Source: Nemertoderma westbladi
Lineage: Eukaryota; Animalia; Xenacoelomorpha
Direction of reading: 5' to 3'
Length of the DNA: 64,000 nt
Assembly (NCBI GenBank): GCA_032718475.1
Contig: JAUCBJ010002461.1
Span: 1 to 64,000 of the forward strand
In this document: piece by piece, positions 1 to 64,000 of the stretch
Layout of the letters: each line of letters opens with the position of its first letter
How positions within the stretch are numbered: position 1 is the first letter of the stretch
The notes under the pieces: model-generated
Told to the model about the DNA's origin: nothing
What the model saw: only the letters and a program-made list of their open reading frames with translations
Databases searched by the model: none
Made by a program: the position numbers and the translations under genes

Positions 1-7
1 TGAATTA

Positions 8-795
8 CCGGTGTAACAGGAAAATATGCCCCCCCGGGAAATGTGCCCGGGGGGGGCATATTTTCCTAGGAAAAAATGCCCCCCCCGGGCAAATTTCCCT
101 AGGAAAAAATGCCCCCCCTTAGGAAATTATGCCCCCCCTGAATTATACAATAAACAAAACTTATTACTATACTAAAACTTACAAAAATTATACAAAACAA
201 TAAACAGTCACTTTACCAAATGAAGGAAAGGAGCAGGTTACAGAGGCAGGCCTTTCTAACCAAAACAATAAACGATCATTTAACTAATTGAGGGAAAGGA
301 GCAGGTTACAGAGGCGGGATTTTCTAACCAAAACAATAAGCAATCACTTTACCAAATCAGGGAAAGGAGCAGGTTACAGACTTAAAAAAGCTTGGAGCTG
401 CTCGGCGCCCACACAACAACACACACTCGCACTGCTGTTATACCAGTACTTACTACAGTAGCCTACTGACTTAGATACTTCATTATGCTGTTCTACATCC
501 CTTACTGATGCCTTACCTGCTTACCTACCGGCAGACCGGTACCGTACTATTCTTCCAACTATTACAAGTTCTGCAGTTGGTAGATTAAAAGTGGCTACCA
601 GCAGACCGGTATCGTACCAGTTTTCAGACTTTTGAGGGGGGCTAATTTTCCTGAGGGGAGGCATTATTTCCTAAGGAGAAAATGCCCCCCCGGGCTAAAT
701 TTCCTAGGAAAAATTGCCCGGGGGGACATAATATCCTAGGAAATAATGCCCCGGGGGGCATATTCTAGGGGGGGCTGATTTCCTTGTGACACCGG
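8..795. mobile_element. Non-autonomous TIR DNA transposon (MITE) with TA target duplication
   Basis: Left end TA|CCGGTGTAACAGGAAAAT and right end ATTTCCTTGTGACACCGG|TA are imperfect inverted repeats. Both arms carry CCTAGGAAAAAATGCCCCCC-type subterminal repeats; three internal AAGGAGCAGGTTACAGA repeats. Confidence 0.8.
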
Positions 796-1096
796 TACTG
801 TGAAATACTACAATATGGCAGTACTCTGGTACTGCATACTGCTGTACTGCAGTAATGGCAGGTATGGTGTCGGCGTCGGGTCTGAGTGGTTTGAGTTGAG
901 TAATGTGCACTTTCACATCACGTACCCGTATCGGTACGCGGTACCTACTACTGTACTATGTTCCCTGCTAGTAACACATAACCTTCACACAAAGCTTTTG
1001 GACGTTGAGAACATGTCCACTCCATAAACGTCGCCCATACTGTACCAGATTTCAACGTTCTACATTATACAGTCCCGCTCTCAAAAAGCATTCCTT

Positions 1097-1170
1097 TGAT
1101 CAAATATTGATCAAACTTTGATCAAATATTGATCAAACTTTGATCAAATATTGATCAAAGTTTGATCAAA
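1097..1170. repeat. ~11-bp tandem repeat built on the palindrome TTTGATCAAA
   Basis: About 7 consecutive ttgatcaaa units; preceded by a TA|CAGTCCC possible transposon end at 1068-1076. Confidence 0.75.
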
Positions 1171-3285
1171 ATGTGTCCATAGAGTAGCATTGATAGTAGC
1201 ATTGACATTGAAATGACTTTGATGGCATATTGAAATGACCTTTCTGTCTCATATTGAAATGACATTGAAATGATTTCAAGGTAACAGTTTGCATCTCTCT
1301 TCTGCGGCATGCCTTTGTACTTAGATTCCCGCCAAGAACTGGCTTTTGTTAATGGCCAAGCCTCGATGTGATTGACACGGTGGCGGATGGACAGCGATTA
1401 GATTTACAAGGCAGTATTGTGGAAGTGTCAGACTCAGACTGAGTCTTGCAGGGCCTATTATTACACTAACAATAGTTAAGAAAACATCCCTTGGAATATT
1501 TTGAAATTATTAGAGAGAGAGGAATATCCAACTGGCAGTTGTGCTAACATTTGGCTATCAAAAATGGCAGTTGTGGTGACAAAAAAATAGTGGTAACAAG
1601 TTGAGCTGACATTTGATCAGGGACATGTGTCCGACGTTTTGATCGGGTCCCCATGTACTCTTTGTAATGTTAGCACAAGTGCCACTTTGCAATACCTGAA
1701 ATGTGAGGGAAAAAAATCTTGTATCCCTTTAGCGTCCTCTTCTTGAACATTCAAAAATCATTGACTAGAGTTCTGCTAACATGTAATAGTTGTGCTAACA
1801 TCAAACAAATGACACCATCAATATTGATTAAATTTATCTCATGGAATTTATAACACGAGTTGTAGGAACATTAATTGTTTACATGGAGTGAACGGCGATG
1901 CCATTGTTAGAGAAGGCAATATATCGAGCTTGAAGGCGAATATATGTCTGCTGGCCAGACAGTAGTGTAGCTAATGCAATGGATGGGGCAGCCGGACTAC
2001 GGCGATATTGATTTGTGATCTAAATAGGAAGGCCCCTTGCCCCACAAATTCGGGTTCATAATAATTCGGGGTAATGTAAATTTATCTGTGAATATGAAAC
2101 ACTACTGGAGGCAATATTAAGGGTACTCTTTCACTTGCTTCCTTCTCTTGTTTTACGTACAAGGCAAGGGGGACTGGACTCCACACTAACTCCCAGGGAT
2201 GAACACAGTGGATGATCTCATATACATATTATATATTGTGCTGTGCGAGGGCCGTATTTCGATTTTGAATTAATTTTTTGCATTACAAACAAGATTTATT
2301 TATCCTTAATAAAACCAAATAATTTGATGACCATATAGGTTTTTTGGGATGCTGATCACGAACATGACACTCAAAAATATCGTTATTACAGTATCCAACC
2401 AAAATTTCGAAGAAATCGAATTTGGCGTTTGAAATTTTACGCTAACTTGTATTTTTCGTCCCACCAGACAAGCACCAAAAATGATTGTTGCGTTACCACA
2501 AATTATTTTTAACGAGTTGTATCGTGATCAGCGACCTTGAAAATCGGTACAGCTTCAGAATTACCAAACCCAAGGCAAAATTTAACAGTTTATAATTTTG
2601 TGCTATTTGTACTTTTCGTTCTGGGGCACCAGAATGGCACGAAAAATGGGTTTGCTTTACCAGAAATATTTGTAACTAGTTTCATCGTGATCAGCGACAT
2701 CGAAAACCCGTATACCTTCAGAATTATCAAACCAAACACAACATTTTTTAGTTTGACATTTTTTTACTTATAATATTTTGAGTTTGCAGCTATTAGTATA
2801 TAGAGTAGTAGTGTAGTATATAATCTTTTAACGCTTTTTTATATTTTATTTTACGCTTTTGCATATATCAAGCAATGAGGCGAATGTATGTACGGGAAAT
2901 ACAGCACATATAATGCGATGAATGGAAAAACGGCAGGCGGTGATATGAGTCGTGTTGTTAATATGACCCTCCACCCACACACTTATCCGGAGTTCGCCGA
3001 ATATATAAGAAATATTTAATTACAATTTTAACTAATTATATAATCTCGATTACTGAAAAACAAGTTAAGTGTTTCAAAACAGAAAGACAAGGAAGGGTTG
3101 CACTATATGAATGGAAATATCCGGGCCCAGTTGTACTAGACTCTCAACATCTAATTGTTACAGTGTAGTAGTTAGTAATATATTATTGATATTACCATTA
3201 TACTCAAAAATAATCTGACAGGCAACTATTTTACCAAAAATAAACGCCCTTGTGATCCAATTAATATGAAACACGATTTTCCAAT

Positions 3286-3998
3286 GGACTATATAACGGC
3301 ACTTAACTCATTATATAACGACTTTTCTACTGGCTATATAACGATATTCCAACGGACTATATAACGGCACGTAACTCATTATAAAACGACTTTCCTTACT
3401 GGCTATATAACGATATTACAACGGACTATATAACGGCACTTAACTCATTATATAACGACTTTTCTACTGGCTATATAACGATATTCCAACGGACTATATA
3501 ACGGCACGTAACTCATTATAAAACGACTTTCCTTACTGGCTATATAACGATATTACAACGGACTATATAACGGCATTTAACTCATTATATAACGACTTTC
3601 CTACTGGCTATATAACGATATTCCAACGGACTATATAACGGCACGTAACTCATTATAAAACGACTTACCTACTGGCTATATAACGATATTCCAACGGACT
3701 ATATAACGGCACTTAACTCATTATATAACGACTTTCCTACTGGCTATATAACGATATTCCAACGGACTATACAACGGCACTTAACTCATTATATAACGAC
3801 TTTCCTACTGGCTATATAACGATATTCCAACGGACTATATAACGGCACTCAACTCATTATATAACGACTTTCCTACTGGCTATATAACGATATTCCAACG
3901 GACTATATAACGGCACTTAACTCATTATATAACGACTTTACTACTGGCTATATAACGATATTCCAACGGGCTATATAACGGCACTTAACTCATTATAT
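3286..3998 (+). repeat. 68-bp minisatellite (~10.5 units), three TATATAACG sub-repeats per unit
   Basis: ggactatataacggcac recurs at 3286, 3354 and onward; homologous array at 18730-19582. Confidence 0.95.
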
Positions 3999-4014
3999 CA
4001 TTACATTGCATTAC

Positions 4015-4843
4015 GTTGCTCATTGTTGCTCGTTCTTGTACTTTATTATTGCTTGTTGTTGCTCATTGTTGCTCGTAGTTGTTCGTTGTTGCTCATTGTT
4101 GCTCGTTCTTGTACTTTATTATTGCTTGTTGTTGCTCATTGTTGCTCATTGTTGCTCGTTGTTGCTCATTGTTGCTCGTTGTTGCTCATTGTTGTTCGTT
4201 GTTGCTCATTGTTGTTCGTTGTTGCTCATTGTTGCTCGTTCTTGTACTTTATTATTGCTCGTTGTTGCTCGTTGTTGCTCATTGTTGTTCGTTGTTGCTC
4301 ATTGTTGTTCGTTGTTGCTCATTGTTGCTCGTTCTTGTACTTTATTATTGCTTGTTATTGCTCATTGTTGCTCGTAGTTGCCTATTGTTGTTCGTTGTTG
4401 CTCATTGTTGTTCGTTGTTGCTCATTGTTGCTCGTTCTTGTACTTTATTATTGCTTGTTGTTGCTCGTTGTTGCTCGTTGTTGCTCATTGTTGTTCTTTG
4501 TTGCTCATTGTTGTTCGTTGTTGCTCATTGTTGCTCGTTCTTGTACTTTATTATTGCTTGTTGTTGCTCATTGTTGCTCGTAGTTGTTCGTTGTTGCTCA
4601 TTGTTGCTCTTTCTTGTACTTTATTATTGCTTGTTATTGCTCATTGCTGCTCATTGTTGTTCGTTGTTGCTCATTGTTGCTCGTTCTTGTACTTTATTAT
4701 TGCTTGTTGTTGCTCATTGTTGCTCGTAGTTGTTCGTTGTTGCTCATTGTTGCTCGTTCTTGTACTTTATTATTGCTTGTTATTGCTCATTGCTGCTCAT
4801 TGTTGCTCATTGTTGCTCGCTGTTGGTCATTGTTGCTCGTTGT
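4015..4843 (+). repeat. 10-bp-based (CATTGTTGCT/CGTTGTTGCT) satellite with higher-order units
   Basis: Direct tandem repetition; the Cys/Leu-rich ORFs over it are artefacts of the repeat. Confidence 0.95.
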
Positions 4844-6565
4844 GCATTTTGGCACCTACCAACTATGGGAACAGCTACGGATATAATTACGCGTGATATT
4901 TATAATTTACCTGGAGGTATCAGTCCCCCGCTGCTGCTACCACCTCATATACAATAAATACTAATTCTATAAATTAAATATTAGAAGAGCACGAACTCTT
5001 GTTCTCTTAATCAGCCTAATATTTAGCCTTATTCGTATTTCAGATTTGCCAGGAATGGCTATGGCTAATTAATTAGCTGCGAAGGATAAATACAACTTCG
5101 CAATGTGAGAAAGTCAATTTCAGAATTTTCAGTCAGAAAGGCATAACCTGTCATCTGATAACCATCATCTGATAAAACATCACTTAATTCAATATCAATA
5201 TCGGAAAATGTTTTTCCGTTATGGACTCCTATTTTACCTTTAGCAATAGCAATTAATACTTTCGATACCTGGGATATTTCTAGTATCCGTATTTATCCGT
5301 CCCACCAGACATAGTTGCGTTAGCACGAATGATTTTTTACGAGTTATATCGTAGTAATCAGCGACTTTGAAAACCAGTATAGATATTTATAACCAAAGTC
5401 AAAATTTAAGACTTTATAATTTTGTGCTACTTGTAGTTTTCGTTTTGGGGCACTTGAATGGCACCAAAATGGGATTTGCACATACCAGAAATATTTATAA
5501 CTAGTGTCATCCTGTTCAGCGACATCGAAAACCCGTATACCTTCAGAATTATCAAACCAAACACAACATTTTTCAGTTTGACATTTTTTACTTATAATAT
5601 TTTGAGTTTGCAGCTATATATATATATATAGAGATGCTATATATAGAGTAGACTCATACTTTTTGGACAAAAATACAAAAATTGACAGTGGAAAATGTCA
5701 AAATTGAGAAATTCTTTTGTTTTATATACAGAATCATGAATATCAGATAATGGTCCCCTTAATATTAGAAATCAATTTTAACAATGACGAGCCTTGGAAA
5801 AGCTAAAACAAAGAAAACTTGCGATTCTTTGCCTGCCTCTTATGGTGGAATTTCACAAGATGGGTACGATGCAGTGGGTGAAACAAATTGACGGAAGCCA
5901 TTTCAATAATTAGAAAACCGTGACAGACATCATGGTCATATATCATGATGGTATATGACTTCACTTGACTTTACAACACTTGTTATCAATTTAAATTATT
6001 TGACTTGATATCACTTGGTTTTATGACACTTGACTTGACATCATTGGACTCGACATCACTTCATAATTAATGCCTTGATTGACATCACGTAACTTGATAG
6101 TAGTTTGACTTGGCGCCATACGACTTGACATACTGACTTGACATCACTTGACTTGACAAACTTGACTTGACTTGATAATACTTGTTATATTATCAGCCTG
6201 ATTTGTTGATACAGCTCGTTTCCTGCTTGTTTCATCCTCTATGCAAATTTAGGATGTAGGCCTACCTTATAGACATTTCTTGTTTCGAGATATTATTAAA
6301 ATTTGACTCAAAAATCTTTGAAATTCTCATTACAGTAGTACGGCAATTCAATTACTTTAAGTAGAGGACATATTACATTTCGTTTACTCCTCCTGCATCC
6401 TCCTCCTTTACTCTTTGCTCCAGGGAAAAAGCCATAAAATAATATTTTGTTTTATAATTTATTCACCATTTGTCTTACACGTGAAATTACAGGAAGTTTC
6501 CATCATATTTATAATATACTCTATCAAATTCAAATACTTACCAGAACAGGCAATACATATTTAAA

Positions 6566-6810
6566 TACTTGCCAAAACAGGCAAGGTGTATTTATATACT
6601 TGCCAAAACAGGCAAGGCATACTTACATACTTGCCAAAACAGGCAAGGTATATTTATATACTTGCCAAAACAGGCAAGGTGTATTTATATACTTGCCAAA
6701 ACAGGCAAGGCATACTTACATACTTGCCAAAACAGGCAAGGCATACTTACATACTTGCCAAAACAGGCAAGGTATATTTATATACTTGCCAAAACAGGCA
6801 AGGTATATAT
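6566..6810 (+). repeat. 31-bp minisatellite (8 units) containing the hairpin CTTGCC-N6-GGCAAG
   Basis: tacttgccaaaacaggcaagg at 31-bp spacing; homologous arrays occur in all four unit copies. Confidence 0.95.
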
Positions 6811-7111
6811 ATTCAGCCAAATGGAGAAGTATTGGTTTCGTACTGTAGACTATTATAGTCTTCGTGGTTGGAACCTCTCTGCATCGTATTAAATTGAATT
6901 AAGATAGTTTATTATTTTGTAAGTAATATTGTGGTTTATGAATAATTTGACTGTTGACCGTTAGTTACGTAATATAGTGTTTATTGAAGTTTATTTATAG
7001 TTAAGTTTTACGCAGACGGGATCCCGAGAGTGATAATCCCGGTCCCGATGCCGGAAATCCCGCAAATTTGCGCTAACCAATTTACCCGAGTAAGACAGTA
7101 AGAGTAGGACA

Positions 7112-7216
7112 CGAGTCCAGTTTGCCCTTATCCGAGGCGCATCCCATTGCGTTCGTGGGTCACGCATCAAATGGAGAAGTGGGCTTGGACTGGAAGATGG
7201 TGCTGGGCTGCCATAA
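7112..7216 (+). pseudogene. C-terminal fragment of a CRE-like (RLE-bearing) non-LTR retrotransposon captured in the unit
   Basis: Translates RVQFALIRGASHCVRGSRIKWRSGLGLEDGAGLP*, matching the R(L/V)xFAL(L/I)R...C(I/V)RGSR tail of CRE-type elements. Also present at ~12977, ~22671 and 63261-63365(-). Confidence 0.6.
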
Positions 7217-8187
7217 GGCCAGACAGGATAGGAACGTCATATGCAGCAACTAGCTAATTAATCTAATCGCCTCTTCTGTACTTAACTCTATTTTACAATT
7301 TTTAACTGATATTTGTGCTGTGTGGTGGGTTTCTCTATAGTTCTCTACCACTCTACCTATTAATTATCAGTAAATGTTTGTCTCTTTATACTTTTAATGA
7401 ATAGGGTACTATACCATTAATAGTGCCGGTGTGTCGATTTTTGTATTAAATGTTCCAGAATTTTTAGCACCACCCATGAAACTTTCTACTTTTTTATATT
7501 TTATTCATCAAGACATGATTGGAGCAAAAAAATTGTTTTCATGTATTGGGTAACATCCTTTGTTAAAGGTAATAATATTTAGTATTAAATAAATAATTGA
7601 ATAGCATTTATATTAAAAGCCACCCATTTACCCGAGTAAACAATCTAATTAAAATTATAACATTATTATTACTAACGAGGTGTATTCTTAGAAGTAATAC
7701 TATATTACAGAAAGGTGAAAGTTCTTCCTAATAAAATTACAGTTTATTAAATATGAGAAATAAATGTATATTATTATTAAGAATCAGTGCATTAAGCGAT
7801 ATCGAAAGGGGTACATAGATTACACTTTGATTGTTTATTCCTATATGAACAGTGTGAGACTTGATTTGTTTTTGCTGGACTATATGCATGCAATATAAGC
7901 AGCCAGAAATTTGTATAGCAAATTATATTTATATTATATTTAATATATTTTAAGCAATATGCTCTTATGTTTATCACAACATTACAATCTTCATGTTTAC
8001 GAATATGGTAACGAAATTCTCGAGAACCTACTCAAACTATTATTAAATTTTAAGAAAGTAAGTGCAGCTCTTTGTGCACCAAAGATAAATTACGTAAATT
8101 TTTACTTCCAAGAAAGTATATTTGATCGTACCAAGGTTTATTTTGTTGTTATATATAAAGAGGATAACCATATTATTACTTATCCTA

Positions 8188-8528
8188 CCCTCAAAGGCAG
8201 CACACTGCCGCCTTTAACCATTTTCGAAATTTATAAATCTTTCATTTGAACTCCGGGGGCACACTGCAGCCTTAATCATTTGAAACATAATTATTGGCTA
8301 AATTGAAATTAATTTGCATAAACTATGTAATTTAAAATTAATCAAACCAATAGGAATCCCTTCAAGCAATAAATTAATTTTTCTAGACCAGTTTTTCCTG
8401 CACAACACGAATATGAACTCCATTTATCCGCCCCAATAGATATAAGAAAGTTATAAGAGGTTTTAAATAGCTGTCGCCCTGGGAGTCAGGATAATATATG
8501 TAAAGGCGGCACTCTGCCGCCATGAGGG
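8188..8528. mobile_element. Small nested MITE with CCCTC... termini
   Basis: Left end CCCTCAAAGGC(A/G)GCACACTGCCGCCTTTA versus reverse complement of the right end CCCTCATGGCGGCAGAGTGCCGCCTTTA; present in each unit copy. Confidence 0.5.
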
Positions 8529-11500
8529 TTAGGTTATAATTACATAAAGGCGAAACACTGCTACCCTGGGGATCAGGATAATATTATATATATGTAAAGG
8601 TGGCACTTTGCTGCCATGGGGGTTAAGTTATAATTACAGTATTTAAAGGCGGCATTATGAGCATTGTCATGAATTATGAACACGAGTACGTGTCGTGACA
8701 ATACGTGTGATGAACTCGTACCGTGTTGGTACGCAAAGTGTTAAAGGCAAATAGGTCTATGATACAGTTGCTGAAGTTAATGACGTTGTAGCAGGACGAT
8801 CTAGCTGGTTTTCTGCTCTTGTATCTGGGTCAGTACAAAACGAAGACCAAGGACGTACAAAACTAAGAGGTAAAGTAGCGTTAGGTCCCAAAGAGCGTTA
8901 GGTCTCATTGGCATTTAAAGGAGCAGGTTAGTAAAGTAGCAGGTTACATAGTCATAGTTGGGGGAACCAAAACAATAAACGAAAGTTATCACATGTGTTT
9001 CGTACAGGTCTTAAGTTTTTGGGTCTTGTGTATTTGTTTTGTACTCACCCTTTTGTAATTATTATTGCACGCTTGTAGCAAATTCTTATTACCAATCTGT
9101 TGTTCTATGTACTAATACCGTTGTGGACACCCAAGAGTCTATAGATCGGATTAGAGACCAAGTTTATTTTGCAAATTTTTTGACAATAATGCATTAGGTG
9201 CTACGAGATGGGGGAGGCATGATTATACGAGATAGGGTGTTAAAAGATTGGATGTTACGATATGGAATAAAACGAAATATTACAATAATCCTTTTCTTCT
9301 ATTTCGTGAAGCAATGATTCAAATTTCGCGATCGATTCAAATCTCGCGATTCAAATTGCGAGTTAGTAAAGGAGCAGGTTAGCAAAGGAGCAGGTTTCAG
9401 AGGAGTATTGGGGGAACCAAAACAATAAACGTTATTGTTTCGCAGGCTAAGAATACCCACTGGCTAGGAATACTCGCATGCTAAGAATTCCTGAGACCGT
9501 ACATTTACAAAGAAATTGAGCCTGGAAATTGCTTTATCGACCACCTTATAATAAAAATATAATAAAAATAATTTCCCATTCATCATTCATATAATTTGTT
9601 CAACAACTTATACAATTAAAAATTAGTGATATTCGATGTTTCATTAAAAGCACTATAATATAACATCGCGATCATAAATATTCAATTTGTCATTCCCCTC
9701 AATTATACACGATATATGATGTTTCCGGACACCAAGTTGTGCCTACAGTCAAAGAAACTTAATATCAATAAATAACCAAAGACGAAAAAGCAATATCACA
9801 CTCCCTCACATTACCCTCACATTATACACCACACCCCCTAGTGGTAGCACAGGAATTGATGTCACCACAATTTTCAAATAATCAGTCCCACTTGGCAGTT
9901 GTGCTAACATTTGGCTATCAAAAATGGCAGTTGTGGTGACAAAAAAATAGTGGTAACAAGTTGAGCTGACATTTGATCAGGGACATGTGTCCGACGTTTT
10001 GATCGGGTCCCCATGTACTCTTTGTAATGTTAGCACAAGTGCCACTTTGCAATACCTGAAATGTGAGGGAAAAAAATCGTGTATCCCTTTAGCGTCCTCT
10101 TCTTGAACATTCAAAAATCATTGACTAGAGTTCTGCTAACATGTAATAGTTGTGCTAACATCAAACAAATGACACCATCAATATTGATTAAAATTATCTC
10201 ATGGAATTTATAACACCAGTTGTAGGAACATTTCTCCTCTGCAGTTAGGCAGCGAATTCGTGCTGTCTATAAAATATTCTAGAACATTTAATTATTTACA
10301 TGGAGTGAACGGCGATGCCATTGTTAGAGAAGGCAATATATCGAGCTTGAAGGCGAATATATGTCTGCTGGCCAGACAGTAGTGTAGCTAATGCAATGGA
10401 TGGGGAAGCCAGCCTGCGGCGATATTGATTTGTGATGTAAATTGGAAGGCCCTTTGCCCCACAAATTCGGGTTCATAATAATTCGGGGTAATGTAAATTT
10501 ATCTGTGAATATGAAGCACTACTGGAGGCAATATTAAGGGTACTCTTTCACTTGCTTCCTTTTCTTGTATTTACGTACAAGGCAAGGGGGACTGGACTCC
10601 ACACTAACTCCCACGGATGAACACAGAGGATGATCTCATATACATATTATATATTGTGCTGTGCGATGGCCGTATTTCGATTGTGAATCATGTTTTGCAT
10701 TACAAACAAGATTTATTTATCCTTAATTAAATCAAATTGATTTTATGACCATATAGGTTTTTTGGGATGCTGATCACGAATATAACACTGAAATATATCG
10801 TACATTATTGATTAGGGAATTTATGGATATGTACGTGTCAATGTGCGGCATGAAAAATACAAGTAGCACTAATTGGATAATACAAAAATGATTATCAAAT
10901 CAACCTGATTTTATGACATTGTGGGTTTTCTGGGACGCTGATCACGAATATGACACTCAAAAATATAGGATTATCGAACTAAATTCGATTTTTGGCGTTT
11001 GAAATTGTACGCCATTTGTATTTATCCGTCCCACCGGACAAGCAGCAAAAATGATAGTTGCGTTAACACGAATGATTTTTTACGAGTTATATCGTAGTAA
11101 TCAGCGACTTTGAAAACCAGTATACTGTGGATATTTATAACCAAAGTCAAAATTTAACACTTTATAATTTTGTGCTACTTGTAGTTTTCGTTTTGGGGCA
11201 CTTGAATGGCACCAAAATGGGATTTGCACATGCACATACCAGAAATATTTATAACTAGTGTCATCCTGTTCAGCGACATCGAAAACCCGTATACCTTCAG
11301 AATTATCAAACCAAACACAACATTTTTCAGTTTGACATTTTTTACTTATAATATTTTGAGTTTGCAGCTATATATATATATATAGAGATGCTATATATAG
11401 AGTAGACTCAAACTTTTTGGACAAAAATAAAAAAATTGACAGTGGAAAATGTCAAAATTGAGAAATTGTGAAAAATCTTGTTTTATATACAGAATCATGA

Positions 11501-12320
11501 ATATCAGATAATGGTCCCCTTAATATTAGAAATCAATTTTAACAATGACGAGCCTTGGAAAAGCTAAAACAAAGAAAACTTGCGATTCTTTGCCTGCCTC
11601 TTATGGTGGAATTTCACAAGATGGGTACGATGCAGTGGGTGAAACAAATTGACGGAAGCCATTTCAATAATTAGAAAACCGTGACAGACATCATGGTCAT
11701 TTATCATGATGGTATATGACTTCACTTGACTTTACAACACTTTTTAACAATTTAAATTATTTGACTTGATATCACTTGGTTTTATGACACTTGACTTGAC
11801 ATCATTGGACTCGACATCACTTCATAATTAATGCCTTGATTGACATCACGTGACTTGATAGTAGTTTGACTTGGCGCCATACGACTTGACATACTGACTT
11901 GACATCACTTGACTTGACAAACTTGACTTGACTTGATAATACTTGTTATATTATCACCCTGATTTGTTGATACAGCTCGTTTCCTGCTTGTTTTATCCTC
12001 TATGCAAATTTAGGATGTAGGCCTACCTTGTAGACATTTCCTGTTTCGAGATATTATTAAAATTTGACTCAAAAATCTTTGAAATTCTCATTACAGTAGT
12101 ACGGCAATTCAATTACTTTAAGTAGAGGACATATTACATTTCGTTTACTCCTCTTGCGTTACTACTCTTTGCTCCAGGGAAAAAGCCATAAAATAATATT
12201 TTGTTTTATAATTTATTCAACATTGGTCTTACACGTGAAACTTACAGGAAGTTTCCATCATATTTATAATATACTCTATCAAATTCAAATACTTTCCAGA
12301 ACAGGCAATACATATTTAAA

Positions 12321-12665
12321 TACTTGCCAAAACAGGCAAAGTGTATTTAGTATTTATATACTTGCCAAAACAGGCAAGGTGTATTTATATACTTGCCAAA
12401 ACAGGCAAGGTGTATTTATATACTCGCCAAAACAGGCAAGGCATATTTACATACTTGCCAAAACAGGCAAGGTATATTTATATAATAGCAAAAACAGGCA
12501 AGGTGTATTTATATACTTGCCAAAACAGGCAAGGTGTATTTATATACTTGCCAAAACAGGCAAGGTATATTTACATACTTGCCAAAACAGGCAAGGTATA
12601 TTTATATACTTGCCAAAACAGGCAAGGCATACTTACATACTTGCCAAAACAGGCAAGGTATATAT
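12321..12665 (+). repeat. 31-bp minisatellite, copy 2 (~11 units)
   Basis: Same unit as 6566-6810. Confidence 0.9.
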
Positions 12666-13597
12666 ATTTAGCCAAATGGAGAAGTCTTGGTTTCGTACTG
12701 TAGACTGTTATAGTCTTCGTGGTTGGAACCTCTCTGCATCGTATTAAATTGAATTAAGATAGTTTATTATTTTGTAAGTAATATTGTGGTTTATGAATAA
12801 TTTGACTGTTGACCTTTAGTTACGTAATGTGTGTTGCGTAATGTGAGTGTTTATTGAAGTTATAGTTAAGTTTTACGCAGACGGGATCCCGAGAGTCATA
12901 ATCCCGGTCCCGATGCCGGAAATCCCGCAAATTTGCGCTAACCAATTTACCCTAGTAAGACAGTAAGAGTAGGACACGAGTCCAGTTTGCCCTTATCCGA
13001 GGCGCATCCCATTGCGTTCGTGGATCACGCATCAAATTGAGAAGTGGGCTTGGACTGGAAGATGGTGCTGGGCTGCCAAAGGCCAGACAGGATAGGAACG
13101 TCATATGCAGCAACTAGCTAATTAATCTACATCGCCTCTTCTGTACTTAACTCTATTTTATAATTTTTAACTGATATTTGTGCTGTGTGGTGGGTTTCTC
13201 TATAGTTCTCTACCTATTAATTATCAGTAAATGTTTGTCTCTTTATACTTTTAATTAATAGGGTACTATACCATTAATAGTGCTGGTGTGCCAATTTTTG
13301 TATTAAATGTTCCAGAATTTTTAGCACCACCCATGAAACTTTCTACTTTTTTATATTTTATTCATCAAGACATGATTGGAGAAAAAAAATAGTTTTCATG
13401 TATTGGGTAACATCCTTTGTTAAAGGTAATAATATTTAGTATTAAATAAATAATTAAATAGCATTTATATTAAAAGCCACCCATTTACCCGAGTAAACAA
13501 TCTAATTAAACTTATAACATTATTATTACTAATGAGGTGTATTCTTAGAAGTATACTATATTACAGAAAGGTGAAAGTTATTCCTAATAAAATTACA

Positions 13598-13836
13598 AAG
13601 CAAAGCAAAGCAAACAGTCGGCCGAAGCCGGAGGCGACCCGAAGGCTCCTCTTTCGATAGCTGCTACCCGAGGGTAGGGGTGGGCGCTACTCCTATCCCA
13701 AGATTTGCTCCCAGTTATTTAACTGGTACTCATTTTATCGACCCCAGTGGATGAAAGGCTGAGTGGACCCTGGCGGGGCTGAACCTACAACCAATAGATT
13801 GCAGGCCCGGCGCTCAACCAACTGAGCTACCTCGCC
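13598..13836 (-). mobile_element. tRNA-derived SINE (Cys-like head, Deu/Nin-like core, (TTTGC)n tail)
   Basis: Minus strand reads GGCGAGGTAGCTCAGTTGGTTGAGCG (A box)...GGTTCAGCCCC (B-box-like), then CACTCAGCCTTTCATCC...GGTCGATAAAATGAGTACCAG. 13-bp TSD TAATAAAATTACA at 13585-13597 and 13841-13853; the site is empty in copies 1, 3 and 4. Confidence 0.9.
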
Positions 13837-14976
13837 TTAATAATAAAATTACAGTTTATTAAATATAAGAAATAATTGTATATTATTATTAAGAATCAGT
13901 GCATTAAGCGATATCGAAAGGGGTACATAGATTACACTTTGATTGCTTATTCCTATATGAGACTGTGTGAGACTTGATTTGATTTTGCAGGACTATATGC
14001 ATGCAATATAAGCAGCCAGAAATTTGTATAGCAAATTATATTTATATTATATTTAATATATTTTAAGCAATATGCTCTTATGTCTATCACAACATTACAA
14101 TAGTCATGTTTACGAATATGGCAACGAAATTCTCGAGAACCTACTCAAACTATTATTAAATTTTAAGAAAATAAGTGTAGCCCTTTGTGTACCAAAGATA
14201 AAGATAAAGATTTTTACTTCCAAGAAAGTATATTTGATCGTACCAAGGTTTATTTTGTTGTTATATATAAAGAGGATAACCATATTATTACTTATCCTAC
14301 CCTCAAAGGCGGCACACTGCCGCCTTTAACCATTTTCGAAATTTATAAATCTTTCATTTGAAACCCGGGGGGCACAGTGCAGCCTTAATTATTTGTAACA
14401 TAATTATTGGCTAAATTGAAATTAATTTGCATAAACTATGTAATTTAAAATTAATCAAACCAATAGGAATCCCTTCAAGCAATAAATTAATTTTCCTAGA
14501 CCAGTTTTTCCTGCACAACACGATTATGAACTCCATTTATCCGCCCCAATAGTAATAAGAAAGTTATAAGAGGTTTTAAATAGAGGCGGCACCCTGTCGC
14601 CCTGGGAGTCAGGATAATATATGTAAAGGCGGCACTCTGCCGCCATGAGGGTTAGGTTATAATTATATAAAGGCGAAACACTGCTACCCTGGGGATCAGG
14701 ATAATATTATATATATGTAAAGGTGGCACTTTGCTGCCATGGGGGTTAAGTTATAATTACAGTATTTAAAGGCGGCATTATGAGCATTGTCATGAATTAT
14801 GAACACGAGTACGTGTTGTGACAATACGTGTGATGAACTCGTACCGTGTTGGTACGCAAAGTGTTAAAGGCAAATAGGTCTATGATACAGTTGCTGAAGT
14901 TAGTAACGTTGTAGCAGGACGATATAGCTGGTTTTCTGCTCTTGTATCTGGGTCAGTACAAAACGAAGACCAAGGA

Positions 14977-15837
14977 AAAGAAGTCGAGGAAATCCTGCCA
15001 AGTACCTAACTGATCTAGACTTTGTTGATGACTTAGGAGTACTCTCAGAATCATTAGAGGGAGCCCAACGGCTCCTCAGCTCATTAGAACATGCTGCTTC
15101 TAGTGTTGGTCTTTTTATTAACTCCAGAAAGACCAAAATTCTGACAGTTAACTTTGAAAGTCCTCAGCAAGTCTCTGATCGGATAAGCATAAGCTCAAAG
15201 GATGGTATGCTTGAGCATGTGGACGACTTCTGTTACCTGGGATCATGGATCCGGAAGTCAGGTGAGGACCTTCGAATACGTAAGGGAAAGGCATGGGCAG
15301 CCTTGAATAGGCTTTCCAGGATTTGGAAGTCACCTAGAATTAATCGGAAACTTAAGGTCCGATTATTTAGAGCAGCAGTAGTTCCAGTACTCCTCTACGG
15401 GAGTCCATGCTGGGCTCTAACTGCTGAGGACACCAAATCTCTGGATGGCACATTCACAAGAATGCTACGCCGGGTACATTGTGTCAAGTACAATGCACAC
15501 ATCTCCAACCAGACACTATATAACATTGGAGGTGTCTCATTGGTTCCCCCAAGCTTGACACTAGAACAAAATCGCCTCCGCTTTGCAGGACATTGCTTTC
15601 GCCGTGAGGACCAGCCAGTGCATAATCTTGTACTTTGGCAGCCTCATGGAGTGAATAAGCATGGTGGACAGCCCATGACTTTCTTGAGACGCATCTTAAA
15701 GGACACTGGCCTTAAAGATGCGGATGATCTAGCAAATGTCATGGGTGATAGGGAGTTGTGGCGGTGCAATTTTGTTGACAAGCCGGCACAGCATTCTTAA
15801 AAATGCAGCTGCAATGCAGCATGCCGATCCTAGTAGT
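14977..15837 (+). mobile_element. 5'-truncated RTE-clade LINE (RT C-terminus, (TAG)n tail)
   Basis: ORF 15207-15800 (FCYLGS...LRFAGHC) near-identical to the 35189-36000 region; 11-bp TSD AAGACCAAGGA at 14966-14976 and 15838-15848; empty site in the other copies. Confidence 0.92.
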
Positions 15838-16942
15838 AAGACCAAGGACTTACAAAACGAAGAGGTAAAGTAGCGTTAGGTCCCAAAGAGCGTTAGGTCT
15901 CATTGGCATTTAAAGGAGCAGGTTAGTAAAGGAGCAGGTTACATAGTCATAGTTGGGGGAACCAAAACAATAAACGAAAGTTATCACATGTGTTTCGTAC
16001 AGGTCTTAAGTTTTTGGGTCTTGTGTATTTGTTTTGTACTCACTCTTTTGTATTTATTATTGCACGCTTGTAGCAAATTATTATTGCCAATCTGTTGTTC
16101 TATGTACTAATACCGTTGTGGACACCCAAGAGTCTATAGATCGGATTAGAGACCAAGTTTATTTTGCAAATTTTTTGACAATAATGCATTACGTGCTACG
16201 AGATGGGGGAGGCATGATTATACGAGATAGGGTGTTAAAAGATTGGATGTTACGATATGGAATAAAACGAAATATTACAATAATCCTTTTCTTCTATTTC
16301 GTGAAGCAATGATTCAAATTTCGCGATCGATTCAAATCTCGCGATTCAAATTGCGAGTTAGTAAAGGAGCAGGTTAGCAAAGGAGCAGGTTTCAGAGGAG
16401 TATTGGGGGAACCAAAACAATAAACGTTATTGTTTCGCGGGCTAAGAATACCCACTGGCTAGGAATACTCGCATGCTAAAAATTCCTGAGACCGTACATT
16501 TACAAAGAAATTGAGCCTGGAAATTGCTTTATCGACCACCTTATAATAAAAATATAATAAAAATAATTTCCCATTCATCATTCATATAATTTGTTCATAA
16601 ACTTTACAATTAAAAATTAGTGATATTCGATGTTTCATTAAAAGCACTATAATATAACATCGCGATTTTTAAATATTCAATTTGTTATTCCCCTCAATTA
16701 TACACGATATATGATGTTTCCAGACACCAAGTTGTGCCTACAATCAAAGAAACTTAATATCAATAAATAACCAAAGACGAAAAAGCAATATCACACTCCC
16801 TCACATTACCCTCACATTATACACCACACCCCCTAGTGGTAGCACAGGAATTGATGTCACCACAATTTTCAAATAATCAGTCCCACTGAAAGGGCACAAC
16901 TCTGAACAAATAGTGCGTCGGCACAACTAGAAATCGGCTATC

Positions 16943-16943
<1 letters not shown>

Positions 16944-16977
<34 letters not shown>
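16944..16977 (+). repeat. (AG)17 microsatellite separating unit copies 2 and 3
   Basis: Read directly from the sequence. Confidence 0.95.
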
Positions 16978-16980
<3 letters not shown>

Positions 16981-18729
16981 TATCCAACTGGCAGTTGTGC
17001 TAACATTTGGCTATCAAAAATGGCAGTTGTGGTGACAAAAAAATAGTGGTAACAAGTTGAGCTGACATTTGATCAGGAACATGTGTCCGACGTTTTGATC
17101 GGGTCCCCATGTACTCTTTGTAATGTTAGCACAAGTGCCACTTTGCAATACCTGAAATGTGAGGGAAAAAAATCGTGTATCCCTTTAGCGTCCTCTTCTT
17201 GAACATTCAAAAATCATTGACTAGAGTTCTGCTAACATGTAATAGTTGTGCTAACATCAAACAAATGACACCATCAATATTGATTAAAATTATCTCATGG
17301 AATTTATAACACGAGTTGTAGGAACATTAATTGTTTACATGGAGTGAACGGCGATTCCATTGTTAGAGAAGGCAACATATCGAGCTTGAAGGCGAATATA
17401 TGTCTGCTGGCCAGACAGTAGTGTAGCTAATGCAATGGATGCGGCAGCCGGACTACGGCGATATTGATTTGTGATGTAAATAGGAAGGCCCCTTGCCCCA
17501 CAAATTCGGGTTCATAATAATTCGGGGTAATGTAAATTTATCTGTGAATATGAAACACTGGAGGCAACATTAAGGGAACTCTTTCTCTTGCTTCCTTCTC
17601 TTGTTTTTACGTACAAGGCAAGGGGGACTCCACACTAACTCCCACGGATGAACACAGTGGATGATCTCATATACATATTATATATTGTGCTGTGCGAGGG
17701 CCGTATTTCGATTTTGAATCAATTTTTTGCATTACAAACAAGATTTATTAATCCTTAATAAAACCAAATAATTTGATGACCATATAGGTTTTTTGGGATG
17801 CTGATCACGAACATGACACTCAAAAATATCGTTATTATCCAACCAAAATTTCGAAGAAATCGAACTTTGGCGTTTGAAATTTTACGCTAACTTGTATTTT
17901 TCGTCCCACCAGACAAGCACCAAAAATGATTGTTGCGTTACCACAAATTATTTTTAACGAGTTGTATCGTGATCAGCGACCTTGAAAATCGGTACAGCTT
18001 CAGAATTACCAAACCCAAGGCAAAATTTAGCAGTTTATAATTTTGTGCTATTTGTACTTTTCGTTCTGGGCACCAGAATGGCACGACAAATGGGTTTGCT
18101 TTACCAGAAATATTTGTAACTAGTTTCATCGTGATCAGCGACATCGAAAACCCGTATACCTTCAGAATTATCAAACCAAACACAACATTTTTTAGTTTGA
18201 CATTTTTTTACTTATAATATTTTGAGTTTGCAGCTATTAGTATATAGAGTAGTAGTGTAGTATATAATCTTTTAACGCTTTTTTATATTTTATTTTGCGC
18301 TTTTGCATATATCAAGCAATGAGGCGAATGTATGTACGGGAAATACAGCACATATAATGCGATGAATGGAAAAACGGCAGGCGGTGATATGAGTCGTGTT
18401 GTTAATATGACCCTCCCTCCACCCACACACTTATCAGGAGTTCGCCGAATATATAAGAAATATTTAATTACAATTTTAACTAATTATATAATCTCGATTA
18501 CTGAAAAACAAGTTAAGTGTTTCAAAACAGAAAGACAAGGGTTGCACTATATGAATGGAAATATCCGGGCCCTGTTGTACTAGACTCCCAACATATAATT
18601 GTTACAGTGTAGTAGTTAGTAATATATTATTGTTATTACCATTATACTCAAAAATAATCTGACAGGCAACTATTTTACCAAAAATAAACGCCCTTGTGAT
18701 CCAATTAATATGAAACACGATTTTCCAAT

Positions 18730-19582
18730 GGACTATATAACGGCACTTAACTCATTATTTAACGACTTTTCTACTGGCTATATAACGATATTCCAACGGA
18801 CTATACTGTATAACGGCACGTAACTCATAATAAAACGACTTTCCTTACAGGCTATATAACGATATTCCAACGGACTATATAACGGCATTTAACTCATTAT
18901 ATAACGACTTTCCTTACTGGCTATATAACGATATTCCAACGGACTATATAACGGCACTTAACTCATTATATAACGACTTTCCTACTGGCTATATAACGAT
19001 ATTCCAACGGACTATATAACGGCATTTAACTCATTATATAACGACTTTCCTACTGGCTATATAACGATATTCCAACGGACTATATAACGGCACGTAACTC
19101 ATTATAAAACGACTTTCCTACTGGCTATATAACGATTTTCCAACGGACTATATAACGGCACTTAACTCATTATATAACGACTTTCCTACTGGCTATATAA
19201 CGATATTCCAACGGACTATATAACGGCACTTAACTCATTATATAACGACTTTCCTTACAGGCTATATAACGATATTCCAACGGACTATATAACGGCACGT
19301 AACTCATTATAAAACGACATTCCTACTGGCTATATAACGATTTTCCAACGGACTATATAACGGCACTTAACTCATTATATAACGACTTTCCTACTGGCTA
19401 TATAACGATATTCCAACGGACTATATAACGGCACTTAACTCATTATATAACGACTTTCCTACTGGCTATATAACGATATTCCAACGGACTATATAACGGC
19501 ACTTACTCATTATATAACGACTTTCCTACTGGCTATATAACGATATTCCAACGGACTATATAACGGCACTTAACTCATTATA
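18730..19582 (+). repeat. 68-bp minisatellite, copy 3 (~12.5 units)
   Basis: Same unit as 3286-3998. Confidence 0.95.
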
Positions 19583-19599
19583 TCATTACATTGCATTAC

Positions 19600-20105
19600 G
19601 TTGCTCATTGTTGCTCGTTCTTGTACTTTATTATTGCTTGTTGTTGCTCATTGTTGCTCGTTGTTGCTCATTGTTGTTCGTTGTTGCTCATTGTTGTTCG
19701 TTGTTGCTCATTGTTGCTCGTTGTTGTTCGTTGTTGCTCATTGTTGCTTGTTCTTGTACTTTATTATTGCTTGTTGTTGCTCATTGTTGCTCGTTGTTGC
19801 TCATTGTTGTTCGTTGTTGCTCATTGTTGTTCGTTGTTGCTCATTGTTGCTCGTTCTTGTACTTTATTACTGCTTGTTGTTGCTCATTGTTGCTCGTAGT
19901 TGTTCGTTGTTGCTCATTGTTGCTCGTTCTTGTACTTTATTACTGCTTGTTGTTGCTCATTGTTGCTCGTAGTTGTTCGTTGTTGCTCATTGTTGCTCGT
20001 TCTTGTACTTTATTATTGCTTGTTATTGCTCATTGCTGCTCATTGTTGCTCATTGTTGCTCGCTGTTGGTCATTGTTGCTCGCTGTTGGTCATTGTTGCT
20101 CGTTG
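19600..20105 (+). repeat. 10-bp-based TTG-rich satellite, copy 3
   Basis: Same unit as 4015-4843 but a shorter array. Confidence 0.95.
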
Positions 20106-21744
20106 TGCATTTTAGCACCTACCAACTATGGGAACAGCTACGGATATAATTACGCGTGATATTTATAATTTACCTGGAGGTATTAGTCCCCCGCTGCTGC
20201 TACCACCTAAAATACAATAAATAGTAATTCTATAAATTAAATAGAAGAGCACGAACTTTGTTCTCTTAATCAGCCTAATATTTAGCCTTATTCGTATTTC
20301 AGATTTGCCAGGAATGGCTATGGCTAATTAATTAGCTGCGAAGGATAAATACAACTTCGCAATGTGAGAAAGTCAATTTCAGAATTTTCAGTCAGAAAGG
20401 CATAACCTGTCATCTGATAACCATCATCTGATAAAACATCACTTAATTCAATATCAATATCGGAAAATGTTTTTCCCTTATGGACTCCTATTTTACCTTT
20501 ACCAATAGCAATTAATACTTTCGATACCTGGGATATTTCTAGTATCCGTATTTATCCGTCCCACCAGACAAGCAGAAAAAATGATAGTTGCGTTAGCACG
20601 AATGATTTTTTACGAGTTATATCGTAGTAATCAGCGACTTTAAAAACCAGTATACATCGACATCGAAAACATCGAAAACCCGTATACCTTCAGAATTATC
20701 AAACCAAACACAACATTTTTCAGTTTGACATTTTTTACTTATAATATTTTGAGTTTGCAGCTATATATATATATATAGAGATGCTATACTGTATATAGAG
20801 TAGACTCAAACTTTTTGGACAAAAATAAAAAAATTGACAGTGAAAAATGAAATGTCAAAATTGAGAAATTGTGAAAAATCTTGTTTTATATACAGAATCA
20901 TGAATATCAGATAATGGTCCCCTTAATATTAGAAATCAATTTTAACAATGACGAGCCTTGGAAAAGCTAAAACAAAGAAAACTTGCGATTCTTTGCCTGC
21001 CTCTTATGGTGGAATTTCACAAGATGGGTACGATGCAGTGGGTGAAACAAATTGACGGAAGCCATTTCAATAATTAGAAAACCGAGACAGACATCATGGT
21101 CATTTATCATGATGGTATATGACTTTACTTGACTTTACAACACTTTTCATCAATTTAAAATATTTGACTTGATATCACTTGGTTTCATGACACTTGACTT
21201 GACATCATTGGACTCGACATCACTTCATAATTAATGCCTTGATTGACATCACGTGACTTGATAGTAGTTTGACTTGGCGCCATACGACTTGACATACTGA
21301 CTTGACATCACTTGACTTGACAAACTTGACTTGACAAACTTGACTTGACTTGACAATACTTGTTATATTATCAGCCTGATTTGTTGATACAGCTCGTTTC
21401 CTGCTTGTTTTATCCTCTATGCAAATTTAGGATGTAGGCCTACCTTGTAGACATTTCCTGTTTCGAGATATTATTAAAATTTGACTCAAAAATCTTTGAA
21501 ATTCTCATTACAGTAGTACGGCAATTCAATTACTTTAAGTAGAGGACATATTACATTTCGTTTACTCCTCCTGCGTCCTCCTCCTTTACTCTTTGCTCCA
21601 GGGAAAAAGCCATAAAATAATATTTTGTTTTATAATTTATTAAACATTTGTCTTACAAGTGAAACTTACAGGAAGTTTCCATCATATTTATAATATACTC
21701 TATCAAATTCAAATACTTACCAGAACAGGCAATAGATATTTAAA

Positions 21745-22370
21745 TACTTGCCAAAACAGGCAAGGTGTATTTATATACTTGCCAAAACAGGCAAGGTGTA
21801 TTTATATACTTGCCAAAACAGGCAAGGTGTATTTATATACTTGCCAAAACAGGCAAGGTGTATTTATATACTTGCCAAAACAGGCAAGGTGCATTTATAT
21901 ACTTGCCAAAACAGGCAAGGTGTATTTATATACTTGCCAAAACAGGCAAGGTGTATTTATATACTTGCCAAAACAGGCAAGGTGTATTTATGTACTTGCC
22001 AAAACAGGCAAGGCACATTTACATACTTGCCAAAACAGGCAAGGTATATATATATATACTCGCAAAAACAGGCAAGGTGTATTTATATACTTGCCAAAAC
22101 AGGCAAGGTGTATTTATATACTTGCCAAAACAGGCAAGGCACATTTACATACTTGCCAAAACAGGCAAGGTATATATATATACTCGCAAAAACAGGCAAA
22201 GTGTATTTATATACTTGCCAAAACAGGCAAGGTGTATTTACATACTTGCCAAGACAGGCAAGGTATATTTATATACTTGCCAAAACAGGCAAGGCATACT
22301 TACATACTTGCCAAAACAGGCAAGGTATACTTATATACTTTCCAAAACAGGCAAGGTATATATATATATA
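21745..22370 (+). repeat. 31-bp minisatellite, copy 3 (~20 units)
   Basis: Same unit as 6566-6810. Confidence 0.95.
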
Positions 22371-25300
22371 TTCAGCCAAATGGAGAAGTCTTGGTTTCGT
22401 ACTGTAGACTGTTATAGTCTTCGTGGTTGGAACCTCTCTGCATCGTATTAAATTGAATTAAGATAGTTTATTATTTTGTAAGTAATATTGTGGTTTATGA
22501 ATAATTTGACTGTTGACCGTTAGTTACGTATTATAGTGTTTATTGAAGTTTATTTATAGTTAAGTTTTACGCAGACGGGATCCCGAGAGTGATAATCCCG
22601 GTCCCGATGCCCGAAATCCCTCAAATTTGTGCTAACCAATTTACCCGAGTAAGACAGTAAGAGTAGGGCACGAGTCCAGTTTGCCCTTATCCGAGGCGCA
22701 TCCCATTGCGTTCGTGGGTCACGCATCAAATGGAGAAGTGGGCTTGGACTGGAAGATGGTGCTGGGCTGCCATAAGGCCAGACAGGATAGGAACGTCATA
22801 TGCAGCAACCAGCTAATTAATCTACATCGCCTCTTCTGTACTTAACTCTATTTTATAATTTTTAACTGATATTTGTGCTGTGTGGTGGGTTTCTCTATAG
22901 TTCTCTACCTATTAATTATCAGTAAATGTTTGTCTCTATACTTTTAATTAATAGGGTACTATACCATTAATAGTGCCGGTGTGTCAATTTTTGTATTAAA
23001 TGTTCCAGAATTTTTAGCACCACCCATGAAACTTTCTACTTTTTTATATTTTATTAATCAAGACATGATTGGAGCAAAAAAATTGTTTTCATGTATTGGG
23101 TAACATCCTTTGTTAAAGGTAATATTTAGTATTAAATAAATAATTAAATAGCATTTATATTAAAAGCCACCCATTTACCCGAGTAAACAATCTAATTAAA
23201 ATTATAACATTATTATTACTAACGAGGTGTATTCTTAGAAGTAATACTACATTACAGAAAGGTGAAAGTTCTTCCTAATAAAATTACAGATTATTAAATA
23301 TAAGAAATAATTGTATATTATTATTAAGAATCAGTGCATTAAGCGATATCGAAAGGGGTACATAGATTATACTTTGATTGCTTATTCCTATATGAACAGT
23401 GTGAGACTTGATTTGATTTTGCTGGACTATATGCATGCAATATAAGCAGCCAGAAATTTGTATAGCAAATTATATTTATATTATATTTAATATATTTTAA
23501 GCAATATGCTCTTATGTCTATCACAACATTACAATCTTCATGTTTACGAATATGGCAACGAAATTCTCGAGAACCTACTCAAACTATGATTAAATTTTAA
23601 GAAAGTAAGTGCAGCCCTTTGTGTACCAAAGATAAATTACGCAAATTTTTACTTCCAAGAAAGTATATTTGATCGTACCAAGGTTTATTTTGTTGTTATA
23701 TATAAAGAGGATAACCATATTATTACTTATCCTACCCTCAAAGGCGGCACACTGCCGCCTTTAACCATTTTCGAAGTTTATAAATCTTTCATTTGAACCC
23801 CGGGGGGCACACTGCAGCCTTAATTATTTGTAACATAATTATTGGCTAAATTGAAATTAATTTGTATAAACTATGTAATTTAAAATTAATCAAACCAACA
23901 GGAATCCCTTCAAGCAATAAATTTATTTTTCTAGACCAGTTTTTCCTGCACAACACGAATATGAACTCCATTTATCCGCCCCAATAGTTATAAGAAAGTT
24001 ATAAGAGGTTTTAAATAGAGGCGGCACCCTGTCGCCCTGGGAGTCAGGATAATATATGTAAAGGCTCCACTCTGCCGCCATGAGGGTTAGGTTATAATTA
24101 TATAAAGGCACTGCTACCCTGGGGATCAGGATAATATTATATATACAGTATGTAAAGGTGGCACTTTGCTGCCATGGGGGTTAAGTTATAATTACAGTAT
24201 TTAAAGGCGGCATTATGAGCATTATCATGAATTATGAACACGAGTACGTGTTGTGACAATACGTGTGATGAACTCGTACCGTGTTGGTACGCCAAGTGTT
24301 AAAGGCAAATAGGTCTATGATACAGTTGCTGAAGTTAGTAACGTTGTAGCAGGACGATATAGCTGGTTTTCTGCTCTTGTATCTGGGTTAGTACAAAACG
24401 AAGACCAAGGACGTACAAAACTAAGAGGTAAAGTAGCGTTAGGTCCCAAAGAGCGTTAGGTCTCATTGGCATTTAAAGGAGCAGGTTAGTAAAGGAGCAG
24501 GTTACATAGTCATAGTTGGGGGAACCAAAACAATAAACGAAAGTTATCACATGTGTTTCGTACAGGTCTTAAGTCTTTTGGGTCTTGTGTATTTGTTTTG
24601 TACTCACCCTTTTGTATTTATTATTGCACGCTTGTAGCAAATTATTATTGCCAATCTGTTGTTCTATGTACTAATACCGTTGTGGACACCCAAGAGTCTA
24701 TAGATCGGATTAGAGACTAAGTTTATTTTGCAAATTTTTTGACAATAATGCATTACGTGCTACGAGATGGGGGAGGCATGATTATACGAGATAGGGTGTT
24801 AAAAGATTGGATGTTACGATATGGAATACAACGAAATATTACAAAAAAGATAGGGACTATAATTCAAATAATTGACGTTTAATTTCAAATAAAATTGTCC
24901 TCTTTCAGAAATATCCTATTAATTGCTTTAAATCAATAAATTTAAAATATCATTTAGTTTGCTAAGTTGAAGTTGTTGGAGTATCAGTTGAAGTCTTCAC
25001 CATTATTGGATTTAGCGTAAAGAACGTCAATAAGTTTACAATGTAACAAGATTACATTAATAATTGGACAATGGCACCTTACAGATTTTAAGACCCCGTA
25101 TATTTATGTTATCCTCGCTTCTGTGCTCGCTCGTACAACACTGTACAATAACAGCTTGCATTTATTATTGCATTTATTGTGTTTTCTTTTTAGTTATTCC
25201 CACATCTTGGGGGTTGGGGAATTTCACTAAGACCTGACCTTATCTCTTCTATTTTTCCAAGAAATTTAATTATTGTATAATTTAATTAATAAAGAAAAAC

Positions 25301-25447
25301 ATGTACGACATAATTTGCCTGCCAAAAATACTATCGGTTGACCTGGTCCAAGTAATGTCCATTATTCCATTTGGTGGTAATTTTTGGTCTGGCGATAAAT
25401 GAAAGAGAAATATAGTCAAGGGCAGAAATCTCAGTATTTGCAGTAGG

Positions 25448-25915
25448 CTGTCAGTTGTCTACTGTCGGTTGTCGGCTGTTTGCTGTCGGTTGTCGGCTGT
25501 TTGCTGTCGGTTGTCTGCTGTCGGTTGTCTGCTGTAAGTTGTCTGCTGTCGGTTGTCTGCTGTCTGCTGTAAGTTGTTTGCTGTTGGTTGTCTGCTGTCG
25601 GTTGTCTGCTGTTGGTTGTTTGCTGTTGGTTATCTGCTGTCGGTTGTCTGCTGGCAGTTGTCTGCTGTCGGTTGTCTGCTCTCGGTTGTCTGCTGTCAGT
25701 TGTCTGCTGTTGGTTGTCGGTAGTCTGCTGTCTGTTGTCTGCTGTCGCTGGTCTGCTGTCGGTTGTCTGCTGTCGGTTTTCTGCTGTCGGTTTCTGCTGC
25801 CGTTAGTCTGCTGTCGGATGTCTGCTGTCGGTTGTATGCTGTCGGTTGTCTGCTGTCGGATGTCTGCTGTTGGTTGTCTGCTGTTGGTTGTATGCTGTCG
25901 CTGTCTGATGTCGGA
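25448..25915 (+). repeat. 7/14-bp satellite (CTGTCGGTTGTCTG)n
   Basis: Direct tandem repetition. Confidence 0.9.
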
Positions 25916-27403
25916 AGTCGGCGTAACGTTTACACCCCAACATTACTAGTCTTAGCCGACTAAATTCCGAATATTCCAAAGATTTATATATCTACTGATC
26001 TACTCGTCTTTTTTTGGAAATATAAAAACCAGTATGTTCCTCATTGTAAATCATTAAAATCCGCATCATAATTATACCTATATTATTCAACTTTGGCCCT
26101 AAATTTCATTATAAATAGTAACTGAGGGCCATTCAATATATTTAAACAAAATTGATGCCTACGAGTCGAATAAGATTTACTTTCAGGTGGGTGGGCAAGA
26201 TACTTTATTCACTTCTACCATATTGAAACCTACAACCGACCGCATCTACCGCTATCGTATATTTTACAAGGGCCATCTATAACAAATAATTAATAGATAC
26301 TTCGCGCTACTAATAGGGCGCGTAATAATACTAACTGCGCGCGTAATAGATACTGTTTCGAGGGAGAAGAATTAAGTGTGGTCTCCACAGTTGACATATA
26401 TCTTCTTCTCTAACCTCTTTCCCCCTTATAAATTAAAAGTCGCCCCTCTGCTGCTTAGCTGGGGGTCGCCTAGATACTGGGTTCGAGCCCCAATTGGGTC
26501 GTTTGAAATTTTTCCCTATGGAGAGCATTATCATACTGTTCTATTACATTATTATACATCATCATAAATTCAACCAATGACAGTTTTGATATCATAAATC
26601 AATTCCAGACTTATAGACATGATATCAATGTATCATTTCATAGTATTTTACTGCATTAAATATTGTGGACACCACATAATTTCAGGGTGTATAATAACTT
26701 TTGTGTAGTGTACAGTTTCACAGATAGGATATTTTTTTGCTATGATTTCAGTGTGTCATTTATATATATATTTAATAATATTGTATGTGTATATGTATAA
26801 CATATTTACTTTATTGTGTTTCCCAAGGATAAAAAATTGTTACAAGGAAAAAAATTAAAATTATTGATACTAGTGCTGGTGAATGGTGATAACATAGATT
26901 GTGGTAGTTCCCTGTTTCGTGTCCTGCCTGTTTTCAGTGATAGTTAGTAATACAAAAAGTTACTCTCTCAATATCTTATATACACATTATAAAGGGACAA
27001 CTGTCAGAACAAACTAAAATACAGGTACTAAAATCAAAGCCACTTCCTTACTACAACTACTGTTGCCAACTTTTGCGCTTTGAATCATTTTCGGGAAATC
27101 ATGCACACTATTTCATAACATTAAAATTCGTATTCTGTCTTGGTAGCATTTAATGAAAACTAACCGCTTTAGCACCCTTTTCCTATTTGTTCAGTAGAAG
27201 CTTGCGCATCAGCTAGCATAGAAAGCCGTAAAGAAAGTCGTTAAGTCGGTATCTGTGCTTCTATGTTCTTATAGTGCGACTCCAAGATTTGTGAGAATTG
27301 TGAAGCTCTGACCTGTACACCAGCAAGAATTGATAATCACTCAGTTTTCCATCTGGCAAGAGACAGGTCTTATGTGACACAACATAACAATTCATAGCCA
27401 GCA

Positions 27404-27643
27404 GCGATTACATCTCGTATTTTTTATGATGGTTTGGGTGGAACCTCCCATTCACTTACGTTATATGGAAACTTTTGCACTCTGCGATTACATCTCGTAT
27501 TTTTTTATGATGGTTTGGGTGGAACCTCCCATTCACTTACGTTATATGGAAACTTTTGCACTCTGCGATTACATCTCGTTTTTTTTATGATGGTTTGGGT
27601 GGAATCTCCCATTCACTTACAATAAGGAAACTTTTGCACTCTG
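27404..27643 (+). repeat. 80-bp tandem repeat, 3 units
   Basis: gcgattacatctcgt at 27404, 27484 and 27565. Confidence 0.9.
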
Positions 27644-28417
27644 AGTTTAGTATTTCCCTGATGATTCTCGTGTGTTTTCGCTAGCTTCAATCCAGAAACA
27701 TTTTTTTCTCGTTATCTTGTTCCACTGCCAATCTATTCTTCTGCTCCTCTGTTTTCTTGGCTTAGTATTCCTTGGGCACTCTCCTATACTATTTAAGGCC
27801 TATTATAGGCCAGGCCTATAATGTGTTAGGGGAGGGTTAGCGCATTTTCTGTCTAAAAATTATTACATATACATGATGTTTCAAGAATACCTGGCAACAA
27901 TTTCTGGGAATGTAAAACCAATAAATTATAGAAACTTGATCTGGACAAAGGTGTAGCAAAAAAGTGGGAAGAGATGTTTATTAAAACTGATCCTTTTTAA
28001 GTTTATATCTGATAAGGTAAATTTGGTGTAATAAAGAGAGGCAATCATGCATAATAATTAATAAACCTATCTTCGCTGCCATATGAAACGTCAAGTGTCG
28101 TGCGATAATCTTGTCGAGCATAGTGTTGAGCATTTCGTGTCATCGGAAATTGTCCCATACCATCTACCATGGAAGTGAAAAGTCGGACATTGTCTCTAAC
28201 CGCAATCTTTGTAAGGCAAGTTTTACAATATGTACAAACCGATGCTAATGTGAAGAATGACTTTGATTGGAACATTGCAATTTCCTAAAAGACACTATTT
28301 TAAAACGCTTATAAAAAATGTAAATGCTATATCGAAAATTCCGGCTTCGTGGGGTCCTCATCAGTGTGTTGAACTACAGTAGTTGTGTTTCAAATTTCAA
28401 GCTGTATTATATATTAA

Positions 28418-29338
28418 CCCTATTAGCACCGGGCTATAAACTATTGTACAAATACCAGGGGCTGAGGGGGGGGGGGGGGGGGGGGGGGGGGGGTGCGATA
28501 TTGATTTTTTTGTACGTAGATTTCACTAGTATGAATCCGATCGAAAAATCGAAAAAATCTACTGGGGTGGTTATTTTGCAGCACCAAAAATTCAAGTAGT
28601 GAACAATTTTCAAAAAAAATGAAGTTACAATTTTCGGCTAATCTTCTAAATTGCGTACCCATCACTAAAAAGTACAACTTTGAGATGTCCAGTGCTGTTT
28701 TTATTGATTCCATCGGATTCAGGACCCTCTAAAATACCATCTATAGATCAATTTGTTTATTTTCAAAAATTTGGTGCTGGCACAAAAATTTTCACCCAAT
28801 GCTGTAAAATACAAGTTTGAGTCCTCTTATGCAATTTTTACTTATTCCATTGTTGATATATTTGATGGGTTTCAAAATTTGGTGCTAGCACCAAATTTTG
28901 CACCCACTTCCGAAAAATACAAGTTTGATATGTCTAGTTGGAAAATAATTTATTCCGTTGAATTCAGAACCGATAAACCTCCAAAATAAGAGAATTAAGT
29001 TGTCACAATCAATTGAATTATTGAATGGATTTTCAAAATTTCGTGCTGGCACCAGATTTTGCACACAGCACCGAAAAATACAAGTTTGATACGCTGGATG
29101 CAACTCGTATACATTCATTCACTCTATCGAAACCAGAACCCCAAAAAACCCCTATTGCGCAAAAAACAGGTTCAAACAATCAATTTACAAAATTGACATA
29201 TTTCGAAATTTGGTGGTGGCACCAAAATTTGGCACCCTATGAAAAAGACACCTTTGAAATTTCTAAATTAGTTTATATGAATTCCATCTAATTGCAAACA
29301 CCAAAAAACTGGTGTAAATGAAATGGGTGATGATAGGG
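28418..29338. mobile_element. piggyBac-like non-autonomous element
   Basis: TTAA|CCCTATTAGCACC at the left end; GGTGATGATAGGG (11/13 inverted match) at the right end; internal repeats of AAATTTGGTGCTGGCACCAAATTTT...AAATACAAGTTTGA. Confidence 0.55.
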
Positions 29339-30519
29339 AGTAATCTAATACTAACCCAAAACTAATATAAAACATAATTACACTATGTACAACTTATTTG
29401 ACAATGCCTATTGCCTAACTCATAATGTTTATTATATGTATCTTCCTACATAGGTTTATTATTTGAATTCATCAAAGAATGTAGGTTAGCCCACCTTACA
29501 CAAACTTTTGAGGGAATTGAAAAAACTTGAAACCTTCCATAATGATGGCCTTCCTATTCAAAAAAACCCCATTTCCAAACAAAGCGATCTAGCTTGTAGA
29601 TAATTTTTCATAATATTGGTTTCACTTGCAGTTAACAAAATGTCTAGCAGTTCCATCATGGTGTTTGCGAAACCCTGAATTAGCTATATTGTTACAGACT
29701 CTTCAACAGGGATAACTACTGAACATGATATATTTTCACCCTTTCAAAAAAAAAACATATATTCAATTCCAATCACTAGTTTTTTCCAATTGCCAGTGAT
29801 AGTTTACAAAGTTGTCCCTGTTCGTGCCCAGAAACTATAACAATAATCCACAAAATACAAGATGAAACCGCTATTAACAAACCAGTAAATAACCAGTTAA
29901 TAATGATAATTAGTAACCTAACCCCTGAGCTAAAGTGATTCCAACTCCTATTCGATAAATATAAGATACTGGTAGAGGCCCAAACACATGTAGTCAACTC
30001 ACCAGTGATAAACGTTCAATAATCACTTTATGTTAGTTGTATTATTAATGATACCTAGAAGAAATGGGATTAGCAAACAAATGACAAATTACGGACTAAT
30101 AAGATGTCACCTAATCAGGTAATGGGGAAACCATTTGTTCAATAAGATGGTGAACCGATGTCTGCCACACCATGAAGAGGGTCTACTCCACAGCAATTCC
30201 TTAATGCCAGACCTTACTTACATGATGCAAAATACATGCAGTATCCAATGGTCTTTTAATAACATATATATAGCAAGTTTATTTATCCTTGTTAGTTATT
30301 AATTTTTTGTCTATAATAATAATAATATAATATCATAGCCCTTTTATCTATATTTAGCAACGGTATCAGTTTTTAAAATAATTAGCTTACCCATTTACTT
30401 AGTAAACGCTACTTTATCTTTTGGACAAAAATTTGAAGTTTGAGAATTCAACAGAAGATATAAAATTATATAAAGAATCATTAGGCATTATTCTGGTATA
30501 ATATTCCTGCATATAAATG

Positions 30520-30650
30520 CATGCCCAGCAACATAGCACCCAGATCTCATGGTCAGCCATACACTTTCCCAATTTATCCCAATTCTCAAGTCCATTGTCG
30601 TTGATCAGGCGTTTGAGGAAAGTCATTGGCTGTCCACCAGTCTATTCAGG
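30520..30650 (-). pseudogene. Diverged RTE LINE 3' fragment
   Basis: GGQPMTFLKRLINDNGLENWDKLGKCMADHEIW aligns to GGQPMTFLRRILKDTGL...MGDRELW of the local RTE. Confidence 0.7.
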
Positions 30651-31789
30651 CATGGTGGACAGATCAGGCATGATATATATAATTTATATACTGTAGGTAG
30701 TAACAACAATTGGACTACTTGCTGTGGGTTACACGATCACAAAGTAGGTAAGAATCGGGACGAAGGTCTGTATAGGTAGATTATTCGAAGTTCTCTGGGG
30801 TGTCTCCTTCAAGAAGACACATTAGCTCCCTTCCTCTATTATTGAGTTGGACTATGTCCTATGGATATCTCTCAATATTCACAATGCTGATGGGGTGGTA
30901 TTTTCTTCAATCTTTTGACATGTTGCTAAACACATCCAATTCCAAGGACAGTCAGTTTGTTAATGATAACCAAAAAAATTAAACCCTGAACCTCTCCATT
31001 GGAGTAAATACTGTTTCAGGTGATGGGCTCTCATCAAATTGATGTTACCTACTATGAGGTCGTTTTGAGGTTTCTTTATATTGTGTTTTATTCCTGACTT
31101 CCATTTTCTTCATGGAATTCAAATTCTGAGCATTGACATTTAGTGGATAGATGTAATTACAATCTTATAAGGCAGGGACGATTATTTCAAATATTGATCA
31201 CTAAAATAAAAAATAATATTTGAATGAATACCATTTATTTAATTATGAATTTTAATCATATAATTCACATTACCATATCGCCTCAAAACGCTAAGAAAAA
31301 CAACAAATAAATCTATATAATAATTGCTCTGCTGTAATATCCCAACCATAAAAAACTCTCAATACTAAAAGTAGTATCAATGTCAAGTAGTAGTAATAAT
31401 AACTATCAGACCACAATGGGGCTGGCACTAAACCAACTTACTCCATGAGAACAGATAGATGACCCTGATCTTGTTATTGAGAATACTCAACAATGTATAA
31501 CAAATATTTATAGTAACTTATGGTTTATAATATAGTTTGTTGTATGTATTATAGCATCTACATAGTGTATGTATGCACGCACATGAACATGGTATATTTA
31601 TCTACTACATGAATCAGGATATATAAAGCGATAGAACTTCAACCCATTTATAGAAAGAATAATATATACAAATTGTTCAAATATATGGCAAAAACCCAAA
31701 GCCCTCAGATACAAGACCATTGTTACTATCATGATATAATAATTCATTATAATCTTGAGAATGTATGTGAATTGTGATGAATGCAAAAC

Positions 31790-32550
31790 TTGCAGCAGAT
31801 TTGTCTTGATATATATATATTAGCTTTCTGCATCTATCATCCAGGGCTTAGAGTTTCATAATTTCGAGTGTATGAATGCAGAATATGTACACGAATTACC
31901 TTTGGATTATGCAGCAGGAGCCAAACTAAACACCTTAACTGCTATCTTTAGAAGCATGGCCATTCTTTACCTTCATTCAACAAATATTCTATCACTGATT
32001 TCACCTCTTTTTCCAATATCTTTAAGTGAAATGTATTCTCATCCTTCTCCAAAGTGTTGCAACACAGTATATGCAGTTAGCTCTTTAAATAATGTTTCAC
32101 ACTGCTCATTATCATCGTACTATTATAATTCACCATCTAGTGGCACAAGGCAATACCAAGCGATTGATGTCCTCTCGACATTGTGCTTGACATTGCATCT
32201 AAAGATTGCATTAAGCATATGATGGGTTTTAAAAAATACCACAATAACGTTGCAATATGGTTGGAAACTGCCATTAAATAAATTTTCAAACAGATAAACA
32301 TTGGAGGGCTTGACGTTTACAGAAAATATATTTCTTAACTAGGAGATGCAGAGCATGAGCAACACAATCATGAAATAATTTTGTAGGATACTTAATTTAT
32401 CCTCAAGTATTTTCAATGTAAGCTTGTTAGCACTGGTATAATCTGTGACTAAGCAGATACTTCCCATTTATCATCGCTTTCCATCATTTCAATAACGTAT
32501 CATCCTGAGCAATCCACATTACTGTATGACCTTGCTCACCAGTTGTAACT
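31790..32550 (-). pseudogene. Degenerate hAT transposase C-terminal (dimerisation) region
   Basis: Minus strand gives LLKIAVKVFSLAPAA...AFIHSKL*N...CRKLIYI...KTN, matching the hAT tail (S.A..ER.FS...IHSK.RN.L....KLVY); contains stops and indels. Confidence 0.55.
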
Positions 32551-33044
32551 GCTTTAGTAACTAAAGCTCTTTTGTTGAATCAGTTTCAATATTCTTATTG
32601 GGATTTTAGAGTGTCCGCATGGTTTGTTTTCATTCAAATTTTGAATAATTTTGTTTAGATCAAGAATATCTAGAGAAGACAAACAAAAACGTTGTTGTTT
32701 GGAATAGTTTGAATTTGGTTTTGAATTGGCATATTGTAATATTAAGATCTGATAATTTACCAATATTGATATATATTTCATTTCAAATGTTCGATATTTC
32801 TTTTTTTTCAAATATGCTTTTACCACAATACCTTACTGCCATCCTAAGGCAAACCCATGTAACTCGAATTTTGACGAAAATGAGATATTGGTATCATTTT
32901 AAAGCATACGGCGAGCTCTACCTGGTGGTAGAATTTAATAGAGTTCATATAAACCCTAAAGGGGTTAAAAAGGGGGTAGAATGTAACTGCATTATATGAA
33001 TTTGTTAAGGCATGCCAAGGCAGAAGCTAACACTGGATATATTA

Positions 33045-33574
33045 GGCCGAGGGCCGTTGAAAATGACAGGGTTAAATTGTCAGTATTAATAATCACAGTA
33101 ATTGATAATAGCACAGTCTGAATATAATAATATGCAATACAACAGTCAGTAATGACGACGACGGTCAAAACTATTCCGGTCTCACAACTGTAAGGAAATC
33201 AACTAAACTAATAATCAGTAATCACAACGGTTATATCATTGACACATATTACATTAGCCCTACACTACAGGCTGGCCTTAATATCCAATAGATGCGCTCT
33301 TGTCCTCCCCAATGTGCTTTCCCGCCCACTATTGGCTTAACCTGATTAATTCTCACCTCGCCACTCCCTGTTGGCATTGTCCCTTGGTGCTAGCTTGTTT
33401 GTCCCTCTGAGGTGGTTTTGACCTCTCACCTCTCTCTGTGGCTTACGGCGTGCATCGCCCCAGTTTGGTTATGAGGTGAGATTATTATTGGAAATCTCAC
33501 ATCGCCAACTATATTGGTAAAATGCCACTAATCCCATTTTCGGTGGGTAGTGCACGGAATTGAATCCGCTGACA
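33045..33574 (-). mobile_element. Partial solo LTR related to the LTR at 47333-48101
   Basis: Shares GGTTATGAGG.GAGATTATTATTGG...ATCGCCAACTATATTGGTAAAATGCCACT...GGAATTGAATCCGCT; homology stops exactly at the terminal ...ACA. Confidence 0.8.
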
Positions 33575-33709
33575 AATACATCATTTTAATACATCAGATG
33601 GTGGGGTGACTCTTGATGCAATCCAAAGTCATCCCTCCCCAGTAGAATTATAATGCAAATAAGAGCTAATTACTTGCAAAAATGAAACTGCTACATATAC
33701 ATACATTTT

Positions 33710-35188
33710 TAGGGTGTCCCAAAAAATAGTTTTTTTTCTGTAAATGCTTAGCAACTTCACCAAAAGTTGTGACTTGCCATTAAAATAAGGTGAGAAAAAT
33801 CTTGGGGTGTAACTCCTTGATATTCAAGTGCCACCGGAGGGTCAAAATTTTGAAAATTTGCCATTTTCGCAAAAATTCACAGGCTAAAAAATAAGTCAGA
33901 GTAGGTTAAGCGAAATACAACTGCTGCTATTTCATCCCATAGTATGGTAGTTTAAAACAAACCAATGATAATACTTAATTTCATAGAACATGTGCCACCG
34001 TGATGCGTTTTTTGACAAAAATTGAAAATTTTGATGAAAATTGTGTTTGTATTGTGCCAATTGTGCCACCGTGATGCGTTTTTTGACAAAAATTGAAAAT
34101 TTTGATGAAAATTGTGTTTGTGTTTTCTTCATTATACTGCTTATAAATTAGAAACCTATTATAATTTTATAAACCTAAAGTATATGTTAATAATATTAAC
34201 AAATTTAACATAAGATCCAGTCAGTTTCAAAATAATTGGTTTGTCGTGCAAAGAACACGAGTATGGATTAATTCATTAGGCGCGATTTCTTACTGACCAC
34301 ATTACAAGAAGCTCCGGTAACAGCTTTAACAAAGCGCTCACAAGACTGATTGTGAAGTGGATATTCAGGTGATGGTTGAAGATTACCAACGAGCCCACAA
34401 ATCTCATTATCAGTAAGTTTCAATAAGCATGGAGGTTGAGATATTTCAGTCGTTTGCCAATCGATCATTTCGTAATAGTTATCAGCATCCATGATCAATT
34501 TGGGAATCTTAAACTGACGGACTTCATTAGTGACTGTGCGACTGCATGCCTTCAAAATCTCCTAGATCGCGAAAATGTGCCCATTCATCAAAAACCATAG
34601 AAAATAAAATACTTTCAGGGTGAGCATAATAAGCATTTCGGGTAATAACTTTATCAACAACAAGTCTATGCTTGTCATGCAAATATCTACTCCATTGTAA
34701 TAATAAAAAGTAATGTTTAGCCCCATTTGTCAACTGCCAATCACTTTTGACTAAAAACAGAATAGGTGCATAAACCCTGACAATAAACGTTGTCATTACA
34801 ATTAGATTTTCGTCTGGATTCTCAGTTGAAATATATAAACGGCAAATACGGCTGGCTAAAGTTACCCACCTAGCTTGGCTTAATTTCCCTGGTTTCAGTA
34901 AGCTAAGCTTCATTGGACAATCTTGTATAAATACAGCTGATCAGGAGGGCTCAGCGAATCAGCAGCATTTGCATCCATCCTACAAAAATTGGGAGATGAA
35001 ATGCATTCAAAAGTTGTTAGAGTTAATTTGGAAACATCACAAGCGACCAATTTCCCAATTGGACTTTTAAACACATTAGGTATAGCTGTTAATCCATCAA
35101 TATAAAAATACAAGTGTCTCAAGGAAAGTTCATTGAGATGTAAAAAACAAACAGCCCATTGAGGTGAATTATGTGCTGTGAATTATAT
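33710..35188 (-). mobile_element. 3' half of a hATm-like DNA transposon with decayed transposase
   Basis: Fragments LRHL..IDG.T, PGKLSQARWVT, VYAP, NAYYAHPESIL and PLHNQSCERFVKAVT; terminus TAGGGTGTCCCAAAAAA at 33710. Superfamily name recalled from motif and terminus style. Confidence 0.7.
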
Positions 35189-37885
35189 GAATGCTGTGCC
35201 GGCTTGTCGACAAAATTGTGCCCCCACAACTCCCTATCACCCATGACATTTGCTAGATCATCCGCATCTTCAAGGCCAGTGTCCTTTAAGATGCGACTCA
35301 AGAAAGTCGTGGGCTGTCCACCATGCTTATTCACTCCATGAGGCTGCCAAAGTACAAGATTGTGCACTGGCTGGTCCTTGAAGCAATGTCCTGCAAACGG
35401 AGGCGATTTTGTTCTAGTGTCAAGCTTGGGGGAACCAAAGAGACTCCTCCAATTCTATATAGTGTCTGGTTGGAGATGTGTGAATTGTACTTGACACAAT
35501 GAACCCAGCGCAGCATTCTTGTGAATGTGCCATCCAGAGATTTGGTGTCCTCATCAGTTAGAGCCCAGCATGGACTTCCATAGAGGAGTACTGGAACTAC
35601 TGCTGCTCTAAATAATCGGACCTTAAGTTTCCAATTAATTCTCGGTGACTTCCAAATCCTGGAAAGCCTATTCAAGGCTGCCCATGCCTTTCCCTTACAT
35701 ATTCGAAGGTCCTCACCTGACTTGCGGATCCATGATCCCAGGTAACAGAAGTCATCCACATGCTCAAGCATACCATCCTTTGAGCTTATGCTCATCCGAT
35801 CAGAGACTTGCTGAGGACTTTCAAAGTTAACTGTCAAAATTTTGGTCTTTCTGGAGTTAATAAAAAGACCAACACTAGAAGCAGCATGTTCTAATGAGCT
35901 GAGGAGCCGTTGGGCTCCCTCTAATGATTCTGAGAGTACTCCTAAGTCATCAGCAAAGTCTAGATCAGTTAGGTACTTGGCAGGATTTCCTCGACTTCTG
36001 GAGCCAGTAGGTGGAGTTATCATCACCCCATCATCATTATGATGATCTAAGGACATGCGTAGAACATAGTCAACCACAATAATGAACAAGAATGGTGCAA
36101 GTGTGTCTCCTTGGAGGACGCCCCATAACACTTCAAATGGTTCTGTGTCACCGTCAACAGTAGACACAAATGTTGTCGAACCATCGTATACTGATCTCAT
36201 TGCTGCAATAATTTCATCAGGAATCCCATATAATGAAAGTATGCTGAACATACGTGAGCGACAGACTGAATCAAAGGCCTTGAAGAAGTCAACAAAGATA
36301 ACAGCCAGATGCCTGTCTTTCTTTTTTGATAATTCTTCAATTATCCTTCTAAGTGCCAAAATGGGCTCCATGGTCCCACGACCTTTACGGAACCCATTCT
36401 GATTTCCACGGAGCAGTCTCTCAATGGGATTCCTGATGCGATTTAATATAATTCTATTGTATAGCTTTGCAGCAATTGAGATCAATGAGATTCCCCGAAA
36501 AGAACCATAGAGTGTTAGGTTGCCCTTCTTGGGAACTGGCACCAACTTATTTGTTTTAATTTCTTGTGGGACTCTTGTTGTTCGGTACATGTCTACTATG
36601 ATGGGATAGATGAGCTTTAAACACTCAGGTATTTTAAAGACCTCAGGGGGAACACCATCTACTCCACTGGTACGATTGGTCTTAATGCTCTTTGCAGCAG
36701 CCTTCACTTCTGCAAAGGAGATATCGCCAATGGGAATATCTGGGAGTACAGACTCAGACACTTTTACCTCTATAAAGTTATCAGGCAATACCCTGTCATT
36801 ATTGAGGAGCTTTCCAAAGTGGGATTTCCAACCATTGAGGCGATTGGCTGGTGATTCAGCCTTAACCTTGGTGGTTTGTTGGCTTTTCCGCCCAGTGAGC
36901 AAATTGATCGATTTCCATGCCTGGGATGATTGCCTGCTGTCGTCAGCATCATTGATGGCATCAACCTGTTAGTTTATTAGCTCCTGTAGATTAACAGAGT
37001 ACTGCCTGTTCAGGGACCTAGATGCAGCCTTAACTGCATTCTTGGCCGCTGTAGTCTGTTTGAGTCGGGACTCTTTCTGTGCCTTATGAAGGTCATTTCG
37101 GCACTTCTGAATTTTGTTGTCAGTCCAGGGGGCCCTTTTCCTGTTTCGAGGGTATACAGGAACTGTTTCTGCAGCTGCTAACTTAACTGCTTCTGTAAAG
37201 GCAGTATAGCCCTCACAGTGATCTGCCGCCTCAGAGGCAAGAGCCTCATACCTGTTCCTCAGCTGTAGTGTGAAGCTGGATCTCACACTTGGCTGTTGCA
37301 ACAGAGAGGACCAGTCATGCCGCGGCAAGGCAGATTTCGTTGTTCTGCTAGCACGCAGACTAAGTCTTACCTTGGCCACAATAAGGCGGTGATCACTGGA
37401 GAAGGGTCGAAGTGGAAATGCATTACAGTCTTGTATAGAGCTCCTGTATTTCCTACGAAACAGAATATGGTCTATCTGGGACTTGTGACCACTGGGTCCA
37501 CTATGAGTCCATAGCTTTCCAGTTCGCTTCTTGAACTGGGTTCCAGCCAAAAACAATCCATTTCCAGAGATAAAAATCCTGAAGATGGACAGTATTTCGG
37601 TTAACACTATTGCTATAGACCCAGGGCGATGTAGGTGATTGATGCAGACTTGCATTAAAGTCTCCCAGGAATGTTAACAATGCATGCTGATCCACTCCAT
37701 CAGTAGCTGCTTGTAGATTGTGGTAGAAATTTCCCACCTCCTCTACGACCTTCACGGAACCCATTCTGATTTCCACGGAGCAGTCTCTCAATGGGATCCC
37801 TGATGCGATTTAATAGAATTCTATTGTATAGCTTTGCAGCAATCGAGATCAATGAAATTCCCCGAAAAGAACCATAGAGTGTTAG
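35189..37885 (-). mobile_element. RTE-clade LINE (partial APE endonuclease + RT), frameshifted, both ends truncated
   Basis: APE motifs GDFNA, IDHIL, SDHRL; RT motifs QNGFRKGR, FVDFFKAFDSV, GVLQGDTLAPFLF, DFADD, YLGS. Confidence 0.93.
35331..36902 (-). pseudogene. RTE reverse transcriptase ORF (523-aa segment)
   Basis: Full RT motif set in the supplied ORF; upstream endonuclease segment (36969-37750) is separated by a stop or frameshift. Confidence 0.9.
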
Positions 37886-38373
37886 AATAGATAGTTATTT
37901 AAGCTTAGAGCTTACTTAAAACTGCCTTCGGGGTCTACTACATATCCTCGACCAGGACATTCCGACAGTAGGTTCCCTGAACGAAACCGAAGGTATAGTG
38001 GGAAGGAGATCAATATTTACTAGATGAGCCCCTAAGAAGCAGTTAAGGCCTTCCGATATTCTCACCCCTAAGACGGAAGTAATTTATATGACTGAAATAA
38101 CTTGGTATACCTTACTCGTTAACAATTTCACTGAGCTCGCTGGCTATCATTGGATTTGGAGCTGGGATAACGCAGATTCCTGCATGTGAAACACAAACCC
38201 GCCTGGCTGTGAGTGTCTGTGGTCACCCAGACAATGTTGAAACCAGGTCTGTTTTCCAGCAAGCTCTTAGAATTTGCTGTTGGTGTTCTACTAGACGCGC
38301 TATTTGGTGGAATTCTAACTAATTATTTCGGATTCCAAATTGCAGCTTCACATACACTTCACATAGCTTCACA

Positions 38374-38421
38374 ACACTAAAGGAAAACACAGCAGTCGAC
38401 CGCTGTGTTTTCGTTTAGTGT
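38374..38421. repeat. 48-bp near-perfect palindrome
   Basis: ACACTAAAGGAAAACACAGCAGTC|GACCGCTGTGTTTTCGTTTAGTGT, two mismatched pairs. Confidence 0.85.
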
Positions 38422-40418
38422 ATCCTTAAAGTACCGTAACGATAAATTACACCTAATTGCGTTGCCCTATTTTATATTTAATGTGTTTATTATGTATCAG
38501 AGTATTTACTCCATTTATAGTTTTGCTTTGTTTGCTTTCTTGCTCTTGCAATCTCTATGTTATTTTATGGCTGATGATGATTAAAGTTTAAATCGAGACA
38601 TTCCGCGCACATTATATTGATAATTTTAGTAATGATAACTTCATTCTTCCCAACAACGCTTGTTTTGTTATTCATTTTCCGAATTCGATATCCGAAGGGA
38701 TCCTCTATTACTGAAGATCAAAATTATTACAGTGAACCTTTAAAGCCCTCAAGAAATGTCTGATCGTAAGGGCATAAACTCCAGGGAAGGCTTGCTTGAG
38801 AATGTGGATGACTTCTGATACTTGGGATCATGTATTATGGTTTAATTTATGGCTTGTAGCTAAAGAATGAAAACGAAAATAAAAATTATGTCTCACCCAC
38901 AATTTGTATAAAAATGGTACCTGAGTTACGTACGACACTAATTTCCCGGACATGTGTACAGTGCTAGAGTAGAAGTCAAGTATGCGCTTGCCCAAGTCAC
39001 TGGTGGTATCATAATGTTAAAATATTGCAGGTATCGAGGCAATATCGAAGTAGATAGGGTTGAATTACAGGTTCATTGTGCTAACAGTCGATTTAGTAGG
39101 TAGTAGTACGGTACTGTGGTATGTACTGTAGCTTCACTGTTTGTAAGTAGATTCCATAGAATTTGATAAAGCCCTGTTGGGTGAAATATTATTGTAACTT
39201 TATTTATTGAAAGATTCTATAAATTTAATTATACGTAACGCAACATCTATGACTTGTTATTATTTCTCTTTACCGAACCTTCCATTAAGATATAGCTGCA
39301 ATAGTCACTTAGAAAAGATCCCCCATTCCTGCAATATAGAGTAGAAGTCAATGCATCCTTTAATGGCGGTGCCCCACAATGGCCATCGTTTTCAAAACAT
39401 AAACTCCGTACTCATCTGTGGGATTCTGCCATGAAAATTAATGGCAAATTCAATCTGCTGTGAATTTTCATGGAAGATTCCTATTGGCTTTTTAAAATAT
39501 TTAAAGTAGAGCTTATCAATCTAGCAAAAAAAGGGGGTCAACACATAACAAATACGCAATTCATCCAAACCAATAATTGTTATTCTATCTACATACAGTA
39601 GTTACCAATTTAGTTTCCGGAGCAACGGAAATTTGTATAATATTTTCCTCATTCAAACCTCATCAAACTGGCGCAGTGGCGGTACGGCTAATGTCACACA
39701 TTACGGAAAGTCGAGGTACGGCTACTCAAAAAGTTGCGTTACGGCTAATTGTTGCGTTACGGCTAATCTATTGTCTTGGTTTTACATAGGGAATCATTAT
39801 CAATATTATTCTATGGTGTTTACGTACAGATGAGAAAGATTCGAAAAATTTAATGTAATAATGTTTTACAGCATGGGAATATCCAGGGGGGGGGGGGGGG
39901 GGGGGGGATTTTAACTAAAAAAACTTAATTTATTAATTTATTAATTATTGTATTATTTTTGTTGTATTGAGTACCACAGTACACAGTACCATATAGGTAA
40001 ATTTGTCGAAAGTATATCAGTATTTTGCCGAAATATTGCACTTTGAATTTATAATCAAATCAAAAGTATATAAAACTAAAGCTCTTGAATTAGCCAGTCA
40101 TCGCCCGCGTATGGCATTTGGTTCGGTGGTGGGGTAGATTGGAATGGTTTGGCCACGGAGGGGTGGATGGGGTTGGTAAGAAATGGTCGTTTGGTCGAAG
40201 GGGTCGTTTGGGGGTGGGTTGGGAAGAAAGGGTTCGGTCCCGAAGGGGTGGTTCGGGGGTGGGTTGGAATGGTTCGGCGGCGAAGGGGTGGTTCACTACA
40301 CCAACATGCCAGTCAGGATCACGACCCCCTCCCAATGCAGCTGGACTTACAACTGGGTGATTGGCGGCTGGAAGGACGGCCATTGCCTGCTTGTCAGTCC
40401 CCAAACAGAACGCCATAT

Positions 40419-40661
40419 TGTTAAAATATCCATAATGGCAGAATGGTCGCAGTTGCAGTTCTCATATTATTGCTATATGATATATATACTGATATAGGCT
40501 AATACGTACAAAAAGCTTACTTGAGACCGGTATACAGCTCAATACAGCAGCACCACAATACAATACATCACCCAACACCGTAATACCAAGTATCAAGAAA
40601 AAGTAAGGGAACTTAGGTCATTTTATCAGTTTGAACTCGTAATAGTACAATATTTACGACA
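40419..40661 (-). repeat. 3' LTR of BEL/Pao element 1
   Basis: Minus strand: PPT-like GTGGGAG then TGTCGTAAATAT...ATATTTTAACA. The lower-coordinate boundary is inferred from the TG..CA inverted termini. Confidence 0.6.
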
Positions 40662-40729
40662 CTCCCACGAAAGGAAATACTACCGGACCGGTGATGACTT
40701 TGTCTTGATTCAAGTTTAATTTATTTCTA

Positions 40730-43700
40730 CTAACACAATCCTTCCGCTATTAATTTCTTAGCTCTCTCCGCAGCTTTTCTTTTAGGTCGTTGACATTCAC
40801 GGTCATTAATGGTATGTTTTGAAATACGGGAATCAGAAGAGTTAGTATTCTTATTCATCACAGAGTTTGGTTCAATACATCTCTCGTTTAATTCCAATGG
40901 AAACAACATGTTAATTGGTCGAGTTACTCGACTTACTTTTACCTTCCTTTTATTCTCGATAACAAATCTCACAACAGCACTTCTAACTTCTTCATCATTA
41001 CTGGTGTTCAAAGAATCAATAACTGCCAGTTTCCAACGTCCTCGTGGCCCATCATCCTTTATCAAAACAATATCTCCAATTTGTGGTTTATCTACCAACT
41101 GTCCCTTTCTACCCTTATGGTCAGTTTGTGTTCGCTCTTGGAGACTATGTAAATATTCGTCATAGAAAGCTTTCCAGACAGAATCAATATGTTCCTTTCC
41201 ATGAGTCCATGCACTAATCAAACTTTCCTTAAGTGTCGGAATGGCTGGTTGATAATTTGAATCTCTTAATACATCTTCATAGGATCCACATTCTAAAAAT
41301 GCACCTAAGAAATCATTTGGACATAAAGTATACCCTGAGTCTATATCATTTCCTACATATAGCAGAGGTCGACTATTTATTATAGGTTCAATTTCTAATA
41401 ACAGGCATTCAAGTTGCCTTATAGTCAAGCACGTCTTTCGTAGTAATTTCTTTAAGATCTTTTTTATCAAGCCAATAAGCCTTTCATAAAAGCCACCCAT
41501 CCAAGGGGACATTTCAGGGATAAATCGCCACTTTATGCCGTCACTTAACACAGCTTCCAATACAGATCGTGCCAGTTTAAATTGAGAAGCATTATCAGAT
41601 ATGAACATTGATATCTTCCCTGATCTCGCTTTAAATCGCCTAAAACAAAATAAAAACTCTTCAGTTCCTTGGTCTCGAACTAATTCCAATCTAACACCTC
41701 GAGTAGCCATGCATGTAAACAGACAAATCCAAATCTTTTGGACTTCGTTTGCATCGTTTCTTCCGAATAGTGGTCCCATATAATCCAATCCAGAATATTC
41801 AAAGGGAAGTGATCTCATAATACGCTCCTTTGGCAATGGAGCTATCGGAGGAAGTTTATATGATTGCCCATCTACCTTTTTACACATTATACATTTCAAT
41901 AATATTGATCGAACAACAGATCTTCCATGTATTATCCAAAAATGTCTTCTAACTAAAGCCAAAGTATGTGATACACCAACATGGAAGTTTAATTTATGTA
42001 CTCTTTCTACCAATAATTTTGTAAACCATGATCTTTTCGGGAGTAATATCGGGAAACCATTTAATGGTTCAGCATAAGTGAATCGTCCCCTGCATCGAAT
42101 AATATCATCATTATCAATAAAACAACCTAATGCTCGCTTCAACTCGTTCGTCTCATTATGGTTAATTGCATGTATCATGTCGCCGAACAAGATCATTATT
42201 TATCTGCAAACGTTTAGATTTTGGAGTAATGAACCGTAAAATGTAAACCATTACCCGAATCGCATTTGACAGATTTGAATATTTGTTTCCAAATTCTTCT
42301 AAAAATTTCCATTCAGTGTTCTCTCTATATTCTTGTTTTTTTCTGAGGATGGGCAAGTAATGACATACTGTAAAACTCCTTTGCCGGTTTTGACGCCTCA
42401 TCACATAGTTTAATATACTCGGGTGTTATTGGAGGAAGTTTTGTTGACTCCCACTCATTCGGGTCACATGAAAGCCACTCTGGCCCCTTCCACCAAATCT
42501 TATTGTCAATCAATTCGTCAATGGAACAACCTCGACTTGCAATATCTGAAGGGTTGTCCTTTGAAATAACATATCTGAATTCGTAACCAGTATTTCGAAT
42601 ATCATGCAGTCGTCTATCTACAAATGCCCCTATTTGCTTTTTAGATTTCAGCCAATAAAGTACACATAGTGAGTCAGAAAATATAATAGTATCAACAATC
42701 TGGATATTTCGAAGTTGATTTTTGCAGAAAGTTACAGCATTTGATGTTATCCACATGCCAAGAAGTTCAAGTTTTGGAATTGATGGTTGCTGTTTTGTTG
42801 ATTGGTGTTTCTTTGGTTCTATCAGTCGACTTTTAGCAAACACCAACAGTGGTTCATAACGTAATTTGTTACATTCATTTGCATATTCTTTCACCAGAAA
42901 TACACATGTTGCATAAGCCTGGGCAGAAGCATCTCCAAATCCATATAATCGGTAGTTATTTGCAACAGCAGCATAGAAACTTCTATTTAGTTTTACCGCA
43001 TTGATATTAACTATACTATCTAGTAATTTATTCCACTCTACTGACTGTGCAATCGAAAATCGTGCGTCCCAATCAAGTTTTTCTTTCCATAACCTTTGTA
43101 GAAACAGTTTTGTTCGAAGCAATACTGGTGCAAAAAATCCAAGAGGGTCAAATACACTAGAATGTGCTTTCCAAGCCAACCTTTTCGTCCACTCATCTGG
43201 TTTCAACATTTTAAATTTTGATATTGAAAATGTATCATCATTGACATTCCAACATAGGCCTAACACTTTGATAATTTCAGCCATCGATCGATCTTCTGGA
43301 TTCACAATGTCTCTTAATTCTTTGCTATTGGATTGCCAACTTCGTAAATTCATAGATGCTTCTTTAAATATATTCTTTGCTTCAGAATAAAACTCCTTCG
43401 CTTCCTTAACACTATCTACCCCAGTAGCAATGTTATCTGCATATAAGTTATCTTTAATTTGCAGTGCAACTTTAGTTCCCAATGTATTCAGGTGGAATAT
43501 TATTACAGCCAATAATAGACACAAGCTTGTAACAACTCCAAATGGAACTCTCGTAAATCGTAAGACCATTATATTATCTGAAGTACATGTTCTATTTGAG
43601 TCTTTCAACCATATAAATCTCGTCACATCCCTATCTGGAACTTGCAGTCCAACCTGCAAAAATGCCTTTTCTATATCTGCTAATATAGCAATTGGTTTTA

Positions 43701-44760
43701 TCCGAAATCGTAAAAGTACACCACATAAGTTTTCTAATAAAACTGGTCCTGAATAAAGGCACTCATTGAGGCTCTTATTTCCTTTTTTTGTTTTAGCACT
43801 TGCATTGTAAACAATTCGTACCTTTGTGGTTTCCTTATCTGGTTTAACCACAGCATGATGTGGGATATAATGTTTCAAATTTGTAGAATTTTCCTTTTTT
43901 ATTTCAACTTCTTCAACAATCCCTTTCGATATTTGATCTTTTATAATATTATCATAATCAGCTAATAATTTTCTATCATTCAATAGTCGTTTATGTACAG
44001 ATTTTAATTGACCTAAGCATAATTCATAGTTGTCGGGTAGATCTCTTGTAAAATCTTCTCGCCTTGGCCAAGTAACAAAATAACGTCCATTTTCAAAGAT
44101 TATAGAGTTGTTAAATTGCCTTAGTGCCTTATCATCATCATTGGCTACACATGATTCCTTTATTCCAAGGGTTTCTAGGTTCCAGAACAGTTCAATATTA
44201 GGTTTCTCTAATACCTTATCCACATATTCACATTGGTCATTTAGTATTGAGTTAAGACATAGTAATGTCATCATTGACTGGTTATCCTTCTGTAAATTAT
44301 TAACTTCCACTCGACCTGATAAGATCCAACCAAATTTAGATTCTAGAAGGCACAAACCGTCATTAACTTGAATTCGTTTTGTGTTTATAAACTCATCATA
44401 ATAATCATTTCCAATCAAAACTTCCATTTGATAATTTCTATCTCGTGAGTTATCAGCTAGGTAGTTGACCTTTTGTTTTAATTCAGCTTCTAAAACTTCA
44501 TCGATGGCGAAACGCCCAACAGTTCCTGTTATCTGTGGCACTACAGCAAATTCTATAGTTTGTGTAAGACCGAATTTTGGTACAATTCCCATTTTAATAA
44601 TTGGAAGTATTTGAGTCTTTATTCTCTCAGACCCAAATGTACACAATAAAAATGTTTCATATCGTTCAGTGTTAGTTATTTTTAGTTTTCGTCTTAAACT
44701 TTCTGATATGTAACTTCTTTTGCTTCCTGAATCCAAAAATATTCTCGATGTCTAGAAACG
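40730..44760 (-). pseudogene. BEL/Pao pol (protease-RT-RNase H-integrase), two frameshifts, gag and 5' LTR missing
   Basis: Protease DSGS; RT YIPHHAV, ADIEKAFLQ, PFG, YADN; RNase H FGDAS, PKLEL; integrase HHCC, GLDYMGP, SDNA, GGFYERLI. Confidence 0.93.
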
Positions 44761-47332
44761 TCATCTAATACTACAACAACATCAGACTGGCATCTTTCTT
44801 CCTCGGCTGTAATTTAATTTTTCTTTTCGTCTCTTCTCGTTTGCGGCGACTCTAAGCCTCTCTTGACGTTGACGCCGAAGCGGACATGTAGTCGTTGAAT
44901 GCCTCTTTGGTGGGCATTGCCCACGGTCCAGGTATCGAGCCAGGCGTTGGTTAACAACATCGATACGAAGTAGTGGAATATGTTCCATAAAACCACTCAT
45001 TGCTTCTTTGGCTGCTATTATTGGCTGAAATCCGTATCTGTGCTTGAGGCTGTGACTAAGAATACCATAGAATACAATATTATATTGAATGTGAGGTTGT
45101 CGAAGAACACACAGTATGAAAGACGGTAAAATATCTCCCCCCCCCCCCCCCCGGAGACTCCCATGCTGTAAAACATTATTACATTACCTTTTTCGGACCT
45201 CATCTGCACGTAAACACCATAGAATAATATTGATAATGATTCCCTATGTAAAACCAAGACAATAGATTAGCGGTAACGCGACAATTAGCCTGTCTGTCGC
45301 TCTATTATGTCCAATTTTATATGTTTATAACTCAGCCAAACCTCTTTGAAATCTAACCAAACTTAGTTGTTCTGGAAAAGTTTAGAAATTTTCCAGTTGA
45401 ATTTGCGTGTGGCCTTCAAGAAGATAAGATAAAAGCAGTTAATTAGTTAATTAAGATGATTACGGTAAAAACAGCATTTTATGCCCGCCCTTTAAAGGAA
45501 ATTAATTATTTCCTAGTATAAGATTTAAATAATTATACTTAAAAATTATACAGCTGTAATCCGCATACCCCATTCCATTATAGTTTTTAATTAGTTTAAG
45601 TGATTTGCTTTAAGAAATTAAAATACCCCATCACTCTATACTTCTATCTCCCTATATTCGTAGAACAATTAGCTATATAATTTCGTTGAAGTGTTGATAT
45701 GGTAAATTAATATTTCAGTATCAATACTCTCAGCCTAAGGCAAGTTTTAATATTTCTTAAAAATTGGGTCGCCTCCACACCTAAAATATAATTAATATAT
45801 TAATTATAAATGAATTGTTGTGGGGTGGGTGACGGCGAATTAAATATAACATATTATATTTAATATATTACTTTTAAAACACAAATTTTCTGTTAATACT
45901 GGACTTTCATCAATCCTCTGTGCGCCTTTGGGTTGGGGTGGTGCAGATCAAGAGGGGGGTTGAAGTGGAGGATCTTTCCCCTCATCTTTGATTTATTGGT
46001 GGTGTGGTTAAATTTCTTTAAAATACCGATTTTGTGATACCATAGAAATGCTCAATTTTAATTTGTATTTCATAACTGAGCCTCGTGTTTCACGAAGGCC
46101 CCACGAACGTGTATAGCTTAGTTTGCAATAGAGTTGGATCATCCTAAGTCCTGTTTAAATTACTTAATAATTTATATTGTATGTTACTTTATTTCTATTG
46201 GCTAAAACCTATGTCCTCTCTGTGGCATCATTGCTCCTTTCCTGTTATTGGCCAGGTGATGAAAGTTCTTGAATGTTATCTTGCTAATTTAAATAGTCGA
46301 AGAATGCACTAATACCTTAGAGTGTCAAGAGATTTTTTGAATTTCCTCTGAGTTTAACATTGCTATATTTCACCTGTAATATGCTGTATTACCTGTAACA
46401 TAACCTGGCTATTAGCAATTTCTATCAAAGTTATCCTCAAAATCACATCGTGGAAAAAATAATTTATATCTCTGTGGTGTTCTTGCATATACTATTAATC
46501 ATAATAATTTTTCCCCATACAACATTTACTAAAACGTTGCTTACACATGTTAAATACTCTGAAAATGGAGCTGATCTTAAAATTGGTGAGTAAAACACAA
46601 TCCCACAGAAAATAATATTTAGAAATTTTGTAGGATGGAGTTAAAAGCTACAGTTTATGAAATTTTTAAAAATTTACCATGAATTTACCAAGCCATGACA
46701 ATTGACAAGCACATACTTAACTATATTATTAAACTGGATTATAAAGCCTCTAACAGTACCTACCTTCACATAAGAACCAGTAAAATGTTGTCGAACCTCA
46801 TGTTATTAAAATATCTGGAAGTCTCAGGCTTAAATGTTCTTAAATTGCCTGTTACAAGTAGCCGGTATCGATAATGTGTACTGTATGTACAGTAGGCATA
46901 CTTCTCGTCTCTCACTAATGCAGATACTTCAATGCTCTCTATTAAAATTAAATTTTCATTAATTTCTTAAATCAATAGGACTATGAACAAGTTGGATTAT
47001 GAACGAATTATCAATTCAATTTTCATAGTTTGTGGTTTGCATTACCAATTTTAGCTTTAGTATCTAATATATTGATCATCTGATATTGTTCTTCTTCTAA
47101 AATACTAAATTACTTAATCCTAATACCTAACTTATCCTAAAATACATGTTCTTGCCCTGCTTTAGTGTGCTAATAATACTAATAATATATTGTTGTTGTT
47201 CTGGATCAATACCTACCTGGGTGTTCCTAACTTAACTAAAATAAGAAACAAATTTCATCTGAGATATTTATTAAATGAACAAATATTTACCAAACATAAA
47301 GATTACATAAACATTTATTCATGTGATCTAAT

Positions 47333-48101
47333 TGTACGAGACATTGGGTCCCATGATTGTACCACCGTCTCGGTTCAATAAGCTCCCTGCAGGCGGATGA
47401 ATTGGGGATTTACATGGCTGATCGCGAACTGTGGATGTGATGGGATCGTAGATCCCGACCGGGTAAGGTTTAGTACGCATCACCGTTCTTCTGGGCTGCC
47501 GAGCTAGTGTCCTTTTGGCCGAAGGCCGTTGGGGAAAAATAACAGAGTGATAGAGAAATGTACTGTAAATAACAGAGTATGATAATAGCACAGAATTAGT
47601 ATTTGATTGTTATCGCAATACAGAACAACAGCAGATAGAATAATATGTGATAACGTGGTGACGGTCAAAAACTATAACCGGTCTGCATCTCTGTGATTAA
47701 TGAACTGACCGGTAAATCAGAAATACAGAATAACTATATGATTGATACACACAGATATTGGTTTCACCTCTTACACTACTTGGCCTTCTGTACCCAATGG
47801 ATGCTTTCCTGCCTCTGTTCACATGCTCCCCTGCCTGCTATTGGCTTATATACTAATTGTCACGTTGGCACTCCCTATGAGTGTTTCCCCCCGCCTCTAG
47901 CCTTTACTAGCTGTGTTCTCCCTCCGAGGTGGTTTGACCTCTCACCTCTCTCTGTGGCTTTGGGGCTTGTGTCGCCCCCCCCCCCGAAGTTGGTTATGAG
48001 GCGAGATTATTATTGGTAATCTCGTATCGCCAACTATATTGGTAAAATGCCACTGGTCCCCTTTTCGGGTGGATAATGCAAGGGAATTGAATCCGCTTAC
48101 A
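47333..48101 (-). repeat. 3' LTR (~770 bp)
   Basis: Minus strand GGGGGGGAG|TGTAAGCGG; this boundary is confirmed by the homolog ending at 33574. The other end (47333 or 47358) is uncertain. Confidence 0.75.
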
Positions 48102-48110
48102 CTCCCCCCC
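48102..48110 (-). other. Polypurine tract
   Basis: GGGGGGGAG immediately before the LTR TG. Confidence 0.75.
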
Positions 48111-48773
48111 ATGCTATCTTCCCGGTGAGAAGATAGCATCAACCTTAAGTGCGCTTCAATTCCGCTGGAACCCAACCTAATATTAGGTGTGGGGTGGAGT
48201 TCTTTTCTCGGGGTCGGCTTTCCTGACCGCCCTCCCTGGGTGTGTTATTACTACCCCTCCTTGGTGCAATCACGAGCTATGTTGCACTAAGCTATCTGGG
48301 TATTTGAGAGAATTGTGCTCTCTCTTCATACAATTTTCTTTAACTCTACTCAAAACTCTCTCACGGACCTTGTTGTCCCATACTCTCACTTCGGTCCCTT
48401 GGGACTCTTCCCCTCTCACTGCTCACTCCCCACGTTTGAATTGCACTTCTTTCACTTCCTCACGCGCCAATACCTCCTCACCATACCTCCCCACTACCAC
48501 TCTCCTCTCTCTCATCGGGTCTCATGCATGTGTACATCATGTCAGTGAGATCCGTCTAAAGTCTCATCCTATTATCGTAGTCAAGTGGTCCCCAATCCCA
48601 GTAGCTAATTGGAAAAGGTTATATATGACTATAGTACTTACATTGGTTATATATTCATATTGATTATCTACATACATACATACTAATTGCACTTAATTAT
48701 TTGCACTTAGGAGTTCGTATTTTATCCCACATATGGTGCCTTCCAGGCATGTCCACATCTCCGTCCCTGAGTT

Positions 48774-51290
48774 CTAGTTCGCTCCTCCCTTCTTCAGGAA
48801 CCATCTTAGTTCTTTGCCCCTGTCATCGTCTTGTCTGGGCTGCTTCCTTCCCTCTAGTTTGTCCTCCCTGAGACTTCTCATTCTTGCCGTTACTGTCTTG
48901 CTAAGCCCCGTCGTTGGTTCTTTGGGCGCTGGTGTTATCAACTCCCGGTAACGCTTTGCAGGTGGCCCTTCCGAGTGTCCCTCCTGCTTCCCCCTGGTAG
49001 CGTCCCACAGGATCATTTTCATTGCCCATGGCACGTGTTCCGCCAGAAAGTCCCTGAACTCGCTCCTGTTCTCTGGCGACCATCTATCCAAGTATCTCTG
49101 TGTGTTGATGACTCCTTCATACGATGCCGCGGTCGCTACCTCCTGGTATGTGAATGGCCGTCTCCTCTTGATAATCTCCTGGTGGGCTCCCGGATTGATG
49201 TTGAAGAAGCCCCACCGGAACTCCTGGGCCTTCATCCTCTGCCGTGTCATAACACCGACGTCGGCCCACTCTTCGAAGATCTTAAAATTCTCAGCCAGTC
49301 GCACTGGCGCCCATAGTGCCCTGGAAAGTTGCACTTTGAGCAGCGGTTGTGCAGCCTCGGACACGCACCCATCCTATGGGTCGACTCGCAGCAGTAGAGA
49401 CAGCTTGTCCCCTTCTGAAATCGATACAAACAGCTCTTTTCTTGGTGAGTCAGTCTCCCGCAGTAGTCACAGACGTGTATCAACGCGTCCCGCCCCAAGG
49501 CGTCCTTTGCCCCGAGCGGTCTCCTAGGTCTGTGGAGCCGTTGATAGGCAAACATCTGGACACTGTGATCCCTACCCATATCAACGTCTTCCTCCACCCT
49601 CGGCATCGTCTCCCCAAACACTACCCATGGTGCCATTCCTGGTTGCTCGCCCAACCTGATTGTGCTTCCCGCGAAATCCATTGCCGGCTCCTCGTGCACC
49701 CAGGCACGCTTGCCGGGTTTATCCCAGAAGGCTCTCACCCCGCTGGCCGTCACCACTCTCCCGCCCACCCAGTCCATATCTGAGTGGCCGATCCTCTCAA
49801 TGGGCGGCATCTCTCCGAACTCGTCGTCATCTTCCTCCCTCGGTGGAAGTGGATCTGGACCCGGTAGATCCACTATGTCCCTTTCCGCCTCGGTTTCCAC
49901 CCGTAACTTTCCACCCTTCCTGCTCCCTCGGTCTCTTCCTTGCAAAATCGCCCTCAGTGCCCCCTGGTATGGGCATCACTTGCAATCCCGATTTCGACTG
50001 TTTCGGTGATCCCTCCGTCCATCCCAGTTCATCTTCCAGAAACTCGCCTGAGGTCTCCGATCCCCTCCTCAGCTCGTCCAAATTCTGGGCTTCGAACTCA
50101 TACTCCTCTCCCCTTATATCCGCTTCTCTCCTGTCTGCCTCCCTCCTTTCTCGCCTGGCAATCTCCTCCAGCCTCTTCTCCTCGATTCTATCCGCTTCCA
50201 GCTTCTCCCACCTGTTGTAGGGTGTATCCACCTCTCTATCAACTACGTGTCGGCTATCGTAGTCCACCGACTCGCCCTTTAGCCCCGGGTGGTCTACCAG
50301 ACCTTCGAAGGCCACCTTAAGGCTCTCCTATAGTTTAGAGGTGCTCCTGATAGCAGAAACACCGTTGGCTCTCTTCCGATAACCATGGCCATGAATAGGT
50401 TTAATAAACCTATCATTACCCAATCTTCCTGTAAGATATATCTCTTCTGATATATTTTTATCGCCCCCCTTCGGAACTGATACACCTCCTGTTTTCCTGG
50501 CCTCGCTCCCCATTTCAGCGAGTTCGCCAGTTCCACTCCGTACTCCTCCCGGAACTTTCCCCAGTCCATCGGCTTGTGGCAGACGAGCCCCATGAGTTGA
50601 CCCATCGCCACTGCTCCACAATGTCCTGTGTTCTCTACCAATCCCAATACCTCTGGCCCTGTCATAGCCATATAGACCGCTTGCATGTCGAGGAGGTTGG
50701 GGGTCTCCGGTCCGACGATCCTCTCCGCGTGTTCATGGATCGCTGATCCCACCTTCACCGTAGTCTTCTCCCTCACTAGGTCCTGCACCTCCCTCGGCAA
50801 CTGGTTCAACTTCGGCCCGCTCTTCTTCCCGTAGGTCCCCAGATCGAATAGAAAGATATCTCCGTTTTGCGCAGCAAAATGCAGTAGTATGGTTCTAGCC
50901 GATCCCGCCGACCCTCTTCTCGAGCCCTCGTCGTCCTCCACAGTCCCTTCGTCATCTAGGACCATGTATCCGCCCCTACTCACAGACTCTACAAACCTCC
51001 TCCATTCCTTCCTCGGTGGTTCCCTCGGATACTTCGGTATCCCGAACTTCGCCTTGTCTCCCTTTACTACGTAGTGAAAATGCTCGAGGATTGCGTTGTC
51101 CAACGACAGTGTCCCGTAGGTCCCGACCAGTCGTCTCTCGTGCATCTCCCTAAAGTGGTCCTGCAGTGCTCGCGCTTTGTACCCTTCGGTAGCGGTTTGT
51201 AGTATCCCCTCGTCTACTCTTCCGGAAGTCCACTAGTAGCTCCTTTCCAGTCCTCTCCGTCTTTCTCTTCTTCACTAGCCTCTCTGCCAT
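48774..51290 (-). pseudogene. Accessory gene: DEDDy 3'-5' exonuclease-like domain + charged linker + three CCHC zinc knuckles (~840 codons, ~4 frameshifts)
   Basis: Overlapping ORFs 50294-51145, 49827-50315, 49247-49945 and 48774-49364 plus an ATG at 51290. Exonuclease-like motifs VLDDEG, LLHFA..DIFLFDL, LP.EV.DL....VKVG, LLDMQ, WGARP, QKRYILQED. Knuckles CDYCGRLTHQEKSC, CLYCCESTHRMGAC, CSKCNFPGHYGRQC. Confidence 0.7.
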
Positions 51291-51789
51291 TACGAACTTT
51301 CCCGCACACTCACCGTATTGGTGGTGCCTTACAAATGCTCAATTAAATGAGTGCCGTTTAACAAGATGGTCTGTGTTCCATTCAGTAATGCTCTACCTGC
51401 TAAATCCTAATTTTTGTCGTATATTTCTAAATATACGCCCCCCAAAGTGCCAATTTTCCCTAATTTACAAATTTTGTCCGTTACTTTAATTATGATTCTA
51501 GAACTCCCTGCCTACAGTTGCTATAATTTATTAAATTTTACCCCTAATATTATTTATCCTTTCTCACTATGCTATTATCAATTGTCGGCGGGTTATTTTA
51601 CTTAGATAACCCCTCTAGTTTGTATACAGGGAAGACTAGCTACATTTTACTATGCTAGCTACATACCAGGCAACTTTCTGGCCCTGTAACAAACTTCCTA
51701 AGCGTACACTACGGGCTGTGCAGTACAGTAGTCTGTCTCGTGCGGCCTACATGGTCTATCCTGCTGTACCCACGTGCCCCCCTCTCCCT

Positions 51790-52347
51790 TTCGTGGCGCT
51801 CTCAATGCCCACAGCCTCTATGGTACTACGTACCCTACTACAAAGAGTATGTGTACATACCCTTTACTCTCTTACTACGTGGCACCCTCAGTGCCCACAA
51901 CTTCTAACTCTTATGGTACTATGTACCCTACTACTACTTCCATGGTAAGCCTATATACCATACTCTCTACTCTCTTACTATGTGGCGCTCTCGGTGCCCA
52001 CAACTTCTAATTTTTACGGTACTATGTACCCTACTACTACTTCCATGGTATGCCTATATACCATACTCCCTACTCTCTTACTACGTGGCGCCCTCGGTGC
52101 CCACAATTTCTAACTCTTACGGTACTATGTACCCTACTACTACTTCCATGGTATGCCTATATACCATACTCTCTACTCTCTTACTACGTGGCGCCCTCGG
52201 TGCCCACAACTTCTAACTCTTACGGTACTATGTACCCTACTACTACTTCCATGGTATGCTTATATACCATACTCTCTACTCTCTTACTACGTGGCGCCCT
52301 CGGTGCCCACAACTTCTAACTCTCATGGTACTATGTACCCTACTACT
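51790..52347. repeat. 103-bp tandem array (~5.5 units) between pol and the accessory gene
   Basis: cta(c/t)gtggc at 51875, 51978, 52081, 52184 and 52287. Confidence 0.92.
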
Positions 52348-52504
52348 TAGTACTACGTACTGTCTACTACTATTACTTTCTACAATCTTACTACTTATTT
52401 ATTATTTGCTTGTTATTTATTTTTATATTTTTATATTTTTATGTGGGAAGGGCGTCTCGCCCTCATTCCCACCCCCTCAGTCCAACATATTGGACGACTA
52501 AACA

Positions 52505-55500
52505 CTAAGGCGACCCTTCCAATAGGCAACACTTTCCTACAGCCCTCCTGTAGGTCTTCCTATCTTTGGCCCCTATCTTCCCTCCTATCCTGACTTCCAC
52601 CGACCTAACTCTTCCGTCCTCATTGGGGTAAGTATCCACCACTCTCGCTAGTCTCCATTGGTTATTGATAATTGTGTCATCTGTGATGATTACCAAGTCA
52701 CCCTTCTTTAACTCTCTACTGGTATTCCTCCACTTACTCCTCCTATGCAGTGTCGGAAGATACTCTTCTATCCATCTCCTCCAATACTCCGCACTTATTG
52801 CCTTGGCGACTTTCCAGCTTTGATGTGAATGTATGTCATCTGGATCTACACCCCGCATGGCGATTGTGGCCAGCCTCTCCATTAGTAAATGCCCTGATTT
52901 TAGGACGTCCAGTGATTCCGGGTCGTCATTCTCGGGGTATAGCGGTCTGCTATTAATGATTCCCTCGCACTTGGCCAACACCTTTCTTAATACGTCTTCG
53001 GTGACCATATGGTTGTTCATCAGTTTGGTCATCAGACGTTTGGAGCTTCCGACAAGCCTCTCCACACACCCTAATGTATGTGGCGTGTACAGCTTTCTCA
53101 TTTCCCACTTTATGAGACGTCTTCTCATAGCCGCCCTGACATCGTCTCCCTCTAGGATGTCGAAGGCCTCGGCCAACTGGTTCTCTGCTCCCATGAAGTT
53201 GGTCCCGTTATCCAAATATAACAACTCTAGCGTCCCCCCTCTGCGGGCTACAAACCTCTCCAAGGCATTAATAAATGCCGACGCCATAGCGTCCTGCGCA
53301 AGTTCTATTCCCACTGCTCTTGTGTTGTTGCAGACAAAGATAATGCCGTAGCGTTTCTCTGTGTGCCGCATCACCTTAATCTTAATCAGCCCGAACATAT
53401 CCATGCCGCAGTGTGTAAATGGCGGGTCGTGATGCCTCACTCTGTTGTCTGGTAATGGCGCCATCTCCTGTACGGCCCTCTCCTTTCTTGTCCATCGGCA
53501 GGTCTGGCACTGCCCCACCACCGCCTTCACCATCTTCCTAATGGGTAATCCAGAACGTCCTTCGTATCTCCGTGAGGGTCTGATTCGTGCCTCCGTGTAG
53601 TATCGATTTATAGGAGTCCCATATGATCTGGTGGACTATTGGTGATTTATTGGGGATTAATATGGGTTTCGGTGGAATAACTGGGCTGTTGTTGTTTACC
53701 ACTCTGGAATTCATCACCAGGATCCCGTCGTCGTTTAACAACGGACAGCGGACAGCGGAGACAGCGGGTTGAGCTCGCTGCCTCGACGAAGGTGCTGTTG
53801 TTTGCTGACTCTGTCCACTTCGTCGGCGTACCCCTTTCTTTGCTCGTATCGTATTATGGCTTTAGCCGCTCCTTCCAGATCGATGGTAATGCCCATTGAT
53901 AACAGATCTGCTGGATTGTCATCGGTAGGGCAGTACCTTATCTCGTCTATCCTGTTCGCAACGAATATAGGGTATCTTGTCTTCTCGTTATGTAGCCACC
54001 CTAACACTACCACAGAGTCCATCCAGTAGTATGTCTCCACTATGTTGGGTGTAGTGTCCATCAAATAAGCGGTGGCCCTTACTCCTAACCTCGCAGCTGT
54101 CAGCTCGAGTTTCGGCACTTATGCTGAATCTGGTGGCGTCGACTTCGCTTTACTAAATGCAAGTCTGGGCTTATGAGCCCCCTTTCGCTGTACCAAATAA
54201 AGTGCCGCTCCATATGCTTCCAAGGATGCATCGGAAAACATGTATAGATCCAGATCCGTCATGTTTCCGTCCGGGAAGTACACGTGTGGTATGCTGTACG
54301 TCCCCATCTCTTCTAGACTCCCGGTCCACTTACTCCACTGTCTACTTATTTCTTCCGGGACCTCCGTATCCCACTCATCCTTTAACTTATATACTTTCTT
54401 TAGTATTTGCTTCCCCGTGACTAACAATGGGGATGCTAGGCCTAGGGGATCGTATATCCTCGCTATGTATGATACATAGCCTCGCTTAGTATGGATCTCT
54501 GCGCCCTCTTGGCTTAGTTGATACTCCAACTCGTCTGTCTCCTGATTCCACACGATCCCTAGCGCCTTTTGCTGAGACTCCACTCTCTTGTCTGTCATAA
54601 CCTGTCCCTTTACCTTTGTGGGGTTGTCCATGGTCGACTCTGGTCGTTTGTCTTCTATGGCCTTCATAAATTCCTCGGAGCTGGACTGGAACTTAGTAAG
54701 GTTGAATCCGGATCCTTTTAGGATGTCGTGAACTTCATGCCCTATCTCCAGTATTTCTGCTGCCGTGTTTCCAGATCCCATCCCATCATCTACATAGAAA
54801 CCGCGTTGAATCATGTCGATCGCCTTTGCACTATACTCTCCTTCCTTGCCCTCTATCGTATCTCTTACAGCCGTAGTCGTTGTGAATGAGGACGACTTGG
54901 CCCCCATGTTTTGCACCACCATTTTGTACATCGGTATCTCAGATGGTTCTTCGTCGCCGTTGTACCATAGGAAGCGCTGACTGTCGCTGTCTTCTTCCAT
55001 TACACGGACTTGGTTGAACATGCCTTCAATGTCGCAGGTGAAGGCATGCCTTCCATTTCTGAATCTCAACAGGACCTCTATCCCCGAGTTGTAAATGTTG
55101 GGGCCTTCCAGCAGATAGTCATTTAGGCTCTTTCCATTCGTTTTGGCCGACGCGTCGACCACCATCCGCAGTTTACCCTTCTTCGGATCTAAAGCAACGT
55201 GCAGTGGCAAATAGTAGGTCCGTCCATGTTTGGCTCGTTGACCGGTAACTCCATGGCCCACCCCTTTTCAACGTATTTTCTAATTGTTTTATGGATGCAC
55301 TCATCCTTCTCGGGGCTCCATCTGAGCATCTGCTTCAGTTTGTGAAGCCTCGTGAGTACCATCCCTTCTTTATCCCCTCCGAATATGGTCCGTACTCTCT
55401 CGTGGGCCGTCGGACAATCCATACCGACTATGATGGATACCTTCGAGATGTCCACTTCGGGTATTGAGAAATCGATATCGTCCAGGAACTGATATTGCTC
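52505..55500 (-). pseudogene. BEL/Pao pol (RT-RNase H-integrase), frameshifted and internally deleted
   Basis: RT YYLPLH, CDIEGMFNQV, FYVDD; RNase H FSDAS, PKLEL; integrase GMDMFG, DNGTNF, ERLVG, INSRPL. Confidence 0.92.
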
Positions 55501-56967
55501 AACCTCGATTCTTGTGGGCCGCCTGGTGTTTATATTAATCGATTCTATTATTTGGATGGGGTCGATAGTTGCCCTATAATCGCATCCTGGTGCTATTGCT
55601 GATATTGTAATGGGGGAATGTCACCCTGTCCCCCCTTCCCACTGGTGTTATATTTGGTACTGGGGTTGATATTACTATGTTAGGGCCCATACATCTATCG
55701 GCAATAGCTCCCCCCTCCCCTGGGTATATATTATATCCTTGCATATTATAGTCATACTGGTGTGCAGGTACCGGTATAGGCCTATCCACTTCTTGCCTAC
55801 CTACCGGTATGTATGCCGAGACTTCCGGGTCTAATCCCGTTGTCCGCACTATCCCATCGCCTACACTATCTCTTCCAGCATGGCCTATAGTATGTGCAGT
55901 AAGGCCTACAGTATGTCCTGCAGTCTGCCTATGTCCTTGCGGATCGAAGTTTAATCTTCTCAAATATTCCAAGAAGTCCTCCCCGCGACTACCGTACTCT
56001 CGATCGGCAGCTATGTCCCGTCGGGAAGTTTCTCTTTGATCCCCTCTCCTTTCCTCATCCTCGCACCGCTACATCCTTAACCCTTCTCCCGGTGTGTGGT
56101 ATATCTCACCAGGTTGCGTCTCTCCGGGGCGACGGCAATCTCCCGGAGTTCGACCCCACCGACTCTCTAACTCCATCTCGACTACCGACAGTTCACTGTC
56201 CGTCCTTCCTCTCCAGTTGCTCGTAGCAACGCTCCTTCTATTCTCTCGACTTCGTCTCACTTCAGTGTATTGATCCTCCTCGTGAGATCTCGCTTCGACC
56301 TCCTGGATAAACTCCACTGTTCTTCTTCCGTCTTCTGACTGGCCTCAACGTCATCTCGCTCGCCCGCTCACGGCGCCAACGTCTCTCTCTCTGTCCGGTT
56401 GGACGGTCCTGGGGATACTCGCAATCCCCCTACTATTCTCTGTCGTTGGGTGCCGCGGTTCACCTAACTCGCCCCGCGCACCTCCCGCCGACACTTGTGG
56501 ACATTCTCTGCCCCCCTTCTCGCCACTAATCTCTCGTGGTGGGGTGCTCGTAGCCCCCCCCCCCATCCATAACCTCCCGCTTCGCTTCTTCGCCCCTCTC
56601 TAGTCGACGCACTATCTCTACCCTCGCTGGGTCTATTCACCCCCGCCTCTCCCTGTGCAACTGCGTGGCCTTGCAGGCTCCTGTTGGCCGGACCACCTGT
56701 CCCCCCTACGTTCGTATTAATTGCACCGTAATTAATAATATTATTCTTATTAATTTCCTTGGGGTTGTTTAACGTATTATCGTTACCTAAATTAGTATTT
56801 AAATTAATTAAATTATTTTGTTCAGGATTAGGATTGTTATTTGGATTATTTTGCACATTTAAATTACAATTATTATTTGGATTATTTTGCACATTTAAAT
56901 TATAATTATTATTTGGATTATTTTGCACATTTAAATTAGAATTATTATTTGGATTATTTTGCACATT

Positions 56968-59577
56968 AAAAATATATAATTTTATTTATAATAATTAATT
57001 TATATATTATTTTATTATACAATCAAAATATAATTGAATTATATTATTGAGAATATACCATATACATTTACCGTTTAATATTTTAATAATATACTGTATT
57101 AATAGTTGTATTGAGTTATATTAGTTATATTAGTTATCTTAGTTGTATTGATCCAGTAACTCCCGTAGCGATGCGCATTGCGTTCTGTCGGTTTTGGAGT
57201 CTCCAATTATTATTCCATGTTTTTCAACGCAGTAACAGCTAACTAACGATGTTGGTCTGGGTGCTCAAAGAGGCCGCCTGGAGAAGGTCCCGCCGTCGCT
57301 AGGATGGAAGCGGCATTACCCACGAGAATGGCTATACCAATTCGCTGTAGAAGGAACCGGTGAGAGCGGGGTTCGTGGGTAACTATCTGCAGACGGGAAC
57401 CAATCTCATGGAGGAAGTTGGAGGTCTCCGGGCCGGGGCGACCCAAGGTTTCAAAGGCCACGGGATGGAAGATGTGGCCTCGCTCCATCACCTCGTTGTA
57501 GGTGGCATTTTTGCCACGTTCTGCTCCCTCCACGGTGCGCCCTCCGGCAATTAGCGTCTGGTGCACATGGCTTGGTGCCAGCGGATCGACCACTGTGGCA
57601 TCCCAGGTGAGGGTTCGGCCCTGGGACCATGGAACCAGGGTGACTCCATCTACCCTCTTCCCATCATTCCTGCAGAGGCCTGGGGGCTCCAGGATGGAAG
57701 GGACCCCACAGCTGACCAGCGCCCGCCTCACAATGTCATTCAACATCGCATGGCGGGCATGACGGCCAGCGCTCCTCCGACAGGAAAGGCCGTGGAGGCC
57801 ATTCGCAGCCACTGGAGTTCCACATCGATCGCATGTGTGGGGTTCCACTACTTTACATCCAAGGCGAGTGGCAATGGCGATTCGAAACTGCGAATTCGAA
57901 AGCTTCAGTCCTAATGAGGCGCTAGGAAGTGCATCGATCCAGCAGCCCGCAGTAGGGTCAGCGAGGGAGTTCAAACGGGCGAGATCAAGGGGTGTAGCCA
58001 CGAGGCGTAGGGTGGCGAGATTCTCCTCGTGAACTGGGAGCATCCAGGCTCTCTGACTCGATACAGCGGGAGGTGGTGCTGAATCTCGCGGTAGGGATGC
58101 ACTTCGGGTAGCATGGGCCGACTCCATGTATGGTCCAGGAGACCCATCGGACTGGTGTAGACGGTTGGAGAGCTCGGTACAGGCAGCCGCTGAAGCCAAA
58201 AAGGCAGAGGGTGCGAGCTGCACCGCCGAGCTCAATCCTAGTCCACCCAATCGTGCTGGGAGGCAGGCCTGGGCCCAGGCTTGATCGCCAATGTCGGTAT
58301 TGGCGACCTCTTGGAGGGCACTTCGGAGGATTCGGTCGTAGTCCCTGAGAAGTGCTGGGAACTGGAAGCAGGGAGCCGTCCTGAGGAAGTACGTAAGCCG
58401 TGGCATGGCGAACGAGTTCCTCAGGAGGAAGAAACCGTGGTGGGCCTCCAGCAGTGGAAGACGGCTGACAAGCGTGGAGAGGTCCCCCACCTTTCTCGTC
58501 AGACAGGAGGTGATGGCAGTTTCACCAATCGGAGACCCCAGCATTGTTAACTGGTCCAGTGGAGGGTACTGGATACCCGGGCAAATGGCATCAAATGCTG
58601 ATCGTATTTGGGCCTGGGACTCCTCTGACTCAGTACCCAGGAAGAACACCTCGCTCTTCTTTGGGTTGATAGATAGCCCATATCCCTTCCCTTCGTTAAT
58701 AACCTTCTCCAGGTCCTGTAGGACAGTGCGATAGTCATCAGCAATGTTCCCATCATCCAGGTACCAGACATTGAAGCGAGATTCCAGCCCCTGGATGATT
58801 GGATTCGCAGTATCCCCGAAGAGGCGAGGTCCATCAGTATCCCCCTGTTGTATTCCCTCGTCGGAGAGGATGGTGTCATTACCATGGAGAAGGAAGGTTG
58901 CCGCTCCATACGCCGCGAGGGTGTAGTTATAGATGGAGGGATACTGGGAATGTATGCTCTCCAGCATGGTGTCTCGTCTAATGGAATTAAACGCGTTGCT
59001 GAAATCAACTTTAAGTAACACCGTCCCCGGATGGTTCTCACCACACACAAGTGCCCTTGTAGCATGGACTGCCGCCTCAGCGCCAAGCTTGCAACCAATT
59101 CCTAGCTGCACTGCCCCATATGACTGGGTCCGTAGGTCCGCCACTATGTAACCGACGAACTTTCCACATAGCCGTCGTAAGGTGACCCCAACAGCAATAG
59201 GGCGGATTCCACCACCTCTCTTTGTGAAGGCAAAAAGATTAGCCCCAAAGAAAAGTGGGCGGACAGGAACTGGTATCTCGCCTGCAACAGTGCTGTCAAC
59301 AAAACATGCAAGGGATGCGAGTAGGCGCTCACCTGCTTCACCATTGGTAGGTGAAACTAAATCCTTCAGAATCTGGGGACGCAGCCCATCTGGCCCACCT
59401 GCACTTCCACTGGGGAATGAAGCGATTAACTGCCGAAGAATGGTGGGAGAGCAGGGTCGAGCGGCTTGAGTAACTGGTGGGGGTGGTTCTCTCCTATCAA
59501 GGGGTCGGGGTGGGTGTTTCTCCTGTAGACCTAAACGTGTCTCTGGTGTATCTGGGGCGATAGTATCCCTTGAGGGA
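56968..59577 (-). mobile_element. 5'-truncated CRE-clade non-LTR retrotransposon
   Basis: 9-bp TSD TTGCACATT at 56959-56967 and 59578-59586; AT-rich 3' UTR at 56968-57240. Confidence 0.9.
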
Positions 59578-59585
59578 TTGCACAT
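57243..59585 (-). CDS. CRE-type reverse transcriptase + CCHC finger + restriction-like endonuclease (780 aa, uninterrupted)
   Basis: RT motifs GPDGL, IRPIAVG, DFSNAFNS, GIQQGD, YLDDG; finger CDRCG...HGLSC; RLE motifs RHARH, KRVDG, WDATVVD, AERGK. Confidence 0.9.
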   Translation of the reverse strand: MCNPSRDTIAPDTPETRLGLQEKHPPRPLDRREPPPPVTQAARPCSPTILRQLIASFPSGSAGGPDGLRPQILKDLVSPTNGEAGERLLASLACFVDSTVAGEIPVPVRPLFFGANLFAFTKRGGGIRPIAVGVTLRRLCGKFVGYIVADLRTQSYGAVQLGIGCKLGAEAAVHATRALVCGENHPGTVLLKVDFSNAFNSIRRDTMLESIHSQYPSIYNYTLAAYGAATFLLHGNDTILSDEGIQQGDTDGPRLFGDTANPIIQGLESRFNVWYLDDGNIADDYRTVLQDLEKVINEGKGYGLSINPKKSEVFFLGTESEESQAQIRSAFDAICPGIQYPPLDQLTMLGSPIGETAITSCLTRKVGDLSTLVSRLPLLEAHHGFFLLRNSFAMPRLTYFLRTAPCFQFPALLRDYDRILRSALQEVANTDIGDQAWAQACLPARLGGLGLSSAVQLAPSAFLASAAACTELSNRLHQSDGSPGPYMESAHATRSASLPRDSAPPPAVSSQRAWMLPVHEENLATLRLVATPLDLARLNSLADPTAGCWIDALPSASLGLKLSNSQFRIAIATRLGCKVVEPHTCDRCGTPVAANGLHGLSCRRSAGRHARHAMLNDIVRRALVSCGVPSILEPPGLCRNDGKRVDGVTLVPWSQGRTLTWDATVVDPLAPSHVHQTLIAGGRTVEGAERGKNATYNEVMERGHIFHPVAFETLGRPGPETSNFLHEIGSRLQIVTHEPRSHRFLLQRIGIAILVGNAASILATAGPSPGGLFEHPDQHR

Positions 59586-59847
59586 TTAAATTAGAATTAT
59601 TATTACCGGGTAAAATATTATTTCCTGCAAGAAAGGTTTGATTAGGGTTGTCTATTACGGTACTATTAATATTAATTCCCTCTAATGTATTATTATTATT
59701 ACCCCTCTCGCCCGTACGGTTACACCAGTCAACATCACTCTCCGATAATCCCAATTGCGCCAGTTCTAGTCGGCGCTTTTGCTTCGCTTGGTATTGCATA
59801 AGCCCCCTCAACCAGGTATGCATATCATCCCGCATACGCTTTCCCGC

Positions 59848-59890
59848 TCTCTCTCTCTCTCTCTCTCTCCCTCTCTCTCTCTCCCTCTCT
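59848..59890 (+). repeat. Interrupted (CT)n tract at the junction of gag and unit copy 4
   Basis: Read directly; on the minus strand it encodes ERGRERGRERERER in frame with the gag fragment. Confidence 0.9.
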
Positions 59891-62206
59891 AGATAGCCGA
59901 TTGCTAGTTGTGCCGACGCACTATTTGCTCAGAGTTGTGCCCTTTCAGTGGGACTGATTATTTGAAAATTGTGGTGACATTAATTCCTGTGCTACCACTA
60001 GGGGGTGTGGTGTATAATGTGAGGGGAATGTGAGGGAGTGTGATATTGCTTTTTCGTCTTTGGTTATTTATTGATATTAAGTTTCTTTGATTGTAGGCAC
60101 AACTTGGTGTCTGGAAACATCATATAACTTGTATAATTGAGGGGAATAACAAATTGGAATATTTAAGATCGCGATGTTATATTATAGTGCTTTTAATGAA
60201 ACATCGAATATCACTAATTTTTAATTGTATAAGTTGTTGAACAAATTATATGAATGATGAATGGGAAATTATTCTTATTATATTTTTATTATAAGGTGGT
60301 CGATAAAGGAATTTCCAGGCTCAATTTCTTTGTAAATGTACGGTCTCAGGAATTCTTAGCATGCGAGTATTCCTAGCCCGTGGGTATTCTTAGTCTTGCA
60401 TTCTTAACCCATGGGTATCCTTAGCCCGCGAAACAATAACGTTTATTGTTTTGGTTCCCCCAATACTCCTCTGAAACCTGCTCCTTTGCTAACATACTCC
60501 TTTACTAACTGGCGGGCTAAGAACACTCGCGGGCTAAGAATTCACCCAACAAATGTACTTGTTCAGAGCTGTGAATTCTACATTTCTTCTATATTGAATG
60601 TACAGCAGCAGAGCATTAGAAATTTGAATCATTGCTTCACGAAATAGGAGAAAAGGATTATTGTAATATTTCGTTTTATTCCATATCGTAACATCCAATC
60701 TTTTAACACCCTATCTCGTATAATCATGCCTCCCCCATCTCGTAGCACGTAATGCATTATTGTCAAAAAATTTGCAAAATAAACTTGGTCTCTAATCCGA
60801 TCTATAGACTCTTAGGTGTCCACAACGGTATTAGTACATAGAACAACAGATTGGCAATAAGAATTTGCTACAAGCGCGCAATAATAAATACAAAAGGGTG
60901 AGTACAAAACAAATACACAAGACCCAAAAACTTAAGACCTGTACGAAACACATGTGATAACTTTCGTTTATTGTTTTGGTTCCCCCAACTATGACTATGT
61001 AACCTGCTCCTTTACTAACCTGCTCCTTTAAATGCCAATGAGACCTAACGCTCTTTGGGACCTAACGCTACTTTACCTCTTAGTTTTGTACGTCCTTCGT
61101 CTTCGTTTTGTACTGACCCAGATACAAGAGCAGAAAACCAGCTAGATCGTCCTGCTACAACGTTACTAACTTCATCAACTGTATCATAGACCTACTGTAT
61201 TTGCCTTTAACACTTTGCGTACCAACACGGTACGAGTTCATCACACGTATTGTCACGACACGTACTCGTGTTCATAATTCATGACAATGCTCATAATGCC
61301 GCCTTTAAATACTGTAATTATAACTTAACCCCCATGGCAGCAAAGTGCCACCTTTACATATATATAATATTATCCTGATCCCCAGGGTAGCAGTGTTTCG
61401 CCTTTATATAATTATAACCTAACCCTCATGGCGGCAGAGTGCCGCCTTTACATATATTATCCTGACTCCCAGGGCGACAGCTATTTAAAACCATAAAAAA
61501 CCAATATTTAAATAACTTTCTTATATATATTGGGGCGGATAAATGGAGTTCATATTCGTGTTGTGCAGGAAAAACTGGTCTAGAAAAATTAATTTATTGC
61601 TTGAAGGGATTCCTATTGGTTTGATTAATTTTAAATTACATAGTTTATGCAAATTAATTTCAATTTAGCCAATAATTATGTTACAAATGATTAAGGCTGC
61701 AGTGTGCCCCCGGAGTTCAAATGAAAGATTTATAAATTTCGAAAATGGTTAAAGGCGGCAGTGTGCTGCCTTTGAGGGTAGGATAAGTAATAATATGGTT
61801 ATCCTCTTTATATATAACAACACGAAGTGGGGACTTCGCGCAGCACGAAGTTGGCAGAGCCTTAGCGAATTGACACTGTTAGGGGGTAGGTCAATTTATG
61901 CAAATAGTCACGTTGGCCATCTAGCGGCAGACTGGAGAACTGCAGATGGATTCGCCTCCTTTGAAAGTCACAGCTAATGGTCTAATACATATCTGCCAAG
62001 TTTCAGCTTAAACGGATTAAAAGCAAAGAAATGGGAGGGCATTTAATGTTTAGACATGTGGCCCTCTAGCGGGAGACCATTGCACTGATGGTGTCTGAAA
62101 GTCTCTCAAAAATCTCAACTTTTGCTCATATTGATACCTACAAATTTTCAACTTGGCAGCTTTAAATCCGACAAAGTTATTAGCATGTCAAAATCGTAAC
62201 GACGAC

Positions 62207-62245
<39 letters not shown>

Positions 62246-64000
62246 AACGACGACGACGACGACGACAACTATTTGCATAAATTGACCCACCCCCTAACAG
62301 TGTCAATTCGCTAAGGCTCCGCCAACTTCGTGGCTCGCCCCACAAAATAAACCTTGGTACGATCAAATATACTTTCTTGGAAGTAAAAATTTACGTAATT
62401 TATCTTTGGTGAACAAAGAGCTACACTTATTTTCTTAAAATTTAAGTAAGTTTGAGTAGGTTCTCGAGAATTTCGTTACCATATTCGTAAACATGAAGAT
62501 TGTAATGTTGTGATAGACATAAGAGCATATTGCTTAAAATATATTAAATATAATATAAATATAATTTGCTATACAAATTTCTGGCTGCTTATATTGCATG
62601 CATGCATATAGTCCAGCAAAATCACATCAAGTCTCACACAGTCTCATATAGGAATAAGCAATCAAAGTGTAATCTATGTACCCCTTTCGATATCGCTTAA
62701 TGCACTGATTCTTAATACAATTATTTCTCATATTTAATAAACTGTAATTTTATTAGGAAGAACTTTCACCTTTCTGTAATATAGTATTACTTCTAAGAAT
62801 ACACCTCGTTAGTAATAATAATGTTATAAGTTTAATTAGATTGTTTACTCGGGTAAATGGGTGGCTTTTAATATAAATGCTATTTAATTATTTATTTAAT
62901 ACTAAATATTATTACCTTTAACAAAGGATGTTACCCAATACATGAAAACTATTTTTTTGCTCCAATCATGTCTTGATGAATAAAATATAACAAAGTAGAA
63001 AGTTTCATGGGTGGTGCTAAAAATTCTGGAACATTTAATACAAAAATCGACACACCGGCACTATTAATGGTATAGTACCCTATTAATTAAAAGTATAAAG
63101 AGACAAACATTTACTGATAATTAATAGGTAGAGAACTATAGAGAAACCCACCACACAGCACAAATATCAGTTAAAAATTATAAAATAGAGTTAAGTACAG
63201 AAGAGGCGATGTAGATTAATTAGCTGGTTGCTGCATATGACGTTCCTATCCTGTCTGGCCTTATGGCAGCCCAGCACCATCTTCCAGTCCAAGCCCACTT
63301 CTCCATTTGATGCGTGACCCACGAACGCAATGGGATGCGCCTCGGATAAGGGCAAACTGGACTCGTGTCCTACTCTTACTGTCTTACTCGGGTAAATTGG
63401 TTAGCGCAAATTTGCGGGATTTCCGGCATCGGGACCGTGATTATGACTCTCGGGATCCCGTCTGCGTAAAACTTAACTATAAATAAACTTCAATAAACAC
63501 TATATTACGTAACTAACGGTCAACAGTCAAATTATTCATAAACCACAATATTACTTACAAAATAATAAACTATCTTAATTCAATTTAATACGATGCAGAG
63601 AGGTTCCAACCACGAAGACTATAACAGTCTACAGTACGAAACCAAGACTTCTCCATTTGGCTGAATATATATACCTTGCCTGTTTTGGCAAGTATATAAA
63701 TATACCTTGCCTGTTTTGGCAAGTATGTAAGTATGCCTTGCCTGTTTTGGCAAGTATATAAATATACCTTGCCTGTTTTGGCAAGTATATAAATATACCT
63801 TGCCTGTTTTGGCAAGTATGTAAATACACCTTGCCTGTTTTGGCAAGTATATAAATACACCTTGCCTGCTTTTGCGAGTATATATATATACCTTGCCTGT
63901 TTTGGCAAGTATGTAAATGTGCCTTGCCTGTTTTGGCAAGTATATAAATACACCTTGCCTGTTTTGGCAAGTATATAAATACACCTTGCCTGTTTTGGCA
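59891..64000 (-). mobile_element. Composite repeat unit, copy 4 (inverted; continues beyond the window)
   Basis: Reverse complement of the right half of the unit, from the terminal AGATAGCCG to the 31-bp array at 63670-64000. Confidence 0.9.
61821..62342 (-). mobile_element. Helentron-associated (HINE/DINE-1-like) short element
   Basis: Absent from copies 1-3. Has ~65-bp subterminal inverted repeats, an internal (GTC)n microsatellite and a terminal stem-loop CGAAGT-CCCC-ACTTCG; T-rich target with no clear TSD. Confidence 0.65.

What the first reader, a model, noticed from the sequence alone, without database searches (positions are those of the whole stretch)
48774..51290. BEL/Pao retrotransposon carrying a DEDDy exonuclease + triple zinc-knuckle accessory gene in the env position
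Seen: between pol (ends 52505) and a PPT/LTR (48110-47333) lie 4.4 kb with same-strand overlapping ORFs. They join across ~4 frameshifts into ~840 codons, from MAERLVKKRK (ATG 51290) to the stop at 48774. The N-terminal part shows ExoI-like VLDDEG, LLHFA...IFLFDL, LP..V.DL...KVG, LLDMQ, WGARP and an ExoIII-like QKRYILQED; the expected ExoII Asp reads His. An acidic/Arg-rich linker and three exact CX2CX4HX4C knuckles follow. No signal peptide or convincing C-terminal anchor was seen, so it does not resemble env. Known: this motif order is that of WRN/EXD/mut-7/Nibbler/Egalitarian-type DEDDy domains, several of which act in small-RNA and piRNA pathways, and tandem CCHC knuckles bind RNA; standard BEL/Pao elements encode gag-pol with optional env. 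Inference: a captured RNA-binding nuclease or pseudo-nuclease, possibly an anti-silencing factor or an RNA/cDNA processing factor. I cannot confirm novelty without a search.
Basis: partly seen in the sequence, partly recalled or inferred. Interest (0 to 1): 0.85.

Follow-up and report, generated by a model that had tools for sequence, protein, structure and literature searches.

The report
BEL/Pao retrotransposon with exonuclease-like cargo gene
A retrovirus-like jumping gene of the BEL/Pao group in an animal genome carries, where an envelope gene would sit, a broken copy of a multi-copy extra gene with three zinc knuckles and a domain predicted to have an RNA-trimming (DEDDy exonuclease) fold, which likely binds or trims RNA ends for the element; similar cargo is in print for rotifer elements of a different group.

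Summary
A decayed BEL/Pao element (Peptidase_A17, DUF5641) has, between pol and a PPT/LTR, an 839-codon span in five overlapping frames with three exact CCHC knuckles, the only three in the window. Thousands of sibling contigs from the same species cover it. In the exonuclease-like part 23 of 40 listed sibling variants are synonymous and 27 of 40 are third-position, so it was a selected gene. The DEDDy call is likely but not proven: ESM features give WRN-like PF01612, a motif-chain test is setting-dependent, and HMMER, hhalign and folding gave nothing significant. The ExoII His is not private decay: no variant is listed there among close siblings. Linkage to pol and fusion of the pieces rest on this one copy. 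DEDDy ORF3s are published for Gypsy-type rotifer elements (PMC5408684), and this scan noted Rrp6-like exonuclease-knuckle ORF3s in Gypsy elements of other genomes. I found none in print for BEL/Pao. Verdict: new variant of a known kind; function untested.

The parts
48774..51290 (-). ORF3 accessory gene, broken copy: 839-codon span in five overlapping frames
   Evidence: sibling cover along its whole length
51150..51290 (-). Piece A: ATG frame, 46 codons, basic N-terminus, no signal peptide
50294..51232 (-). Piece B (312 aa) holding the predicted DEDDy (WRN/EXD-like) domain at about residues 90-280; ExoI D93/E95 (50956-50948), ExoII position His168 (50731-50729), ExoIII Y265/E269 (50440-50426)
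   Evidence: ESM Atlas; block test; codon map; selection
49827..50327 (-). Piece C: acidic/Arg-rich linker
   Evidence: no credible family
49301..49471 (-). Three CX2CX4HX4C zinc knuckles (49471-49430, 49402-49361, 49342-49301) in piece D (49247-49975)
   Evidence: zf-CCHC_4 E 6.5e-4, below its cut-off; weak matches to Lin28 and nucleocapsid knuckles, E 0.14-0.33
48774..49373 (-). Piece E: C-terminal region of no known family
48111..48773 (-). 3' untranslated region; ends in a hairpin (48139-48111) directly before the PPT
   Evidence: z -3.1 for 48100-48290; highest summed depth of the stretch at 48113-48271
48102..48110 (-). Polypurine tract
   Evidence: sequence
47333..48101 (-). 3' LTR, TG...CA
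51291..52504 (-). Intergenic region with a 103-nt tandem repeat (51856-52347, 4.8 copies) and a second purine tract at 52478-52464 just after the pol stop
52505..55620 (-). BEL/Pao pol, broken: protease remnant, RT-RNase H (54119-55267), integrase (52505-53635)
   Evidence: Peptidase_A17 E 3.1e-30, DUF5641 E 1.8e-25, weak RVT_1 and rve
55621..59856 (-). Decayed 5' part of the element, interrupted by a non-LTR retrotransposon (about 56971-59580) and cut off at 59857 by another repeat
   Evidence: identity as gag is inferred from position only (no Pfam hit)
33042..33574 (-). Truncated sibling LTR, 68% identical, starting at the same base, without a PPT before it

Best explanation
This is a decayed copy of a multi-copy, selected third gene lying in the env position of a BEL/Pao retrotransposon, whose product likely joins a predicted DEDDy 3'-5' exonuclease-fold domain to three zinc knuckles and would bind RNA 3' ends, most likely to blunt the host's small-RNA silencing of the element. 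Shown: position, knuckles, many sibling copies, excess of synonymous change. Inferred: (1) the gene is read from its own subgenomic RNA, since 1.2 kb of non-coding DNA separates it from pol; (2) the protein stays inside the cell, having no signal peptide or clear anchor; (3) the knuckles grip single-stranded RNA and present its 3' end to the exonuclease pocket, as shown for trypanosome RNase D; (4) in the subfamily closest to this copy the pocket lacks the ExoII Asp, so it would bind better than it cuts, like EXD1; (5) the target is silencing RNA or the machinery that matures it. My odds: BEL/Pao accessory gene 0.85; DEDDy fold 0.8; one fused protein 0.8; RNA 3'-end binder or trimmer 0.6; silencing RNA as the target 0.3.
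For: BEL/Pao pol directly upstream on the same strand. Sense-strand A+G is 0.59-0.64 through the 5' part, pol, intergenic region, ORF3 and 3' UTR, against 0.48-0.53 in flank, LTR and the nested insert. 5315, 7466, 5529 and 69 contigs of four DNA runs (three studies) lie on 47000-51750; summed depth in X1 is 41-49 in the flank and 2234-31524 over ORF3 (not a copy number). In 50700-50965, 23 of 40 listed variants are synonymous against 24-32% expected (p 5e-6 to 9e-4), 27 of 40 fall on third positions (p 1e-5), rough pN/pS 0.23-0.35; the two other minus frames give 7 of 40. ESM Atlas: 24 of 30 hits in the PF01612 set (score 0.94, 180 shared features, recognition 2631) unfiltered, and 30 of 30 among named clusters for residues 82-290. 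Sibling contigs show length differences or stop matching within or beside three of the four frame-change zones, as expected if the breaks are private to this copy. Precedents: PMC5408684, PMC7797062, 10.1101/2025.08.03.668247.
Against: No significant alignment to any DEDDy sequence: Pfam, NCBIfam, PHROGs and PDB sequence searches were empty for the domain; HMMER with the WRN-like profile gave 3.2 bits, E 3.8, with 2 of 1000 shuffles higher; hhalign was within shuffles (13 and 9 of 120). The block test depends on its threshold: z 4.2, 2.7 and 0.6 (1, 9 and 275 of 1000), and at the best-scoring setting the ExoI block landed 7 residues off. The Atlas's own controls say 4-10 in 100 shuffled proteins reach 0.9, and its top two unfiltered hits were unnamed fungal clusters. 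The antisense frame that shares third positions scores 26 of 40 synonymous, so the test shows codon-phase constraint, and the strand rests on the long minus-strand ORF. Selection was tested only in 266 nt of the exonuclease part. Linkage to pol and fusion of the pieces are seen in this one copy only. Nothing here bears on the RNA target; Rodriguez et al. found no clear link between DEDDy ORF3s and copy number.
Confidence: 0.5

Rival explanations
1. Same gene and fold, but the protein serves the element's own replication: it trims or protects the 3' ends of element RNA, primers or cDNA, or carries the element's RNA as a transport adaptor in the manner of Egalitarian.
For: Rodriguez et al. propose 3'-end processing of element RNAs first (PMC5408684). 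Egalitarian binds stem-loops, including that of the I factor, with a DEDDy domain whose catalytic residues are dispensable. A conserved hairpin sits right before the PPT and could be a binding site.
Against: The ORF is separate from gag-pol, so it has no evident route into particles; env-less BEL/Pao elements replicate without it (PMC8742986).
Confidence: 0.22
2. The N-terminal domain is not a DEDDy exonuclease; the motifs are a chance likeness in a fast-evolving protein of another fold.
For: not significant; block test z 0.6 at one setting; models at pLDDT 31 and 36.
Against: ESM features; ordered placement of the blocks and four catalytic-column residues.
Confidence: 0.13
3. A chimera: ORF3, the PPT and the LTR belong to another LTR element, and the BEL/Pao pol is a neighbour or nested insert that ended at the purine tract at 52478-52464.
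For: A PPT-like tract follows the pol stop by about 30 nt, where env-less BEL/Pao elements usually end (recalled). No 5' LTR is in the window, and the region is full of nested repeats.
Against: No second copy of 51300-52505 or of the LTR lies upstream; summed depth at 51293-51750 is low (377-1679 in X1) for an LTR; strand skew is continuous.
Confidence: 0.08
4. Two genes, not one: an exonuclease-like ORF and a separate knuckle ORF.
For: No contig spans the whole stretch; no intact copy was read.
Against: The pieces overlap without gaps, and siblings diverge from the window at the zones between them.
Confidence: 0.07

Closest known systems
DEDDy-exonuclease ORF3 of bdelloid rotifer LTR retrotransposons Juno and Vesta, shared with Athena/Terminon elements (Rodriguez, Kenefick, Arkhipova 2017, PMC5408684)
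   Same: Non-env third ORF downstream of pol; DEDDy-type domain; no coiled-coil/TM env features; function untested.
   Different: Those elements are not BEL/Pao (the paper names Juno, Vesta, TelKA and Mag clades; their Gypsy-type placement is recalled), keep intact DEED residues, are described as RNase D-like, are low-copy, and no triple CCHC array is described. No sequence link to them was found or tested.
Trypanosoma brucei RNase D, TbRND (PMC7797062; PDB 7C42/7C45)
   Same: 3'-5' exonuclease domain followed by tandem CCHC fingers; there the fingers supply RNA binding and boost trimming of small guide RNAs. Its fingers appeared as weak hits to these knuckles (E 2-3.4).
   Different: A host mitochondrial enzyme with four fingers 27 residues after the domain; here three knuckles lie about 300 codons away, and no homology beyond the knuckle pattern is shown.
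WRN-exo / EXD1 / EXD2 / mut-7 / Egalitarian DEDDy domains (PF01612)
   Same: Motif order and the KVG-type ExoII region fit WRN-like profiles better than RNase D or PolA at two of three settings; Atlas neighbours are WRN-like. EXD1 is inactive and Egalitarian does not need catalysis.
   Different: No alignment reaches significance; His at ExoII and Glu at ExoIII in this copy; no eukaryotic member could be aligned directly, so the donor is unknown.
Belpaoviridae (BEL/Pao) genome plan (PMC8742986)
   Same: pol order PR-RT-RH-IN, PPT, LTR of 769 nt within 0.2-1.2 kb.
   Different: The profile lists gag, pol and an optional env-like gene only.
Rrp6-like exonuclease(-HRDC)-CCHC ORF3s of Gypsy elements noted by this scan in other genomes (e1-7470661, e1-9570289, e1-7392031, e1-9586013; unchecked AI notes)
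   Same: Exonuclease plus knuckle cargo in the env position; active and dead forms are noted.
   Different: Gypsy hosts and Rrp6 origin as noted there; no sequence look-alike of this protein among the scan's windows.

Membership tests
BEL/Pao (Belpaoviridae) | BEL/Pao-type pol with RT-RNase H-integrase order | tested here: met
   Peptidase_A17 and DUF5641 above cut-off, RVT_1 and rve weak, in that order
BEL/Pao (Belpaoviridae) | PPT followed by a 3' LTR of 0.2-1.2 kb | tested here: met
BEL/Pao (Belpaoviridae) | Matching 5' LTR and primer-binding site | tested here: inconclusive
   none in the window; the 5' end is cut by another repeat at 59857
BEL/Pao (Belpaoviridae) | gag with capsid and nucleocapsid domains | tested here: inconclusive
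   decayed 5' part, no Pfam hit in two pieces, no knuckle motif there
env / env-like ORF3 | Signal peptide and transmembrane anchor | tested here: not met
   hydropathy maxima -0.99 (N-terminal piece) and 1.52 (internal), none at the C-terminus; a simple scale, not a dedicated predictor
DEDDy 3'-5' exonuclease (PF01612) | Significant profile match | tested here: inconclusive
   no HMM hit; ESM features positive; block test mixed
DEDDy 3'-5' exonuclease (PF01612) | ExoI D-x-E and ExoIII Y-xxx-acid | tested here: met
   D93, E95, Y265, E269 at the matching columns; ExoIII acid is Glu
DEDDy 3'-5' exonuclease (PF01612) | ExoII Asp | tested here: not met
   His168 in this copy; no variant of 15% or more listed at that codon among contigs covering it (depth about 450-480; 2 of 42 rows not shown). 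More diverged siblings stop aligning at this motif, so their residue is open. Glu167 lies next to it.
DEDDy 3'-5' exonuclease (PF01612) | RNase H-like fold | tested here: inconclusive
   single-sequence models pLDDT 31 and 36; best structural match Z 4.0, rmsd 3.6, 66 aligned, unrelated
DEDDy 3'-5' exonuclease (PF01612) | Exonuclease activity | not testable with these tools
   needs an assay
Rrp6/RNase D subfamily | RNase D-type motifs and HRDC domain | tested here: inconclusive
   block test against 29 bacterial RNase D domains z 2.1 and 1.2; no HRDC hit in any piece
Bdelloid DEDDy ORF3 clade | Grouping with those ORFs in a tree | not tested
   their sequences were not at hand

The most novel reading that the evidence does not exclude
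A BEL/Pao lineage captured a WRN/EXD/mut-7-type DEDDy domain independently of the rotifer and Rrp6-type captures, fused it to three zinc knuckles, and uses the protein as a suppressor of piRNA/siRNA silencing by seizing or trimming small-RNA 3' ends; repeated capture of different 3'-5' exonucleases by unrelated LTR lineages would then be a general counter-defence strategy of animal retrotransposons.
Probability: 0.2. Interest if true: 0.85.

Novelty: new variant of a known kind. Interest (0 to 1): 0.52.

Why it matters
Exonuclease cargo in the env slot was described from one rotifer group and never assigned a function. A high-copy, selected example in a second LTR superfamily, with a different DEDDy subtype and its own RNA-binding module, argues for repeated, useful capture rather than an oddity. 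It also offers a tractable test of a standing question, whether animal retrotransposons encode antagonists of small-RNA silencing, because many natural variants exist in one species and the closest subfamily has an altered catalytic site.

Tried and rejected
Homologue searches found none: 5.8-billion-protein set, three searches (exonuclease piece, longer and near lengths; knuckle piece, longer); 1.84 billion representatives, one hit, an 18-residue repeat match; metagenome and viral contigs; plasmids, one chance hit at E 9. These sets hold few animal repeats, so this is weak. Single-sequence folding failed twice and the fold search of the second model was uninformative, no Z of 5 or more. HMMER and hhalign against bacterial WRN-like domains were not significant; PolA blocks z 0.7 and 1.1. 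Rfam: no match in 47200-52600 at E 1. No RNA holder listed, which says nothing on expression. Rejected: env; assembly artefact at the LTR end (the flank-LTR junction is in contigs of two studies with no other letters, one of which may be the source); a displaced BEL/Pao gag nucleocapsid (all three knuckles are plain CCHC and no capsid region precedes them; the gag pattern is recalled); private decay as the cause of the ExoII His. Literature: ten searches showed no BEL/Pao element with an exonuclease ORF; 'exonuclease' has 0 occurrences in PMC3118150 and PMC13524379. Repbase, GyDB, most subscription journals and the papers' supplements were not seen, so prior cataloguing is not excluded.

Full report
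Observation. On the minus strand, pol ends at 52505 and a PPT (48110-48102) and LTR (48101-47333) follow 4.4 kb later. Between them an ATG at 51290 and a stop at 48774 bound 839 codons in five overlapping pieces with four changes of frame. The quoted motifs lie in order in the 312-aa piece. Three exact CX2CX4HX4C knuckles (49471, 49402, 49342) are the only ones in the window's six frames; 20 shuffled windows gave five in all, never more than one. Pfam scores them only weakly (zf-CCHC_4 E 6.5e-4, below cut-off).

The host element. pol is BEL/Pao: Peptidase_A17 E 3.1e-30 and DUF5641 E 1.8e-25, with weak RVT_1 and rve in RT-RNase H-integrase order. It is badly broken. A non-LTR element sits in the 5' part and another repeat cuts the element at 59857, so no 5' LTR can be compared. 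The LTR start is fixed independently by a sibling LTR at 33574-33042 that begins at the same base. Sense-strand purine content is 0.59-0.64 from the 5' part through pol, intergenic region, ORF3 and 3' UTR, and 0.48-0.53 in LTR, flank and insert, which fits one element. A second purine tract at 52478-52464, just after the pol stop, keeps a chimera possible; it may instead be a relic or internal priming site (inference).

A multi-copy, selected gene. Four DNA runs of one organism hold the stretch. Laid at 80% likeness, 5315, 7466, 5529 and 69 contigs cover 47000-51750; summed depth in X1 is 41-49 in the flank, 2234-31524 over ORF3 and 377-1679 in the 460 nt upstream of the ATG. The tool warns that this is no copy number; it does show many diverged siblings. 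In 50700-50965, 40 of 42 variant rows were shown: 23 synonymous, 17 not, none a stop; 27 at third positions (p 1e-5); neutral expectation 24-32% synonymous; rough pN/pS 0.23-0.35. The other two minus frames give 7 of 40; the antisense frame sharing third positions gives 26 of 40, so the strand rests on the long ORF. Among the 21 coding rows shown, 13 were synonymous; that table showed 40 of about 1000 rows. Siblings show length differences or stop matching within or beside the first three frame-change zones; for the fourth no row was among those shown. No contig spans the gene, so a single fused ORF is inferred.

Is it DEDDy? Against or null: no family, PDB or database homologue; models at pLDDT 31 and 36; fold search uninformative; HMMER and hhalign with 31 bacterial WRN-like domains not significant. 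For: the ESM Atlas placed 24 of 30 hits in the PF01612 set (score 0.94; the top two rows were unnamed fungal clusters) and, among named clusters, 30 of 30 for residues 82-290, including a 'Werner syndrome-like exonuclease' cluster (one method, with a stated chance rate of 4-10 in 100 for scores of 0.9). Other block thresholds gave z 4.2 and 0.6; RNase D gave 2.1 and 1.2, PolA 0.7 and 1.1. The ExoII and ExoIII blocks landed at the same place in all three WRN-like settings. I put the fold at about 0.8. The catalytic columns read D93, E95, His168, Y265, E269. No variant of 15% or more is listed at the His codon among contigs that cover it, so His marks the near subfamily; more distant siblings stop aligning at this motif and their residue is open.

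How it likely works. The ORF is separated from pol by 1.2 kb with a 103-nt tandem repeat, so a subgenomic RNA is likely; Rodriguez et al. state that ORF3s are typically separate, spliced units. It lacks env features. In trypanosome RNase D, CCHC fingers after the exonuclease domain supply RNA binding and raise trimming (PMC7797062, section 13). EXD1 recruits small RNAs through an inactive domain and Egalitarian binds RNA without needing its catalytic residues (10.1101/2025.08.03.668247). I infer a knuckle-assisted RNA 3'-end binder, weak or inactive as a nuclease in the near subfamily. Counter-silencing is my first choice of role (about 0.3) because host relatives act in silencing and the gene is dispensable for replication in other BEL/Pao elements; handling of the element's own RNA is a close second. 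None of this is tested.

What is known. Rodriguez et al. 2017 (PMC5408684; main text read, parts 1-3 of 5) describe DEDDy ORF3s in Juno and Vesta and in Terminons, with intact DEED residues and unknown role; two reviews repeat this (PMC6431247, PMC5718144; passages) and PMC6338049 lists a DnaQ-like domain among LTR accessory domains (part 1 of 4). The ICTV profile of Belpaoviridae (whole text) lists gag, pol and env only. Term searches inside PMC3118150 and PMC13524379 found no 'exonuclease'. PMC7797062 was seen as abstract, passages and one section, the Egalitarian preprint as passages. Ten library searches gave no BEL/Pao case; Repbase, GyDB and supplements were not seen. This scan's notes record Rrp6-like exonuclease-knuckle ORF3s in Gypsy elements of other genomes (unchecked), none holding all of BEL, Pao and exonuclease, no look-alike sequence and no exonuclease note in this genome.

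Verdict. Real feature; new variant of a known kind: BEL/Pao host, WRN/EXD-type rather than Rrp6-type domain, triple knuckle, altered ExoII, many selected copies. Interest 0.52, held down by the published precedent, the unproven fold, single-copy evidence for linkage and fusion, and no functional data.

Noticed in passing
window 48111-48271 (-): The stretch just before the PPT has the highest summed depth of the element in all four runs, above the LTR, and ends in a perfect 11-bp hairpin abutting the PPT (z -3.1, no Rfam match); it may be a cis element shared by subfamilies with different LTRs.
   Followed up: partly
window 52464-52478 (-): A second purine tract about 30 nt after the pol stop; relic 3' PPT or internal plus-strand primer.
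   Followed up: partly
window 51856-52347: 103-nt tandem repeat, 4.8 copies, 94% matches, in the pol-ORF3 gap; a candidate enhancer or promoter array for a subgenomic RNA.
   Followed up: no
window 56971-59585 (-): A non-LTR retrotransposon with an unbroken 780-aa RT ORF nested in the element's 5' part, with a short AT-rich duplication at its ends; CRE/NeSL-like by recalled motifs.
   Followed up: partly
window 40730-45300 (-): A second, unrelated BEL/Pao family (27% protein identity to the first), flanked by a 158-nt inverted repeat pair at 39743-39900 and 45137-45290.
   Followed up: partly
window 1500-25000 and 59857-64000: Three tandem copies and one inverted copy of a 7-9 kb composite repeat with internal 31-nt, 68-nt and 10-nt arrays, 92-99% alike; not identified.
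   Followed up: no
window 35331-37673 (-): LINE with RT (RVT_1 E 5e-28, DUF6451) and an upstream endonuclease-like piece split by one stop.
   Followed up: partly
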